A stretch of DNA of 64,000 nucleotides from Raillietiella orientalis (lineage: Eukaryota). The stretch lies in the NCBI GenBank assembly GCA_036172245.1, contig JAYWIR010000093.1:1-64000 (forward strand). Reading direction: 5' to 3'. The notes under the pieces were generated by a model. It saw only the letters and a program-made list of their open reading frames with translations. It made no database searches and had not been told where the DNA came from. Below, piece by piece: positions 1-64,000 of this stretch; position 1 is the first letter of the stretch, and each line of letters starts with the position of its first letter. The translations under genes were made by a program, and so were the position numbers.

Positions 1-2535
1 GCGCGGTTGCAACTCGAAAATAAACCGGCAACGGTCCGACAGCGTCGAAGCAATTCTCTCCGTTAACCGACCCTTGGGCACAGGTCAGCATTGAGGAAGA
101 CGTGATCTATGCTTTGGTCCATTTCCTCAGCGCCCTTGAGCAAGTTGTGGTCACGTATGGCAGTGCACAACATGTTCATAGCGTTTCCCTGTGCTCCAAA
201 TTGATTTGAGAGCAGTCAGAGATTGAAATATCCAGCTATCAGATGCGCGTTTTGCACGACTGTATCCACCAGCCATTCGCGCCTCAGAGCTTCGAGCAAC
301 GCATTGCGTTCCTGGTTAATCTGTTTACCGCTAGGAACGTACACGTTTGTTACGATCAGATCAATCGAGACGGACCATCTGAGAGTCAGCTGGCCTACCC
401 GATCGTCGTCATCAACACGGCCGCTTTTCACGGCAGCGTTTACGTTTAGCTTTACAAAGAACGCGACTTCACTGGTGTTGCGGACGCCGAATTGCCAGTA
501 TGAAAGACCCCCCGGGATAGTTTCGTTTTCCAGGACGTCTGTCGCGGTGATCACCGTAATCTTCTGCAGCAGGGCCAGGTCGAGCTCAAGCAAGGTGTCG
601 GCCGTATCCCCTCCTTTGCCGTCGCCGCGTTGCCCATTGACGTTCCAGCAGGCCACGCAGATCCGAAGGCGACAGGCGAGCCCAGGTGCTAATCCTGGGA
701 TATGGGCGTTGCGTCGTCCGTCAACTGTTGGGGCTGGACGCTAGTAGATGGAGAGGGGGTTCTTCGGGCACCTGCTAACTCTCCTCCATGGGTGCCGCTG
801 TGTCCGCCGACTCTGACGAAGGAGGTGTCGCACATACCAGTTCACCCTTCTCCATTGGGGCTGGAGGCTCGGGTACGGCGTATTCAGAGGGGCCTTCGCT
901 TCCTTGGTCACCCTCCTCTGTGGAGGTCGCCTGCTTACCGGCTTACGAGCTTGGGAAATCCCCCTGCGGGTTTCCCACCCTTCTGTCGGTTTCCAGCATC
1001 TCCTCCTTGCACGTTGAAGGGAGACGCTTCCTAGTCTTTTGGGATTTTCTTCCCGCTTTCCGAGGTAGTGCCTCCGCAAAAGATGAACTTCCGGCCACGA
1101 GGTCGGACTCACCTGCGGGGGCCTCCCTCGTTGGAACCGCCCTTCGCATGGCCTTGCGTGACGGGTTGTCTCGCTCGGCGAGAATTTCGCGAGCTTCACC
1201 GCCGCCCTTTCGAAAGCGGCATCCTCGTTTTCGGCGGACGCGTCGCATGGTTCACGGTCTGTGGAAAGAGACGGCTCGCCATCGCAGACCTCAGGCGCGG
1301 CGCAAGCGGCGAGAGGTGGATCTTTGCATGGGGTGGCAGCTTCGGGAACGGCCACGCGCTCCAGTGCTACCGAGCACTCACGAAGGATCTCGGCACGCGG
1401 CTTTTTTTTTTTTGGAATCGCTTCGTTCGCGACCTTCTATGTTTTCTTCTCGGCTTTCGCAGCCGGTTTTGGGTTCTTGGCCTTTACTAACTTATAGCCC
1501 TTTTCGTTTTCCACGTCTTCGGAAACTGCTTCCTTAGACATATCTGTTGGGGAAAGGGGGGCTGGCGGCTGCTGCTTGCCACTTTCTCTTTGAGGTTTTT
1601 CGACCTTATTCTTTCTATTTGCCTGCGCCTTTTTGGCTGCAGGCGGTATCGGGATGGGGCGTTTCGGACACACGAGTCAGCCGTGTCCCTTTTCCCCGCA
1701 TAAATAGCACTCAATATTCGGGTACCTCTTACGGAGGTAACCCACTATATTCCAGCGCCCTCAATAACGTAGTTTTCCCACGTACCATAGGTCGACGGCC
1801 TCGTTGGCCACCTGTAGTGTGTGGGGAAGCTCACAACCCTCTTTTACCGTAACAGGCGGAGCAACTAGACCCCCGAAGAAGCTGTTGTAGCCCTTTTATA
1901 TAGTGGACCTCTTCCATAGCGCGTGCACGTTGCCATATTTATTTCACTGTTCAATAACCGCAGAGCGCGTCACCCGGTTAGTGATGCCTGTAAGATGGAA
2001 CACCACAGAGCGACCCAAAGTTAGCGGCAAAAGCTTGCGTCCATCTACGTTCAGCGGGTTTTCAATTAGGCGCTGGGTCAAGGTGAAGTCTTTACAGACT
2101 ACCTAGACGCGCTGACCCCCGCTGAGGACGGAGAGGCCGTCAAGGTCTTCCCCATTCAAATTTGCGGCCTTTAACGCTTTTGCTAACGCGAGGGCCGTTC
2201 GACCGTCGAATAAAGGGCCTACCTTATATACAAGCGATGGCTTGTATCCGGCAGCCTTATAAGCGGACATCTCTGTCATGGTCTTCACGCTTGGCGCGGC
2301 AACCACGGCGCTTTAGCTCCTCGCGTGATGCGAAAAGGATTTCGGGGCAGATGCTTCGATTCTGTAGATTGTGGGGGAGGACACCCCTCCCCCATGCCTA
2401 TCTCCATCGCCGTGTCCTCTGACGAGGCTGCCATCGGTGACCCACACTTAACACCACACTAAACTAAAAACTTGGCTTGCTTTCCAGACAATTGCTGGCG
2501 GAGCGACCAAAGAACACGTCTACCCACGCCGTTAT
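1..2535 (-). mobile_element. Non-LTR retrotransposon (family F), 5' portion: 5'UTR, degenerate ORF1, start of ORF2 APE endonuclease; runs off the left edge
   Basis: ORF 216-656(-) has APE motifs (CWNVNG, LLQ, TNVYVP, HLIAGYFN). ORF 2103-2306(-) (MSAYKAAGYKPSLVYKVG..LSGGQ) aligns with the family A ORF1 N-terminus. 5' motif at 2500-2521. Confidence 0.9.
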
Positions 2536-2545
2536 TCGTGGATGC

Positions 2546-4060
2546 CACCCGGACACGCCGGGGCGTTTATTAAAACATTTCAACGGTGAGTACATCACGT
2601 GGTTTAAGGCATCACTAACGGCCAACATTTTGCAGGACCTGCCGGGATGCTGGTACGCAGAGCAGCATGACTCTACTCAGCAATGGAAGGGGCTGGGGGA
2701 AAAACAAAAAAAAAAATGGACCAGTAAACCAAAAAAAAAGTTTTTGGAGGGAACGGAAGGGATCACAGTCCACTGGGGGGAGGGTCCACCCTCAGCAGGA
2801 TACCCTCGAGGTTTTTCTTCAAGCTTCCCAGCTTGGGCCATCAAATACCTCTCCGCAGGAAGCGAACAGCATATGGGATGACGTCCGTTGCGGTGGAATC
2901 TTCATCTCCGGCTTTACCCCAGGCCGCCACAATACCACGGATACAGCAAAGTTCTGCGAGGGCTGCGGCTGGCTTCAGGGTGTCCAACACGAAAAGAATA
3001 CTGTAAACATTCCTGGGGTGTCCGCGAACCGGTATCCCGAAGGCCGTTCCAAGACTATTCCAAAGAATCCGGAGGGCCGGGCAGTCAACAAGAAGGTGGG
3101 GGAGGGACTTCCGCTCTCTACATCTGGCACACGCAAAATTTACACTTCCCCGCATCCAGTGAAAGCGGCGTGCGTTGCAGGGTAGACCTCAAGCAAGCCA
3201 CAAAAGTGCCGACTGTTGCCAATCCAGGGGAGGAATCCTCGATCCAATTAGAACCGGAGGACACTTCAGTTTGCCCGACCGGATGCCGAGCAGCTCGCCC
3301 CTTCTTTTTGATCCACGCGGCTGGGCACTAGAAGTCGTAGCGTCTGTCAGCTCTCCCATGGTCCAGCTGCTCATCATTTTCTCTCTGCCTGCGATACGGC
3401 AGCAGACTTGCCACCTCGGCTTCGGGCTGTTGTGAAGCGCCCTCCGTAGGAAGGCATCGCCGTAGCAAGGGGTGTCCCTTCCGCCCACGTGCAACTCGCT
3501 GGAAATTGAAGAATTTCACGCAGAGTGCGGCAAGCGTAAAAGCCGACGCTCAGGCAGTTTCACGTCTCGTGTTTCCTCTTATTAATCTTCGCCCACGTGC
3601 CAGCGGTCTCCTCCAGCCATGCGTAGTAATTGACGGGGCTGCAGACCATCCAGCCGTTCTCCTTTGCCAAGGTGGACATGCGTCCATGGAGCAGGCCTTA
3701 TTTTCTCATCCTTCGGCCAGAGAACAGGGGATAAGAGGCAAGTCTTTGCGTCCTGGAGACACGGCTGGCAAGAAGGCAGACCGGAACGCACCAAGGGGTG
3801 CTCCACAACTTCGCTGCTTTGTCCAAGGTGTGCTATCGCAACTGGATTACCAAGCGCTCCAGCGTCAGGAGACCATGACCAGCGTCCCAACGCAAAGCGC
3901 ATAATTGCTTTAGACGCATTCTAGGTCTCTTGTTGCGCTTGAGGACGATTGGTAGTAGGTCCTTGGTTCTCTTTTTCAACTAAGGGGAAACGCGGCATTC
4001 AAAAAGTAGAAGGCGAAGGATGGGAGCAGCGAGCCCGGCTGCGCGGGACTATCTACTTTC
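2546..4060 (-). mobile_element. LINE 3' fragment (ORF2 C-terminal region, zinc finger, 3'UTR, terminal hairpin)
   Basis: ORF 2841-3155(-) CARCRERKSLPHLLVDC..LCCIRGIVAAW; ORF 3189-3494(-) WQVCCRIAGREK..PPLDWQ; terminal motif at 2546-2571. Right boundary approximate. Confidence 0.88.
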
Positions 4061-4069
4061 TTAGCGTAC

Positions 4070-5257
4070 TTCAAACGCCTATACATGTTCCTCTGCGGAC
4101 TGGCACTTCGGCGAGTAATTCAGCTGACCAGGACGAACTAGTAGATCTCCTGCCGGCCCGCGAATGGCACTTCCTGGTTAAAGGAAAACCTTGGCACGTG
4201 ATCGCAGATTGCGGAAGCGAGCCCGGAGTTGTAGCAGCGACTGCTGCTCTCCTTTTACAAGAGCCGCTCGCTGCAGGAGATCATCCTGCAGTCCGCCTTG
4301 AGTGCGTGGGCTAAGTGGACCTCCCTTGCCACGGCACTGTCGCACCACAGGGAGCACCAGAGCAGTGGCCAGCCGGCGTAATGGGAAGTCAGGTGCAGTA
4401 TCTCTAAAAGAGAGAGAGAGTAAGGTGGCTGGACCACAGGCCAGTTCAAAGATGCTGTGCCCCAATTGCCCCACCAAAGGAACTATAGTGCTGATGCGAG
4501 CTACTGAGCATCCCGATGGATTTTCTTTAGTGGCCCCTAGTGCTAAGGAATACCCGGACCCTCTCCTCTAAATAACAGTAGTCAGCGTTCCTGGAGTTGC
4601 ACTAGGGACTCCCCAGGAACGCCCGCCGATCTCAATGGACGAGGGGAGCTGTAAACCCAAATTGTGTCGGATGCGGGGAACGGGAAACCCTCTCGCACCT
4701 GCTTCTTGGCTGTGTTGCCCTCCGGCCGCTGTGATTGCGTTTCGCAACGACCCTAGGAGCACCCAAAAACAACCCCAAAGAAGTGTTGAAGCGCCTCTTT
4801 GTGTGCGACGTCCTTGAGCCTACCGTAGCCCTTGCAGCACTCTGCTGCCTACGTGGGATTGTGGCGGCGTGGAGAACCACCACTGGTGAACCGCAAGATA
4901 GGGACATCATCTGCTGCGCCCTGCGCTTCCTGAGGACGACAGCCGGATGGTCTTATCTGGAACGTATGCAGACTGAACTTGCCGACATCCTGGAAAGGTT
5001 GTAGAGGACGACCCCAGCGGAACGTGATCCCTTCCACAACCCCTGATTGCTTCTGTAAATAGTGTTTCTGTTTTTCTTTTTATTTGCTTTTTTCCCTCTT
5101 GCTGCCGAGTCGAGCTCTTCGGCCTGCGTGCTGGCTACTCGGCAAGTTCAGAACATTTACCAAAGCTTTTCTTGAACGCAGAAGTGCAATGGCCCTACAT
5201 ATGCATGTTTGTTTTTTATAGAAAAATAAACTCCCCGCCGCATCCGGATCTAAAAAA
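4070..5257 (+). mobile_element. LINE 3' fragment (ORF2 C-terminus and 3'UTR)
   Basis: ORF 4735-5004 LFVCDVLEPTVALAALCCLRGIVAAW..LADILERL*; T-rich 3'UTR; degenerate terminal motif at 5225-5249. Confidence 0.85.
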
Positions 5258-5595
5258 GGTCTCTCATCTGACAGGACAACACACTCGATTATTAAGTGGG
5301 GGGATGTCTCCCTTTCCTCGCACTCTGCACAAGGGGCATCCAATCTCCCCGATGTGCAGTGAGACAGGCGAGCTCTTCTTAAGTGTTCCCATTAGAGAAG
5401 GAGCAACGCCATCTTCTGATGCTGCATAGGGAGGATGCCGTTGTTTCAAAACGCTGGGGGTTACTGTACCTCCTCTGGAGGCATGTCGAGCAGTTCAGCC
5501 CAGCGTACAAATCCATTCGGCCGGATACTCGGGGTAGCAGCGTCCGCTAGTTCCCGGGACGTCGACGTCTCGTCCCGTCGCAACTGCTGCGACGT
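5258..5595 (-). mobile_element. LINE ORF2 zinc-finger-region fragment
   Basis: CAECEERETSPHLIIEC in ORF 5080-5343(-); upstream sequence is homologous to the other ORF2 C-termini. Confidence 0.75.
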
Positions 5596-6620
5596 CTTTA
5601 GGTATTTCTGCCTTTGAACAACTGCACTTCCACATTCACGAAAACTTCGTTTTTGGCTTGCTCACGGGAGCTCACCAAAATCGCTTGCGAACGGCTTTTA
5701 CGCAGACGCACTCTGTGGGTAATATTGGAATTTCCCGGGAGCTGCACGTGGGCTAAAAGAACACCCTTCGCTACGGCGCTGCCCTTCCTAAGATGGGCGC
5801 TTCATAACAACCAGAAGCCGAGGTGGCAAGTCTCCTGCCGTATCGCAGGCAGAGAGAAGATGATGAGCGGCTGGACCATTGGAGAGCAGGCCGACGCAAC
5901 GAGTCCGAGTGTCGAGCCGAGAGGAGTATCGAAATGGGGCGAGCTGCTCGGCATCCGGACGGATGACCTGAAGTGGCCAGCGGTATTGACAATATCGAGG
6001 ATTCTTCCCCTGAAGTGACAAGAATCGTAGCTTATGTTGTTGCATTGAGGTCTAATCTGCAACTCCCGCTGCTTCCAGTGGACGCGGGGAAGATTAAATT
6101 TTGAATGTACCAGGTGTGGGGAGCGATAGTCCCTCCACCACCTTATAGTTGACTGCCCTGACCTCCGGATTCTGTAAGAGAGTTTCGGAACGACGCTCAC
6201 GATACCGGTTGGCGGCAACCCCAGAAATGTTTACAGTCTTCTCTTTGTGCGGGACGCTCTGATGCCAGCCGCAGCCCTAGCATCACTTTGCTACATCCGC
6301 AGTATTGTTGCGGCCTAAAGTGATGCCTTAGACGAAAGAGTGCATCTTTTCGTGAGGGACGTCATTTCATATGTGGTCTGCTTCATGCAGACCACATATG
6401 GAATGAAGGATGACCCCAACTAAGTGGAATGCTGATGGACCTCAAGTGCGGAAGATGGGCCCTTCTCCCAGTGGACGGTGATCTCTTCCCCTCTTCCAAC
6501 TTTTTTTTCCCTTATTTTTAATTTTTTTATTTTTGTTTTCTCCTTATCCCCTTCCTCCGCCCAGGATAGTCACGCGGAGCTGCGTTTCGGCGTCCCGGTA
6601 GGGACCGTGTTGTGTTGGCC
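5596..6620 (+). mobile_element. LINE ORF2 C-terminal fragment with partial 3'UTR
   Basis: ORF 5614-6018 WQVSCRIAGREKMMSGWTIG..LKWPAV..ILPLK; degenerate zinc finger about 6105-6155; T-rich UTR 6500-6545. Confidence 0.82.
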
Positions 6621-7005
6621 GTTAGTGAGGCCTGTTATTACGTTTTCTGTAGAGTTCCAATAAACGCTCCAAGCATACCTTGGTGGCAACCCCGAATCCT
6701 GCTGGTAGGCGGTGCAGAGAAAACTGGTCGCAGAATTTCTGTACTGACCGCTTAAAGTGGTCCCTTTCCTGGAATATCCGCGTTCTGAATCTCCGTATGA
6801 ACGCGCGGTGATGTTCCGCTGCGTCCAAGAGCTACAACTCGTCTCATGACAGACGCCACGCTAACGAGAGGGAACTCTTGTCGCGTGGATGAATCTCCAT
6901 CACGGTCAGGCGATTGTCGGACAGCTCGGACGTGAACTTGCCGCTCCTGACCACTCGAGGGCATAGGTGCTCGTCAAGGAACACTTAATCGATGGTGTTT
7001 TTTAT
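6621..7005 (-). mobile_element. LINE ORF2 fragment (APE C-terminus and linker)
   Basis: ORF 6622-6828(-) AEHHRAFIRRFRT..FKRSVQKFCDQFSLHRLPAGFG matches the family A linker in ORF 38960-40024. Confidence 0.82.
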
Positions 7006-7362
7006 CCAGTTATGCTTTAACCGGCGGAGTACCACGTCTGTTAATGCCTGTTAAAATATTTCTGTAGGAAGCCTTACAATAACAGCAACTGAATAACTAT
7101 CAGCAGCATTACTAAATGTTGTGCACAAATTGGTCACGTGACCTTTGATTCGCGCTGTTCGTTGCAGCAAGTGGGCATTAGTATAAATACTGCTATTCGT
7201 GGAGACTTGAAATACGTGGACCTGTTGGTCTAACGGCTAAATGATCTGCAGATGGTGAACCTGTTGAATGATGCCGGTTTATAAAGAAATATGAATAAAT
7301 CAGAACGATAAAGCTTCATTACATAACTAGAAGACAAAATACAATCACTTCTCCCATCATTA

Positions 7363-10300
7363 CTAGTCGTCATCAGAATCAGAATCATCGGTATCAAAAT
7401 CATCAGAGTCGGAATAATCAGAGTCAGAATCATCAGAATCGTCAACATAGTTGCCATCCTCATCATCGTCTTCATCATTACGGGCTACATCTCTCGAGGT
7501 CTCAGGAATGAATTCCACCCAGCATAGTGTGTCCTTAGGATACATGCATTCTGCCTTGAACGGAGTTTGTATTTTAAGGTATTTCACCGTGTTCACCACA
7601 CTACTGAAATAAATAAAGTTTTTCTCAAAATCAGAATTATCTTTCATTAGAGAGAAGAATCTTCATCAGGGGTGGAATGGATGCTTCCTTGCCGCGAATT
7701 CTGTGAACGTGATGTATGATTCACATGAGAATTCTAAATTTCAACTTCTCCATGCGTGTCTCCAAAAAATTGCTCGAGATAAAAAAAAAGGCATAATTTG
7801 AATTTTTATGGAGTAGCACAGTTGAGTTGACAATTTCTGCTATGCTTCGTTGCCTTGCAAGTTCCGGAAAGATGATACAATAATTACAACACAGCATCTT
7901 TGATCATCGACATGCTTTCATGCCTTTTGGATTGTGGGACATGGCAAGCACAGAAAGCAGCTCTTATGCCGTGATGAAAATCGCGAAGCTCGCAAGTTTC
8001 AATATAAATTTCATATTGTATTTGCGGGGAAATTTTAATTCGAGGGAAACGAAGCAACACTGATGCTTCGACGCTAAAGTAGGGTGATCTCTTACCTATC
8101 TTCAAGTACGAATATGCATGTACAATTTCCACGATCTTCATCGATGATGACGGTTACATTTACGGAGTCTCCTCCAACAGTCTGTGAAAACAGATGTGAT
8201 ATTTATCAAAGTGCATTGTCATCCTACCGATACATAAACGGAGCAGTTTCCATCATGTTTTGTGGGGAATTCCACAGTTCCCCATCCTTGCTTGCAAATA
8301 TCTCTTTCCGCATTGTGTCCCTCAGGAACTTGGAGAACCAATGAACAGTTCCCAGTGGGATTCGAAAATGCAAGGTCTTTACTGGACTGGCTAAGATTCC
8401 GAGCATTTGCGACAGACATCTTTATTTCGATGAAAAGAACAGCCACCGGCATAAGCAACTAAAACGGGTGATTTTCCGTGAAGAAAAACTTTTCCAATGT
8501 GCTGTACGATCCACGGTGATATCCACGATTTCGAGTTGCAACAGAACGCAATTGCTCGGCACTCACCTTGTTTCCGTAATTTTGTGGGAATCATCCAAAG
8601 AAACAAAGAGTGTTTTTCGATGTTGCAGCACAAGAAATTCCTTGCGACTGCACTTGAAGAACCCAAGGATTTCAGCTAATACCTCTAGTTCCCTTGATGC
8701 ACCATCAAGTTCCCTATGATCTCATCACAAGGTTCACATTAATCTCAGAAGGCTTTAGAGATTTCGCGCATCACCAGTAAGGCTTCCTGAACATCAGACT
8801 CCTTTACGGTGAGTCTGCTGCTCATGATGTCTTACAAGGAGACTCTTCAGATCCAGTCCCGTTAGCATACCTTCCGCATCAGATAGCGAGTTTTACAAGG
8901 AACTTCACTATGACATCCATGGGAATCCTCGAACTCTTTTAATCGTGGTTATGCAAGTTAGGCACCAAGATGAGCTCAGACCGCACCCCAGGATGATACC
9001 GCTGTAGTGGCAATGCGGTGGCTGCTTGGGCAGTGGTTCGTGATACGGTTTGGCTCCCCAGTGCGCAAATTAGGAGCGAACTGTCACCTGTTGCCAATCG
9101 CAGTTGATCCGGAAACTGCGAACCTTTGTCTGTACAAGCGTCCTCAGATGCAGGTTGAGGCGCCTTGATTTGCCTCCATTCTGCCTTAAGAGAGGAAACG
9201 AGGAGGACACGAAATCGACTCTACGCTCCTAAGCGCTGGTTGCAATAAAGAGTGGCCAGGCAGGCTTTTCCTATCCTCCTGTCTGAAGCGTAAGGAATGC
9301 AAGAATTTCTCACCATGTGCATCTTCAGAAGAATCATCTTGTTTGAATTCTTGAGGATTGTCCACTGGTGTCTACTGGAGACTTCTATGCAGCACTGAAA
9401 CGCCACGTAAACGGGAAGAGTGAACTCGGAATCGATCGCTATTTTATCAGAATAAATACTGATTTGATCGATGTACAAGTGCTTCCTGCTAAACAGTCAT
9501 GCCATCTTACATGTAGTCACCACGAAACGCTTAAGCCTCAATAAAAATGGTGGATAACAATCTAAGTCATGTTCCCAGATGCAGACCCCATTTCCTAAAA
9601 TCTGTTTTTTCCTTGTAGAAAAAAATCTAATATTCATTTCCAATCCGCAGCTGCATTTTTTTTCTCGCTAAAGAACGTGTTCTAGAAGCAACACTGCTCT
9701 TACGTATTCGGAGATAGCAGCAACCCATTCAAAGCGCCACTCACACAGAGGGTGATCCACAAACAGCAGTAACGTTTTGACTTTACATAAAGAGATAATA
9801 TGTGTCGCAGTTGTGCACATTCCGTAGCGCATCACATGTATTTTGAAAATCCTCGTGTTCCGCGACTTTCCGGTCAGAAATGCTTTGCTGGAATGCAGTA
9901 GTGTAAAAAGAAGCAATCCACCACTTATCAGTATTTGCCAATATCTTCCCCTCATTCAGTTCATTTCAAGCATATCAAAGTGTTCTTCGAATCACATTGT
10001 GTAATTAGCAAGTTGTTCTTCTGAAAGGCCTTCATTCAAAGGAATTCTTTAAGAAGCTTGGCGCTTGCAGTGCCAGATCTTTTTTTGTCAACAGGAGCAG
10101 GCCATGCAGACTGTGCAAACGGAGGTGGTAAATAGATTCTTCATGGAAACTCACTTGAACACTTGATGATTATTGTCAATTTTTCTCGATAAAAACCAAT
10201 CTCTAGAGCTTTGTTTTTTCTCCTTGCGCTACTTATGCGAGAACTCCTCACCGCCCTATGTGCGCTCAGAGAAAGGTCGGCAGCCGAAGGGGTGGTGATA

Positions 10301-10905
10301 GTTCTTGCGAACGATGCGAAGTGTGGGTGCAGTTCAAAGCAACAAACCATGCGAGATGGCTAACGCTGCATCTTCACATTCTCTAGCAATGAGACCAGCT
10401 CTGGACTAGAACTGTTGGGATGTGCCCTAAGAAGAACGCCTTCTCAGTTTGCCAGGAGCGGTGCGGACGTGTTTTGCTCTCACTGTGCGCATTTCGTTCA
10501 GCTGATCCTACAGTGTGAGCTTCAATTTCCACTAAGGTCTGGATGGCAAAGAGAGGTTTCACACTTCGGATAATCCCCGAACGTAAATTCTCTCCTCTGA
10601 AAATAACAGAAGTTGGGCGTGACGAATTCCCTATGTACAAGGCCGCGGCGGAGACCTCTCCTTAGGCGGTGCCTACTTTGGTCAGCAGAGATGGAGACAT
10701 GGGATAGTAGTCCAGAAGTTCCTTTGCCATATAATACCACCGTACCCTTAGATACAAGATATGATTCCAATGCCCGTTTACATGTTGTTCGTTCAGGAAG
10801 TCCAACGTTTCGCAGTGCGCTAGAAGAGTGCTGGAAACGTCTGCTGGCGGGAACTGGATGGAACTTTGCAGTGCGCGTTGGTCCCCCGCTTATTAAACTC
10901 ACCAA
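7363..10905 (-). pseudogene. Possible decayed or intron-split host gene with acidic C-terminal tail; weak P-loop-like segment
   Basis: ORF 7363-7647(-) ends in a D/S-rich tail. TVVLYGKGTSG in ORF 10522-10905(-) resembles a Walker A lacking GK[ST]. Intervening frames have many stops. Confidence 0.2.
7366..7480. repeat. Imperfect (ATCAGA/ATC)-type low-complexity repeat encoding an Asp/Ser-rich tract on the minus strand
   Basis: catcagaatcagaatcatcgg..atcagagtcagaatcatcagaatc; translates as DDSDDSDSDYSDSDDFDTDDSDSDDD. Confidence 0.7.
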
Positions 10906-12229
10906 TGTGTGTGAAACGGAGAAGTCTGACCTTTTCCATTCCTAAGGACAAATCGATGTTGATCCATTCGAGGGTATTCTCTGCCAGTACTTCACTTTCT
11001 TGCCCTTCTCTTGTCGGCTGCCGAGTATACAAAAATTGTGATTGGTCCACCGTTCTAACCACGCTCATCTCAACAAAAACTTCTTGGGAGACCGTTTATT
11101 ATAGCTCCAAAGTTAGCTACAGAAGCTGGGAGCAGTGATATTGTAAAACAAAAAAGAAAACAAGCAACTTTCGCACTCTCGCTCGAGCGAGAGTACGAAA
11201 AGGAGTCACGTCCTCCAGGAAGGGTACTCTGCATGCTTTCGAGGATGCCGTCAACTGCTTGTTGCGCGCAATCCTCCAGGTTATATCAACACATCGCCAT
11301 CCTTGTGTGAGGGACGGCAAAGTGGATGAGGATCCCCTGTTTCTCAGTCCTCCAGGCACCGACGACGATACTGCGTTGACAGCAAAGAGCTGCCAACGAG
11401 ATTGTGATCCGAAAAGCTTCGCGAACGAGAAGAGCTTTTGGAACGTATCTGAAGTTTTCTCTGGAGTTTTCAAGGGTCCCCTCAAAGCAGAAGGACTGGG
11501 AGGCAACACAATCCCCAAGAAGATGAGGGGAGAATTCATGCTTTCCGCACCCACCGCAGTTTGTGCCCTCACATCCCGTGTGCAGTGTTTTTAGCGAGCT
11601 CTTTCTATCGCAGCAGAATCAACGTTGAATCTCGCCCCTTTAAAGAGAGTATGCGCATGTTCGGAAGCACTACGAGCCACAAAAGTTCATGCTCTTCTGG
11701 AATACTCAATAGCTCGCCGGAACGCCGAAGTCCAAGAGGTGGGACAGGCGCGGTCGCAGCATCCGACGCTCCTCATCCTGTACTGCTTGCGAAGATTCCA
11801 GCGGTAACTCATATGTTTCCTGAAGGGATTCGCCCTCTGGAGATGGAAGTTCTGCCTCCCACGCGCTCACGCTTCATGGGGTATTCTGGGATCTTCCGTA
11901 GCTAGCTGTTTTCCAGAAAACAGCGCTGCGAACGCTTGTTCCGGATGTGGTTCGTTCTGATTTGCTCACGTGCAATCTGTTTCTTACAACTAGACGCCGT
12001 CGTTTTCTGGGCATCCGAAAATCCATCTGCTGTTCTTTTGTGCAACGTGCACATCTGCAGAAGCTGTAGTTCGCAGTAGGAGATACTGCGTAGACGGCTT
12101 GCAGCGAGAGAACCAAGTCCCATTCTGTTGGCTGAGGGGCTGTTTGGTTAAGTAAGCGTCCAGGTTTGCATCGGTTTTAAATCCCATCGACGCTGGGATA
12201 TCTGCTGTAAAAAATGACGAACATACAAG

Positions 12230-13573
12230 GTGAAGGGCCGTCGGCTCCTTATCGTTCGAAAGAGTTGGGAACCTGACGAGTAGCCGGCACGCACGACGGC
12301 GAGGTTCGACTTGGTGGTGGAGGGGGAAAAGGCCGAGAAAAATAAAACTACAACAACACGAGAAAAAACATGGAGGGGGGATGGGGAGGAAGCGTCTGAA
12401 TTGAATCACCGTAAGCTGAAGTGTGTCCTCTGCATCCTTGTAAGAATGTCGGCAATTCCTGTTCTGCTTCTCCCGCATAAGCCATCTTGACTCCACGCTT
12501 ATCAAGAGGACAGCACAATGGATGGCGCTCATGTTGTTCTGTCCTTTTCCGACATGGCACCAGGTCGACATAATCCCGCGCAGGCAGCAAAGAGCTCCTA
12601 AGGATGCGACAGGCGAAAGAGGGTAGCACACGAAAAGGCGCTTCGTCAGCTCGCTATGATTGTTCGTCGGTACCTCGGAAGCGGTTGCGAAGAACAACAA
12701 CAGGAGCCTGAGGGCAAAATAGTTTACGAGCAGGTGTGGTTTCCGCACCTGCAGTTGTTTGTGTTGGTATCCGTATCAAGCCAGCGAGAACGGTGGATCG
12801 CATTGCAACAGCAAAGGGGCCGAAGACGGCCGCTAGATGAAGAAAAACAATTTGTTCTTCAGCGTGGTTGTTCAGTCGAGAAGCTGCCCACCTGCGATCC
12901 TTACGATTTTTTGACCCTCATCTGTGTTGAGCACGTGTGTCTCTTGCAGAACCGCCAGATCGATGCCCCGCAAGGTGGAGGCCACTTGTCTTCTCTCGCC
13001 GAAGTCGCGCCACCCGTTGACGTTCCAACAGATTTTGCGCAATCGACAGCAGAAGAGTCCACGTGTGTGTATGTTCATTGTGTTTGTGTTGCATCTTTCG
13101 TGTCCTGCTCAGCTGGCCGGAGATGTGTACCCAAGTCGACGGGTTGTACCTAGCATGGAGGTGTTTCGTCGATGGTAGTTGGCGGAACCTGCTTCGGCTG
13201 GGCAGCGTGCGGCAAGGAGTCGCTAGAGCTCACGTACATCGTCTCATCGTCGTGGTCCGCGCGCATTTCCTCCTCCTCCGGAAGAAAAACGGTGCGCCAT
13301 GGGTTATCTATCTTTCAGCCCGCCTTCCGTTTCGGAAGGGTGACAGCCGGAGCGTTGCCGGCTTTGGCTTCGGACTCGGAAGCTTACGGTCCTTCTACCT
13401 CAGCCGGACGCCCCAAGACCTTTTTCTCGACCTTGGGTGGTTGCTGGAGCATGGTTGACAGCTCCTCCGCCGCCTTTTTGAACTCCCATTCTTCGCTGCT
13501 CACTCTCGGCTCGCGACTATGTCGCGGCGTGGGCGTTCAAACGGCGGCGGAACCAGCTGGCGTGACGTCAGCG
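12230..13573 (-). mobile_element. Internally deleted LINE: ORF1 C-terminus and APE start fused to ORF2 C-terminus/3'UTR
   Basis: ORF 12872-13078(-) ICWNVNG..DLAVLQETH is followed within about 130 bp by PHLLVN..LCCLRGIMSTW (ORF 11990-12748). Confidence 0.8.
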
Positions 13574-13827
13574 TTTTCACACGGATATGCCGGGGCATTT
13601 ATTTAATAATAAAAATACAATAAATTTTCTCGTGGCGAGCCCAGGGGCTCATCACTCTAAGACAGCTTGCTTCGTGCCGGTGCGCAACCTGTGCCCTGTG
13701 CGCGTGGAGAGGTACTCTAGATCCTGTTCAAGATACTCACAAGCTGCGTCCTATCTGCGCTCAAATGGCGCCACTTGCACACGGTTCTCACAAAAAGGCG
13801 ACTCCAGTGTAAGGCGGAAGCTTGCAC
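13574..13827 (-). mobile_element. Family B 3'-end fragment
   Basis: Homologous to 34307-34660 (ctctagatcctgttca.., tggcgccacttgca, tccagtgtaaggcg); terminal hairpin at 13578-13603. Confidence 0.82.
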
Positions 13828-14610
13828 CAGGAACCGTACCTAGGTGCAAGCTTACTGTGCTTCGGTGGTCGATCAGGCAGCGAAGCCTGACACGACCACC
13901 AGTCAGTGCCAGGGGAAGGCGGCAACGTCGCCTCCTGAGAAGATGGGGTACCAGGGGACGGCAGCAACGTCGCCCTCAGTGGAGGTGGAGGAGGGTACGT
14001 CCGCCTTCCCAGAATCGGTCACCGCTGCAGCGCGGGCGTAAAGCGCCGTCGTTTCGGCGCCATCGCTTGCAGCCGCGGCGGAATTGTCTGCCTATGTGAA
14101 GGAGGGCAACAACCCCTCACTGTTCTACAAGGTAGGCAATCTATATTATTCTGAGAGTGCGCGCCAATTCTCTAAAGGCATGCGCGTTCTCAACGTACAG
14201 GAGGAGAAGTTTTTCGCTATGACCATCCGTAGCGGGGGGCAGTACGGTGGAATGATCTACAAACAGGCAGATGTGGCCCAGCGTCTGCTCAAAAATTCCG
14301 TGGTGATGGGGACACGCAGGCTCCTTCTCATTACGGTGGAGCTGTTAGGAGTTACCGCGAGGATGAGGAAAGAGCAGGTACGCGCCGCGATGGAAGAACA
14401 AGGGACGGTCCATTCAGTGTGGACCAAGCCACGTCCTTCTGAGAACTATACTAGGCTTCAATGCGGCCTCATCGCTACAATCGTAACCGTCCGCGAGGTC
14501 TATTCCATTCCCCACAAACTGGTGGTTGGCGGCAAAAACGTCGACCTCGGGTATGTGGGGAATCCCAAATACTGTGGCTTCTGCAACACATCGGGCCAAC
14601 TCAAAAGGAA
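13828..14610 (+). mobile_element. Family A 5' fragment (ORF1 N-half)
   Basis: ORF 14084-14755 SAYVKEGNNPSLFYKVGNLY..PKYCGFCNTSG; AUG-region hairpin homolog at about 13864-13900. Confidence 0.88.
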
Positions 14611-16148
14611 AGCAGATTTAGGAGACCGAGACCGCCATCACAACGCAGAGTACTCAAGACCTTCAACAGAACTCAGGGTCTTACTTTACCTCAAAGGGCA
14701 ATTCTCAGAAGATCCTTCGTCCGTTTCTCCAACTCCCGAAGGACGGGACGATTAAAAAGCAGGAAACGGAGGATGAGAACTGCGAACGCATTCCACAACT
14801 CAGCCCGTTTTAAAAGGAGAAACTTGTCTTCCAGTAACAAGCCGATCGCCGTTTCAACTTTTTGGAGGCAGGCGGACCACGCTTGCGAAGGGAAATAGTC
14901 CCCCAACGGCACACCAAGGTACTTGAGGTACATCGCCTTGGGAATACCCAAACGGACCCAGTCCTGTTGCCCTGCGCGCGACGCAGCAACTGGTTCCACC
15001 GACGAATTCGCCCTATTCAAATGCAGTTCGGTCCCGGGGCTAAGCAGGTCGAAGAACCCCTCGAGAGCCGAAAAGGGGTGGACATAGGGAGCAGCAGCAG
15101 CAGGTCGTCCGCGTATGCCGATACCGCAAGCGTACCACGACAATCGCGTGGCAGGAGCGACAGAGTCTCCCTGTACGATCTCAGCACCAATTCGAAATAG
15201 GAGCTGAAGAGTAAGGGTCTCAGGCTCTTCCTGCCGTATACCGCGTCGCATTGGTACACCGTGCACGGTATGCCCGCTGGAAAAGACGTTAATGAGCGCA
15301 TCTCGCCAGCTGGAGCAAAGGTAGGCCAACAAGGAATCCGGGAAGCCCAAGTGTTCCAGAAGCTCCAGCAGGAGATTCTGGTCGACGGTGTCGAATGCTT
15401 TACGCAAGTGGACAGCGATTACAAAGGCTCCATCCCCCACCCTACCATACCGACTGCCACCGACGAACGCAACGGAATTTCGGTTGCTCAATAGGCCCCT
15501 TGCTTGTTGGATATCTAACCATGTGGAAGCGTGGAACAGGTTCGCGTCCATGCTTCGCCCGGGAACAGCATATGTCTGCTCCGGGCTGATGAAGGCGTTG
15601 ACAACCCGACCGAGCCGCTCTGCTCAAACCTTGGATAGCAACTTGGCGTCCGCATTCACAATTGTGATGGAATGCCAGTTGTTCGTGCACCTCAGGTCTC
15701 CTCCATTAGGCAGGAGCCGCACCTTTGCGGAACGAAAAGAGGCAGGAACGTCACCTGTCTCGCGAATCAGCAAAGTGAGCTGATGTACTGGAGAAGTCAG
15801 CTATGCCGCGAAAGTTTGATGAAACTTCGCGGGAAGGCCGTCCTCCCCTGGAGCCTTGAGCTTTTTGGGCTTTCGGATGGCCGCGATGATTTGGTCCATC
15901 GTGAAAGGCTCGTCAAGGCTCCTTTTCTCCTCCTCCCTGATCGCTGAAGCACCTTCCGGAAGCAAAAGTCGTGTGACATCCTGCTCCGGAGGCGCCCTGG
16001 GGTACAAGGGGTAGTAAAATTTTTTTACAATCCTGCGCTTCTGAAGAGGAACCCAGTGTTCTCGGCCCTGGACGTCCAGCAAGCTGGACGATATGGATTG
16101 ATAGGCTTGCCTCTCGGCTCCCGCTCGATACTCCGCTAACCTGCGCAA
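14611..16148 (-). mobile_element. Family A-like ORF2 RT fragment (pseudogenised)
   Basis: KAPGEDGLP (ORF 15801-16148), LRKAFDTVDQ and RRGIRQ (ORF 14691-15551), SAYADDLLL (ORF 15017-15301), KYLGVP; frameshifted. Confidence 0.92.
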
Positions 16149-16149
16149 G

Positions 16150-16611
16150 AATTTGAATTCGCACTCTGTGCAGCAAGATAAAATCCAAAGAGTACTATAA
16201 AAAACTTTCTAGAGGAACTCAAAAGGAAAACAAAAATAAATAATATGGAAATCAATAAAGATGGACTTGAAATCAGGATCACCGACATCGGCTTTTCTTA
16301 ACGTTAAACCGTAGCATGATGCCTAGGATTTCCTCCTTCGACACTCTCTCTTGAAAAGGCATTCGAGCAATCAAGGACTATAAGTTTTCCGGCAGCGGAG
16401 CAGGAATACTCGTAAATCGTCTGTAGGCAACTGCCAGTTTTTGTCCTAAGTAAGACATCACTGCGGTTAGAGCTTGAATGCCGGCATCGAAAACTTTGCT
16501 GGGTTCCCCATCAGAACATTCAGCGGCTGTAGCTGCTGATTCCGAAAGGAATAAAGATGTTCAAGGCTGATTCTGCAAAATGCGTCTCAGGAATCAACAG
16601 CCTGTTGCCGT
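16150..16611 (+). repeat. About 460-bp direct duplication, copy 1 (copy 2 at 18592-19053)
   Basis: aatttgaattcgcactctgtgcagcaagataaa..aggaatcaacagcctgttgccgt is present twice with scattered substitutions. Confidence 0.9.
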
Positions 16612-16769
16612 CAAACAGATATCGTGCCTACTTGCACCTGTCAGTTCTCCCGAACCTTTCCGCTACGAAAAGTCCATTACTGGATCCGCCGCTACAGATA
16701 GTGATCGTCAAGGGTTCGAATCCGTTATTGCAACGCGCAGAGTAAATGCCCTTCAGAAAGTCTTAGAAT

Positions 16770-18340
16770 CTTTCTGTGCACTACACTGTCCTTCTCAGTA
16801 AATTTTTCTTTTCATACTGCACAGAAAGGTGCAAAAAAATACAAGTAAAGGATTACGAGGACATGGAACGTGTTTTAAACCGCAGCTTGTTCCGGAAAGG
16901 CGTATTCGTGCAAGGAGCCGATTGCCTACTGTGTCTCCTAGTGACAGCTGGGTCATACCTTAGCCGAAGGATAGTCTTCACACAATACAGCTTCTAGCTG
17001 TTCCATCTACGCGTATTCAACTGCCTCCGTAAACTAGGGCGAGACACGGCAGATGTGTATCCGCACACTTTCCGCAGGAAGGATAAAGTCTCCCAGTAAG
17101 CTCTCATCTTTAGTTCGAAGTATGGGTAGATTAGAAAGGGTCGTAAGCTGTTTCCTTGCCGTATCCCGCGGCGCACAGGTGCGTCACGCACGGTTTGCTT
17201 GCTGAAAAAGCAGTTGATACGCGCTACGCGGCAGTCTATAATGAAGCCGCAAAACAGAAGTGTTTTGCGATCTTCCGAAGAATCTGGTGAATACAGGAAA
17301 ATGCCTTGTGCAAGTCAACTAACACAGCAAAGGCTTTAATTATCTCGGAACCATAGCGTTTCTGGCAATGAACTCTTCGAAATTACGGTTCCTCACCTAC
17401 TTTCCCCTTGTAGAAGAACTTAGTGCCTTAATAAGATAGGTTGCGGTACATACTTAGCCCGCAAAGTAGATTCGTCGCGAAGAAGCTGATTATGGATTTC
17501 ACGAACCGTTCCTATGGATCCGTTCACAGCTTTGTCAGCTTAGGTGTTCCTTAAAATACAGTGGTGAAATGCAAGTTGATAAGGTATTCTAGTTCTCCAT
17601 CCTTCCAAAGGCAACACACCTGCGCTTGCCGAAACGAGGTGGAAAATCAGGAAACTCAACTAAGCCGGGAAGCATCGTGGAACTCCGTGGTTGGGTCGCA
17701 CTACGCCGGCGTTTCCTCTACTTGAGCCCTGGATTGTGGTAGTAATTTTATCCATCCTAAAAGGATCGTCAAGCTGTGCACTCTTTTTATCCGTTATCGC
17801 TAGGATGCATTCCAAAAGAGAAGAATTATAAGCGCATCTTTCCACATATGCTCCAGAGCACAAAGAGCAACATGACTTTCGCTCTGTTTTTGTACTGCGC
17901 TAATTGTTGGATGCTGTGTGTACTAGTGGAACACCAGATGCTGAATTATGATTGTTCTTTGAGGACACGCTTGCTGCATACTCATGAGAGTTGGTTTAAA
18001 GGAAATCACTCGCGCGAAAGTTTCGAAGAGAGACTTTCATATCGTCCCAGTCGTGCATCCCCACTCCAGCACTCTTTAGTTGACCTTTGAGATATTTCGT
18101 CGCTTTTAGCATGTTGTGCAGATGAATGGAAAATGCAACGCCTGCTAGAAGGTTTTTGGTCGCGCGGGCGAATTTCCGGTTGCACCCGACAGGGGCGGGA
18201 GGGCTCAGACCATATCCTTGGCTCCCCACGCGGAAGCGCTCGTCCTCGCTCTGCAAGACGTGGCACACGCTTCCACTCATTTCGACTCTCTGGATAGCAA
18301 TTTTAGTACCTGCATCGCAGCTATCGTAGCAAATAATTCG
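16770..18340 (-). mobile_element. Old, highly degenerate LINE ORF2 relic
   Basis: PVRRGIRQGNSLRPFLIYPYFEL (ORF 16994-17191); LDDPFRMDKI (17660-17863); DWDDMKVSLRNF (17996-18280). Confidence 0.7.
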
Positions 18341-18591
18341 TTAACCGTGATAACCTCTTTGTTCCTCGCAATGCAGAGCAGGTGCACTTAATATGTTTCC
18401 TCACGGTATCGTCGAAGAGTGTATATTGTATGAAAAATAAACATGTTGGGAACGTAAATGCCAACCAGTGACAAAGAAAGTAGAATAAAAACTTGATTGG
18501 CAGTCAGGTAGGAAAAATTACAAGTTTTGGAGGAAGAAAGAAGAGAAGAATAACAAATTGAAAAAGTAAATTTGTTGGAGTAAGGCAAGGA

Positions 18592-19053
18592 AATTTGAAT
18601 TCGCACTCTGTGCAGCAAGATAAATTCGAAAAATTACTATGAAAAACTTTCGGAGCGAATTCAAAAAGAAAAGAAAAATAGATAATATGGAAATCAATAA
18701 AGATGTGCTTGAAATCAGGATCACCGACATCGGCCTTTCTTAACGTTAAACCGTAGCAGGATGCCTAGGATTTCCACCTTCGACACTTTCTCTTGAAAAG
18801 GCATTCGAGCAATCAAGGACTATAAGTTTTCCGGCAGCGGAGCAGGAATACTCGTAAATCGTCTGTAGGCAACTGCCAGTTTTTCTCCTAAGTAAGACAA
18901 CACTGCGGTTAGAGCTTGAACGTTAGCGTCGAAAACTTTGCTGGGTTTTCTATCAGAACATTCATCGGCTGTGGCTGCTGATGCCAAAAGGAATGAAAAT
19001 GTTCAAGGCTGATTCTGCAAAATGCGTCTCAGGAATCAACAGCCTGTTGCCGT
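18592..19053 (+). repeat. About 460-bp direct duplication, copy 2
   Basis: Direct repeat of 16150-16611. Confidence 0.9.
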
Positions 19054-20169
19054 GAATCATTGCAGTTCTTTGAGTGGCACGGGATCCAAGGGTGGACTCG
19101 TACTGCAAGAACGACTTATTTCAAGGGAAGGACGAATTTTTGCAACCAGTATTTGTTGCTCCCAAACATCGAAAGCATTTCTTCGTAAGCGAAGCATCTC
19201 CGCAAGTAGTGCGTGGAGGTGCACACAAAGGAAAAGCCTACGCCTTCGCACAGAATGCCATGATTTGGATCTGCACTTGCAGTACGATTCTTTGTGCATG
19301 AAGATGTCAGAGGCAGCATGCCGCTTCTATGTGAGCAATCATATAGGGCTGAGACTGAAATCGCGCGCTCCCAGAGAGCGTTACTCTGTGGACCAGAAGG
19401 CCACTGTTTCCCTTTCGTCGGAAGATGGACAAAAAAAAACATAGCGTTCACCGATAAAGTGAACGTTTTAAAAATTCAGCTGTTCCATTTTGTTCAAGTT
19501 GCCACGAGTAAACAGGTTCAATGCCGACTCTGTTTTTGAATGCAGTCCGACAGCTCTTCGGCAGAGCTAAAGATACTCCACATAGCGTCGAGGTACTCGA
19601 AGAACCCGCGAGTAAAAATCCCCCGGTAAATCCAGGACCGTTAATACCACGACGCACACAACGTAAAGACCACGCTGTTATGCCTATTGACGCGCACGCC
19701 CTCTCCTCTACGGATCTTCTTGAAGAAATCCTCGAGGCTGGTCGCCGGGATGAATATGAGTAACAGGAAAAGCAGGTTGTTATATAGGCGGTCACGTCCA
19801 TGGTTCTGGTATAGAAACTAGACAGGTTAGCGACAGACTGTACGCTTTCAGATCCAACCAATTAGCATACTAGAGAGCAATGGAGCTAAGCTGCCGCGTC
19901 TTCTAAGGGCCCTACGCAAAAGAATAGTTGACATGTGGCTTCTCATGAAACAGAGGCAGGTTGGCACGTGGCACCACAAGGAGAGCAAACAAACTGAGAC
20001 ATGTGCTGAATAACTGAGGCATTTTACGAGTTGGATGAGAAGCAAATGGTTGACACTCGAAAACGTTGTGTAGATGAAATGAGACTGTCTACGCACCCGA
20101 GATTCTTACTTTCCGCTTTCACTCTCTACTTTTGCCACTATCAAGCTTTCTCCAGTTTGGCGAATTCGA

Positions 20170-20600
20170 ATTCTTAAGTTGTAGAAAGTAGGAACAGAGA
20201 TTAAAAGCAGCAGGGAACCCTGCTGCTTTTCATCGACTGCTATGTCCTCCAAGGACTGTGGCATAGGTTGGTGTCAGTACTTCTGCTTCAGGAGGACACT
20301 TCAAAGACTCTGATGCGCCTCTTTTTTACTAGAGGCGAACTTTCTGTCAGTGCGGTCGTGCCGACTATCTGTTGCATTTGCGCTATCGTCACGGCTCGCC
20401 GCCACCTGGAAATTAGAATGATTTATAGAGAGGTCACCGCAATCAGCGAACTAATCATGTCAACGGCTTCCAGGTGGCATGATCTACCCAAAGAAGTGAG
20501 CACGGAAACCTCTGGCATCCGATGCAGGCTCTGGGAGGAACAGTCGAAACACAACATCCCTGTTGCACAACTGCCCCCATGAAGCTTATTACTCTTTAGA
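20170..20600 (+). mobile_element. Degenerate LINE ORF2 C-terminus (family C-like)
   Basis: FFTRGELSVSAVVPTICCICAIVTARRHL resembles family C FYTRGGLSLGAVVAIICCVRAIVRARHVL. Confidence 0.7.
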
Positions 20601-20882
20601 TTCCCTTAGGATAAGTATGTTTTCCTGTATCAAGCATTATACTGATAATTTACGGAGCAGGTTCACTCAACATTATCCTGCAGCAGTAGACAGTTTCGCT
20701 GGAAAGGTAGAGTAGCATGCTCGAACCCCACAAAAACAGACTGCATCTGCTGGGGCTTATCATGAAATCCTCAATCCTTCTTGTCAAGCATCCCGTAGTA
20801 CCGAAAAGCACTCAGTTTCTCATCTTAGTCAAGTGTTTTTGGGCGCCAGTTTTCGAAGTGGAGCGAGAATTTCAGCCTGTTT

Positions 20883-22130
20883 CTAGCAGATACATGTAAG
20901 CAGGATCGAACGAGAAAGATCATCGCTTGTCTCTCTCATCAGCGACGACACCCTCAGTACTTGAGGGATGAACAGAGACGCGCAGGGCTGAGAAAACTCC
21001 GAAGGTAGTCCATATTTGTTCGGAGCCGACCGTCTCTTGGGGCTTCCCAAGGCAGAAAAGATTTCCACCGCTTTGAGGGGTTTGGCTCGACGCACACATT
21101 CATCCTCGTCAAAAGTAACAGCATCAGCGTGCAGAAGCAGCTCGGAGAGACTGCTTTCGGTCACGGCCTTCACAAACAACAAAAAAAGGTGAAATATTTC
21201 TACACAGAGCACGTCCTCTGGCACCGAGACTTTTCAGAGTTATTCATACAGCGGGCAAGCCGCTGGGGATTACTAAACCTGGCTCTGGAATATCGTATTG
21301 CACTACTCGACGGATGAATGTGAGTGCGTCTAAAGACATTTCGGGCTTGCAAGAATGCAAGCATTAACTCTTTCGATTAGCTGCACTCGTAAGTACCAAA
21401 GCAGGTGGACATTGAATTCGTTCGCACCCGGAATCGCGAATGTGAGACGAAAAATGTTGAGTCGGTGGCTCTGCAGTTTGCGAAAGAATCGATTTCTAGC
21501 GGCGCGCCGTTTGCAGTTACTGAGCGCGCACACTTTGGTTACGACGAGATCAATGCACTAGCACTACTTGCTAACTAGCTAGCCTACTCGCCCATCGTCG
21601 GCAAATCGAACAGCCCGCATCATTTCTGACACTCTGCCTTGCAAGAAGTACGCGATACCGCACGAACGTGCAGTGCTGCATCGAGAAAGTAGTATGCTGC
21701 GGAAGCGCTCTTTGATCTCTTCAATCTTTTTATCGGAGAGATTGAGAATCTACTGTAGAAATCGCAGTGAGAAGGGGCGCGGGGCGATGGCTGCAGCTCA
21801 ATTTTCTCTTCATTTACCAGCTTCAAAATTCTTTAGCCTACTGACGTTTTACTATTCCAGAGACAACAGACGAGAACACGGGAATCCCCGCATTCTTGCT
21901 GTACAAATGGTGGAGTATCTTCCGAGCGGTCTCTCGCCTGTGCACTTCACCCCGAAGCGCATCCACTTGAGCTCAGGGAACGCGCCTCGCAGCTCTACCG
22001 CCTGATACCGCTGCGAAGTGTAAGTTTCCAGGAAGTAATTCGCACTTTTACTGCCACGTGAATTAAGGAGGGTCTTTAGGTCGCTCTGTAGCATCCCTAT
22101 TGGAACCTGTTACCGGAACATCGTTTCCGG
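20883..22130 (-). mobile_element. Degenerate LINE RT relics
   Basis: TESSLSELLL..SAPNKYGLPSEF..SSLMRET (ORF 20883-21224) matches family C ORF 54450-54938; 21330-22130 is only weakly similar. Confidence 0.6.
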
Positions 22131-25100
22131 TGACGGCAACCTGAACGAAGAGCTCAATAATGACACCTGCCAACGAGGTGGCACGAGAATCATCTGAGCG
22201 AGTTTTCTTTTTTTCATCCTAAATTGTCGCTCAGCACTGCGATAGAAACATTACCGTGCAGCATTTATCCAAATATTTCTTTTTTTCCTTCCTTCACAAC
22301 CACACATCTTGCTCCAATTTTGTCGGAAACTTTTGCTTTGCATGACGCGAAGGGTTCTGACATTGCCTTTACGTCCACCTTAGGTCAGTAGTTTGCAGAG
22401 GTCTTCGAATCCTCCAACTACAAATCTTTATTGTATTCTTCTCCATCATGGCAGTATGTAGTCTGCTTTCTTTCTACGGAGTTGCGAAATGTCTGACTGC
22501 CTGCACCTTGATTGTATGTGAATTTTCGTTGTGATTGTGAGCTTTTGCAGCCGAAACAAAAGCTTCCTTCTTGTTGTACGTTGCAGAAGCCACAGAAATG
22601 TGCAGCAGAAAAACAAAAGTTGCTTTTTTGGAAGCGACATCCTCAATTCTATTCAATTCCGAGAATACTGGTGCTCGGTTGTGTTTTCGGCATCACCACG
22701 TATTTTCTCTGCGGGACGTCTTGTGCGACAAAGTCTCGTAGCCTCTGTTATTTTAAAAGTTCGGGACACATTTTCAGCGCTTTCACGTTTTCTGTAATAG
22801 AGGCATTCCACCGAAGGGAATGTAGGGCATTATGGCGACCGATGCTCTATTTGTGCACAAACGCTGTTTGAGCACACTTGCCTTAAGCATGAACGACCGT
22901 GCCGTTCACGTACAGCAGCATCGCTTTTCGTTCCACTGTCTCTCAGACGGGTGCAAGCCCGCAGGGATGGCAACGCTTTCGCCACTTCTGCTGGACGGTG
23001 GAGAAACCGAACATCACTCGCATGATGTACTGGTACGTCATATGCTTTTCAGTACCGAGGACATAAGTGTTCTCTAGTCGGTGTTTAGAAATAGGTCCAA
23101 CAAACGCTGAGCTGAGAGAGCGTCCTGAAGCACCAATAGCGAACACTTTTGGCAATTAATGGACTTGAAGGTTCCAACGGTGTTTTCCCGCATACTTACG
23201 CGCCGCCACTTGCGTAGAGTTGTCCTGTCAGATCGCAGAGAATAAAGGTAGCCAACGTCGTTCTTGAAGTGCGGGCTTGTAGCCATTTGCAACACGTGTA
23301 CGCAACATCAGTGCATCCGGATCCCCTCTGTGCACCTCTTACACATCCATGACGTAGAGACAATACCTTCCACTAATGAGAAAGTTTATCTCCTGGTCAT
23401 ATTAGGGCGTTCATTAAAAGCAAATCACTTGAATACAGAAGTTTTTAACCGACGATTATAGCAAACGAAGATAGGGTCCACTGGCACGTAAGCGGAGACA
23501 ACACAAAGTCATGAAAACAGACGAGGGACTACAGAACAATTAAAATAGACAAACTGGGTGGGAAGGAGTAAACAAATTCAATAATGGTCAGCGTGTATTG
23601 GGATCAATACAAAAAATATCAGGAAAGTTACGGAACGAATAGGGATGGAGTAGCAGAAAAATGATGGAAAAAATTAATGAAAAGAAGGGACAAGGATCAA
23701 CGGATCTGCAATTTGCACTCTTTCATCAACTGGAGGTTGATGTCATTAATTTCTTTTTCGGTTTTCTTTTCCAGCTGTGGCCACCTTTCATTCTCCCTAT
23801 TGTATTCGTCTACCAGCATAATGGCGTCCTGATAACTGTAATAATTGCTCCCGTCGAGCGTTTCGGTGCGAAAAACCACCGCAGTACGTCCCGGTCGGTG
23901 ACATCGTGCACAAATACTGTTGACACGCTGTACGCCGCAGATCACAAGGAACGCTGCAGTAAAGAGCCTGTTGCAGAATTGACTCCGTCGAACCGTACTC
24001 CACAACCTGGACAAAAAACGCACCTTAAACTCGACGACACCTCTCGTTTTACTGGAATCTCCATCGGATGAAGAGCAGGAAAGCCTGAGGTCATACGAGG
24101 GAGAACAAGGAACCTCCTACACAATCGGCAGCGACAACAAGTTGCTATAGGGGAAATCATTGGCCCTACCGTTTTCCGACATCCTCGACGCTTGAAGCCT
24201 ATTGGTTCCATCTACCTAGAGAATGAGAAACTGTTAAGAATGCGCCTTTTTCTCCTTCTGACTTCTCTTTATCACGCTTCAGCACGCAGTACTGTTCTCC
24301 TAACATCAATCTTAAAAAACTAAAGCCTCTGAAATCTTTTTCGGATCTCCAAGACCTGTCTTCTGGCGAATGTGGATTGGGACGTTTTTGAAACATTTAA
24401 AAACAGCGGCTGCTTTCCTGCAGTTGCGGTAAGCTTGGAGGAAATGTACGTGGTAGATCAAAGCTTTGCATTCTTTCCCTCGGATTGTTCCCTGCAATGG
24501 AATGTGGCACGGCAGCTTGAAGAATTCATGGTGATGTTTCAGCGGCCTTGCAACCCGTCGCACGTTGGCATCTTCCTGTCTATCCAAAACGGTGACGGGC
24601 GCGCACGCTCCATCAGCCATTGCAGGTTGCCGTTTCGCTGCCTGACAGACAGCGGTCGATTTACGTGTTGCTGACATCGATCTAAGTGGCGCTGTTCAAC
24701 CTGTCACTACAAGAATTCACCCTTTGATTCAGCTGCGCTGTTAAAAGCGTTACGTTACAGTTTGACGTAGTTACTTTCGTCACTGAAAGCCCCATCCTGC
24801 TGCATTGCGAATGACGAATCTTCCACGGTGGATACATGTTTTCTCTCCTTCACGCTGAACTCTGTGCAGAGCAAACGCTGAATGCAAGAAGAGTTTTGAC
24901 GAAAGGAAAACAAAATCGCTTTGGCGGAAATTGACATGGACGATTGAACTTTCTAGAGGCATACCTTAATACAGCGTGATTCGCGGCCGACTGCTTGGCC
25001 TACATCCCATGGTATTCTGCGGCCTATCCCAAACAGTAGCGTAGGACTGCAGCCGCGGATCACGTATGCCTAAACTGTGCACTCTAGGATGCCCCACTGT

Positions 25101-27114
25101 TCGCTGCTCTAGTGTCCAGAACGTCTGCAAAGCTTTTAGTCGGTAACGCCGAAGTTTAGCAAAGAGCGGTAGACAAGTCCACCATAGGAACGGTAAAAAT
25201 GGATTCCCCGATGGTTTCCTGTATAATAGACGGTTTTGGGAAATACAACGCACAAAAAAAACATTCGGAAAGCAGAAACATGGAGAAACAGAAAATTACT
25301 TGGATGCACGCAATTTGTCCGCTATCAAACGAGCGACACTCGTGCAGCCGGGTTCTGTCGTGGTTAACTGAGATCGTGGAAAAGTGGAATTCTGAAGCGG
25401 TAACACCTTGTTACTTCTAAGCGGACGGCTATCTCTTACAACGAACTCAGAAACTTCAGAAAGAGCTGTCTGACCCGACATTCCTCTTGGAAATGCGCCT
25501 CACGTAAGGCACACTAAGCTGAAGTTCTAAAATACATCACATTTTGCAAGAGTACAGGGTTGTTCCTTGATCCTGCGTCTTTTCCGTGCATATCTCCATG
25601 TTTCTTACTCCTTTCCAGGAGAACTGAATTCTTGGAAACAGAGCAACGTGGAAGGACAGTAAAATTCCTGATACTGACAAATGTTTATGGTCCTAGGGCA
25701 ACCCGTTTAGGTTCCAACAAGCTATGGGCGAGCGGCAGGAAGAGGCAAGGCTGCTTATTACTGGCCGTATGTGTAAGGGGACAACATACGTTACCTCCGC
25801 ATTCCCGAAGGATCGAAATTTCGGATGCTGGCAAGTCGTTCTTTCACTGTGAGCGTTTCAATCTGCAGCATCACTCAACGAGGCGACCCCCTTTTGATGA
25901 GTTGTGGTCGCCGAATTCTATTATCATTATGTTCCCATTCAGCTCTGCTGTTGTGCTGCTCGTGACTTTGGAAGTGGCAAGAAGTTTTTAGCACCAAGGA
26001 ATCCTTCTTGTTGCGCCCTCTTTTCGGTCGCTTGCATCATATCAGAAGTGACGACTAGCGCAGCGGCATCGTTACAGCATTCCGGATTGCTTTTCTAACC
26101 TTGTTGTTCGGTATTGTACGATGTGTATTCTGTAATCCACAAATAGGTGATCAGCGTGTCTTCTTGGCGCGCGGATCTCTACTGTTCTTGATTTTCTCGC
26201 TGCTTCATGCTGCGACGCTCAACTTGCGCCCTTTTGAAAACGCTGGACGATTACACGTAATATTCGCTTCAAGATTGGTACTCGTCTTTCAGAACCTGCA
26301 TTTAAAATTTGTCTGCTATATACCTTATCTCAGAAACCAGATGTGAACGTTGCAATGATCGACATTACATTTCCGAGGGTACACGCGACTCTGCAGGCCT
26401 GCTTCAAAGTACGTCGAAGAACTCCTAAAAATGTTTTTGTCGTGATACGAGAATGTATGATACAGAGAACCTTCAAGGAATCAAGCTGCTTGTCAGATAC
26501 CTGTCATTGCACAAGAAGCGTTTTTCGTTGGAAACTAGCTTGCCATGCCTCAGCTCCAAAATATCTCACAGCAAGAGCTGAAGATTTCTCCACTTCCCAA
26601 GAGGACCTCGTACTTCTTCCCAAATAGCAGCAATCAGAGTTCGTAATATAGAAATTTTCACTACCATGCTTTGCACCGATTCCGGACGAAAAGAAGCCAA
26701 AATTTTACCGCTGCAGCTTCCTAGAGAAAAACATTTGTTTTCATCTAGAAAAAGTGCCAACAAGTAGGCATGATTGGGACGTTTTCCGGAGTCCCACTGT
26801 TCTTCAGTTGATATTCCCTCAAACATCTCATGGCAGCTTCCGGTAAAGAGTGGCAAGTACGCAGTTGCCACCGATGCAGTGCTATGTTGTCGAGTAAATG
26901 CTTCCGCCTCTGCAAACGATGCAGATTGGAAACACTTAAAATAGGGGTCATTGCCTGCGTCGGAAGCCTTGTGGTAAATGCTTCCGCGCGTGGCACCATG
27001 CGTCGCGGGATCGCTTACTCTGGAAGAAACTGTCGCAACTGCGTCGTTGGGTTCAGAGTTTCTCCTGCAATGGCGCTGCTTGGCCGAGACATTCGGGCGT
27101 GAACCGATGGTGGT

Positions 27115-27983
27115 TTAAGCTGGAGACCCGTGATGAAGGCCGGAACAATGGGAGTCGACCTTCGGGTCCTCCCAGGGATCCAAGGAGTGAGGAGTTCCCC
27201 CTCCGGTCGTACAACGGATAGCGGATCCCGTTAGCGGGGGCCCTTTCGGTTTCAACATGGAGCAGGAACCTTTGCGGGCACCTCTCCTAGTTGTTTGATG
27301 GAGCGGACTCTCCTCAGCGGGGGTTACCCTCCTAGTTGTCGCCTCTTCACAGAGTGCAAGACTGCAAGAAAGCAAGCGAGAGCGATTTCCTGCGGGAAGC
27401 TACAATATCCCTTATGAGTTTCAGAAACGTCCCTTCGGGGTTCTATTCAGAGGAGTGAACAGGAGCGGTTCCCTTGAGGGTTCCCTCCTGAGAAGAATAT
27501 TCCTACTAGCGGATCCTTTCCGGATTCCATTTGGAGAAGTTTAAATGGAGAGGACAGCCCCTCTCCATTGGGGGGTGTCCCTTCGGAGAGAATGAGGAAG
27601 GATATTCCCTTCAGGGTTCTCCTTCGAAGACAACAAGGGTGGGAGGTACGATCCCCTAAGGGATCCCCCCATGCGTGAGATGAATAGACTCTGAGCCCTT
27701 CCTGGATTCATAGGGCGGAACCCTTGTTCTAGGGTGCCCTATCCTGAAGAAAAGAATTACGCCCCCTTGCCTTAGGCAGAGAGGCGTGGAAACAAAACTG
27801 TGTTCAAAAGGGCCACGAGCGCCGCGAGGCACGCGACCGGCTCTTGAGTCTCACTTAGCGAACGAAAACAAGAAAAACCCGAAAAACAAACAAACCAAAA
27901 AGAACCCAAGGATTTCCATCATCCTAGGCCAATAGTAACGATCTCCTCGCAAAATCGCTACTGGCATTTAAAAAAAAAAAAAA
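27115..27983 (+). other. Hairpin-dense non-coding segment with A/C-rich linker and A14 tract; candidate structured RNA or retroposed element
   Basis: At least 12 short stem-loops including UUCG, UGCG and GCGA tetraloops on the + strand; no ORF of 60 aa or more on +; A14 at 27970-27983. Confidence 0.5.
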
Positions 27984-28369
27984 TTGGGGTCATCTGCTTT
28001 TCTATCCGGTCGCTCAGGTATGCAGTTGGGTAAAGAAACGAATAGATGGGTCGAGCTGGAATCCTACACAGTTCGCAGAAAACTCCGACACGCAGGATGT
28101 GAATGCGACCCTTTCCTTCTCCTTTTCGGTTTCACAACACCGTTTCCGAGTATTTTTTCTTGTGTTTGAAAACCATCATTTATTCTCGGCGAACGCCTTT
28201 CCTAACATGATGGATGCTCTTAGCGATCGTTGCAGATTGCGGACTCGATGCAGCTAGAACGTTTGTTTCCGTCTAGCAAAAATACGCTCCGCTCCACTGG
28301 AGTGAAAAGGAACACTAAGCGAACGGAATTTTTCTCTAATGTCCTTAGAGTTATACTGTGGACACAATT

Positions 28370-31300
28370 ATAGGGTATCTGTCTTTGTTCTTAGAATGCT
28401 ACTCAGCCAACTCCTATCCGTCACCGGGGGGCCCTTGGCATATTGCACGAAAAATGACATGATCTCGTTGCGGATGAACCACAGAAATTGAGTCTGCGGA
28501 AATTCATTTGGTGTCATCGTCATTTTCTTGACAGTAGTTTCAAGTCTCTTCAACTGAACTGTTGAATGCATGAATCCTCCATCCTGCATTATTTTCTTGG
28601 TTTCTTCGCAACGATTTCTCAAAATTTCCTGGCTAGCAACACTGTGCCTGCTATCGGTTTCCACAATGCATGATGCACTCTCTACCATTCCCATCGCGTA
28701 TATGCAAAAACCACTTTGTATGGAAATCAGAAAGCATCTTACTTACAAGAGAATGACAAAATAAAACCATTGCTTCCTTAGATTCAATTCAGAAGGAGGA
28801 TGTTGAATAATCTCATGCTTCTAACGAAGGTTCTGTTTGTTTGTTATTGCGTTTCTTCGATGACGAGCTCTCCGACAACGCAAACACTCATTCGATTTTG
28901 TTTCGAACGTGTTCGTATTTTTCAATGTTGGTTTTGTTTGATATGCATCTCCGATGGACGGCGGATGCCACCCGTTGATAGGGCCTTCTGTGTCTTCTCT
29001 AATGGGAATCATGGTTCTTGTAAATTCTGAAGGCAGGATGTAGACGTGTACTCCCAGAAAACTGTAATGTTCGTGAAGATACTCAACAACGGCTTTTCAA
29101 TATCTTCCTTTTCATCGTTTGCAAAGTTGCTTGGACTTTGTTTCGGAATTCGTTGTGCGATTTTGCAATGAATGAATGATCATTATGAATTTTTGATGTT
29201 TTTGTTCCCGTGGAGGTTGATAAGCCGTTATATTTACACGTATGGTCAATCTCCATTTAACCAGTGAATATATTTTCGTTACTAGATTTGACTGAGTTCT
29301 TGGAGAATGTATACATTCCTCGATTTGATTTTGGTGCCGTAGTAGATATCAGAGCCTCTATTTTATCCTCAGGATGAAATCATTCTTGCTGTCAAATCTT
29401 GAGGATTCCGAAATGGTTGCCTGTGTGAGCAAGCAGTAATGCTAAAAACTGTTTATGCCTCGGTACACACGAAAGAGCAAGTCCATAATGAAGCAATGGA
29501 GAAAACAGCAACCTCAAATAAAGCCTGCGTCGCAAATATTCGCAACATCACGTAAATTTTGCTTACTACTGCTCACATTGTGAGAATTCGTGTCACCTTT
29601 AAATGCATTTGTCTCCATGGAGATGATGCAGAAAGAAGCTCTCGCTTTGATATTTGGATTTATTGTCAGTTGCTTGCAGTGATCTGGAAATAAAGCTAAA
29701 GTACTGACAACTGTCCAGTCGGTGCCGTTGAAGCAGATTGAAAGCGGTTGCAGGCTTTTTAATTAATGTGTGTTTTATTATTCTATGGTATTTGTGAAGC
29801 ATATGGCTGACTGGTTGAAGCCAGAATACGTTCAGGTCATTCGAGCATCCAAAAGTGACTGGGATTACTCTCGTGCAACTGTCCGCAGGGGAACAATGGA
29901 GTTTATTAACAAGACCTTCTGAATTGTTCAAATGCTCCTCGCAGTTGTACTGCTCTTTTTAATACATGCGAATGATCTGAAGACTGCGATGTGAAGTTGA
30001 CGTACAATTGCAAAGCGCGGAGATCTCAGAATCTGCGACAAGTCTTACGCATTGAATGCAAGACTCTGATGCTGCTTTCTTGGAGGACGTCTTGCAGATA
30101 GGACAACCGGTTTCGAAATAGCGAATGCATGTTCTCAGAGCAAGAGAATAGGCGACATTCTGACTAGTTTCGGAGTCTCAGAGTACAGTTGACGTTGAAA
30201 GTGAACGACTCACTCGATCATTCAGTAGCCTCTTCTCCAGAACAGTGTACGTGGCGTTTTATTCTTTCTAAAGCTTCCTTTAGAGATGCCAGCTAAAAAG
30301 TCACTCATAGTTCTATAGCTCTCAGTGAGTCGACAGGGCAACAGAGCCGAAATAAAAGTTTTTCATTCATTTTTGGTCATTACAAAGCTATGGTTTGAAT
30401 GGCATTGGAGAATTTTCCGCATTTTCCTCTCTGCAGTTTTTAAACTTTGAAAGTGTTCGGTCATCTTATTACTTTATAATCACAGATATTAAGTTATCTT
30501 ATGGCTATATACAAATCACTAAGCACGGTATGGTTGCAATATTTACACCAGTGTGCAGTCTAACAAGGAACAGACGATAAGTGACACGTCGAAACCTCGG
30601 AACATTGATACTCCGACAAACGGTGTGAAATCTCAAGAGCAAATGTTTGCCTATGAGCTACACTTCCAGGTCAGCCAGTAGAACACATGAAAAGGAAGGA
30701 AGTTGAAATCAAGAAAGCATACAGGTACAAACTTATAGGATATGAAAAAGCCAGAACCTGTGATTGCCACTGCTAGGAGGGCATTAAAGAGCTTTTACGT
30801 ACATGCATTTATTATATTGCATGCAAGGAAGAATACTTTTAACACAAACCGCAAAGCTATGAAATGAAGCTGTGTATGCTAAAACAGAAATTTTTGCCAA
30901 CTAGAAAACCCTTACTGAGAAATGTCCTAAGCAAACCGTAGCTTCTCGCAAGCAGTGCAATATAAACCAATAGGAAGAAAATGGAAATTCCATACGGTTG
31001 CGTTCTAGTGGGGTAATAGAGATAGCAGGAACCAGTGATCTCACAATATAAACAAATATCCATGGTTCCAGGAAACTCGACTACCTAAAATTAAAAGGAA
31101 ACATGCAATTTCGAAAACGCTCACTTACAAATAGCTCCGCAATGCACGAACACGGCTTTCCGGAATGCCCACGGATATTTACAGAGATTTGACAAAATCC
31201 AGCTCTGTTGTCAAAGGTATATTTACAATTACCTAAAGGGAGATGAAACCCAATCACATGTGGCAAAGATTTATACACAAAGGAAGTGAAGTTGTTTCCA

Positions 31301-31383
31301 CTAAACTGATGATCACCCATCGCAGAGCAGCACAAAACCAAAGTGGCAACCTGGAAAAACAAATTATTACAAACTGTTTGCAA
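28370..31383 (-). pseudogene. Possible decayed TIR/LRR-like gene
   Basis: ORF 31081-31383(-) NNFTSFVYKSL..SCIAEL..MFPFNF recalls TIR motifs (NNFTSHLY.AL, WCL.EL, PVFY). ORF 29599-29931(-) has LRR-like RVIPVTFG.. and LQRHRLDSC.. segments. Many stops; no NB-ARC recognised. Confidence 0.25.
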
Positions 31384-32699
31384 AACACACCAATATGCAT
31401 CTTTCCGGGCCGCAGATCACCAGTGAAGAGGGGTATCACCTCTTTGAACGAACTGTCACATCGACAAACCAACTTTCTCTCAATTTCCATCAACCTCCTC
31501 ACACATTTGAAAATGTCAATGATAGCGAAAGAGAAAAAAAAACAAATGGAAAACGGAGATCAGCAAAATCAAAACGATAAAAGGAAAAAATACAAGCAAG
31601 CAGATGCAAAGAACATGTGGAAACTATCAACGAAGGTAGTAAAACGAAAAAAGAAAAAAGAGAGCTCGAGAGGCAAGGAAATGAGGAAGCAAGGTAGACA
31701 AAGTAAGCAGAATAAATGTTCTGATGCGATAATTTCTTCTGTCTTGCTGCGATCACATTTCCAAAGATCACAACTTACGCTCGCAGAGATTCCAGCTTGA
31801 GATCCAAATGTCAGCAAATGACGCAAATGTGAAACAGTGAGCTTGCCTACAGGAAGCGGGCACTAAGAGGGCGCGCCTGCGCTAAGTTGCCTCTTAATTG
31901 AGCAAGCTCACGGCAAGCATCACTCCATGAACAGTTTACCATAGAAACCGGGAATCTGGAGTCATATCACGAGCCTTCAGGGAGATCGCTCCAAAAACTT
32001 CCATCGAAAGAGTGCACTTTTACATAAAATGTTGCGCGATGCTACGCGATGGAAATATCTCATGGCAACGAATTCATTCACGCGCAGCAGACGCATTCTT
32101 ACAAGCAGCAAACAGGTCAATACGCAGCTTCTGACTGGCAGATTTTTCGCTCACGGCGTGCTGTGTTTGATAAGCAATGGAAACAGAAAGTGAGCTCTCT
32201 TGTTGCAAATGAGAGAACAGCGGCCGAAAGCGAATCCATTCGAGGCATAAAACACTTCGAACTATGTGGAATGTGAGCCACTGCATGGTTGGTTCTAGAA
32301 TGTCTCCCACAAAAAGCGCAGTATGAACGAACTACAAAGAAGAGCGTGAATCTTTTTCGTTTTATGCACATTCGGCGCACCTCGGTCTAATACGCGCGAT
32401 GGTTCCCACCTGTAAGGATATGCGTTGAAAGGCTCATCCCTTAACAAATGACTGCAGCTTTGTCTGCGAAAGGAGAAGTGGATTCACTCTCCCAGCTAAA
32501 GAGATATCATCCGGCGGATGGCGGCAAGAATTTCAAGCGCCTTGCCGTGAAATTAGTAGGATTTCAATTTACCTACCACAAGCGCATTCTGCTGGTCAGT
32601 TGACGCAGCTGACGCATACGAAGTGGTGACTGGCATCTTGGCGTTGTTTGAATCGAGAGCTAACTTTTGTGGCTCTCGTTCTTTCGATGATGGCTCAGA

Positions 32700-33375
32700 C
32701 AAAGTTGGAAGCGGAAAAGTGCAGAGCACTCCTGTATTACCAGATCTCTGGGAGTGTGGATGCCAATTGTACAGAGTTTGCGGAATGGGTGACCTTTCTC
32801 CTCTTAATAATCGAGTGTGTTGCCTTCCGCCACATGTGGGATCGACTTTCGTCGTTCCTCAACATTACTGTGGGCGACCAAAAAACGTTTTTCGTCGCCT
32901 CCTGATGCGGGACTCTCTGCCAAGTGCCGCGTGTGTTGGAGTTCCCTGCTGCATATTTGGGATCCTGGATAAGTGGATCGCAACCAGGAGAGGACGGAAA
33001 AGTGGGAATGCCATCCACTGGGCAGCCATCTCCATGGAGAATGCTTCCCGTTGGTGTCGGCAAAAGAAAAATTCTGCCTGCATTTGTCCGCATTCAAAAC
33101 CGGATGCAGAGGTCTCCCCACGGCGTATCGTGATCTCTTCCATTCCCTACCCTCCTCATAAACATTGTTTTCCTAGGCGTTTTTCTTTTTTTTTCTGTTT
33201 TGCCTCACCCTTTGCCAGTAGAGAGGGTCTTACCGGCCTCAGGGTCAGTAAGAGCAGGTGCCTCAAGACAAAACTTTGTGTTCTTACTGAAAATTAACTT
33301 AAACGACAAGATATTATTATGAAATTTTAAATGTAAAATTTTAATAATAAAAACCCCGGCTTACCCGGATAAAAA
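32700..33375 (+). mobile_element. LINE 3' fragment
   Basis: CTEFAEWVTFLLLIIEC then PKNVFRRLLMRDSL..CCIFGILDKW..GNAIHWA; terminal motif at 33346-33375. Confidence 0.78.
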
Positions 33376-33399
33376 TTCTGATGGCAGATCATGTTGTTC

Positions 33400-34306
33400 C
33401 TGCACCTGTCGCGACTATGTTCTTATGTTGCCAACAGGAGAGGACTCGAAACGAGTAAAGCACACTTTCCTGACGTGAACTTTGTTTCCACATCTTAGTC
33501 AGACGATGCTGAAGCACCTCCGTTTTAGGTGCCCGTGGCCTCGCAATTTCCGCAATATCCGGGTTTCCTCACACACCACAGATCGATGTATTCTCCATCG
33601 ATCTGTAGTCGGTGGAAAAGTCTACTTTCCTTGCGGACCGTCACATGCGCGGCGGCATACCCACTTAACGCCCTGGAATATCACAGAGCGTTCGGCTTCG
33701 CCCACAGCGTGTAAACGGTCCCGAGTTTTTCGAGCTCCTCCCTAACGGCGTTTTCGGCAATTCTCATCGTTACCCCGGTCAGGTGGATGACGATCGAGTT
33801 GTCGGCTGTGAACGGAAAGATTTTGCGGCCATTCACGGTCACCAGGTACCTCAACAACTGCTTGGTCATTCCTGCAGTTTTGCAGTTCAGCTCGACGAGC
33901 TAACCGCCACTGCGAACAGAAAGACCGAAAACTTCTTCCTCGGGCACTTTCAGTTTTCGGAACTCCGCGGCGAACATTTTCAGCATCGCGGGAGAGTGAA
34001 GCCCACCTACCTTATACAGTAGGGCCGGGTTGTATGCGTGGGCCTGATAGACTCGCTGTTCCTCGAATGGTGGGCTTCCGCGCCGCCACCGCACTCCAAG
34101 CCCTCGTCAGGGCGGGGTACGAATCTGTGGGGGAGATGGCCCCCACATCCATGGGCTGGGGGAACGAGGCTCGCCCGTCCCCCTTTTCCACTTTGACGGT
34201 GTCCTCAGGCATTTCTGCCTTCAAAACACCGCCCAAACACCAAACAACCTACAAAATCGCGCTAAAACGCAGGAGCAGCCAAAAAACACGTCTGCCGTCC
34301 TTGCGG
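33400..34306 (-). mobile_element. Family E 5' portion (5'UTR and ORF1 N-half with zinc knuckles)
   Basis: YNPALLYKVG..LSVRSGG (ORF 33900-34094); IVIHLTGVT (33681-33869); CGNCEATGHLKRRC at about 33510-33560; 5' motif at 34272-34293. Confidence 0.85.
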
Positions 34307-36422
34307 TTCACACCCGGATGTGCCGAGGCATTCATTTCTTTGAAATAAAATACATGACATTTCGCGTGGCGAACTCGAAGGTTCACCAAACCAAAACAGC
34401 TTGCTGGTTACCGGCTCCATGCCGGAGAGGTCCTTCCGATGCTCGGGGATGGGAAATAAAGAAAAACAAAAAGAAACAAACAGCTCAAATGTGGGGGGAA
34501 ACAAATGTTGTAGGGGTGGGAGGGCGGGGAAGGGATCACGATGCGCGTGGACAGGTCCTCTAGATCCTGTTCAGGATCCGCACAAGCTGAGTCCTTTCAG
34601 CGCCTAAGTGGCGCCACTTGCAGACACTGCGCGCGAAAAGGCAAGTCCAGTGTAAGGCGTTGCCGGTTGGCTGACGCCTTCTTCTGGTGGCGTTCCAAGC
34701 CGCCACTATTCCTCTGATGCAGCAGAGGAATGCTACACTACCGGGAGGGGACAAGGCGTCACTACAGAAGAGGCGCCTTAAAACGTCCTTTGGGCCGCAT
34801 CCGCGAAAGTCCAGGATCGCCGCGAGACGATCCCACAAAAAGCGGACTGCTCTGCAGTCAAGGAGAAGGTGGGGGAATGTTTCTTTTGCCCCACATCGGT
34901 CACAATCAGGATCTACAGCCCCCCGGGTGGTATGGTGCAGGCGTGCTTTGAATGGTTATCCCCAGAGTACCACAAGCAACGCCACATCCTGCCATTTCAG
35001 GGGGAGGGATGCACTGTTCCAGGACGCTGGGGGCCACTTCATCTCCTCCGGAGATAGTCCGAGTAGCTCGCCCCAGCGTCGAATTCCGTTGGGCGGGACA
35101 CTCGGCGTCGCAGCGTCAGCTAGCTGCCGAGATGTCCACGCCTTTATCGATTGTGTCCTGCCGCCTATGGTGCAGGACACGGTCCATTTCCCCTGCTCGC
35201 TACTGTCCCTGGCATTCACTAGGAAGGGCAGCACTGGGGCGAGGGGGGTTATCAAGGCCCACAGAAGCTTGTCGTGGGACTGCACGATTTCCTGCAGCGT
35301 CCAGCGGGCGTGCCTTTTCAGGCAAGTGTTCCTTGTGCCCGCCGGAACGTGGATCTTTTCCCTGGTGGAGACTGACTCGTGCAACCAGGCAGAGTAGTTC
35401 CTTGGGAGGCAGGAGATCCAGTCGTTCTCCCGAACCACAACGAAGATGCGTCGCAGCATAGAGCCACAGTGTGCTCTTCTGCAGACGCGCGCAGAAAGAA
35501 ACGACAAAAGTCCGCCGGATCCGCAGGCTCGTTGGGCCAGGAGGCGTGCTGGAACGCACCACGGCGTGTCCCACAATTCGGCCGCGAGGGCGAGAGTCCT
35601 GAATTCGAGTTGCAGTTCCATGCGCTCCAGCGTCAGTACGCCAAGTCCACCGTCCTTACGTGGAGCGCACAAGTCTTTGAGCCTCACACTGGAAATTTCT
35701 TTGCCCAAAAGGACTGTCCTTAGGAGGCCCGCTACTCTTTTTCGTATGAAATGAGGAACATGGCACACAAAAAGTAGGGGGCGAAGAAGCAGGGCCGCAG
35801 AAGCGTTCTGCATCGCGGCCCGTTCCTGCAAGTAAAACTTGCCGTCCCGGAACGGGCCGATTGCAAACTCCACCTTTTGGAGACGGTCGGACCAGGCTTC
35901 TGTCACGCAGAATTCCCCCAACGGAACGCCAAGGTACTTGAAGCACCTGCCCGTGGGGATCCCCAAGCGGATCCAGTCCGACCGTCCAGCACACGCCGAG
36001 CCGGTACAAGTTATGGACGACTTCGCCCTGTTCACATCCAGGCCCGTCCCGCGGCGCAGCAACTCGAAGAAGCCCTCGAGCGCACTCGCCGGGGTGGACC
36101 CGGGAAGCAACAGCAGAAGATCGTCTGCATAGGCCGACACGGCAAGCGTGCCGGCACACGAGCTCGGCAGGGTTGCCAGAGTTACCCTGTATGCCCTCAG
36201 CACCAACTCGAAGTAGATGCTGAAGAGCAAGGGGCTCAGGCTGTCACCCTGCCGGATACCGCGGCGCACTGGCATGCCGTACACGTGCCGGCCGCTGGAA
36301 CCAATATTTATTGACGCGTTGCGCCAGCAGGAGCGCAGGTAGGACTGGAGCACGGCCGGGAAACCCATGCGTTCCAGGAGCTCCAAAAGGAGTTCCTGGT
36401 CGACGCAGTCGAAAGCTTTACG
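34307..36422 (-). mobile_element. Family B element, 3' half (RT from KAFD onward, zinc finger, 3'UTR)
   Basis: ORF 34956-36386(-) RRGIRQGDSLSPLLF, AYADDLLL, FKYLGVP, PRKDGGLG; C-terminus in ORF 34560-34838; terminal hairpin. Confidence 0.95.
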
Positions 36423-36433
36423 CCGGCTAGAGC

Positions 36434-36455
36434 GGACGTGTTTCCTCGGTGCTCC
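36434..36455 (+). promoter_or_regulatory. Conserved 5' motif RGACGTG-N10-GCTCC (candidate internal promoter)
   Basis: Same motif and spacing at 2500-2521(-), 34272-34293(-), 45841-45862, 51119-51140, 59501-59522. Confidence 0.6.
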
Positions 36456-36516
36456 TCGTGCCGGGAACCGTCCCTAGGTGTAGGCTTCGTGTGTGGTGGT
36501 GGTCGATCAGGCAGCA

Positions 36517-38234
36517 ATGCCTGACGCGACCACCAGTACGTGTCAGGGGGCGGTGGCAACGTCGCCTCCTAAAGAAATGGAGTGCCAGGTGGCGGCGACA
36601 ACGTCGCCTCTAGAGAAGGTGGAGTGCCAGGGGGCGGCGGCAACGTCGCCTTCAGTGGCGAAAGAGGTGGGGGCGTCCGCCCCCACAAAACCGGTCCCCG
36701 CTGCAGCGCGGGCGTGGAGCGCCGTCGTGTCGGCGCCATCGCCTGCAGCCGCGGCGGAATTATCTGCCTATGTGGAAGAGGGGTATAACCCATCACTATT
36801 CTACAAGGTAGGAAATTTGTATTCATCTGAGAGTGCGCGCGCCTTTTCGAAGGGGATGCGCGCTCTCGATTTTAAAGAAGAGGAGCTCTGCGCTATGACC
36901 ATTCGTAGCGGGGGGCAGTACGTAGAGGTGATCTGCAAACATAGAGATCTGGCCCAACGTCTGCATAAAACCCCCGTGGTAATGGGGACACGCAGGCTCC
37001 TTCCCGTTACGGCGAACCACAGTATGGTGGTCCACCTTTTAGGAGTAACCGCGCGGATGCGGAAAGAACAGTTACGCGCCACGTTGGGAAAAGAAGGCAC
37101 GGTCCATGCAGTATGGACCGAGCCTAGTCCTTTCGAGGACTATACCACAGTTCAGTGCGGCCTTACGGCTGCCCGTGTAACCGTTCGGAAGGGCTCTACC
37201 CTTCCCCACAAACTGGTGGTCGGCGAAGAAAGCGTCGACCTCTGGTACGTGGGGAAGCCCAAATACTGTGGCTTCTGCAAAACGTCGGGACACCTCAAAA
37301 GGAGGTGCCCAACGTACAGTGCCTGGTATGCGGGACAATGGGCCACACGAAGGAAGTGTGTCCACAATCCGCTGTGCGCGTGGTTTCCGCGAGGAATCTA
37401 AAAAAACGCGCGCAACTGCTTCAGAAAAAACTGGCGGCGAAGGCTGCCGCTCAACCTGTGCCACCCACTCCCGTGGTCCAGGCCTCAGCCGACAGCACGG
37501 CAACGAATGCCGAAAAGATTGACAAAAGCGGTCAGGTGTTGGAATGGCAAGAAGTCACAGCGAAAAAGAAAAAAGAGTCGAAGAAAGAACGACGAATCGA
37601 AAAAAAGCTGGCCTACCAAAATAAAAAACAGCAGGTTAGCGAGAATTTAAAAGAATGCAGCGTCGTCGTGGAACGCGTGCCCGCCGAACGCCGCAAGGTA
37701 GAAATCGCTGCCACCGACGAGCAACCCACTGTTGAAAATGTCAACAGCGTGGGGAGCGAACCGGCGGAAGCATCCGTCATCGAGACCGTGATCGATGACG
37801 CCGCATTCGAGCGTGCGGCGGAGGAGCTGGCTGCATCGTTGCAGCCAGACCCCTCCAAGGCTGGCAAAAAGGCAGTGAGGCGTCCGGCCTCCACCGAGGA
37901 GTCGGTAACTTCCGACCCCGAAGCGCAGGCCGGAAACCAAGTTTCCATCTCCGCGGCACCCCGCCGGAAGGCTGGAAGGAAGTCCAGCAAACCCTGGAAA
38001 GCCCCTCTCCAGGTCGAAGGCGTGGAGATCACTTCCGACTGCGAGGGTGCCATGAGCGTGGGAGAATCCCGGGAATCGTCACTCGAGAGACCACCACGCA
38101 CAGACACGGAGGAGATGGAGGGGGTTGAAGCCGGAAAGGTACCCAAGGTGCCTGAGGAGGCTGAAACCCTAATGGTCATCTCACCCGCCTCGGAAGAGGC
38201 GGGTTCCCCCACACCGTCATCTTTCCGGCAGTAA
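36517..38234 (+). pseudogene. A1 ORF1, gag-like nucleic-acid-binding protein with two CCHC knuckles; frameshift near 37306
   Basis: CGFCKTSGHLKRRC and CLVCGTMGHTKEVC lie in different frames; 1-nt deletion relative to the copies at 43080 and 60330; basic then acidic low-complexity C-terminus. Confidence 0.9.
36541..36666 (+). repeat. Three 42-bp tandem repeats in the ORF1 N-terminus
   Basis: Units start at 36541, 36583, 36625: CQGAVATSPPKEME / CQVAATTSPLEKVE / CQGAAATSPSVAKE. Confidence 0.9.
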
Positions 38235-41200
38235 TGCCGGGAATCTCCTCCCGCCGTCGTCTGCGCATCGCCGTTTGGAACGTGAACGGCATGACAGACG
38301 CCGGCAGGAGACGAGACATGGCCGCCATTCTAGGATCGTTCGACCTTGTGCTGCTGCAGGAGATCCATGTGATCTCTGCAGAACAAGCGCAGGAGATCGA
38401 ACGCATCTACGGAGGGCGGCTGTGGTATCGGTGTGGAACATCGAGAAGCTGTGGTGTCGCCTACCTGCTTCGTCCCGCCATCGAGGCCGCCGCCCGTGGA
38501 GTTCGGTTCGAAGATCACGGTCGTGTCGGCCAGCTGACTCTCAGCTGGTCGCACTCGATCGACCTGATCGTTACGAACGTTTACGCCCCGAGCGGAGCGG
38601 ACCTGACGAAAAGGAAGGCCAGGAAAGAATTTTTCCTTGCCCTCCATCGCGACTGGTTGACCGAGGCAGGCGTGCGGAATGCCCATCTGGTTGCGGGCGA
38701 TTTTAACGTTCGTCTGAAACTGGACGGGCCGAATGACGAGCATGACCTGGTCAACGAGGTGTGCGCGGCGGTGCACACCTGTAATTTGTTGGCCAGTGTA
38801 CCAGGGATGGAGGACAACACCGATCACGTGTTCCTTGACGAGCACCAGTGCACTCGTGTGGGCAGGCGCTGCAAGTTGTTGTGCGAGTTGTCCGACCATC
38901 GACCAATCGTGATTGAAATCCATCCGCGCGACAGGGCCCCCCCCTCGTCAGCGTAGCGTTTGCCAGGGGACCGGCTGAAGCTCCCGGACTCGACGGAACA
39001 TCTCCGCACGTTTATACGGAGCTTTAGGATGCAGACACTTCAGGATTCGGACCGCTTCAAACGGTCGGTCCAGGAGTTCTGCGACCAGTTCCCTCTGCAC
39101 CGCCTACCTGCGGGATTTGGGGACGGGGTACGTAACGAACGAGCCTATCTGCAGGCTTGCCGTTACGCCAGGACCCCCGACATCCGCAGGCTGGCGGAAT
39201 ACAAAGCGGGAGCCGAGAGGCAAGCCTGGCAGTCAGTATCGGCCAGCTTGCTGGACGATCAGGGCCAGGAGCATTCGGCACCCGCTCAGATCCGCGGTCT
39301 GCTGCGGCGTTTTTATTCCTCCCTGTACGCAAGAACGACTCCCGAGCGGGATTTCTCACGAATCCTGCTTCCGGAAGGCGCTCCTGCGATCGGGGAAGAG
39401 GAGAAAAAGTCCCTCGACGAGTCTTTCACGATGGGCGAGATCATCTCGGCCATCGGAAAGCTCAAGAGGCGAAAGGCTCCAGGGGAGGAAGGCATGTCCG
39501 CGGAGTTTTATCAAACTTTCGCGGCTGAGCTAACCCCCCTGGTACATCAACTCACCTTGCTGATACGCGAGACAGGTGACGTTCCCGCCCCGTTTCGTTC
39601 GGCAAAGGTGCGGCTTCTCCCTAAGGGAGGAGATCTGAGGAGCATGAACAACTGGCGTCCCATCACAATAGTGAATGGGGATGCCAAGTTGATAGCTAAG
39701 GTTTGGGCTGAGCGTTTGGGACGGGTTGCAAACGCCTTTATCAGCCCAGAACAGACGTATGCTGTTCCGGGGCGAAGCATGGAGGCGAACCTGTTCCACG
39801 CTTCCACCTGGCTAGAACTCCAACACGAAAGGGGCTTGATGCGCACCGGGAATTCCGGTGAGTCCGTCAGTCATGCGACGGATGGTCGGATGGGTGAGGG
39901 AGCACTTGCGGTCGCTGTCGACTTGCGTAAAGCATTCGACACCGTCGACCAGAATCTCCTGCTGGAACTTTTGGAACGCTTGAGCTTCCCGGCCTCCTTA
40001 TTGGCCTATCTGCGCTCTAGCTAGCGCGATGCGCTAATCAATGTTACTTTCAGCGGGCAGACCGTGCATGGCGTACCGGTGCGACGTGGAATCCGGCAAG
40101 GAGACAGCCTGAGCCCCTTGCTCTCCAGTACCTACTTTGAGTTGGTACTGAAAGCGTTCAGGGAAACTCTGGCGCACCTGCCACATGAATGCGCCGGAAC
40201 GCCTGCGGTTTCAGCATATGCGGACGACCTCCTGCTACTGCTCCCTATGTCCACCCCGGCTTCGGCGGTCGAGAAGTTCTTCGACCTGCTGAATCGAAGA
40301 ACCGGGCTTACGGTAAACAGTGCGAAGTCGTCCGTGATGCCAGTTGGTGCGGCGTGGGCAGGGCAGTAGGACTGGGTCCGTTTGGGGATCCCCACGGTGA
40401 GGTACTTCAAGTACCTTGGTGTGCCGTTGGGGGACTACTCCCCTGCGGAATCGTGGTCCCGCTGCCTTCAAAAAGTAGAGACGGCTATCGGCCCGTTCCG
40501 AGGCGGCAGGTTTTTCCTGCCTGAACGGGCCGCGGTTTGGAACATGTTCGCGGCTCCTCTCCTCCGTTCCCTGTTGTTTGTTTGCCCCCCCACAGAGAGG
40601 ATCAAAAAGCGGACGTAGGACCTCCTCCGTATCGCCCTTTGGGGCAACGGGAGGCCCCGAGTCCGCCTGAAGGACTTGTGCGCTCCGCGTCGGGACGGTG
40701 GTCTCGGCCTCCTGACATTGGAGCGGCTGGAGCTGCAGCTCCAGTTCCGGATTTTGGCACTTGTGCCGGAGTTGTGGTGTACCTGTTGGTGCGTCCCTGC
40801 ACGTCTCCTCCTTCTGCAAGCCACCGGCAAGACGGGACTTACGTCGTTTCTTGCACTCCATCGAAGCCGCATCAACCGATGTGGGCTTCAGCTACGGAGG
40901 GTGGCTGCGCTGACTAGGAAAAATCAAGGATGGATCACTTGTCTCCCCGCGAACGGTAGTGCCTGGTTGCAGGAAACCGTTCGTACGTGGGGACAGTTCG
41001 GCATGCAACCCTCCCATCAGGAATGAAGGTTCTTGTTTGGGTGTTACAGAAGTTGCACGCTCCGTGAGATCCTGGAGGATCCTAAGAAGAGAGCGTGGTC
41101 AGGAAGAACCCCCCTCGCTGCTGCGCTGGGCTCCCTAGTAGAACATCAGGACAGCGATGTTGCGGCGAAGTGAAAGGTTACAATAAAAATCTCCGGGAAG

Positions 41201-41818
41201 GAGAAGAAGCAGAGAGAGTGGAAGACGAGCCAGCTAACTGATGCTGCGTCCCCGAGTGCGCCTCCTAATGGACTTCTGCGCTGGGGAGCGCTGCTGGATG
41301 TTCCGATTGAACATCTGAAGTGGCCCCCGATTCTTATGAACACTTCCATCCTCCCCCTAAAATGGCAGGAGTGGGCATTCCTGTTGCAGCACTGGGGACT
41401 CCCCTGCAACGCCCGTCGACACCACTGGACCTGGGGAGTGGTGGATCCCAATTGTGTAAGGTGCGGGGAACGGGAGTCCCTCCCCCACCTCCTAGTGGAT
41501 TGTGTTGCCCTTCGGCCCCTTTGGTTCCGCTTTGCCGCGGCCATCGGTATCCCTTGCGGCAACCCCAGGGTCGCACTAAAAGCCTTCTTCGTTGCCGACG
41601 CCCTGCGGCCAGCGTCCTCGATAGCAGCCTTGTGCAGCCTTCGTGGGATCGTCGCCGCCTGGAGCACGGCGACGGGAGGACCTAGCGATCAGGAAGCCAA
41701 CCAGTGCGCCTCCGAATTCCTGAGGAGGGCGTCGCGATGGCCCCACCTGGATGTTGACAACAAACAAGAGCTTGCCAGCATCCTGAGAGGGATGATGCGG
41801 CCCCAGCAGCAACAGTGA
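38234..41818 (+). pseudogene. A1 ORF2: APE endonuclease, reverse transcriptase, C-terminal zinc finger; several premature stops
   Basis: WNVNG, LQE, GDFN, SDH; KAPG, NWRPIT, KAFDTVD, GIRQGDSLSP, YADD, KYLG; CVRCGERESLPHLLVDC. In-frame stops end at 38956, 40024, 40369, 40618, 41026. Confidence 0.95.
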
Positions 41819-42010
41819 TCCCTTCCCGTTCCCTCCCACCCTTTGCTTTTTTTTTTTGTTTAGTTTTTTTTTGTTTTTCCCCTTTCCCCTGCTGCCTTAG
41901 TGGACCGTACCGGTCTAGAAACCGGTGAATTGGCAGCCGCCGTGGTTCTTAGCTTCTGGCTGGAGCATTGCCACAGCCATTAATAATTTGTTTACAAAGT
42001 TTATTTTTTT

Positions 42011-42041
42011 AATAAACGACCCGGAGAAATCCGGGTGAAAA
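42011..42041 (+). terminator. 3'-terminal AATAAA plus CCCGG/CCGGG hairpin (element 3'-end signal)
   Basis: aataaa-cga-cccgg-agaaat-ccggg-tgaaaa; equivalent motif at nine other element ends. Confidence 0.75.
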
Positions 42042-42055
42042 TCGAAAGCTTTACG

Positions 42056-43434
42056 TCGGCTAGAGCGGACTGGTTTCCTCGGTGCTCCTCGTGCCGGGAA
42101 CCCTCCCTAGGTGTAGGCTTCGTGTGTGGTGATGGTCGATCAGGCAGCAATGCCTGACACGACCACCAGTGCGTGTCAGGGGGCGGTGGCAACGTCGCCT
42201 CCTGAAGAAATGGAGTGCCAGGTGGCGGCGGCAACGTCGTTTCTAGAGAAGGTGGAGTGCCAGGGGGCGGCGGCAACGTCGCCTTCAGTGGCGAAGGAGG
42301 TGGGGGCGTCCGCCCCCACAAAACCGGTCCCCGCTGCAGCGCGGGCGTGGAGCGCCGTCGTGTCGGCGCCATCGCCTGTTGCTGCGGCGGAATTATCTGC
42401 CTATGTGGAAGAGGGGTATAACCCATCACTATTCTACAAGGTAGGAAATTTGTATTCATCTGAGAGTGCGCGCGCCTTTTCGAAGGGGATGAGCGCTCTC
42501 GATGTTAAAGAGGAGGAGCTCTGCGCTATGACCATTCGTAGCGGGGGGCAGTCCGTAGAGGTGATCTGCAAACATACAGATCTGGCCCAACGTCTGCTTA
42601 AAACCCCCGTGGTAATGTGGACACGCAGATGCCTTCCCGTTACGGCGGACCACAGTAAGGTGGTCCACCTTTTTGGAGTTACCGCGCGGATGCGGAAAGA
42701 ACAGTTACGCGCCGCGTTGGGAAAAGAAGGCACAGTCCATGCAGTATGGACCAAGCCTAGTCCTTTCGAGGACTATAATACAGTTCAGTGCGGCCTTACG
42801 GCTGCCCGTGTAACCGTTCGGGAGGGCTGCACTCTCAAGGAAGAGGTTCGCGCCGCGTCGGAGGAATATCGTACGGTCCACGCGCAGTAGTCCAAAGTTA
42901 CTTCTTTTGAGGACTACACAAGGCTGCAACACGGACTCACGGCTGAAAGCGTGACCGTTCGAAAGGGCGGCACTCTTCCCCACAACCTGGTGGTCGATGG
43001 CGAAACCTTCGACCTATGGTAAGTGGGCAACACGAAATACTGCGGCTTCTGCGATACGTCGGGCCACCTCAAAAAGAGGTGTCCCAACGTGCAGTGCCAA
43101 GTATGCGGCACAATGGGGCACACGAGGGAGGTGTGCTCAAAAGCAGCAGTGCGGGTGGTTTCCAAGAGAAACCTAAAAAACGCGCCCGGCTGCTGCAGAA
43201 AAGGCTGGCGGCGAAAGTTGTCGCGAAAGCTGTGCCACCAGCGTCCAAGGCCTAGGCCACATTCGAGACACCAGCGAACAACGGCGAAAAAGACGAAGGA
43301 TCCGGTCAGGAGATTGGATGGCAGGTGCCAGAGGCCAAAAAATCAAAGGAAAGAAGGTTGGAGAAAAAAATCGTCTACCAACCGAAGAAGAAAGAGCACG
43401 GTAGCGCGATAATTAAAGAGTGCAGCGTCGTCGT
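42056..43434 (+). mobile_element. Family A copy A2: 5'UTR and partial, chimeric ORF1, tandem to A1
   Basis: ORF 42126-42890 is nearly identical to A1 ORF1; internal duplication at about 42837; knuckles CGFCDTSGHLKKRC and CQVCGTMGHTREVC. Confidence 0.93.
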
Positions 43435-45827
43435 TTATTTCCCGGTTGTGGCAAGACGTTTATTAATAATGCCTGCTGGAAACTGTGTTCCTAGGTAAGG
43501 GGAACAGAAGATGGAGAGGAGGGTTCCCGGCACTCAGGCAGGGCACACTCAAAGTTCGGAACGGGTGGGAAAGCACAATAAAGAAATAAACAGGAAGCAA
43601 GGGCAAGGACAGGGGTATGCAAATCAACCGTTCCTATTCTAAGAACCGGCGGTGAATGCCGCCGATCTCCGTCCACACTTCCGCTTGAAGATGTGGCCAC
43701 CTGGCAGCCATTTGCAGGTTGCAGGCTGCATTCCTTGCCGTGACCTCACGACGGCGCGGACGCAGCAGACGATTACGACGACCGCTCCAAGAGAAAGACC
43801 GCCACGCGTATACAAGCGGTGCATCCATTCCTTTGCGGTGTGTCCGGGGTGCAGGAGCGCTGAAGACAGCCGCTGCCACAGCTCCTGGAGGGCACCGCAT
43901 TCAAATAGAAATGCGGAAGCGATTCCACCGCTCCGAATGTTGCGCAGTTCGGGGACGCACCTCTCCCGGAAACGAGGTGCGCGCGCACGTTGCAGTACAA
44001 ACCCCAATGCACCAGCACAAAAGCGTCCTGTTTCCAACGAAGGGGGAAGACTGTCGTGTCCAAGCACGCAGAAGGGACCACAAGTTCTACGGTGGGCACC
44101 CCGAGGATCTCGCTCCACAAGAAAAGTCCCTTGGCACGAAGGCGAGGAGTGGCAGTGTCTGTCAGCTCGCAAGTCCTCCAGCCGCCCAGCAGTCAGGTTT
44201 CGCCTGCGATTTTGCAAACTACCTCCCACCTCGCCTACAGGTCACTGTCGTCTTCCACCATGAATGCACACAGTGCTTCGGCGAGTGGCGTAGCGGCTAG
44301 GTGTGTCCACTGGTTCTCGTCTTCAAGCACCTCCCCCACAAAACAATATGGGAAAGGTTCACGCAACGGAGTTCCAAACGGGACACATCCTGTTGCGCTG
44401 CCCAGGACAATAAGGCTTCCTGCCTCCAGGCGTTGAAGTAAGTCGGCCGGCAGGAGATCCACGCATGCTTTCCCATAAGCGAGGAGAGCTGCTTCAGTGG
44501 GAAGCCGAATTTTCTCTGGGCGCACTCCGTGCGCAGATGCAACGCCCATAGTCCGTCGCCACCCGTGCAGCGCCGCAGCAGCAGCCGCGCCGGAGCACAC
44601 CACGAAGTAGTCCAGAGCTGCGCACAAGGTGCCAGCATGCGGAACTGCACTAGCAGTCCGATCCGCTCCAGCGTCAGGATGCCCAATCCTGCATCCCGCC
44701 GAGAAGCCGCCAAGTCCTTGAGGCGTATCCTAGACCTCGCCGGTCCTCACAAGACGTTTCGCAACAGGCGTTGCGCCCGAAGCTTAGCCGAGTAGGGAGG
44801 GGGACAAACAAAAAAGAGGGCACGGAGGAAGGGGGCAAAGAAAATGTTGCACACGAAGGCCAGTTCCAACAGGAGGAACCTGCCGCCTTGGAACAGGCCC
44901 TGAGCAGTGTTCGCCTTGCGAAGGCAGTCCGACTACGCTTCTGATGGACAGAAGGCGCCCAAAGAAACGCCAAGGTACTTAAAGCACCTGCATGTTGGGA
45001 TCCCCAGGCGGATCCAATCGGACTGCTCATCCCACGTAGAGACAACCGGTACAACGGTTGATTTCGTCCTGACGAAAAGACCCCCTCCCCGACGAATGAG
45101 CTTAAAGAAGTCCTCGAGCCTGGACGCCTGGGTGGACATGGGCAGCAAAAGAAGAATGTCGTAAGAATAGGGGGCCATGGCCGAAGTTCCCGGACAGAAG
45201 CTCGGCAGGATGGCCAGCGTCAGCTTGCACGCACTCAGCACCAACTCAAAGAAGATGCTGAAGGGCAAGGGGATTAAGCTGTCTCCCTGCTTGATACTTC
45301 GCCATATGGGAACGCCGTACACGTTGCGCCCGCTGAAAGAGATACAGCATAACGCGTGGCGCCAGTAGGAGCGCAAGTAGGCGATGAGGTGCGTCGGGAG
45401 GCCAAAGCGTGCTAGAAGCTCCAGAAGGAGGTCCTGGTTTACGCTGTCGAACGCTTAGCAGAGATCGACGGCGACTGCTAAGGTGCCTGGCGTTCCGTCG
45501 TGCCTCGAGCACCGCCACTTCCCTTGGCAGCGGCGCTTTCGCCTGCCTGGCTCTTCTGCGCCACGCGCTGCTGCAACTCGAACCATGTTCGTGCGAAGAA
45601 GAGATTCGCGTCCATGGACCTCCCCGGAACAGCATACGTCTGCTCCGGACTTACCAAGGACTCTGCGAGTCTCCCTAGCCGCGCGACCCAAAGTTAGGAG
45701 AACGACTTGTCGTCCGAATTCATCAAGGACGCAGTTGTTAAGGTGACGCAAATCCCCGCCTTTCGGCAGGAGCCGCTCGTTTGCTGATCCGAAAGATGCA
45801 GGAACATCTCCGGTCTCCCGCATCAGC
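43435..45827 (-). mobile_element. Family C copy C1 (RT to 3' end; catalytic YADD mutated to YSYD)
   Basis: LMRETGDVP, IKQGDSL..APYSYDILLLL, FKYLGV; zinc-finger region; terminal motif at 43435-43464. Confidence 0.93.
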
Positions 45828-48800
45828 GCCGGTCGCGTACGGACGTGCTTTTGCGTCGCTCCGTGGTAGACTGACTCTTGTGAGTTTCTGTTCCACTGTG
45901 CTTCTGTGCTGCTATGGGAGCAAAGAGGAACATCAGCCGCAAGAAGGGAACGGTACCTGATCCTGAGATGGTGGTTTTGGCTGCTAGCCGGGAGCCACTG
46001 TCCTCGCTGACGGCGAGGACGTTCTCCCAGGTCGCTGTCCTCGCGGCTACAATGGGACCTTCGCCCGATAGCCCTGAGCTGCAAGCGTATGTAGCAAATG
46101 GCTACACGCCTGCATTCAGGTATAAGGTGAGTATCCTTATACCTGAGCGGGTTGGGCGCGATTTTGTCCAGGAACTCAGACGGATTAGAGTTCAGAGAGG
46201 CAAGCTGGAGTCCATCATGCCCATGAGTGGGTGCGGCTACTGGAAGGTGTCCATTAAGGACGCTCTTCTTACGCAGCGTTTGCTGCACACGCCGCTGTTC
46301 ATTCGTGGGCAGGAAATACTCCCCATCACAGCGGACCAGTCGTTCGTTGTCCGGCTGAGTAGAGTGAGAAAGGGCCTTTCGTACCGCCAGGCCGCGGAGG
46401 CCCTTGAAAAATTCGCCACCGTTCATGCGCTTTGGAAGTTGCCGAACCTTGCTGAGGGTTTGGAAGACCACCACAGCGGGGTCGCGCTGGTGCGAGTGAC
46501 GATGGCGGATCGCCGGGCAATGCCCACGAGACTGCAGGTGGATGGAATGACCGTCCGCCTGTGGTTTGCAGGGCAAACCCTTGTGTGCGCGGAATGCGGT
46601 CAGGAGGGTCACCGCCTTACGAAGTGTCCTCGGCCGCTTGCCGTTACTGCCACGAGCCCGGGCACACAAAAGAGACGTGCCCGGAGCTCCTTTGAAAAAA
46701 CGAAAAGCGCAAGAAGGAAGCGCGTTTCGCATCACGAAATAAACTCCGCGAATCGTGGGAAAAAAACCTCAAAACTTCGGAGAGCGTTGCGAAAACCGCA
46801 AACGCGCCTGCGCAGAAAACTCTTCCTATCCTCCACAAAAAAGGGGAGAAAAACATTAAAAAAAAACGCATCTCGGCGGAGTCTCTGGCTACCGAGCCGA
46901 AGGAAGCTCGCGAGCAATGCGAGATCTCACCGAAACCTCTTAGCGAAATTTTCAATGCAGGAGAGAGTGCGCCGGAGGGCAAGAAGCCTCCTACTGTCGG
47001 CATCACGACCGCGAATCCTCCTATCAAGGCCTCGGCAAGTGGCGAGGAATGCAATCGCTCGCCTGAAATGGGCAAATCGCGCCCGCGGGCAAAGTACTCC
47101 GTGCCGGCTAACCCTACTGCGGCCAAGATGCCTCCGGCGCCGAGTGCCGCGACGAAACAGCCGGCAAACCCGCAGCCCTCGCGCGCGGACGCAGCGCCTA
47201 CTGCGGCCAAGGAAGAAACTGCTAGAGCGAACACAACCGCTACAGCAGTGCCCCTGCGGTCGCAAAGGCAACGCGCGAATCCTCCCGTCTGCAAGAGGCA
47301 GCGCCATTCGCGATCGCTAAGAGAGTCGCTTACGACTGCGCGGAGGCAGCACTTTAAGAGGCAGCCATGGCAACGCCTTTTACAGCCGCGGGCGCAGCGC
47401 CATCTCAGGAGGGCAAACAACTGCGACGCGAAGAAAGACGGCTGGATACAGGTGAGAAAGGTTATTAAAAAAAAACCGTCAAGGTCCTCGCAGCTCTGTG
47501 TGAAGGTGAGTGGGCAAAAGAAACCCGCGAAACCATCCCAAAAAAAGATTGCGATCCTTTCCTTCTGTGCAGTCGTCCTCTCGCGGATGGAGCGGAAAGC
47601 TGCTGCTGCAGCTAAAAGGACGAAAGTCCCAGCCGCAGTAGCAGAAAGCGCTAAGAAACAGGCAGCAAATGATTCCTGGAAACAGAAGCAGCGCCTGGCA
47701 AGCGCTCGACTGTCGGATTCTGATCCAGAGTTCGACAGAATGAGCACACAGCGCGAAACCCGTCCGAAACCGCGCAATCGCCTCCCGAAGACCCGCAAGC
47801 GCGTTGTTGCCGAAGAGGAACTGTTGCCGGGGAGCAAAGAGGAGGGAATGGGCCTCACCTCTGAGCTACCGGCAACAAGCAGGGCGGCTTCGAATGGAGA
47901 TGTCCAGTCTCCAAGATTTGCCGTTCTGTCTCGTGACCACTCGCCGGACATGGCGAGAAACCTGTGCTCAACTTCCCAGCCTTAATGCAGGAAGTCGCCT
48001 CTCTTCGTCGGTTCAGCGTAGCCTGTTATAACGTCAACTTGCTGCGCAGGGACGAAAAGAGGCGCGGCGTGTCAGACACCCTGCGACACTCCGACTTGGC
48101 GATCCTTCAGGAGATGCATCACATCTCCGACACGGAGGTTGCCGAAATTGAACAGCGCGCGGGTGGCACCCTGTACTGGCGAGAAGGTTCTGCACTATCG
48201 TGCGGAGTCAGGTTTGTCGTTAATAGTGGGATAACGGGAGCGGTGCGCAGCGTTCGATTCGACCAGGAAGGGAGAATAGGCCATCTTGTACTGAAGTGGT
48301 CAGATTTAATCGACCTCGTCCTGACGAACGTCTACGCGCCGAGCGGCTTTTATCGGCGCGCCGAAAGAATCGAGTTCTTCGACGTGCTGGAGAGCCAATG
48401 GCTTAGGAACTTTGGAGCCGGAGTGGCACATCTCGTCGCAGGGGACTTCAACGTCCACCTGCTTCCCAACGAGACGCGGTCCCTGGCGGAACGGTCGCGG
48501 ATGGAATAGGCATGCGGGTCGGTGCACGCGCGTAACTTGGAAGCCGGCGAGCCTGGACTGGAAAGGTGAGTGGATCACGTCTACCTCGATGAACACCTAC
48601 TCCCACGAGTGGGAATGAGAGGCAGGGTGCCGTCTACGTTATCGGACCATGATAGGCTGGAGTTCGAGCTACTCCCGCCGGGCAAGGGACCTCCAAACAA
48701 TGTTTGGAGGATGTTGCCGGATTGGCTGAGTCACCCGGAAGCGGCGGAGCATCTTCGCCAGTTCCTTCGCGGCTTTGCCATCCGGCAGCTCGCAGACTAG

Positions 48801-49085
48801 GACCATCTTAAGAGATCGGTTCGCGAGTTTTGCGACCGGTTCCCCCTGCACCTCCTACCGCGCGGCTTTGGAGAAGGCGTGGCCAATAGCCGAGAATTTC
48901 TGCAGGCGCGCACCTTCTCTAGACGTGCGCAAGTCCGGCACCTCGCAGAGTACACGGCGAGGGCCGAGCTCCAGGTCTGGCAGTCTGGAGCGGCTATTCT
49001 GCTCGACGACAAAGGCCGGGAATGCATGGCTCCTGCCGAAGTACGGCGAACACTGAGTAGTCACTTCTCCTTGCTCTATGCCAAA
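45828..49085 (+). mobile_element. Family D element: 5'UTR, ORF1 (frameshifted), APE and linker; truncated before RT
   Basis: ORF 45914- LQAYVANGYTPAFRYKV..CAECGQEGHRLTKC; TAATG at 47983-47987; CYNVN, LQE, GDFN, LSDH. Confidence 0.92.
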
Positions 49086-49597
49086 TCCCCAACGAAACGT
49101 TTTGGTGCGACCCTCCCTATATCGGTCGGCAGTATCCCCTGAGACGTTCTGAGACCCCTCTTCATGCGAGACACCCTGCCATTAGCCCCAACCCTGGCAG
49201 CGCTCTGCTGCCTCCGAGGGATTGTGGCCGCCTGGAGCGCAGCCAACAGAGGAAGCAGCGACAGGGACCCCATCGTACACGCAGGTCGCTACCTGCGAAT
49301 CGCGATCGGCTGGTCCCATATGGGAACTATGACGAGGGACCTCGAAGGCATCCTGGAAAGGTTGATCTCTCCCTCCGGCAGGCTGTGATCCCTTCCCGGC
49401 CCCCCAAATAGTTTCTTTCTGTTATTTCATTTATTTTTCTTTTTGTTTTACCATCCCCACCTCGCTGCCGAGGAGAATCAAGTTAATCTGCTAACCGGCT
49501 TTCTGGCAGGTCCCAGGAACTATTGGCCGTACTGGGGCCTAGTACCGCAAATGTACTGTGTTTTTTTAATGAACGCTTCGGCGTGACCGGGTGAAAA
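49086..49597 (+). mobile_element. LINE 3'-end fragment fused to D (internal deletion or separate truncated insertion)
   Basis: LAALCCLRGIVAAW..LEGILERL (ORF 49164-49388); terminal motif at 49568-49597. Confidence 0.85.
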
Positions 49598-51102
49598 CTT
49601 CCCCGTGTCCAGTGATAACGGCGTGCATTGTAGAGGAGTCCCCAGTGCAACAGCATCAGCGCCGACTCTTGCCATTTTAGGGGAAAGATCCTTGTTTCAG
49701 TTCTTACTGGGGGCCACTTCAGGTCATCAGTCGTGATGCAGAGCAGCTCTCCCCATTTTTTCAGTCTTTGCACAAGGACCCTATGGGTTGTGGCGTCCGC
49801 CAACTGTCCCATTGTCCAAGCGCTCAACAATTTTTCGCTGCCTGCGATATGGCAAGACACTTAGCACCTCGGCGTCCGGCTGCTGACGATTGCCCTACGT
49901 AATAAAGTAGCACCGTCGCCAGGCAGGTCGTCTCTGCCCACGTGCTTCTGGCTGGAAACTCCAGGATCTCGCGTAGAGTGCAGCGGGCGTATCGGCCGCG
50001 TAGCAGACTATTCCATGTCACGTGGCTTTTCTTATTCACAACAGCCTACGTGCCAACTGTTTCATCCAGTTATGCGCTGGAGTTGACGGGGGTGCAGATC
50101 ATCCACGCATTCTCCCTTACAAGGGTGGCTACTCGTCCGAGTAGAAGGCCGCATCCTCTTGTCTTCCTTCCACGACATAAAAGAAGAGATGCGAGTCCTC
50201 CCGTTCCCGATGCACGTCTGGCAAGAAGGCTGGCAGGAACACACCAAAGAATTCTCCATAGCTTGGCTGCGATGGCCAAGGTTTGCCATCGCAGCTGAAA
50301 TTCCATGCGCTCCATTGTCAGGAGGCCTGAACCACCATCACGACGCGGAGCGCACAAGTCCATCAAAGGGACTCAGGGACTCCCCTAGCACCAAAGGGCG
50401 ATGCGCAAGAGGTCCTTTGTCCTCTTTTTTATTTCTTTGGGGACGGGGCAAACAGAAAGTAGGGAAGAAAGGATGTGGGTAGCAAAAGCGTTCCATGGTG
50501 CGGCCCGTTCCGGCAAGTGGAACTTGCCCTCCAGGAACGGATGAATCTCGAAATCCACTTTCTAAAGACGGTCTGACCATGCTTCTAACGGGCAGAAGTC
50601 CACCAGCGGAACGCCAAGGTACTTCAGATGTGTGCCCGCCGGGATCTCCAGGCGGATCCAGACAGGCCGTTCTACTCACGTCGCACCAACTCCACTCATC
50701 GACGATTTTGCCCTGTTGATCCGTAGCCCTGTCCTAGGTCTTAGCAGGTCGGAGAAATGTTCGACTACCGTTGCCGAGGCGGACATTGGGAGCAGTAGCA
50801 AGAGATCGTTGGCATATGAGGAAAGGACAGGCCTACCGGGGCACCAGCTTGGCAAGGCAGCCAAAGTCATCCTGTATGTTCTTAGAACCAACTCGAAGTA
50901 GGTGCTAAAGAGCAGCGGACTTAGACTGTCAACCTGCCGAATCCCGCGGCGCAACGGCAAGCCGTACACGTTCTGCCCTCTGAAGCAGATGTTTGTTAGG
51001 GCGGAGCTCCAGCAGGAGCGCAAGTACGCCGTTCAAGTAGGAGGGAAGCCCATGCGACGCAAAAGCTACAAAAGGAGATCCTGGTCCACGCCGTCGAACG
51101 CC
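49598..51102 (-). mobile_element. Family G RT C-half fragment starting at the AFD motif
   Basis: RRGIRQVDSLSPLLF..SSYANDLLL (ORF 50676-51023); APRRDGGSG; FPLKWQE. Confidence 0.9.
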
Positions 51103-52260
51103 ACATGCGCTCGAGGGCGGACGTGTTTTCCCGGTGCTCCTCGTGCCAGGAAGTCTACTCTAGTGTAAGTGTCGTGTTATTCGGTGGTCGATCAAACAGC
51201 GATGCCTGACGCGACCACCAGGGATGACCAGGGAAGCAGCGCAAACGCCGCCCCCTGGCTCTTCAGAGGCAATGGAGGTAGAGGCATCCATATCCACAGA
51301 ATCGGTCCCCGCTGCAGCGTCGTTGTGTGGACGCCATCGCCTGCAGCCGCGGCGGAATTGTCGGCCTATGTGGAAGAGGGGTACAACCCTTGAATTTTTT
51401 ACAAGATAGGCGATCTGTATTCTTTAGAGTGTGCGCGCGCCTTTTCGAAGGGGATGCGCGATTTCCATGTTAAAGAGGAGGAGCTCAGCGCTATGACCAT
51501 TCGCGGCGAGGGTCAGTACGTTGAGGTCATCTGCAAACAAGCAGAGCTGTTTCAACGACTGCTTTAAACCCCCGTGGTGATGGGGTCGCGCAGGATCCTC
51601 CCCATTAAGGCAAACCGTAGCATTCTGGTCCACATAATCGGCGTGACCGCGAGGATGCGTAAATAACAGGTTTGCGCCGCTTTAGAACAATATGGAACTG
51701 TCCACGCGCAGTAGACGAAGTTCACTCCTTTTAAGAACTACACGGGGCTGAAACAGCCTCACGGCTGCATGCGTGACCGTTCGGGAAGGCTGCACTCTTC
51801 CCCACAAACTGGTGATCGATGACGAAACCGTCGCCCTATGGTATGTGGGGAAGCCGAAATACTGTGGCTTCTGCAATACGTCGGCCCACATCAGAAAAAG
51901 GTGTCCCAAACTGCAGTGCCAAGTATGCGGCGCAATGTTTCACACGAGGGAGGTGTGCCCAAGAGCAGCAGTGCGGGTAGTTTTCAAGAGAAACCTTAAA
52001 AAACGCGCTCGGTTGCTGCACAAAAGGCTGGCGGCGAAAGCTGCCGCGAAGGCTGTGCTACCCGCGCCAAAGACCTAGGCCGCACCCGAGACTCCGAAGA
52101 ACAACGCCGAAAAAGTCCAGGGATCCTTCCAGAAGCCCGATTGACAGGTGGCAACGGCCAAAAATAGCAAAAAGAAGAGAAGGTTGAGGAAAAAAATCGC
52201 CTACCAACAGAAGAAGAAAGTGCAGGGTAGCGCGATAACTAAGGATTGCAGCATCGTCGT
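51103..52260 (+). mobile_element. Family A-like 5' fragment (degenerate ORF1)
   Basis: 5' motif at 51119-51140; LSAYVEEGYNP; CGFCNTSAHIRKRC and CQVCGAMFHTREVC. Confidence 0.9.
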
Positions 52261-55200
52261 TTATTACCCGGTTGCGCCGGGACGTTTATTATAATATCAA
52301 CTGGGAACTGTGTTCCCAGGCAAGGGGAACAGAAAATAGGGAGTAGATTTCCGGGAACGCACTCCGGGCACACTTAAAGTTCGGAACGGGAGGTGGTGGG
52401 ACAATGAATAAATAAATTGGTTGGAAGGGCGGGGACAGGGGTATACCGTCTAACCGTTCCTATTCACAGAACCGGCGGTGAAAGCCGCCGATCTCCGTCC
52501 TCACTTCTGCTCCAATCTAATGGCCACCCGGAAACCATTTGCAGGTTGCAGGATGCGGTGTCGGGGACCACTGTTGGGACTGCTCGCATCTGCAATACGT
52601 GGCGGGCCCTGACAATGGCGCGGACGCAGCAGATGATTGCGACGACCGCTCCAAGAGAAAGTCCGCCACGCGTGTAGAAGCGGCGCATCCAATCCAGTGA
52701 GGTGTGTCCAGGGTGCAGGAGCGCTGAAGACAGCCGCTGCCACAGCTCCTGCAGGGCACCGCACTCAAACAGCAAATGCGGAAGCGATTCCACCGCTCCG
52801 CATTTGGCACAGTTCGGGGACGCAACTCCCCCGGAAATCAGGTGCGCCCGCAGGTTGCAGTACAAACCCCAATGCACCAGCACAAAAGCGTCCTGCTTCC
52901 ACCGAAGGGGGAAGAGAGTCGCGTCCAAACACGCAGAAGGGACCACAAGTTCATCGGTGGGCACCCCGAGGAGCTCACACCACCGGAGAAGACCCTTTGC
53001 AAGAATGCGAGGTGTGGCAGCGTCTGCCACTTCGCAATTCCTCCAACCGCTCAGCAGTCGGGTTTCGCCTGCGATTTCGCAAGTGATCTCCCACCTCGCC
53101 GGCAGGTCACTATCATCTCGCACCATCAGTGCACACAGTGCTTCGGCGAGTGGCGTCGCGGCTAGGCGTGTCCATTGGTCCTGGTCTTCCAGCACCTTCT
53201 CCACTGGACAGTATGGGGAAAGTTTCACGCAACGGAGTTCCAAACGGGACACATCCTGTTGCGCTGCCCAGGACGATAAGGCTTTCTGCCTTCAGGCGTT
53301 GAAGTTCGTCAGCCGGCAGGAGATCCACTCATGCTTTCCCAGAAGCGTGGCGAGCTGCTTCAAAGGGAAGCCGAATCCTCTCTGGGCGCGCTCCGTGCGC
53401 AGATGCAACGAACGTAGTCCGTCGCCACCCGTGCAGCGCCGCAGTAGCAGCCGCGCTGGAGCACACCAAGGAGTCGTCAAAGGCTGGGCGCAAAGAGCCA
53501 GCATGCGGAACTGCACTAGCAGTCCGATCCGCTCCAGCGTCAGCATGCCCAATCCTGCATCCCGCCGAGGAGCCGCCAAGTCCTTCAGGCGTATCCTGAA
53601 CCACGCCGGTCCCCACACGGCGTTACGCAACAGGCGTTGCGCCCGGCACTTAGCCGAGTAGGGAGGGGAACAAACCAAAAAGAGGGGACGGAGGAGGGGG
53701 GCAACGAAAATGTTCCACACGAATGCCTATTCCGACAGGAGAAATCTGCTGCCTTGGAACGGGCCCAGAGCGGTCTCGGCCTTGTGAATGCAGTCCTAAC
53801 ACGCTTCTGCGGGACAGAAGGCGCCCAAGGGAACGCCGAGGTAATTCAAGCACCTGCCCGTGGGGATCCCCAGGCGGATCCAGTCGGACTGTTCCTCCCA
53901 CGTACAGCCATCCGGTACAACGGTTCATTTCGTCCTGTTGACGCTCAGGCCCGCACCGCGACGAATGAGCTCGAAGAAGTCCTCGAGCCTGGTCGCCGGG
54001 GTGGACATGGGCAGCAGCAGAAGGTCGTCAGCATAGGCGGCCACGGCCGGTGTTCCCGGGCAGGAGCTCGGCAGGTTGGCCAGCGTCAGCCTGTACGCCC
54101 TCAGCACCAACTCAAAGAAGATGCTAAAGAGCAGGGGGCTTCAGCTGTCTCCCTGCCTGATACCCCGCCGTATGGGAATGCCGTACAAGTGGAGCCCGCT
54201 GAAAGAGATACAGCATAACGCGTGGCGCCAGCAGGAGCGCAAGTAGGCGATGACGTGGCTCGGGAGGCCTAGGCGTCCCAGAAGCTCCAGAAGAAGGTCC
54301 TGGTTTACGCTGTCGAACGCTTTGCAGAGATCGACGGCGACCGCTAAGGCTCCCGGCGTTTTATCGTCCCTTGAACACCGCCGCTTTCCTTTGTAAGCGG
54401 CGATTTCGGCTGCCTGGCTCTGCTGCGCCATGCACTGCTACAACTCGAATCATGTTCGCGCGAAGAAGAGATTCGCGTCCATGGTCCGCCCCGGAACAGC
54501 ATACGTCTGCTTTGGGCTTACCAAGGACTCTGCGATTCTCCCCAGGCGCGCGACCCATAGCCTGGAGAACAACTTGACGTCCGAATTCACCAATGTGATG
54601 GGACGCCAGTTGCTGAGATGGCGCAAATCACCGCCTTCCGGCAGGAGCCGCACGTTTGCTGAGCGGAAAGAAGCGGAAACATCTCCCTTCTCACGCATCA
54701 GCGAGGAAAGGCTTAGCACCAGGGGGACGAGCTCCGCCGCGAAGCACTGAAAGAACTCCGCGGGCAGGCCATCCTCCCCAGGCGCCTCACGCATCTTCAG
54801 GCCCGCTACGGCAGTAGATACTTCTTCCGTCCTGAAGGCCCAATCCAATCTGGCGCGTTCCTCCTCGTCGATAGCAGGATTGCCCGTCAGAAGAAGCAGC
54901 TCGGAGAGACTGCTTTCCGTGGGCTCCTCCGCGTACAACGAGGAGTAGTAGCGCTTGACTACGTGGTGTACTTCGGCTGCAGCCGAGCATTCCTGGCCAG
55001 CGTCATCGAGCAGAAAAGCCGATCCAGACTGTCAAACCTGGCGCTCGGCCCTAGCCTTCTACTCCGCCAGACGCCGGACGTCCGGGCATCGTGCAAAGGT
55101 ACGCGCCTGCAGATAGGATCTGCTGTTCGCGACACCCTCCCCGAAGCCGCGGGTAAGCAGGTGCAAGGAAAACCGGCAGCAGGACTCGCGGACCGATCTT

Positions 55201-57374
55201 TTCAGATCGTCCCAGTCCTCGAGTTCACAGATGGCGAAGCCCCGGAGGTGTTGGCGGAGATGCTCCGCCGCCTCCGAATTGGTAAGCCAGTCGGCCGGCA
55301 ACCTCCAGACATTCATCGGAGGCCCTTTGCCAGGCGGGAGGAGCTCGAACTCCAGTCTAGGATGATCCGAAATCGCGGACAGCAGGCGCCCTCTCCGACC
55401 TACTCGTGAGAGCTGGTGTTCATCGAGGAACGCATGGTCCGGCGATCTCTCCATCCCGGGCTCACCAGCAAGCAAGTTTTGCACGCGCACGGACGCGCAT
55501 ACCTCGCTCACCAGTTGCTTGTCCCTCAAGCGGGATCTCTCCTCTGTTAGCAGGTGGACGTTGAAGTCTCCTGCAAGGAGGTGCGCCACGTTAGGGCCGG
55601 AGTCATCGAGCCAGCGGCTGCGCCGGCCACCCAGGAATGCAAGTCGCTGGGCGTAATGCCGGCCGCCGCTCGGCGCGTCGATGTTCGTAACGACCAGATC
55701 GATCGATTCGGACCACTTGAGGACAAGTTGGCCCACACGACCTTCCTCGTCGAAACAAACGCTCCGCACCGCTCCCGCCACCCTGCCCCGAACAAGGAAT
55801 GCGACTCCGCAGGTATTCTGGGAGCCTGACCTTCAATGGAGCGTCCCGCCTGCGCGAACTTGCAGATCGGCCGCTTGCTGCTAGGAGAGTGCGTGAATCT
55901 TTCGCAGCATGGATAGATCGAAGTCGCGCAAGACGTTGGCAACCAATCGCCTCTTCACGTTGTCCTGCAGCCCGTTGACGTTCCAACAGGCAACGCGAAC
56001 GCGACGGGAAGAAGCGAGACCGCGCATTGCTGCTACGGACATGGAGATGCGTTCCTCGCCCCGTCCGGCGAGGTATCAGCCGGGAGCACATCGGATGAGG
56101 TAGCGCAAGCGCTTCCTGTCCCCGCCGCGCCGCTCGCGGCTGGCTCGGTGGAGTCGAGGACCATTGCCATCGGGAACCGTTCCCGGCATCAGGCTCTTGC
56201 CTGGCAAGTTTTGGCTTGAGCGCAGTTCTGGCCTTGACCGGGGCTTGGCGAGCCTTAGCGCTGCCCTCGGACTCCACCTTGGAGTCCGAATTGCGCGTGC
56301 GCGGCGGGCGTTTCGCCTGCCTCTTTTTTTGCTGGCAGCCCGGAGCTGGTACAGCACTCTTAGAGGGTGCCTTCGTCGCCGATCCCCCTTTCGGGGTCAC
56401 GGCTTCGGCGGCTCCCCTCTCGCCGCGGGTGTTTGCGGCGGCGCGCGCGGCGGCAGCAAAGGCTTTTCCTTGCGCCTTTCTGGGCGCGCGGAGTTGCCTC
56501 TTCAGCCCGCCTACCTTTTTGATCGGGAAGTGGGAAGGATCGCGCGGTTTGCGCTCCTTCTTTCCCCCGACGAAGGTCCAGCCATCCTCGCCGCCTTCCT
56601 GTTTGCCTCGGTTGGGCGCGAGGGCTTCCAGGGTCCTTCGCATTTTTCCCAAGGCCTCGGAAACGGCGATGGAGGCCAGAGTCTCCTTCGCCATTTCTGC
56701 CTTCTGCACCTCCTTACCGAAAGGTGCGGGCAGAGTGGCGGGATTCTTGGGGGTCGCGCGAGGCTTTTCAGCCTTTGCTGGCGTTCGGCATGCCGTGGCC
56801 GGCTTGCCTGTCGTGGGCAAAGGGGCGCGCGACCGCTTTTTCGACGCTCAGGTGGACTTCCCGGGCGTGCCACCGCTATTTCGCTCCGGAGCGAGAGCGG
56901 ACGGTAGCGGCGGTTTTGCAGTCTGCCCGAGGATTTTTCCAGACTGCTTTGCTCGGGGATTGTTTTTAGCTGCTTGGAAAAGCTTTTTGTCCTTTTGCGC
57001 GGGCTTTCAAGGAGCATTGCTCCCAGACACGCTTGCGCAATCGCACTTTGTGCTTGTCCGCTGCGGAACCTCGTTCGCGCCGGATTTCTTATCTGACGAC
57101 GGGGCGGATGGAGTCGGCGCGGACGGCGATGTTGCAAGGAGGTTTTTCGTCTTCCTCTTTCGTTTTAGCTCGACGCATTCGTTAATCGAGTAACCGAGCA
57201 GCTTACAGTATCGGCAACTGCGTGTTGGGCACTTCCGTGGACGGTGGCCCTCCTTCCCGCAGTTACCGCAAACTGGGGTTTGCCCGGCAAACCGCAGATA
57301 GACGACGACGTCACCGAGTAGGATCTGCGAAGGCATGAGCCTCCGGTCGTTCATAGTGACGCGCGCCGTGGCGA
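52261..57374 (-). mobile_element. Family C copy C2, nearly full length (ORF1 C-half, APE, RT with YADD, zinc finger, 3'UTR), mutated
   Basis: CGNCGKEGHRPRKC (ORF 57007-57354); GDFN and SDH (55059-55781); APGEDGLP and NWRPIT (54450-54938); KAFDSV; AYADD (53925-54110); CAKCGAVESLPHLLFEC; hairpin at 52261-52290. Confidence 0.95.
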
Positions 57375-59489
57375 TTCACACCCGGATGTGCCGGGGCATT
57401 TATTTCATTGAAATAAAATTACATCGAAATGTCGCGTGGCGAACCCGAAGGTTCACCACTCCAAAACAGCTTCCTGGTTACCGGCTCCATGCCGGAGAGG
57501 TCCTTCCGATGCGCGGGGATGGGAAATAAAGAAAAACAAAAAGAAACAAAAAGCTCAAATGTGGGGGGGAACAAATGTTGTAGGGGTGGGAGGGCGGGAA
57601 GGGATCACGATGCGCGTGGACAGGTCCTCTAGATCCTGTTCAGGATCCGCACAAGCTGAGTCCTTTCAGCGCCTAAGTGGCGCCACTTGCAGACACTGCG
57701 CGCGAAAAGGCAAGTCCAGTGTAAGGCGTTGCCGGTTGGCTGACGCCTTCTTCTGGTGGCGTTCCAAGCCGCCACTATTCCTCTGATGCAGCAGAGGAAT
57801 GCTACACTACCGGGAGGGGACAAGGCGTCACTACAGAAGAGGCGCCTTAAAACGTCCTTGGGGCCGCATCCGCGCAAGTCCAGGATCGCCGTAAGACGAT
57901 CCCATAAAGGGCGGATGGCACTGCGCTAAATGAGAAAGGGGGGGAAAGTTTCTTTTTCCCCAAACCGGTCACAATTAGGATCCACAGCCCCCCGGGTGGT
58001 ATGGTGCAGGCGTGCTTTGAATGGACATCTTCAGAGTACCACAAGCAACGCCACATCCTGCCATTTAAGGGGGAGGGACCCACTGTACCAGGACGCTGGG
58101 GGCCACTTCATCTCCTCCGGAGATAGTCCGAGTAGCTCGCCCCAGCGTTGAATTCCGTGGGGCGGGACACTCGGCGTCGCAGCGTCCGCTGGCTGAGGAG
58201 ATGTCCACGCCTTTAACGGTTGTGTCCTTCCGTTTACGGTGCAGAAAATGGTCCATTTCCCCAGCTCCCTACTGTCCTTAACATTGATAAGGAAGGGCAG
58301 CACTGGGGCAAGAGGGGTTATCAAGGACCACATAAGCTTTTCGTGGGACTGCACGATCTTCTGCAGCGCCCAGCGCGCATGCATTTTAAGCAAGTGTTCT
58401 TCGTGCCCGCCGGTACGTAGATCTTTTCCCAGGTGGACACTGACTCGTGCAACAATCGCCAGTAGTTCCCTGGGAGGCAGGAGATCCAGGCGTTCTCATG
58501 TACCACAACGTCCATCCGACGCAGGAGAAAGCCGCCGTGTGCTTCTCTGCAGTTGCGCGCAAGCAGAAACGACAAAAGTCCGCCGAATCTGTAGGCTCGT
58601 TGGGCCAGGAGGCGTGCTGGAACGCACCAAGGCGTGTCCCACAATTCGGTTGCGAGGGCGAGAGTCCTGAATCGCAGTTGGAGTTCCATGCGCTCCAGCG
58701 TAAGTACGCAGAGTCCTCCGTTCTTACCTGGAGCGCACAAATCTTTGAGCCTCACATGGGACTTCCCTATGCCCCAAAGGACTATCCTCAGAAGGCCCGC
58801 TGCTCGTTTTCGAGTAAAATAAGGGGCCAGGCAAACAAAAAGTAGGGGGCGAAGGAGGGGGGCCGCAAACGCGTCACACACCACGGCCCGTTCCTGCAAG
58901 TAGAACTTGCTTTCTTGGAATGGACCTATCGCCAACGCTGTTTTTTAAAGACGGTCGGACAAGGCTTCTGCTGCGCAGAAGTCCACCGACGGAACGTCAA
59001 GGTACTTGAAGCACCTGCCCATGGGCATCCCCAAGCGGATCCAGTCCGACCGTCCAGCCCACGCCCAACCGACAATGACCATGGACGACTTCGCCCTGTT
59101 TACCTCCAGGCCCGTCCCGCGGCGCAACAACTTGAAGAAGTCCTCGAGCGCACTCGCCGGGGTGGACCCGGGAAGCAGCAGCAGAGATCGTCTGCATAGG
59201 CCGACACGGCAGGCGTTCCGGCACACGAGCTCGGCAGAGTTGCCAGAGTTACCCTGTATGCCCTCAGTACCAACTCGAAGTAGATGCTGAAGAGCAAGGG
59301 GTTCAGGCTGTCACCCTGGCGTATGCCGGGGCGCACTGGCACGCCGTACACGTGCCGGCCGCTGAAAGCAACATTTATGTACGCGTTGCGCCAGCAGGAG
59401 CGCAGGTAACACCGGAGCACGGACGGGAAACCCATGCGTTCCAGGAGCTCCAGAAGGAGATCCTGGTCGACGCAGTCCAATGCTTTACG
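57375..59489 (-). mobile_element. Family B copy B2, 3' half (paralog of 34307-36422)
   Basis: DCVDQ..GIRQGDSLNP..AYADDL; C-terminal peptide identical to that in ORF 34560-34838; terminal hairpin at 57375-57404. Confidence 0.95.
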
Positions 59490-61573
59490 TTGGCTAGAGC
59501 GGACGTGTTTCCTCCATGCTCCTCATGCCAGGAAGTCTCCCCCAGTGCAAGCGTCGTGTGGTTCGGTGGTCGATCAGGCAGCCATCCCTGACGCGACCAC
59601 CAGGGATGGCCAGGGGGCAGCGGCAACGCCGCCCCCAGAGGCGATGGAGAGCCAGGGGGCGGCGGCAACGTCGCCCCCGGAGGCGATTAAGGTGGGGGCA
59701 TCCGCCCCCACAGAATCGGTCCCCGCTGCAGCGCGGGCGTGGAGCGCCGTTGTGTCGGCGCCATCGCCTGCAGCCGCGGCGGAATTGTCGGCCTATGTAG
59801 AGGAGGGGTACAACCCCTCATTGTTATACAAAGTAGGCAATTTATATTCTTCAGAGAGCGCGCGCGCCTTCTCGAAGGGCATGCGCGCTCTCGATGTGAA
59901 AGAGGAGGAGCTCAGCGCTATGACCATCCGAGGCGGGGGTCAGTACGTTGAGGTCATTTGCAAACATGCAGAGCTGGCCCAACGACTGCTAAAAACCCCC
60001 GTTGTGATGGGGACGCGCAGGCTCCTCCCCACTACGGCGGACCGCAGCATGGTGGTCCACCTGTTAGGCGTAACCGCGCGAATGCGCAAAGAACAGGTTC
60101 GCGCCGCTCTGGAACAGTTCGGAACGGTCCACGCGCAGTGGACGAAAGTTAGTCCTTTCGAGGACTACACGGGGCTGCAACACGGCCTCACGGCTGCGCG
60201 CGAGACCGTTCGGGAGGGCTGCACTCTTCCCCACAAACTAAAGGTCGAAGGAGAAACCGTGGACCTCTGGTATGCGGGGAAGCCGAAATACAGCGGCTTC
60301 TGCAATACGTCGGGCCACCTCTAAAAGAGGTGTCCCAAAGTGCAGTGCCAAGTATGCAACACAATTGGTCACACGAGGGAGGTGTGCCTAAAAGCAGCAG
60401 TGCGGGTGGTTTCCAAGAGAAACCTTAAAAAACGCGCCCGGCTTCTGCAGAAAAGGCTGGCGGCGAAAGCTGCCGCGAAGGCTGTGCCACCCGCGCCCAA
60501 GACCCAGGCCGCAACCGAGACATCAGCGACCAACGCCGAAAAAGTCGAGGGAGCCGGCCAGGAGACTGGGTGGCAATTGGCAACGGCCAAAAAATCAAAG
60601 GAGAGGAGAATGGTGAAAAAAATCGCCTATTAACAGAAGAAGAAAGAGCAGGGTAGTGCGATAATTAAAGAGTGCAGCGTCGTCGTCGAACGCGTTCTCG
60701 ATTTTGCCGAACGTTGCCAGAAAGAACTCGCCGCTACCGACGACAACCCCTCTTTTCACTCTGTCGACAGCCAGGGGAGCGAGCCGGCGGCGGCGTCCGT
60801 CATCGACACCACCATCGATGACGTGGCTTCCGAGCGGGCCGCGTAGGAGCTGGCAGCCTCGTTGCAGCCAGAACCCTCCAAGGCTGGCAAGAAGGCCGTA
60901 AGGAGTCCGGCCTCCCCTCAGGAGTCCCCCACTTCCGACCCCGAGGTGGAGGCCGGAAGCGCAGCCTCCGTTTCCACGGCACCGCGCAAGAAGGCTGCAC
61001 GTAAGTCCACAAAGCCTAGGAAGCTCGTCTCCTCCGTCGAAGGGGAAGAGATGGCTTCCGCAACCTACAGTGCAATGAGCGTGGGAAACTCGCGGGACCC
61101 GTCGCCTGAGATACTCCCAGGCGCGGAGACCGAGGGGATGGAGGGGGTGGAGGCCGAACAGGTGCCTCAGGTGGCTGAGAAGGCCGAAAGCTCCATGGAC
61201 ATCCCGCCCGCATCGCAAGAGACGGGCTTCCCCACACCTTAATCTTCCCAGCAGTAATGCCGGGAATCTCCTCCCGCCGTCGTCTGCGCATCGCCGTTTG
61301 GAACGTGAACGGCATGACAGACGCCGGCAGGAGACGAGACATGGCCGCCCTTCTGGAGTCCTACGACCTTGCGCTGCTGCAGGAGATCCACGTGATCTCT
61401 GCAGAACAAGCGCAAGAGATCGAACGGATCTCCGGAAGGCGGCTGTGGTATAGGTGTGGGAGACCGAAAAGTTGCGGTGTCGCCTACCTGCTTCGGCCAG
61501 CGGTCGAGGCCGCGGCTCGGGGCGTGCGGTTCGACGATCACGGTCGTGTCGGCCAGCTGACTCTCAGGTGGTC
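59490..61573 (+). mobile_element. Family A copy A3: 5'UTR, ORF1 with stops, APE N-half
   Basis: ORFs 59434-60324, 60340-60633, 60862-61242; TAATG at 61255-61259; MPGISSRRRLRIAVWNVNG identical to A1. Confidence 0.93.
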
Positions 61574-64000
61574 TCTCTGCAGCCGAAGTACACCGCGTAG
61601 TCAAGCGCTATTACTCTTCGTTCTACGCGGACGAGCCCACGAAACGCAGTCTCTCCGAGCTGCTTCTTCCGACGGGCAACCCTGCTATCGACGAGGAGGA
61701 ACGCGCCAGATCGGATTGGCCCTTCACGGCGAAAGAAGTATCTTCCGCCATAGCGGGCCTCAAGAGGCGTGAGGCGCCTGGGGAGGATGGCCTGCCCGCG
61801 GAGTTCTTTCAGTGCATCGCAGCGGAGCAAGTCCCCCTTGTGCTAAGCCTTTCCTCGCTGATGCGTGAGACGGGAGATGTTCCCGCTTCTTTTCGCTAAG
61901 CAAAGGTGCGGCTCCTGCCGAAAGGCGGTGATTTGCGGCACCTCAGCAACTGGCGTCCGATCACCTTGGTGAATTCGGACGTCAATTTGTTCTCCAGGCT
62001 ATGGGTCGCGCGCCTGGGGAGAATCGCGGAGTCCTTGATAAGTCCGGAGCAGACGTATGCTGTTCCGGGGCGGTCCATGTACGCAAATCTCTTCTTCGCG
62101 CGAAGATGGTTCGAGTTGCAGCAGCGCGTGGCGCCGCAGAGCCAGTCAGCCGAAATCGCCGCTGCCAAAGGTAAGCGGCGGTGTTCAAGGCACGATGGAA
62201 CGGCGGGAGCCTTAGCGGTCGCGTCGATCTCTGCAAAGCGTTCGACAGCGTAAACCAGGACCTTCTTCTGGAGCTTCTGGGACGCCTAGGCCTCCCGACG
62301 CACCTCATCGCCTACTTGCGCTCCTCCTGGCGTCACGCGTTATGCTGTATCTCTTTCAGCGGGCGCAACGTGTACGGCGTTCCCATATGGCGAAGTATCA
62401 AGCAGGGAGACAGCTTAATCCCCTTGCCCTTCAGCATCTTCTTTGAGTTGGTGCTGAGTGCGTGCAAGCTGACGCTGGCCATCCTGCCGAGCTTCTGTCC
62501 GGGAACTTCGGCCATGGCCCCCTATTCTTACGACATTCTTCTTTTGCTGCCCATGTCCACCCCGGCGTCCAGGCTCAAGGACTTCTTCGAGCTCATTCGT
62601 CGGGGAGCGGGCCTGAGCCTGAACAGGACGAAATCAACCGTTGTACCGGTTGGCTCTACGTGGGAGGGGCAGTCCGACTGGATCCGCCTGGGGATCCCCA
62701 CGGGCAGGTGCTTGAAGTACCTCGGCGTTCCCTTGGGCGCCTTCTGCCCAGCAGAAGCGTGGTCGGACTGCCTTCACAAGGCCGAGACTGCTCTAGGCCC
62801 GTTCCAAAGCGGCAGGTTTCTCCTGTCGGAACAGGCCTTCGTGTGGAACATTTTCGCTGCCCCCTTCCTCCGTCCCCTCTTCTTGGTTTGTCCCCCTCTC
62901 TATTCGGCTAAGCGCCGGGCGCAACGCCTGTTGCGTAACGCCCTGTGGGGACCGGCGAGGTCCAGGATCCGCCTGAAGGACTTGGCGGCTCCTCGGCGGG
63001 ATGCAGGATTGGGCATCCTGACGCTGAATCGGATCGGACTGCTAGTGCAGTTCCGCATCCTGGCACTTTGTGCGCAGCTCTGGACTACTCCCTGGTGTGC
63101 TGCAGCGCGGCTGCTGCTGCGGCGCTGCACGGGTGGCGACGGACTACGTTCGTTGCATCTGCGCACGGAGCGCGCCCTGAGAGGATTCGGCTTACCTTTG
63201 AAGCAGCTCGCCACGCTTCTGGGAAAGCATGAGTGGATCTCCTGCCGGCTGACGAACTTCAACGCCTGGAGGCAGGAAGCCTTATCGTCCTGGGCAGCGC
63301 AACAGGATGTGTCCCGTTTGGAACTCCGTTGCGTGAAACTTTCCCCATACTGTCCAGTGGGGGAGGTGCTTGAAGACGAGAACGAGTGGACACACCTAGC
63401 CGCTACGCCCCTCGCAGAAGCACTGTGTGCATTCATGGTGGAAGACGACAGTGATCTGTAGGCGAGGTGGGAGGTAGTGTGCAAAATCGCAGGCGAAACC
63501 CGACTGCTGGGCGGCTGGAGGACTTGGGAGCTGACAGACACTGCTACTCCTCGCCTTCGTGCCAAGGGACTTTTCTTGTGGAGCGAGAACTTCGGGGTGC
63601 CCACCGTAGAACTTGTGGTCCCTTCTGCGTGCTTGGACACGACAGTCTTCCCCCTTCGTTGGAAACAGGACGCTTTTGTGCTGGTGCATTGGGGTTTGTA
63701 CTGCAACGTGCGCGCGCACCTCGTTTCCGGGAGAGGTGCGTCCCCGAACTGCGCAACATTCGGAGCGGTGGAATCGCTTCCGCATTTCTATTTGAATGCG
63801 GTGCCCTCCAGGAGCTGTGGCAGCGGCTGTCTTCAGCGCTCCTGCACCCTGGACACACCTCACTGGATTGGATGCGCCGCTTCTACACGCGTGGCGGACT
63901 TTCTCTTGGAGCGGTCGTCGCAATCATCAGCTGCGTCCGCGCCATTGTCAGGGCCCGCCACGTATTGGAGATGTGAGCAGTCCCAACATCGGTCCACGAC
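61574..64000 (+). mobile_element. Family C copy C3 (RT to zinc finger; YSYD), fused in the same orientation to A3; runs off the right edge
   Basis: NWRPITLVN (ORF 61906-62253); KAFDSVNQ..APYSYD..KYLGVP (62181-63461); inverted paralog of C1 and C2. Confidence 0.93.

Follow-up and report, generated by a model that had tools for sequence, protein, structure and literature searches.

A hairpin-rich, A-tailed segment of the Raillietiella orientalis genome as a probable copy of a long, non-coding, SINE-like retroposon

Is a segment of animal DNA that is packed with small tetraloop hairpins and ends in a pure run of 14 A the copy of a large folded RNA, or did it arise in some other way? The segment occupies positions 27115-27983 (869 nt) of the window, that is, of the whole stretch of DNA analysed here: 64,000 nucleotides, positions 1 to 64,000 of the forward strand of contig JAYWIR010000093.1 in the Raillietiella orientalis assembly GCA_036172245.1. 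A preliminary description had read it as a large structured RNA without kin in its surroundings. Base-by-base reading of the sequence from 26600 to 28500 found all 12 stem-loops listed in that description in their places on the + strand, together with the A/C-rich linker (27860-27905, +; A4-5 runs at 27865, 27873, 27882 and 27897) and the A14 tail (27970-27983, +). From 5' to 3', the stem-loops comprise a bulged stem TGGGAG/CTCCCA around GACC-TTCG-GGTC (27149-27174), GGGATCC/GGATCCC (27175-27229), CCCG-TTAG-CGGG (27227-27238), CTCT-TCAC-AGAG (27343-27354), TTCC-TGCG-GGAA (27387-27398), CCC-TTCG-GGG (27431-27440) and CAGGAG...CTCCTG around CCC-TTGA-GGG (27460-27490). They continue with a 10-bp stem (27544-27569) that has a rival pairing GGACA/TGTCC (27552-27580), then CCC-TTCA-GGG (27607-27616), GATCCC-CTAA-GGGATC (27650-27665), ACCCT/AGGGT (27720-27735), ACGCC/GGCGT (27759-27787) and GCC-GCGA-GGC (27821-27830). 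An exact-stem scan independently recovered the perfect stems, including the 10-bp stem at 27544-27569.

Small hairpins are enriched here, to a limited degree. Counting merged hairpin centres with a stem of at least 4 bp and a loop of 3-6, the hairpin-rich body (27080-27860, +), the part with local self-similarity maxima at lags 40-45 and 83-84, holds 23 hairpins against 11.7 +/- 3.1 in dinucleotide shuffles, an excess of about twofold that none of 500 shuffles reached. The segment as a whole has 25, a count that 23 of 333 equally long background windows also reach (mean 15.7 +/- 5.5), and 9 tetraloop hairpins whose stems have 4 bp or more (4.4 +/- 2.1), matched by 12 of 333; these counts place it in roughly the top 4-7% of the 64-kb window for small hairpins. 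Stems of at least 5 bp were not enriched (6 versus 8.1), and the hairpin centres showed no periodicity, with 178 of 500 shuffles reaching the top power.

Several of the hairpins recur because one short unit has been repeated. Alignment on the + strand between 27427 and 27691 delineates five clearly homologous units of 40-46 nt, starting at 27427, 27467, 27511, 27603 and 27649, plus a diverged piece at 27553-27602. Each unit pairs a short hairpin with a GAGAAG-type spacer, and the five have TCCCTTnnGGGTTC in common within the aligned pattern G..TCCCTTnnGGGTTC.....GAGAAG... (40-46 nt). At least five hairpins and two broken ones (27408 and 27578) are copies of a single unit, which leaves those at 27149-27174, 27227-27238, 27343-27354, 27387-27398, 27544-27569 and 27720-27830 unaccounted for. 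The string TCCCTTNNGGGTTC occurs exactly at 27430, 27470 and 27606 and at no other place in the 64-kb window. With up to two mismatches allowed, the window has 16 matches where 5.8 are expected, a number reached by none of 100 shuffles, and 8 of the 16 fall within 27240-27665, seven of them on the + strand and the eighth a palindromic overlap at 27650. A profile (HMM) built from the five best units finds those five and, weakly, 27241-27267 (E 1.9), with no match elsewhere in the 64-kb window better than E 1.7. In the autocorrelation of 27115-27860, the highest value is at lag 41 (0.311 versus 0.252 +/- 0.017 for that lag), followed by lags 43, 44 and 40; taken over all lags, this maximum is weak, since 32 of 300 shuffles reach 0.311 at some lag. 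Locally, lags of 40-45 or 83-84 score best between about 27080 and 27720, but not in the flanks. TRF reported no array in 26500-28500 apart from an 8-nt repeat of 2.4 copies.

Folding energy does not set the segment apart. As the preliminary description had anticipated, the segment folds better than its own shuffles (20 per strand; z -4.63 for the + and -5.02 for the - strand), but this effect is symmetric between strands and is matched by control DNA. With a 12-shuffle script, the segment scored z -3.17, and 5 of 12 evenly spaced 869-nt control windows were as low or lower (-3.32, -5.97, -6.65, -6.95 and -8.75; mostly LINE DNA). LINE DNA in this window thus folds far better than its own shuffles, so fold z alone marks no special RNA here. 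Over 200-nt windows of the segment, + strand z ranged from +0.16 to -2.53, beside a background mean of -0.68 (sd 1.5; 219 windows, up to position 21,800). In fold energy, the segment is no outlier within the window. The LINE-rich control windows, each scored with 12 shuffles, are themselves worth recording: z -8.75 at 38000-38868, -6.95 at 14000-14868, -6.65 at 46000-46868 and -5.97 at 42000-42868.

The preliminary description had proposed covariation among paralogs as a check, and the repeated units show none. Across seven sequence-homologous hairpin units, the covariation score was 0.109 versus 0.122 in shuffles, 281 of 500 of which reach the score, and a structure slid by one column pairs equally well (65.3 versus 63.3%). 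In these seven units, the inner CCC/GGG pairs are merely conserved; the next stem positions form A-T or T-A pairs in the unit at 27649 and T-T mismatches in three other units. When four hand-picked 5' hairpins were added to the seven units, covariation rose to 0.397 versus 0.194 (0 of 500 shuffles), a test that is circular, since those four had been picked for being hairpins and aligned on their loops. Equal fold z on both strands and the lack of covariation among units leave no evidence for constraint at the RNA level.

Searches against Rfam 15 at gathering thresholds found no match to any family in the 64 kb, introns, ribozymes, tRNA, 7SL and 5S included. At E ≤ 10, the interval 26500-28300 returned three chance-level matches, none of them to tRNA, 7SL or 5S; the single one inside the segment scored 16.2 bits against a threshold of 38.2 (E 7.1). 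ARAGORN predicted no tRNA gene in the region or in the whole window. A pattern of two consecutive units had no match in viral contigs. A metagenome scan with the same pattern yielded 25 loci, several of them lying in 12-nt microsatellites, which we judged unrelated; compared with the element, they showed only matches of 20-32 nt around the pattern. The viral, viroid-like or organellar origin that had been floated therefore gained no positive sign from Rfam or from the unit pattern in viral contigs, which counts as a weak negative.

A functional structured RNA, or a copy of one (viral or viroid-like, a piece of an organellar intron, or a new non-coding RNA) with its hairpins under selection, is accordingly the explanation that we find hardest to credit. 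It would account for the hairpin excess (0/500), for a fold z of -4.6 and for the two-sided pair changes that appear once the four hand-picked hairpins are included (0.397 versus 0.194, 0/500), the last in a circular test. Weighing more heavily are the minus strand, which folds equally well; the 5 of 12 control windows that fold as well or better; the missing Rfam match and the unit-pair pattern unmatched in viral contigs; homologous units that do not covary and whose outer stem positions have decayed to T-T mismatches; and the slid structure and unenriched stems of at least 5 bp. The proposal of a large structured RNA was not supported, given strand-equal folding, matching controls (5/12), no Rfam family, no covariation between units and several hairpins that recur through repetition of one short unit.

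Coding capacity offers no other identity for the DNA. The longest stop-free frames in the element span 81-94 aa. A Pfam search with 15 frame pieces (25.5-29.1 kb) at E ≤ 1 returned three chance-level matches, in two pieces that lie outside the element. When 63 pieces of at least 40 aa were compared with the rest of the window, four matches of 20-29 aa resulted, none from the element. One longer frame, of 182 aa on the minus strand (26566-27114), runs across the 5' junction described below and was rejected as spurious: it has no Pfam match, and none of 74 candidate homologues (among proteins of 100-319 aa) reached E ≤ 0.01. At the DNA level, blastn (word 9) and nhmmer searches of 26400-28600 against the 64 kb recovered the sequence itself and three words of 15-20 nt. 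Within the window, the segment is thus an orphan, as first described, and is likewise unrelated to the surrounding LINEs, with no DNA or translated similarity to any in the window.

Position 27115, where the segment had been taken to start, does not coincide with a natural end of the unit, which starts at 26952, so that its first 163 nt had been left out. Self-blast revealed a target-site duplication on the + strand, with a 5' copy AAAATAGGGGTCAT at 26938-26951 and a 3' copy AAAATTGGGGTCAT at 27980-27993, the first four A of which are shared with the A14 tail; the two copies are identical at 13 of 14 positions. Duplication and tail together define the whole retroposed element as 26952-27983 (+), a non-coding stretch of 1,032 nt including A14 and 1,018 nt without the tail, with 55% G+C. 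The upstream copy is embedded in CTTAAAATAGG, so that the site reads TT|AAAA; the TTAAAA itself lies at the insertion point (26936-26941, +), where the nick would fall TT|AAAA. This is the preferred, classical target of L1-type endonucleases. Within 24000-27969, GGGGTCAT has a single occurrence, at 26944, and hand arithmetic puts the chance of a 13/14 match below about 0.01, allowing for 14 bases at the tail, 3 kb upstream and a few registers. G+C content is 0.52-0.58 in the hairpin-rich region and 0.41-0.47 in the flanks. Of the origins first suggested, that from a retroposed non-coding RNA is supported: the A14 tail and the 13/14 duplication at TT|AAAA mark a reverse-transcribed copy.

This 5' end is open to one objection, a 14-nt direct repeat, GTAAATGCTTCCGC. 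Its two exact copies, 80 nt apart, lie in the 5' flank (26894-26907) and in the element (26974-26987) and so span the proposed junction, with some further similarity after the repeat. In a comparison of the element with its flanks it has E 0.52, nothing else matches, and it is probably due to chance. The idea that the element landed in an older copy of its own family was dropped, the comparison having returned only this 14-mer (E 0.52). Separately, at 28108-28140 (+) in the 3' flank, 125-160 nt beyond the tail, TCCTTTTCGGTTTC and its surroundings resemble 27239-27257 of the element (13/14, E 3.8), a likeness that is probably also fortuitous.

The window also contains the kind of machinery that leaves such marks. 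A LINE copy at 38165-41815 (+) carries endonuclease (38165-38953), reverse transcriptase (38957-40021) and zf-RVT (41174-41815) similarity in successive frames, the endonuclease being of the APE type (Exo_endo_phos, 2e-13 at 38165-38953); the layout is that of the L1/Tx1 type, interrupted by frame changes. The Exo_endo_phos, RVT_1 and zf-RVT matches in the LINE frames of the window imply that the enzymes needed exist in this genome. Two side observations concern these repeats. The 5' part of the main LINE family contains 2.7 tandem copies of a 42-nt G+C-rich unit, at 36540-36651 and 42173-42284 (TRF scores 166 and 154), with weaker arrays at 13906-13989 and 59609-59683; despite the same period, a profile of these subrepeats has no match in 26952-27983 even at E ≤ 100. 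Furthermore, 2680-2800 (+) and 41800-41900 (-) have in common an A-rich stretch, GGGGAAAAACAAAAAAAAA..., followed by GGAGGGAACGGAAGGGATCAC, which looks like an internal part of a repeated element and not a tail.

Could the element itself be a piece of a LINE? A 5'-truncated 3' end with a long 3' UTR, inserted by the enzymes of its own family, a family with no other copy in the window, would carry the same tail, 14-bp duplication and TT|AAAA site. 5' truncation is what most commonly befalls LINE copies, and a stem-loop directly before the tail would suit such an origin: at 27928-27965 (+), GCCA/TGGC and GTAACGAT/ATCGCTAC (7 of 8 pairs) form a terminal stem-loop that appears in part in the predicted folds of both strands. 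Yet similarity to reverse transcriptase, endonuclease or zinc knuckle is found in no frame of 26952-27983, nor does any LINE within the window resemble it at the DNA or protein level. A non-coding 3' region of 1 kb is long for a LINE, and the promoter-like boxes at the very 5' end, described next, would be a coincidence at a random truncation point. We regard this origin as unlikely, if still deserving of consideration.

Near its 5' end, the element has a weak look-alike of a Pol III-type promoter (26964-27018, +; motif match). An A-box-like AAGCCTTGTGG at 26964 (2 mismatches) starts 12 nt from the 5' end, and a B-box-like GGATCGCTTAC at 27008 (3 mismatches) follows 44 nt later, start to start. 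Measured against the A-box and B-box consensuses, both are loose; 44 nt is the start-to-start box spacing in tRNA genes. Equally loose pairs number 32 in 128 kb (both strands), and about 0.0075 would be expected in the first 30 nt on the right strand by a post-hoc estimate. The element head gave no cloverleaf fold. The 1,018 nt contain 13 TTT and no TTTT run, against 3.8 TTTT in shuffles, 10 of 1000 of which have none; T4-free stretches of at least 900 nt are nevertheless not rare, the + strand of the window having 12, most of them within LINE DNA. The first TTTT past the element, in the flank at 27998-28001 (+), 14 nt beyond the tail, is a possible Pol III stop. No AATAAA or ATTAAA is present in the last 84 nt (27900-27983), which hold only a TTTAAA overlapping the tail.

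These 3'-end features also bear on another conceivable origin, in which LINE enzymes made a single processed retrocopy from a cellular transcript of Pol II, such as a lncRNA or a long 3' UTR. The single copy within the window, the tail and duplication, and the failure to match any known RNA family are all as that origin would have it. It sits poorly with the want of AATAAA or ATTAAA in the last 84 nt and with the T4-free sequence, unexpected for a Pol II transcript of such composition (10/1000 shuffles), and the internal tandem units and A-rich linker resemble a mobile element instead. We consider a Pol II retrocopy distinctly improbable, more so than a truncated LINE.

Taken together, 26952-27983 is probably, though by no means securely, one copy of a long, non-coding, A-tailed, SINE-like retroposon, known from this single copy. 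Its source RNA would have been made by RNA polymerase III from the weak internal A/B-type boxes near the 5' end and would have run to a T run in the flanking DNA. The resident L1/Tx1-type LINEs may then have supplied the endonuclease and reverse transcriptase that captured the A tail; these enzymes would nick the site at TT|AAAA, use the tail for priming and thereby produce the 14-bp duplication. Most of the small hairpins would have arisen incidentally, through duplication of the unit and through short palindromes rich in G+C, and not through selection for a tertiary fold. An earlier element may have left its worn tail as the A/C-rich linker, in which case the linker and the 64-nt 3' piece may represent an old tail and a carried-along flank. 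Counted against the SINE-like reading are the one copy within the window, the absence of a tRNA, 7SL or 5S head and the loose, post-hoc boxes; its length, the mere five homologous units, the non-periodic hairpins and the commonness of T4-free stretches weigh on the same side.

A bolder version of the SINE-like reading would make the element a member of an active family of ~1-kb Pol III-type retroposons, with a body formed by a chain of ~42-nt hairpin units kept by compensatory change. Instead of being debris of duplication, the chain would have a function, for instance as a platform to which an RNA-binding protein encoded by a LINE attaches, and would have its period in common with the 42-nt subrepeats of the resident LINEs. 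Pointing toward it are the 5' hairpins, which differ in stem sequence yet pair, as seen in the circular test. A pure A14 and a 13/14 duplication also make the insertion look young, so that the source element itself may already have had worn units. We rate this version as very improbable.

By itself, the element matters little, being another non-autonomous retroposon copy in a LINE-rich animal genome. If its family proved abundant and Pol III-made, it would be of modest importance: the known length range of SINEs would extend beyond 1 kb, and the tandem-repeat cores of SVA-type elements would have a counterpart in an invertebrate. The analysis also counsels caution with this genome, in that a fold z of -4 to -5 against shuffles is non-discriminating here, values of -6 to -9 being attained by LINE DNA of this window.

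How does the element compare with known SINEs? SINEBase, in the account drawn on here, defines a SINE as an interspersed repeat of <1 kb, with at least 100 copies and a Pol III-derived head, a body and a tail, and gives consensus lengths of 75-662 nt for 175 families (PMC3531059). At 1,018 nt without its tail, the element falls narrowly above the <1 kb limit and beyond the longest of these consensus lengths, 662 nt (PMC3531059). Of the features of a SINE, an A-rich tail and retroposition marks are present (A14; 13/14 duplication). Like the A-tailed, tRNA-related SINEs moved by L1 as that account presents them, the element is non-coding, ends in an A tail and sits in a duplicated, A-rich target site (PMC3531059). 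It likewise shares with tRNA-related SINEs a body of unknown origin, the absence of an internal T4 and putative, loose A/B-type boxes at tRNA-like spacing, and differs from them in lacking a recognisable tRNA, 7SL or 5S head (ARAGORN; Rfam at E ≤ 10). A full-text literature search brought up, among the papers it listed, none describing a SINE built from tetraloop hairpin units. A comparable design is that of the quasi-oligomeric SINE CHRS, the body of which is described as a degenerate motif of ~20 nt repeated more than 10 times (PMC3531059). By that description, both bodies consist of degenerate short units in tandem (PMC3531059), whereas the unit here is 40-46 nt long, includes a hairpin and is still recognisable only five times.

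A second parallel lies in the SVA, LAVA, PVA and FVA elements of hominoids, which are moved by L1 and contain a central array of 30-50-bp G+C-rich repeats; in the portion of the source used here, its authors speculate that this VNTR array shapes RNA secondary structure (PMC4432496). In that source, the SVA type is transcribed by Pol II, has an Alu-like domain and a SINE-R or other 3' domain, and is restricted to hominoids (PMC4432496); the present element comes from a different host animal, lacks such domains, with no 7SL/Alu match, and has no AATAAA or ATTAAA before its tail. Its five 40-46-nt units, in DNA of 55% G+C, are also far more decayed than the VNTR, and TRF detects no array. As far as that source describes the SVA type, the two designs nonetheless coincide in being non-autonomous and, on the reading preferred here, LINE-dependent, in having a tandem G+C-rich core and in ending with a poly(A) tail between target-site duplications (PMC4432496).

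Follow-up and report, generated by a model that had tools for sequence, protein, structure and literature searches.

Families of L1/Tx1-like LINEs in the genome of Raillietiella orientalis carry a common motif at their 5' ends and insert at fixed coding motifs of one another. The motif, its spacing, the family-specific targets, the short heads of the elements and, in family A, the on-target full-length copies were all observed directly. The best explanation, and a modestly favoured one, is a split promoter: the element would contribute a module resembling the downstream promoter element (DPE), the target DNA would contribute the start site, and the RNA would carry a tag of target sequence. Overall, the sequences make such a promoter plausible. 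A good Inr is supplied by the target in family A and a few other families, not in most. A broader reading is more tentative, possible rather than probable: a guild of at least 13 LINE families would have shared out the conserved codons of its own ORFs as insertion sites and would use split promoters, and tagged RNA, by permitting precise full-length joints at the right codon only, would lock both integration and expression to parasitising sister elements.

The window is the whole analysed stretch of 64,000 nt (contig JAYWIR010000093.1, positions 1 to 64,000), and coordinates without a contig prefix refer to it. Its relevant features are:

2500..2547, minus strand: 5' end of family F, separated by 22 nt from the 3' tail of the copy before it; motif at 2520
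34272..34306, minus strand: 5' end of family E; it contains the motif at 34292 and follows in tandem on the 3' tail of a same-type copy
34307..36422, minus strand: 3' half (ORF2 aa 573-1177) of an E-type host LINE, cut at DxxKAFD, its 3' end in tandem before E
36405..36410, plus strand: Inr-like GCAGTC with A36407 as the predicted +1, part of the target and 2 nt ahead of the insertion nick
36409..36419, plus strand: 5' junction of A1, the target-homologous 5' copy of the target duplication (antisense K-A-F-D)
36420..36433, plus strand: element-specific head of A1, including G36430 at predicted +24
36434..36441, plus strand: RGACGTGY box, DPE-like, predicted +28 to +35
36441..36455, plus strand: pyrimidine-rich 10-nt spacer and GCTCC box
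36420..42041, plus strand: full-length LINE A1 (5' UTR, ORF1, ORF2, 3' end)
from ATG 36517, plus strand: ORF1 of A1, broken
~38228-41788, plus strand: ORF2 of A1 (APE-RT-zf-RVT), interrupted by stops
42011-42041, plus strand: 3' end of A1 (AATAAA, hairpin, GAAAA), without poly(A)
42042..42088, plus strand: 5' end of A2 with a decayed motif (GACTGG at 42068); A1 is a tandem insertion in its target duplication
45819..45862, plus strand: 5' junction of family D with the motif at 45842; target-homologous at 45819-45829 (antisense ORF2 aa ~447-450), then the head
51092..51140, plus strand: 5' junction of family A; a third host is interrupted in antisense KAFD, the motif is at 51120, and predicted +1 is C instead of A
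59472..59522, plus strand: 5' junction of A3 with GCAGTC (A59474), antisense KALD, and the motif at 59502

A common motif at the 5' ends of LINEs

Six exact copies of GACGTG-N10-GCTCC are present in the window: 2520(-), 34292(-), 36435, 45842, 51120, and 59502. With up to one mismatch allowed there are 7 matches against 1.36 expected, a number reached in 0 of 100 shuffles. In the whole genome (210 Mb) a loose pattern gave 976 matches (control: 194) and the tighter GACGTGBTYTN6GCTCC gave 577 (control: 7). The genome-wide matches form clusters within contigs and at contig ends. Over 657 kb of clusters, 50 box pairs have a 10-nt spacer and 3 have a 9-nt spacer. The motif positions and fixed spacer given in a preliminary description of this DNA therefore stand, and the variant it placed at 42068 is present as well, in a decayed state. 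The spacer-length counts contain a further peak of 11 pairs at 16 nt. An additional decayed motif-like 5' end (GACGTG, T run, GCTCTC) is found at 10466 (+).

Genome-wide, the motif is nearly always a feature of L1/Tx1-like LINE 5' ends. Of 22 isolated matches inspected, 17 were clear LINE 5' ends, 3 were unclear, and 2 were not LINEs. The carrier families are far more numerous than the four originally proposed, with about 30 5'-UTR clusters among 100 5' ends. The motif lies near the 5' end, with about 3-15 nt of the element's own head ahead of the box. The apparent 5' ends described earlier do lie close to the motif, but they include target-duplication sequence. The conserved stretch is also longer than was noted (G-N-G-C-R-GACGTG-TTTT..CGCTCC), and further down the UTR the families have weaker features in common.

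The box equals a known consensus. In LINE promoters of Drosophila, RGACGTGY is conserved as a downstream element spanning about +29 to +36 (PMC2377424, PMC1636488), the Drosophila DPE1 motif is CGGACGT (PMC1779564), and DPE promoters have G at +24, +28, and +29 and CGS at +27-29 (PMC8384218). Positions here are counted from GACGTG; with R-1 taken as +28, G-5 becomes +24 and C-2 becomes +27. In a logo of 28 family-weighted clusters, from which 4 non-LINE clusters had first been dropped and in which GACGTG itself was selected by the search, four positions outside the search pattern are conserved: G-5 (0.79), G-3 (0.76), C-2 (0.82), and R-1 (0.95). Further upstream of G-5 the base composition is near background. 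G-5 is found in 26 of 32 family representatives; as the families are related, the conservation signifies constraint against diverged neighbours and the counts are not independent draws. Both the DPE consensus (RGWYV(T) / RGACGTGY) and the G+24 / CGS +27-29 register are thus matched, which supports, at the level of sequence, the earlier proposal that the box is DPE-like.

A role as a promoter element of host genes was rejected, given the clear LINE 5' ends among the isolated matches and the lack of enrichment in the host. Pairs of TCAGTY and CGGACGT fall at DPE spacing in 3 of 35 cases with 7 expected (35 pairs against 50 in the control; one narrow pattern in unannotated sequence, of low power). 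The host genome encodes TBP and a second, TRF2-like paralogue (G000:C4:2881220-2882098, minus strand). The host is presumably an animal, and both genes look arthropod-like. A plant G-box reading of ACGTG is unlikely in an animal-looking host with these genes.

The elements that bear the motif encode a zinc-knuckle ORF1 and an ORF2 with APE and RT, in some cases with a weak zf-RVT match. Together with target duplication, these features place them in the L1 group (L1/Tx1) of non-LTR elements. Among solved structures the best relative is human L1 ORF2p (E 1e-43). Close protein relatives were sought, and just 5 matches were obtained, 24-27% identical, with the nearest named one at 24%. Over RT-containing stretches, ORF2 pieces from different families share about 45-75% identity with a single intact reference. 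The 3' end has the same layout in all families: AATAAA is followed by a CCCGG..CCGGGT hairpin and then by a 5-nt tail that differs from family to family, and poly(A) is absent. There are 71 such hairpin-tailed ends in 657 kb; examples in the window are 42011-42041, 2547(-), 13579(-), 52266(-), and 57380(-).

Individual copies have peculiarities of their own. In the A1/A2 subfamily, ORF1 starts with 2.7 copies of a 42-bp tandem repeat (36540-36651 and 42173-42284). A3 stops in APE (aa ~111) and joins ORF2 aa 355 of another family (38550 / 61573-61579). Minus-strand copies at 43736-45828 and 52560-54982 match the joined ORF2 piece at 91% identity, and the joint itself is a deletion or recombination join.

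Insertion at the coding motifs of sister LINEs

Each family occupies its own fixed coding motif of sister LINEs, and at least 13 distinct sites in ORF1 and ORF2 were found, mostly in antisense. Family A inserts antisense at RT DxxKAFD, family B antisense at DxKL, and family D at ORF2 aa ~447-450. The sites of other families are at aa ~62, 70, 277, 294-303, 360, 1057, and 1075. In sense orientation, one family inserts at APE GDFN and family E inserts in ORF1.

Across 11 clusters, 43 of 63 3' ends are at the modal site of their cluster (null mean: 18.4, maximum: 24). This share is 6/20 in one cluster that merges several families and 37/43 in the other ten. Full-length 5' ends of family A were tallied by eye, 135 being listed of 185: 120 are in antisense KAFD, 13 are in tandem behind an A 3' end, and 2 are elsewhere. 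The KAFD hosts are many and different. Among 50 listed full-length 5' ends of family B, 44 are on target, 1 is in tandem, and 5 belong to another family with its own fixed site. A LINE is regarded as target-specific when more than 20% of its flanks are at one target (PMC4494074). The figures here are above that threshold: about 67 of 100 3' ends and 120 of 135 listed 5' ends in A, 44 of 50 listed in B, and 43 of 63 overall.

Target choice also explains the recurring GCAGTC. It consists of the antisense Asp-Cys codons that follow KAF in the host RT, and it recurs because the flank is a fixed, sequence-specific target. Within the window A1 is inserted into the 5' duplication of A2, and tandem R1 copies likewise insert into the 5' duplication (PMC2718515). 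Twin-priming inversion was rejected as the origin of the head-to-head junctions: A1 runs on through its own KAFD, and the antisense piece belongs to another family (~71% identical).

A second site of family A was observed in sense orientation, at the TCGA of VDLxKAFD in RT (G000:C8:425531, C1:11508048, C31:3678, C31:9878), and the duplications there always start with TCGA. Three near-identical family A junctions lie in a far more divergent RT with KAFE (G000:C89:138184, 172733, 230235); targeting therefore extends beyond the guild. Some family A junctions have host deletions that end in AG/GCAG just upstream of the nick (G000:C5:2440094, C161:18032, C427:386). Such junctions could have arisen when a cDNA ending at -28 annealed further upstream, or the host sequence could have been deleted later.

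The predicted start site and the extent of family A RNA

When 5' junctions are linked with 3' junctions, the nick falls 16-27 nt ahead of GACGTG (+/-1 for the A's of the tail; one link at 12), and none of the linked junctions has an offset of 28 nt or beyond. Ahead of the box, elements of family A have a head of about 12-15 nt and those of family B one of about 3 nt. Given heads this short, the +28 register would place +1 in target DNA for every family. Promoter function and a +1 at -28 are predictions from the consensus only.

How well target DNA would serve as an Inr varies. A36407 and A59474 are each 27 nt before the G of GGACG, and Pfam RVT_1 matches cover both flanks (34959-36473(-) and 59103-59522(-)), so that the spacing and the antisense-RT location of GCAGTC reported for A1 and A3 were reproduced. 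The 51120 copy has C at the same position. After tandem junctions had been dropped, CA was found at predicted +1 in 14 of 19 family A flanks, and TCAKTY in 0/19. Of 21 target sites, 5 have YA at the spacing, and 2 of 54 other offsets score as high; the excess is slight, and most target sites do not show it. A general Inr at the spacing is not supported. In family B the Inr-like position is off by one. The family D junction (45819..45862) has no Inr-like site at the predicted spacing, in agreement with the preliminary description, which had exempted D from exact spacing.

For family A, evidence that RNA extends into the target comes from junction alleles. A Phe-to-Val variant (KAVD) at -22 in the duplicated stretch occurs at 18 of 135 listed 5' junctions, in at least 7 host types. 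At intact sites it was found in 0/51 and 0/86, genome-wide there are 5 cases in intact or 3' context, and among on-target 3' junctions it is present in 2 of ~67 (p=0.023). Because it is frequent at 5' junctions and rare in intact targets, the variant most likely travels with the element. A point against this is its occurrence on two head types, and some KAVD-bearing copies may be segmental duplicates.

The distribution of off-site copies is uneven: about 29 of 100 A-type 3' ends are off-site versus 2 of 135 listed full-length 5' ends (Fisher 2e-10). A further 4 of 100 A-type 3' ends are at the sense site. Ten nominally off-target 3' ends were examined, of which 3 belong to other families and 7 to family A. 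All 7 off-site or alternate-site A copies are 5'-truncated, six of them with duplications of 14, 15, 11, 15, 16, and 16 bp. The two off-site full-length A copies keep target-like bases to -19/-22 and to -25; for the latter (C57) the 3' junction is beyond the contig end and a host deletion is possible.

Of 54 A junctions examined, 52 are in exact register. Mismatches to the nearest host peak at -27, -22, -21, and -18, counted after junctions whose best host is below 88% identity (22/59) were dropped. The donor base at -28 was found in 0 of 37 junctions, and no donor signal was seen upstream of -27 at A junctions, though little is expected there. G at -27 is more frequent at junctions (10/16 vs 6/35, p=0.003), a comparison confounded by host age. 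It does not amount to proof that RNA reaches -27, as the intact AA hosts are a young burst and the junction hosts are older. Taken together, the junction alleles suggest that the RNA of family A starts 22-25 nt or more ahead of GACGTG, a lower bound on its 5' extension that applies to family A only. The same junction-allele logic has been applied to melanogaster-type R1. The earlier idea of a start supplied by the flank thus gains indirect support from the family A junctions, and for every family it follows from the geometry if the box acts at +28; the fixed nature of the target had been missed.

The split promoter would operate as follows. The box, the T-rich spacer, and CGCTCC at a fixed distance would form a conserved downstream core-promoter module of an L1/Tx1-like LINE radiation. 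The endonuclease of a family would nick a fixed coding motif of a sister LINE, and reverse transcription would proceed from the hairpin-tailed 3' end. Pol II would start about 27 nt upstream of the box, in target-derived DNA 2-13 nt beyond the nick, giving the RNA a short target-like tag at its 5' end that covers the target duplication. The cDNA end could then anneal to the overhang of the cut target, producing a precise full-length joint, mostly at the right site only. Such joining would rebuild the same start region, with the box again 27 nt from target DNA. Among the points against this scheme are the sparse Inr, the strict Inr requirement of the DPE (in Drosophila the DPE requires a spaced Inr), the absence of a host pair excess, and the 0/37 at -28.

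If this scheme is right, a LINE would link the choice of target, the assembly of its promoter and its precise full-length integration in a single loop. Site specificity could then persist although the targets, being sister elements, move themselves, and a host could tolerate many active families, as each insertion would break a competitor and spare host genes. Related APE endonucleases with different known targets and precise joints would make an APE specificity code testable.

Alternative explanations and related systems

The strongest competitor, rather unlikely in itself, is read-through: the RNA would come from transcription that enters the element from outside, whether cluster-wide, host antisense, or driven by a neighbouring element's promoter. 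The box would then be an accessory cis-element uncoupled from any Inr at +28, and the CAGTC spacing in family A would be a by-product of the target's codons. Most targets have no Inr at the spacing, Inr-DPE1 pairs are not in excess in the host, the junction evidence is a lower bound on RNA extension, and HeT-A and R2 provide precedents, all of which would fit. However, G+24 and C+27 are conserved though the search did not select them, and because the targets are mostly antisense, host sense transcription cannot drive the elements. Donor signal beyond -27, with little expected there, was not found. Nor did trimming by an HDV-like ribozyme receive support: the nested double-pseudoknot fold (R2/L1Tc type) was detected in 0 of 32 representatives with a purpose-written descriptor, and there was no Rfam match.

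It is improbable that the motif acts in the RNA or RNP instead, as a signal that ORF1p/ORF2p would bind for cleaving the second strand or for joining; its form might be a GNGCG/CGCTC hairpin. GNGCR is complementary to YGCTC and paired in most predicted folds (fraction 0.7-1.0), apparent duplications are shorter in full-length than in truncated copies, and the R1 5' end has been proposed to direct cleavage. Against this, covariation was seen at 0 of 7 proposed pairs, with 6 A-C mismatches at -1/+15, and the mean folding z is -0.48, with 1 of 32 below -2. Without covariation, a fold signal, or an Rfam match, an RNA hairpin or ribozyme was rejected as a candidate; on such a reading the match to a known DNA promoter consensus would also be a coincidence.

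Still less probable is that a transcription factor binds the box and sets the start within the head of the element itself, with the flank contributing nothing. YY1 plays such a role for human L1. A flank without a general Inr would suit this, and CGCTC resembles the reverse of the GAGA-type motif GAGAGCG listed alongside DPE1. Head length varies (~3-15 nt), however, and in family A both the donor-type alleles upstream of the head and the on-target restriction need RNA that starts upstream. Lastly, chance or one old duplicated junction is very improbable, even though A1 and A3 have 4.2 kb in common across the junction at 83% identity: 577 matches against 7 in the control, the many different RT hosts with synonymous differences, the ~30 UTR clusters that keep the 10-nt spacing, and the 43/63 modal 3' ends against a null maximum of 24 all contradict it, and a single-junction origin is already refuted by host diversity.

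The components of the proposed split promoter are known singly: some LINEs have DPE boxes, R1 and R2 make target-tagged transcripts, HeT-A is transcribed from its flank, and Tx1 targets transposons (PMC4494074). In the open-licence literature searched no account was found of this combination, of LINE families targeting each other's RT/EN codons, of a DPE completed by target DNA, or of a guild dividing its own coding motifs. The promoters of Drosophila jockey, Doc, F, G, and I have the same 8-nt consensus near the LINE 5' end (PMC2377424, PMC1636488, PMC4748587), and the G+24/C+27 register of DPE promoters (PMC8384218) is fitted by the present elements. The DPE is also reported in SART1, TRAS1, and L1Tc Pr77. 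In the Drosophila LINEs, however, the start and Inr are inside the element, whereas here there are about 3-15 nt of own sequence and +1 would be target DNA. The present elements further differ in the fixed TTTT..CGCTCC extension and in being L1-like, not jockey/I-like.

Melanogaster-type R1 (and R2) is a site-specific LINE in which upstream target sequence in the transcript anneals for precise 5' joining, and R1 resembles the present elements in its tandem insertion into the 5' duplication and in the target tags on off-site copies (PMC2718515). Its target is rDNA, with a 9-bp deletion, whereas here the targets are sister-LINE coding motifs and a duplication is formed. The available text of PMC2718515 describes no DPE/target split for R1/R2. 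LINEs of the Tx1 clade are APE-type and insert into specific transposons (Tx1 in Tx1D, Tx1-Mar in Mariner-N4, Tx1-8_Crp in LTR elements), and the same source discusses flank-dependent transcription for SINEU (PMC4494074). Unlike these, the present families use at least 13 sites in the ORF1/ORF2 of sister families, one per family, mostly antisense. Transcription of HeT-A at Drosophila telomeres likewise begins in the upstream neighbour (PMC1636488). The HeT-A promoter, however, is wholly in the 3' UTR of the upstream copy, in head-to-tail arrays, while here the conserved box belongs to the element that is transcribed, and what lies next to it is mostly coding sequence in antisense.

Zepp of Coccomyxa/Chlorella also forms GC-rich clusters of nested LINEs (PMC3446292), but it is a single family, in an alga, and each chromosome has one cluster; the present clusters, several per contig, are made by many families of an animal genome and involve family-specific codon targets. 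The LINE nests are GC-rich islands, several per contig (G000:C1:8.01-8.08 Mb, C5:2.34-2.58 Mb, C5:3.48-3.60 Mb, and many contig ends). Within the window GC is lower at 7000-33000. This stretch contains old LINE fragments (17042-21899) and a 476-bp duplicate with 92% identity (16145-16617 / 18585-19059).

Follow-up and report, generated by a model that had tools for sequence, protein, structure and literature searches.

The design described here is the structured 3' end of stringent LINEs, which is already known and also occurs inside the L1 clade. In the monocot '1a' L1-clade lineage (LINE1-1_ZM with ZmSINE2/3), a conserved 3' hairpin with compensatory changes was read as stringent recognition; its tail of ~45 bases showed a divergence of 0.144 compared to 0.570 overall, and L1-1_CR and SINEX-3_CR of Chlamydomonas likewise have their tail in common (Ohshima, 2012, PMC3472496). 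Table 1 of PMC3472496 also records L1-clade families without a 3' repeat, 9 among the 233 of flowering plants and 5 among the 15 of green algae. The locus analysed here resembles these tails in that the elements are of the L1 superfamily or similar to it, their 3' end is far better conserved than the rest, and this end includes a hairpin. However, the monocot and Chlamydomonas tails finish with poly(A) and are shared with SINEs, neither of which was seen here in 64 kb, and they are characterized by a UCU loop and a CGAG flank, whereas the features here are AAUAAA and a CCCGG/CCGGG stem. A string search for AATAAA or AAUAAA in most of the supplementary text of PMC3472496, blind to strings interrupted by a line break or a gap, gave no match.

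In the L2 clade, ORF2p of UnaL2 (eel) and of ZfL2-1 and ZfL2-2 (zebrafish) binds a 3' stem-loop that is required for retrotransposition, with the stem recognized in a general manner and the loop giving cognate specificity (PMC4176376). The likeness lies in a short stem-loop near the end, whose stem is common to related LINEs and whose loops differ. In contrast to the present elements, those of the L2 clade belong to a different clade and have no AAUAAA in the module, and the role of their stem-loop is experimental, whereas ours is read from sequence alone. Furthermore, the Tx1-clade LINEs Tx1L, Keno, and Tx1-Mar (the last with SINEU) insert repeatedly into one site of another mobile element (PMC4494074). 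Here, two elements (D1 and D2) lie in tandem at one 14-bp site in the RT gene of another LINE, and any Tx1 membership of these elements is putative. Unlike the copies here, the SINEU passengers carry poly(A) tails (Kojima, 2015, PMC4494074). An AAUAAA fused to a GC hairpin and a single 6-base tail without repeats was not found described in a narrow literature search. A brown-alga centromere preprint was considered as a parallel and set aside as not relevant, being about LTR elements.

A 3'-terminal module of LINE copies in the window

The window, the 64-kb stretch of eukaryotic DNA that was analysed, is dominated by a nest of LINE retrotransposons: tblastn with the window's own ORF1, APE, and RT pieces recovered more than 20 LINE fragments on both strands, many of them interrupting others. 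The initial annotation had reported ten element 3' ends in which AAT(A/G)AA is followed by a hairpin, and all ten read as described. Each consists of AAT(A/G)AA, a 3-4-base spacer, a 5-bp GC stem closing a 5-6-base loop, and about six further bases, with CCCGG-like 5' and CCGGG-like 3' arms around the loop. The hexamer is AATAAA at eight of these ten sites and AATGAA at the other two (34307-34336 and 49568-49597); counted in the 5-bp stem register, the loop is five bases long and reaches six only in 42011-42041. The loop sequences given earlier (cgtgt, catat, cttac, cacat, agaaat, cgtga, cgcaa) were also correct.

Exact CCCGG-N4-7-CCGGG was observed four times in the window as compared to 0.28 expected, a number that none of 100 shuffles reached. 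A scan of all 95 AATRAA sites in the window for a perfect hairpin behind them recovered seven module sites together with five unrelated hairpins, and exposed an eleventh module at 6659-6689 (+). We then trained a covariance model on the 11 copies, whose own scores of 35-51 bits are therefore high by construction, and applied it to both strands of the window. Besides the 11 copies and one site of 19.9 bits, a probable but weak and decayed twelfth module, nothing scored above 12.7 bits. Thus, the module is not scattered through the window, and this check of whether the motif occurs away from element ends, made in the window only, upheld the earlier observation. The features are collected in Table 1.

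Table 1. Modules, carrier groups, and landmarks of the complete element D1, with positions counted from the first base of the window
Feature	Position	Strand	Details
D1, complete LINE copy	36423..42041	+	From Pfam, tblastn map, translations, and tandem repeats
Left 14-bp target-site duplication	36409..36422	+	TCGAAAGCTTTACG
Right 14-bp target-site duplication	42042..42055	+	TCGAAAGCTTTACG, directly after ...CCGGGTGAAAA
Stop block of D1	41815..41826	+	GTGATCCCTTCC; holds the ORF2 stop codon
Other stop blocks	2755-2766, 5024-5035, 6478-6489, 33130-33141, 34528-34539, 49385-49396, 57597-57608		
Group A	2542, 49568, 6659		67-70% alike
Group A module	2542..2571	-	Stem CCCGG/CCGGG, loop CGTGT, tail TGGCAT; adjoins 5' region of next minus-strand LINE; its ORF2 C-terminal half at 3201-4030 (-) (tblastn)
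Group A module	49568..49597	+	AATGAA, stem TTCGG/CCGGG with two G-U pairs, loop CGTGA, tail TGAAAA
Group A module, new	6659..6689	+	Stem CCAAG/CTTGG, loop CATAC, tail TGGCAA; host homology from 6690
Group B	34307, 57375, 13574		34307 and 57375 97% alike
Group B module	34307..34336	-	AATGAA, stem CTCGG/CCGGG with one G-U pair, loop CACAT, tail TGTGAA; adjoins 5' region of next minus-strand LINE; RT upstream at 34956-36473 (-) (Pfam)
Group B module	57375..57404	-	Perfect stem, loop CACAT, tail TGTGAA; 3' UTR 97% identical to 34307 copy
Group B module, ~250-base 5'-truncated copy	13574..13603	-	3' arm CCGTG (one mismatch), tail TGAAAA
Group C	43435, 52261		73% alike
Group C module	52261..52290	-	Perfect stem, loop CGCAA, tail TAATAA; host stops at 52260
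Group C module, decayed	43435..43464	-	5' arm CTTGC, tail AAATAA
Groups D, E, F			Single copy each
Group D module (element D1)	42011..42041	+	AATAAA, CG, 7-bp stem ACCCGGA/TCCGGGT, GAAA loop, GAAAA; terminus 42041
Group E module	33346..33375	+	3' arm CCGGA (one mismatch), loop CTTAC, tail TAAAAA; stop block at 33130
Group F module, degenerate	5225..5254	+	Arms CCCGC/CCGGA, tail TCTAAA plus three more A; preceded by ORF2 C-terminal piece 4037-4471 (+) (tblastn)
Probable decayed twelfth module, weak	23382..23424	-	AATGAA, CG, CCCTAA...CCAGG; 19.9 bits, E 0.12

Same-strand ORF2 coding sequence lies 0.2-0.7 kb upstream of nine of the 11 modules in the tblastn map. The two modules without an ORF2 piece upstream are those of the truncated group B copy and of the group E copy, which has a stop block and for which tblastn gave no RT match upstream. 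Read in the other direction, ten ORF2 C-termini are visible: seven run into a module, one leaves the window, and in the other two a further insertion interrupts the sequence within ~40-130 bases past the stop; none of the ten is followed by poly(A). The co-location with LINE and SINE ends that had been proposed as a check came out one-sided within the 64-kb window, with all 11 modules in LINE copies and none joined to a SINE or other non-LINE element. No Rfam model matched the window at its gathering score, so that no histone-type 3' stem-loop or curated RNA family was detected there, and none matched region 41800-42060 at E up to 1. Contigs of one DNA sequencing run, in which 0.10 of the sampled words were present, aligned to the window as 396 short, mostly diverged pieces (195 of them less than 90% alike), which were uninformative on the hairpin and on empty sites. 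A single such contig matches from 49568 on and has other sequence upstream, an anecdotal observation.

Termini of the module-bearing elements

The group D module closes a complete element, D1, in which a 5' region with a 42-bp tandem repeat is followed by ORF1 with a CCHC knuckle, APE, RT, a zf-RVT-like CCHC, a 3' UTR of ~226 bases, and the module. The duplicated TCGAAAGCTTTACG is the antisense of the coding site for 'RKAFD' in the RT of a minus-strand group B element, as seen by comparison with uninterrupted RT genes; this comparison and the flanking duplication place D1 at 36423-42041 as an insertion in the B element. The duplication fixes the end of D1 at six bases past the stem, with four A's and no poly(A). 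A second D copy, D2, has its 5' end at 42056 and is 95.5% identical to D1 across 787 bases. This identity indicates that the D family was recently active, which makes an age-related loss of a tail unlikely.

The same spacing was found at other junctions. At 42042, 6690, 43434, and 52260, host or target homology picks up again exactly six bases beyond the stem, and at 49597 the interval is five to six bases. The homology between the two 97%-alike group B copies extends to ten bases after the stem, so that the B tail measures 6-10 bases. The five defined junctions demonstrate a fixed terminus without a long homopolymer tail. UnaL2, ZfL2-1, and ZfL2-2 carry short tandem repeats behind their stem-loop; the elements here have a single 6-base tail instead. 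The claim that these elements end in the hairpin in place of poly(A) was borne out: none of the 11 termini adjoins a run of at least eight A or T, and a long poly(A) is also missing from a young copy, D1, with its 95.5%-identical companion.

Hexamer end and terminus are separated by a constant 24-25 bases in all 11 copies, and the tails of ten of them finish in 2-6 A. Cleavage after AAUAAA usually takes place within 10-30 bases, a range that includes this distance. The terminus thus falls where cleavage directed by AAUAAA would fall, and the fixed end could come from RNA processing alone. The module would in that case be a signal for RNA 3'-end formation or stability, with AAUAAA directing cleavage ~24 bases on and the hairpin defining or protecting the end, while reverse transcription starts passively as the terminal A's anneal to the nick; such a signal would be useful for a mobile element unable to carry downstream signals. 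The state of the hexamer, a perfect AATAAA in nine of the 11 copies and AATGAA in two, fits this explanation, as do its constant distance from the terminus and the closing A's. However, polyadenylated RNA combined with passive priming predicts variable A-tails in young copies, and none has one. We consider this main alternative unlikely, though credible, and an RNA-end signal can coexist with stringent recognition.

The junctions also bear on the idea that the palindrome acts as DNA, either as a protein-binding site or as a landing mark that draws the next insertion. Three or four of the 11 termini (2542, 34307, 42041, and perhaps 57375) directly adjoin the 5' region of a same-strand LINE, as a landing mark would predict. 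Against this, the D1/D2 junction is explained by successive use of a single 14-bp target, the duplication lying between the two elements, the remaining termini lie in varied hosts, and the CCAAG/CTTGG variant preserves pairing and not sequence. We regard a function of this kind as extremely unlikely.

Conservation of the module and pairing of its stem

When the 365 bases preceding each module were compared by BLAST, the 11 copies fell into six groups, A to F. With a group B copy as tblastn query, the ORF2 C-terminal halves were 31-58% identical in protein. An invariant block spanning the ORF2 stop codon, GTGATCYCTTCC, is common to eight copies of groups A, B, D, E, and F, and a search of the window for it returned nine matches as compared to 0.63 expected. 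Downstream of the block, these five groups have first a C-rich tract and next a T-rich one, and their terminus lies 205-245 bases from the block. Group C alone is without the stop block and the T-rich frame, yet it has the module. Because five of the six groups have the stop block, the T-rich tract, and the UTR length in common, we judge the groups, on their sequences, to be branches of one lineage and not unrelated families. The earlier description of the carriers as divergent LINE families holds for the distance between their ORF2 halves, but it has to be narrowed to branches that have a stop block and a UTR architecture in common.

We next compared the groups along their 3' regions, using 40 between-group pairs from which the truncated group B copy (B_13580) was excluded and in which the register of group F is one base off. 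Mean identity was 0.67 in the module, and 0.48-0.52 in the ORF2 end and in each 60-base slice of the UTR, while shuffled sequences gave a baseline of 0.43-0.45. The upstream 3' UTRs had been called unalignable; their identity is indeed close to that of shuffles, but eight copies carry the GTGATCYCTTCC block. The module and the stop block are apparently two islands that selection has kept in the 3' region.

By eye, each group also has a small hairpin in the middle of the UTR, ~90-110 bases before the terminus (e.g., 41915-41935 and 2620-2650 (-)); its loop contains CTGCG in three copies (2542, 6659, and 5225), and stems elsewhere read ACCGGT/ACCGGT in D and CCGGC/GCCGG in B.

Pairing within the stem was analysed in two registers. 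In the stem-set register, which was chosen by the analyst, 50 of 55 stem cells pair (Watson-Crick or G-U) and seven of 11 stems are fully paired; the remaining four, 13574-13603, 33346-33375, 43435-43464, and 5225-5254, have one or two mismatches. Two sites had been flagged as degenerate, and both are mismatched, although mismatches extend to these four stems. In the model-fitted alignment, which misplaces two copies having an extra base, 48 of 55 cells pair. Covariation was not above shuffles in the model-fitted alignment (0.233 compared to 0.204, reached by 148 of 500 shuffles), whereas in the stem-set register the covariation sum was 78 compared to 48.6 and was reached by 0.58% of 5000 shuffles, which ignore relatedness. 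Cells changed on both sides numbered two, with 0.36 expected (3.7% of shuffles, relatedness again ignored). Both double changes sit in 6659-6689, where four substitutions leave pairing perfect, and they count as a single event. The covariation check is accordingly divided: the outcome depends on the register, and the double changes come from one copy only.

Other features of the stem and loop point in different directions. Group D has an altered loop length, with two extra pairs formed and a GAAA loop closed. G-U pairs occupy six cells in three copies and C-A mismatches two cells, with no significant strand bias, so that C-to-T decay may account for the G-U pairs. The loop sequence is itself constrained, fitting C-R-Y-R-W in nine of 11 copies, so the earlier statement that the stem is kept while the loops vary is right for the stem and too strong for the loops. 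Across copies the stem is conserved mostly as sequence, so that a DNA-level palindrome or plain descent is formally possible. Moreover, the copies are partly non-independent, as the two group C copies are perhaps one duplicated event and two group B copies are 97% alike. Within the window, a structural reading of the stem is reasonable and modestly supported.

A module without function could be common to the groups by descent or by recent exchange of 3' ends, through template switching or recombination, and look kept because it is short and GC-rich. The single UTR architecture that is clear in five of six groups would fit such a history, as would the weak formal covariation and the presence of copies that are duplicates of one another. 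However, the UTR has drifted nearly to random identity (0.48-0.52 compared to 0.43-0.45) while the module is still at 0.67, group C keeps the module without the common stop block, and 6659-6689 still pairs after its four substitutions. Functionless inheritance of the module is thus very unlikely.

A second helix, in which an upstream U-rich run pairs with AAUAAA, was also considered. With at least six of seven bases paired, it occurs in five of 11 copies, 57375 included, and at five of 52 control AATAAA sites. It is found in groups B, D, and F, and was rejected as part of the shared core because groups A and C are without it.

Carrier lineage, proposed mechanism, and the nest

Pfam identified Exo_endo_phos (2e-13; the N-terminal APE) and RVT_1 (1.3e-15) in ORF2, and zf-RVT at 24.5 bits (E 4.5e-5), under its 27.5 cut-off. 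A C-terminal CX2CX7HX4C was present in three of eight C-terminal read-backs, the rest being decayed, and ORF1 has one CCHC knuckle in translation, with a weak Pfam hint. These APE, RT, and CCHC features fit the L1 superfamily, and 'L1/Tx1-like' is a plausible label as far as the sequence goes. Poly(A) at the 3' end, a usual though not universal trait of that superfamily, is absent from these copies. Searches of a protein atlas and of PDB sequences yielded no clade assignment; the PDB search gave Bombyx R2 at 8.7e-13 and human L1 ORF2p at 1.5e-10, values that do not separate L1 and R2.

At E up to 1e-3, six protein relatives were found, the best (P0001) with 66% identity. A metagenome scan with the RT alignment brought up 80 loci of distant LINEs with 24-37% identity, and the covariance model found no match to the module in these loci (316,786 bases) at E up to 1. 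Thus, the module appears to be specific to this lineage and no general LINE trait. In the other genomes compared, no look-alike stretches were found.

The elements stop at a fixed point, poly(A) is missing even from a family that was recently active, and the module is confined to LINE ends and better conserved than the UTR; together with the precedents in the monocot L1-clade lineage and the L2 clade, these findings lead us to propose that the module is probably a stringent-type 3' recognition signal that fixes the start of reverse transcription. The carriers would be one APE-type, L1-superfamily-like LINE lineage, divided within this nest into at least six groups. The 3'-terminal cis-signal would comprise AAUAAA, the 3-4-base spacer, the 5-bp GC hairpin, and the 6-base tail ending in A. 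The hairpin would form in the element RNA and be bound as a handle by the ORF2 protein, and this binding would set the active site of the reverse transcriptase at a fixed position six bases downstream. Target-primed reverse transcription would consequently begin at a defined nucleotide and give new copies without poly(A). With the terminus 24-25 bases beyond AATAAA, the module may also take part in forming the RNA 3' end, and AAUAAA, as a putative poly(A) signal, probably sets or helps to set the RNA 3' end there.

A more elaborate version, which we hold to be quite doubtful, is that the AAUAAA-hairpin-6-base unit is a self-contained dual signal that makes an RNA end independent of the flank and hands this exact end to ORF2p. 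The host poly(A) signal would be used while the tail is dispensable, the groups could partly cross-mobilise one another, and template jumping from end to end could produce head-to-tail arrays. Partial cross-mobilisation of this sort is conceivable because the groups have the stem in common and their loops are slightly different. Free cross-family mobilisation, by contrast, is disfavoured, since the loop gives cognate specificity in the L2 clade (PMC4176376) and the loops here differ both between and within groups.

If the module is a stringent recognition signal, this L1-superfamily-like lineage would provide a clean natural example of a 3' end that is fixed by a structured signal and not by poly(A), and it would be relevant to the view that the L1 group began with stringent recognition and relaxed it only afterwards (Ohshima, 2012, PMC3472496). 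The 30-base module marks true 3' ends precisely, and can as such be used to dissect the nested LINE arrays of this genome and to look for SINE or retrogene passengers.

Several observations concern the nest itself. D-type LINEs occupy the antisense 'RKAFD' RT site of other LINEs at 36409-36422 and 42042-42055 and also at 59476-59489, where a third D-like 5' end adjoins the motif in a second group B copy. Both group C copies lie between CGTCGT and GGAACG, at an identical position and with identical orientation, in two D-like ORF1 regions that have diverged from each other (junctions 43434/43435 and 52260/52261), and the composite 42841-45828 matches 51665-54703 at 84%. Because of the same host position, 43435 and 52261 may be one insertion that was duplicated with its host, or they may represent a second site-specific family. 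Head-to-tail arrays, in which a terminus is followed by a same-strand LINE 5' region, involve the 2542, 34307, 42041, and perhaps 57375 termini (3-4 of 11), and several of the array 5' ends have GACGTGTTTYYTYGG..CTCC in common; either repeated insertion into one target or template jumping from end to end could account for the arrays.

Outside the nest, the stretch from 16000 to 33000 has a GC content of 41-49%, compared to 55-61% in the nest, and contains only old LINE fragments. Pfam assigned no credible family to any of 22 ORFs taken from 7-33 kb. The longest A run of the window, 14 A at 27970-27983, is the only long one; it lies in this lower-GC part, where it could represent the remaining tail of a retroposon of the poly(A) type, unrelated to the LINEs described here. 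Within the nest, both D copies contain 2.7 units of a 42-bp repeat across their 5' region and the start of ORF1 (36540-36651 and 42173-42284).
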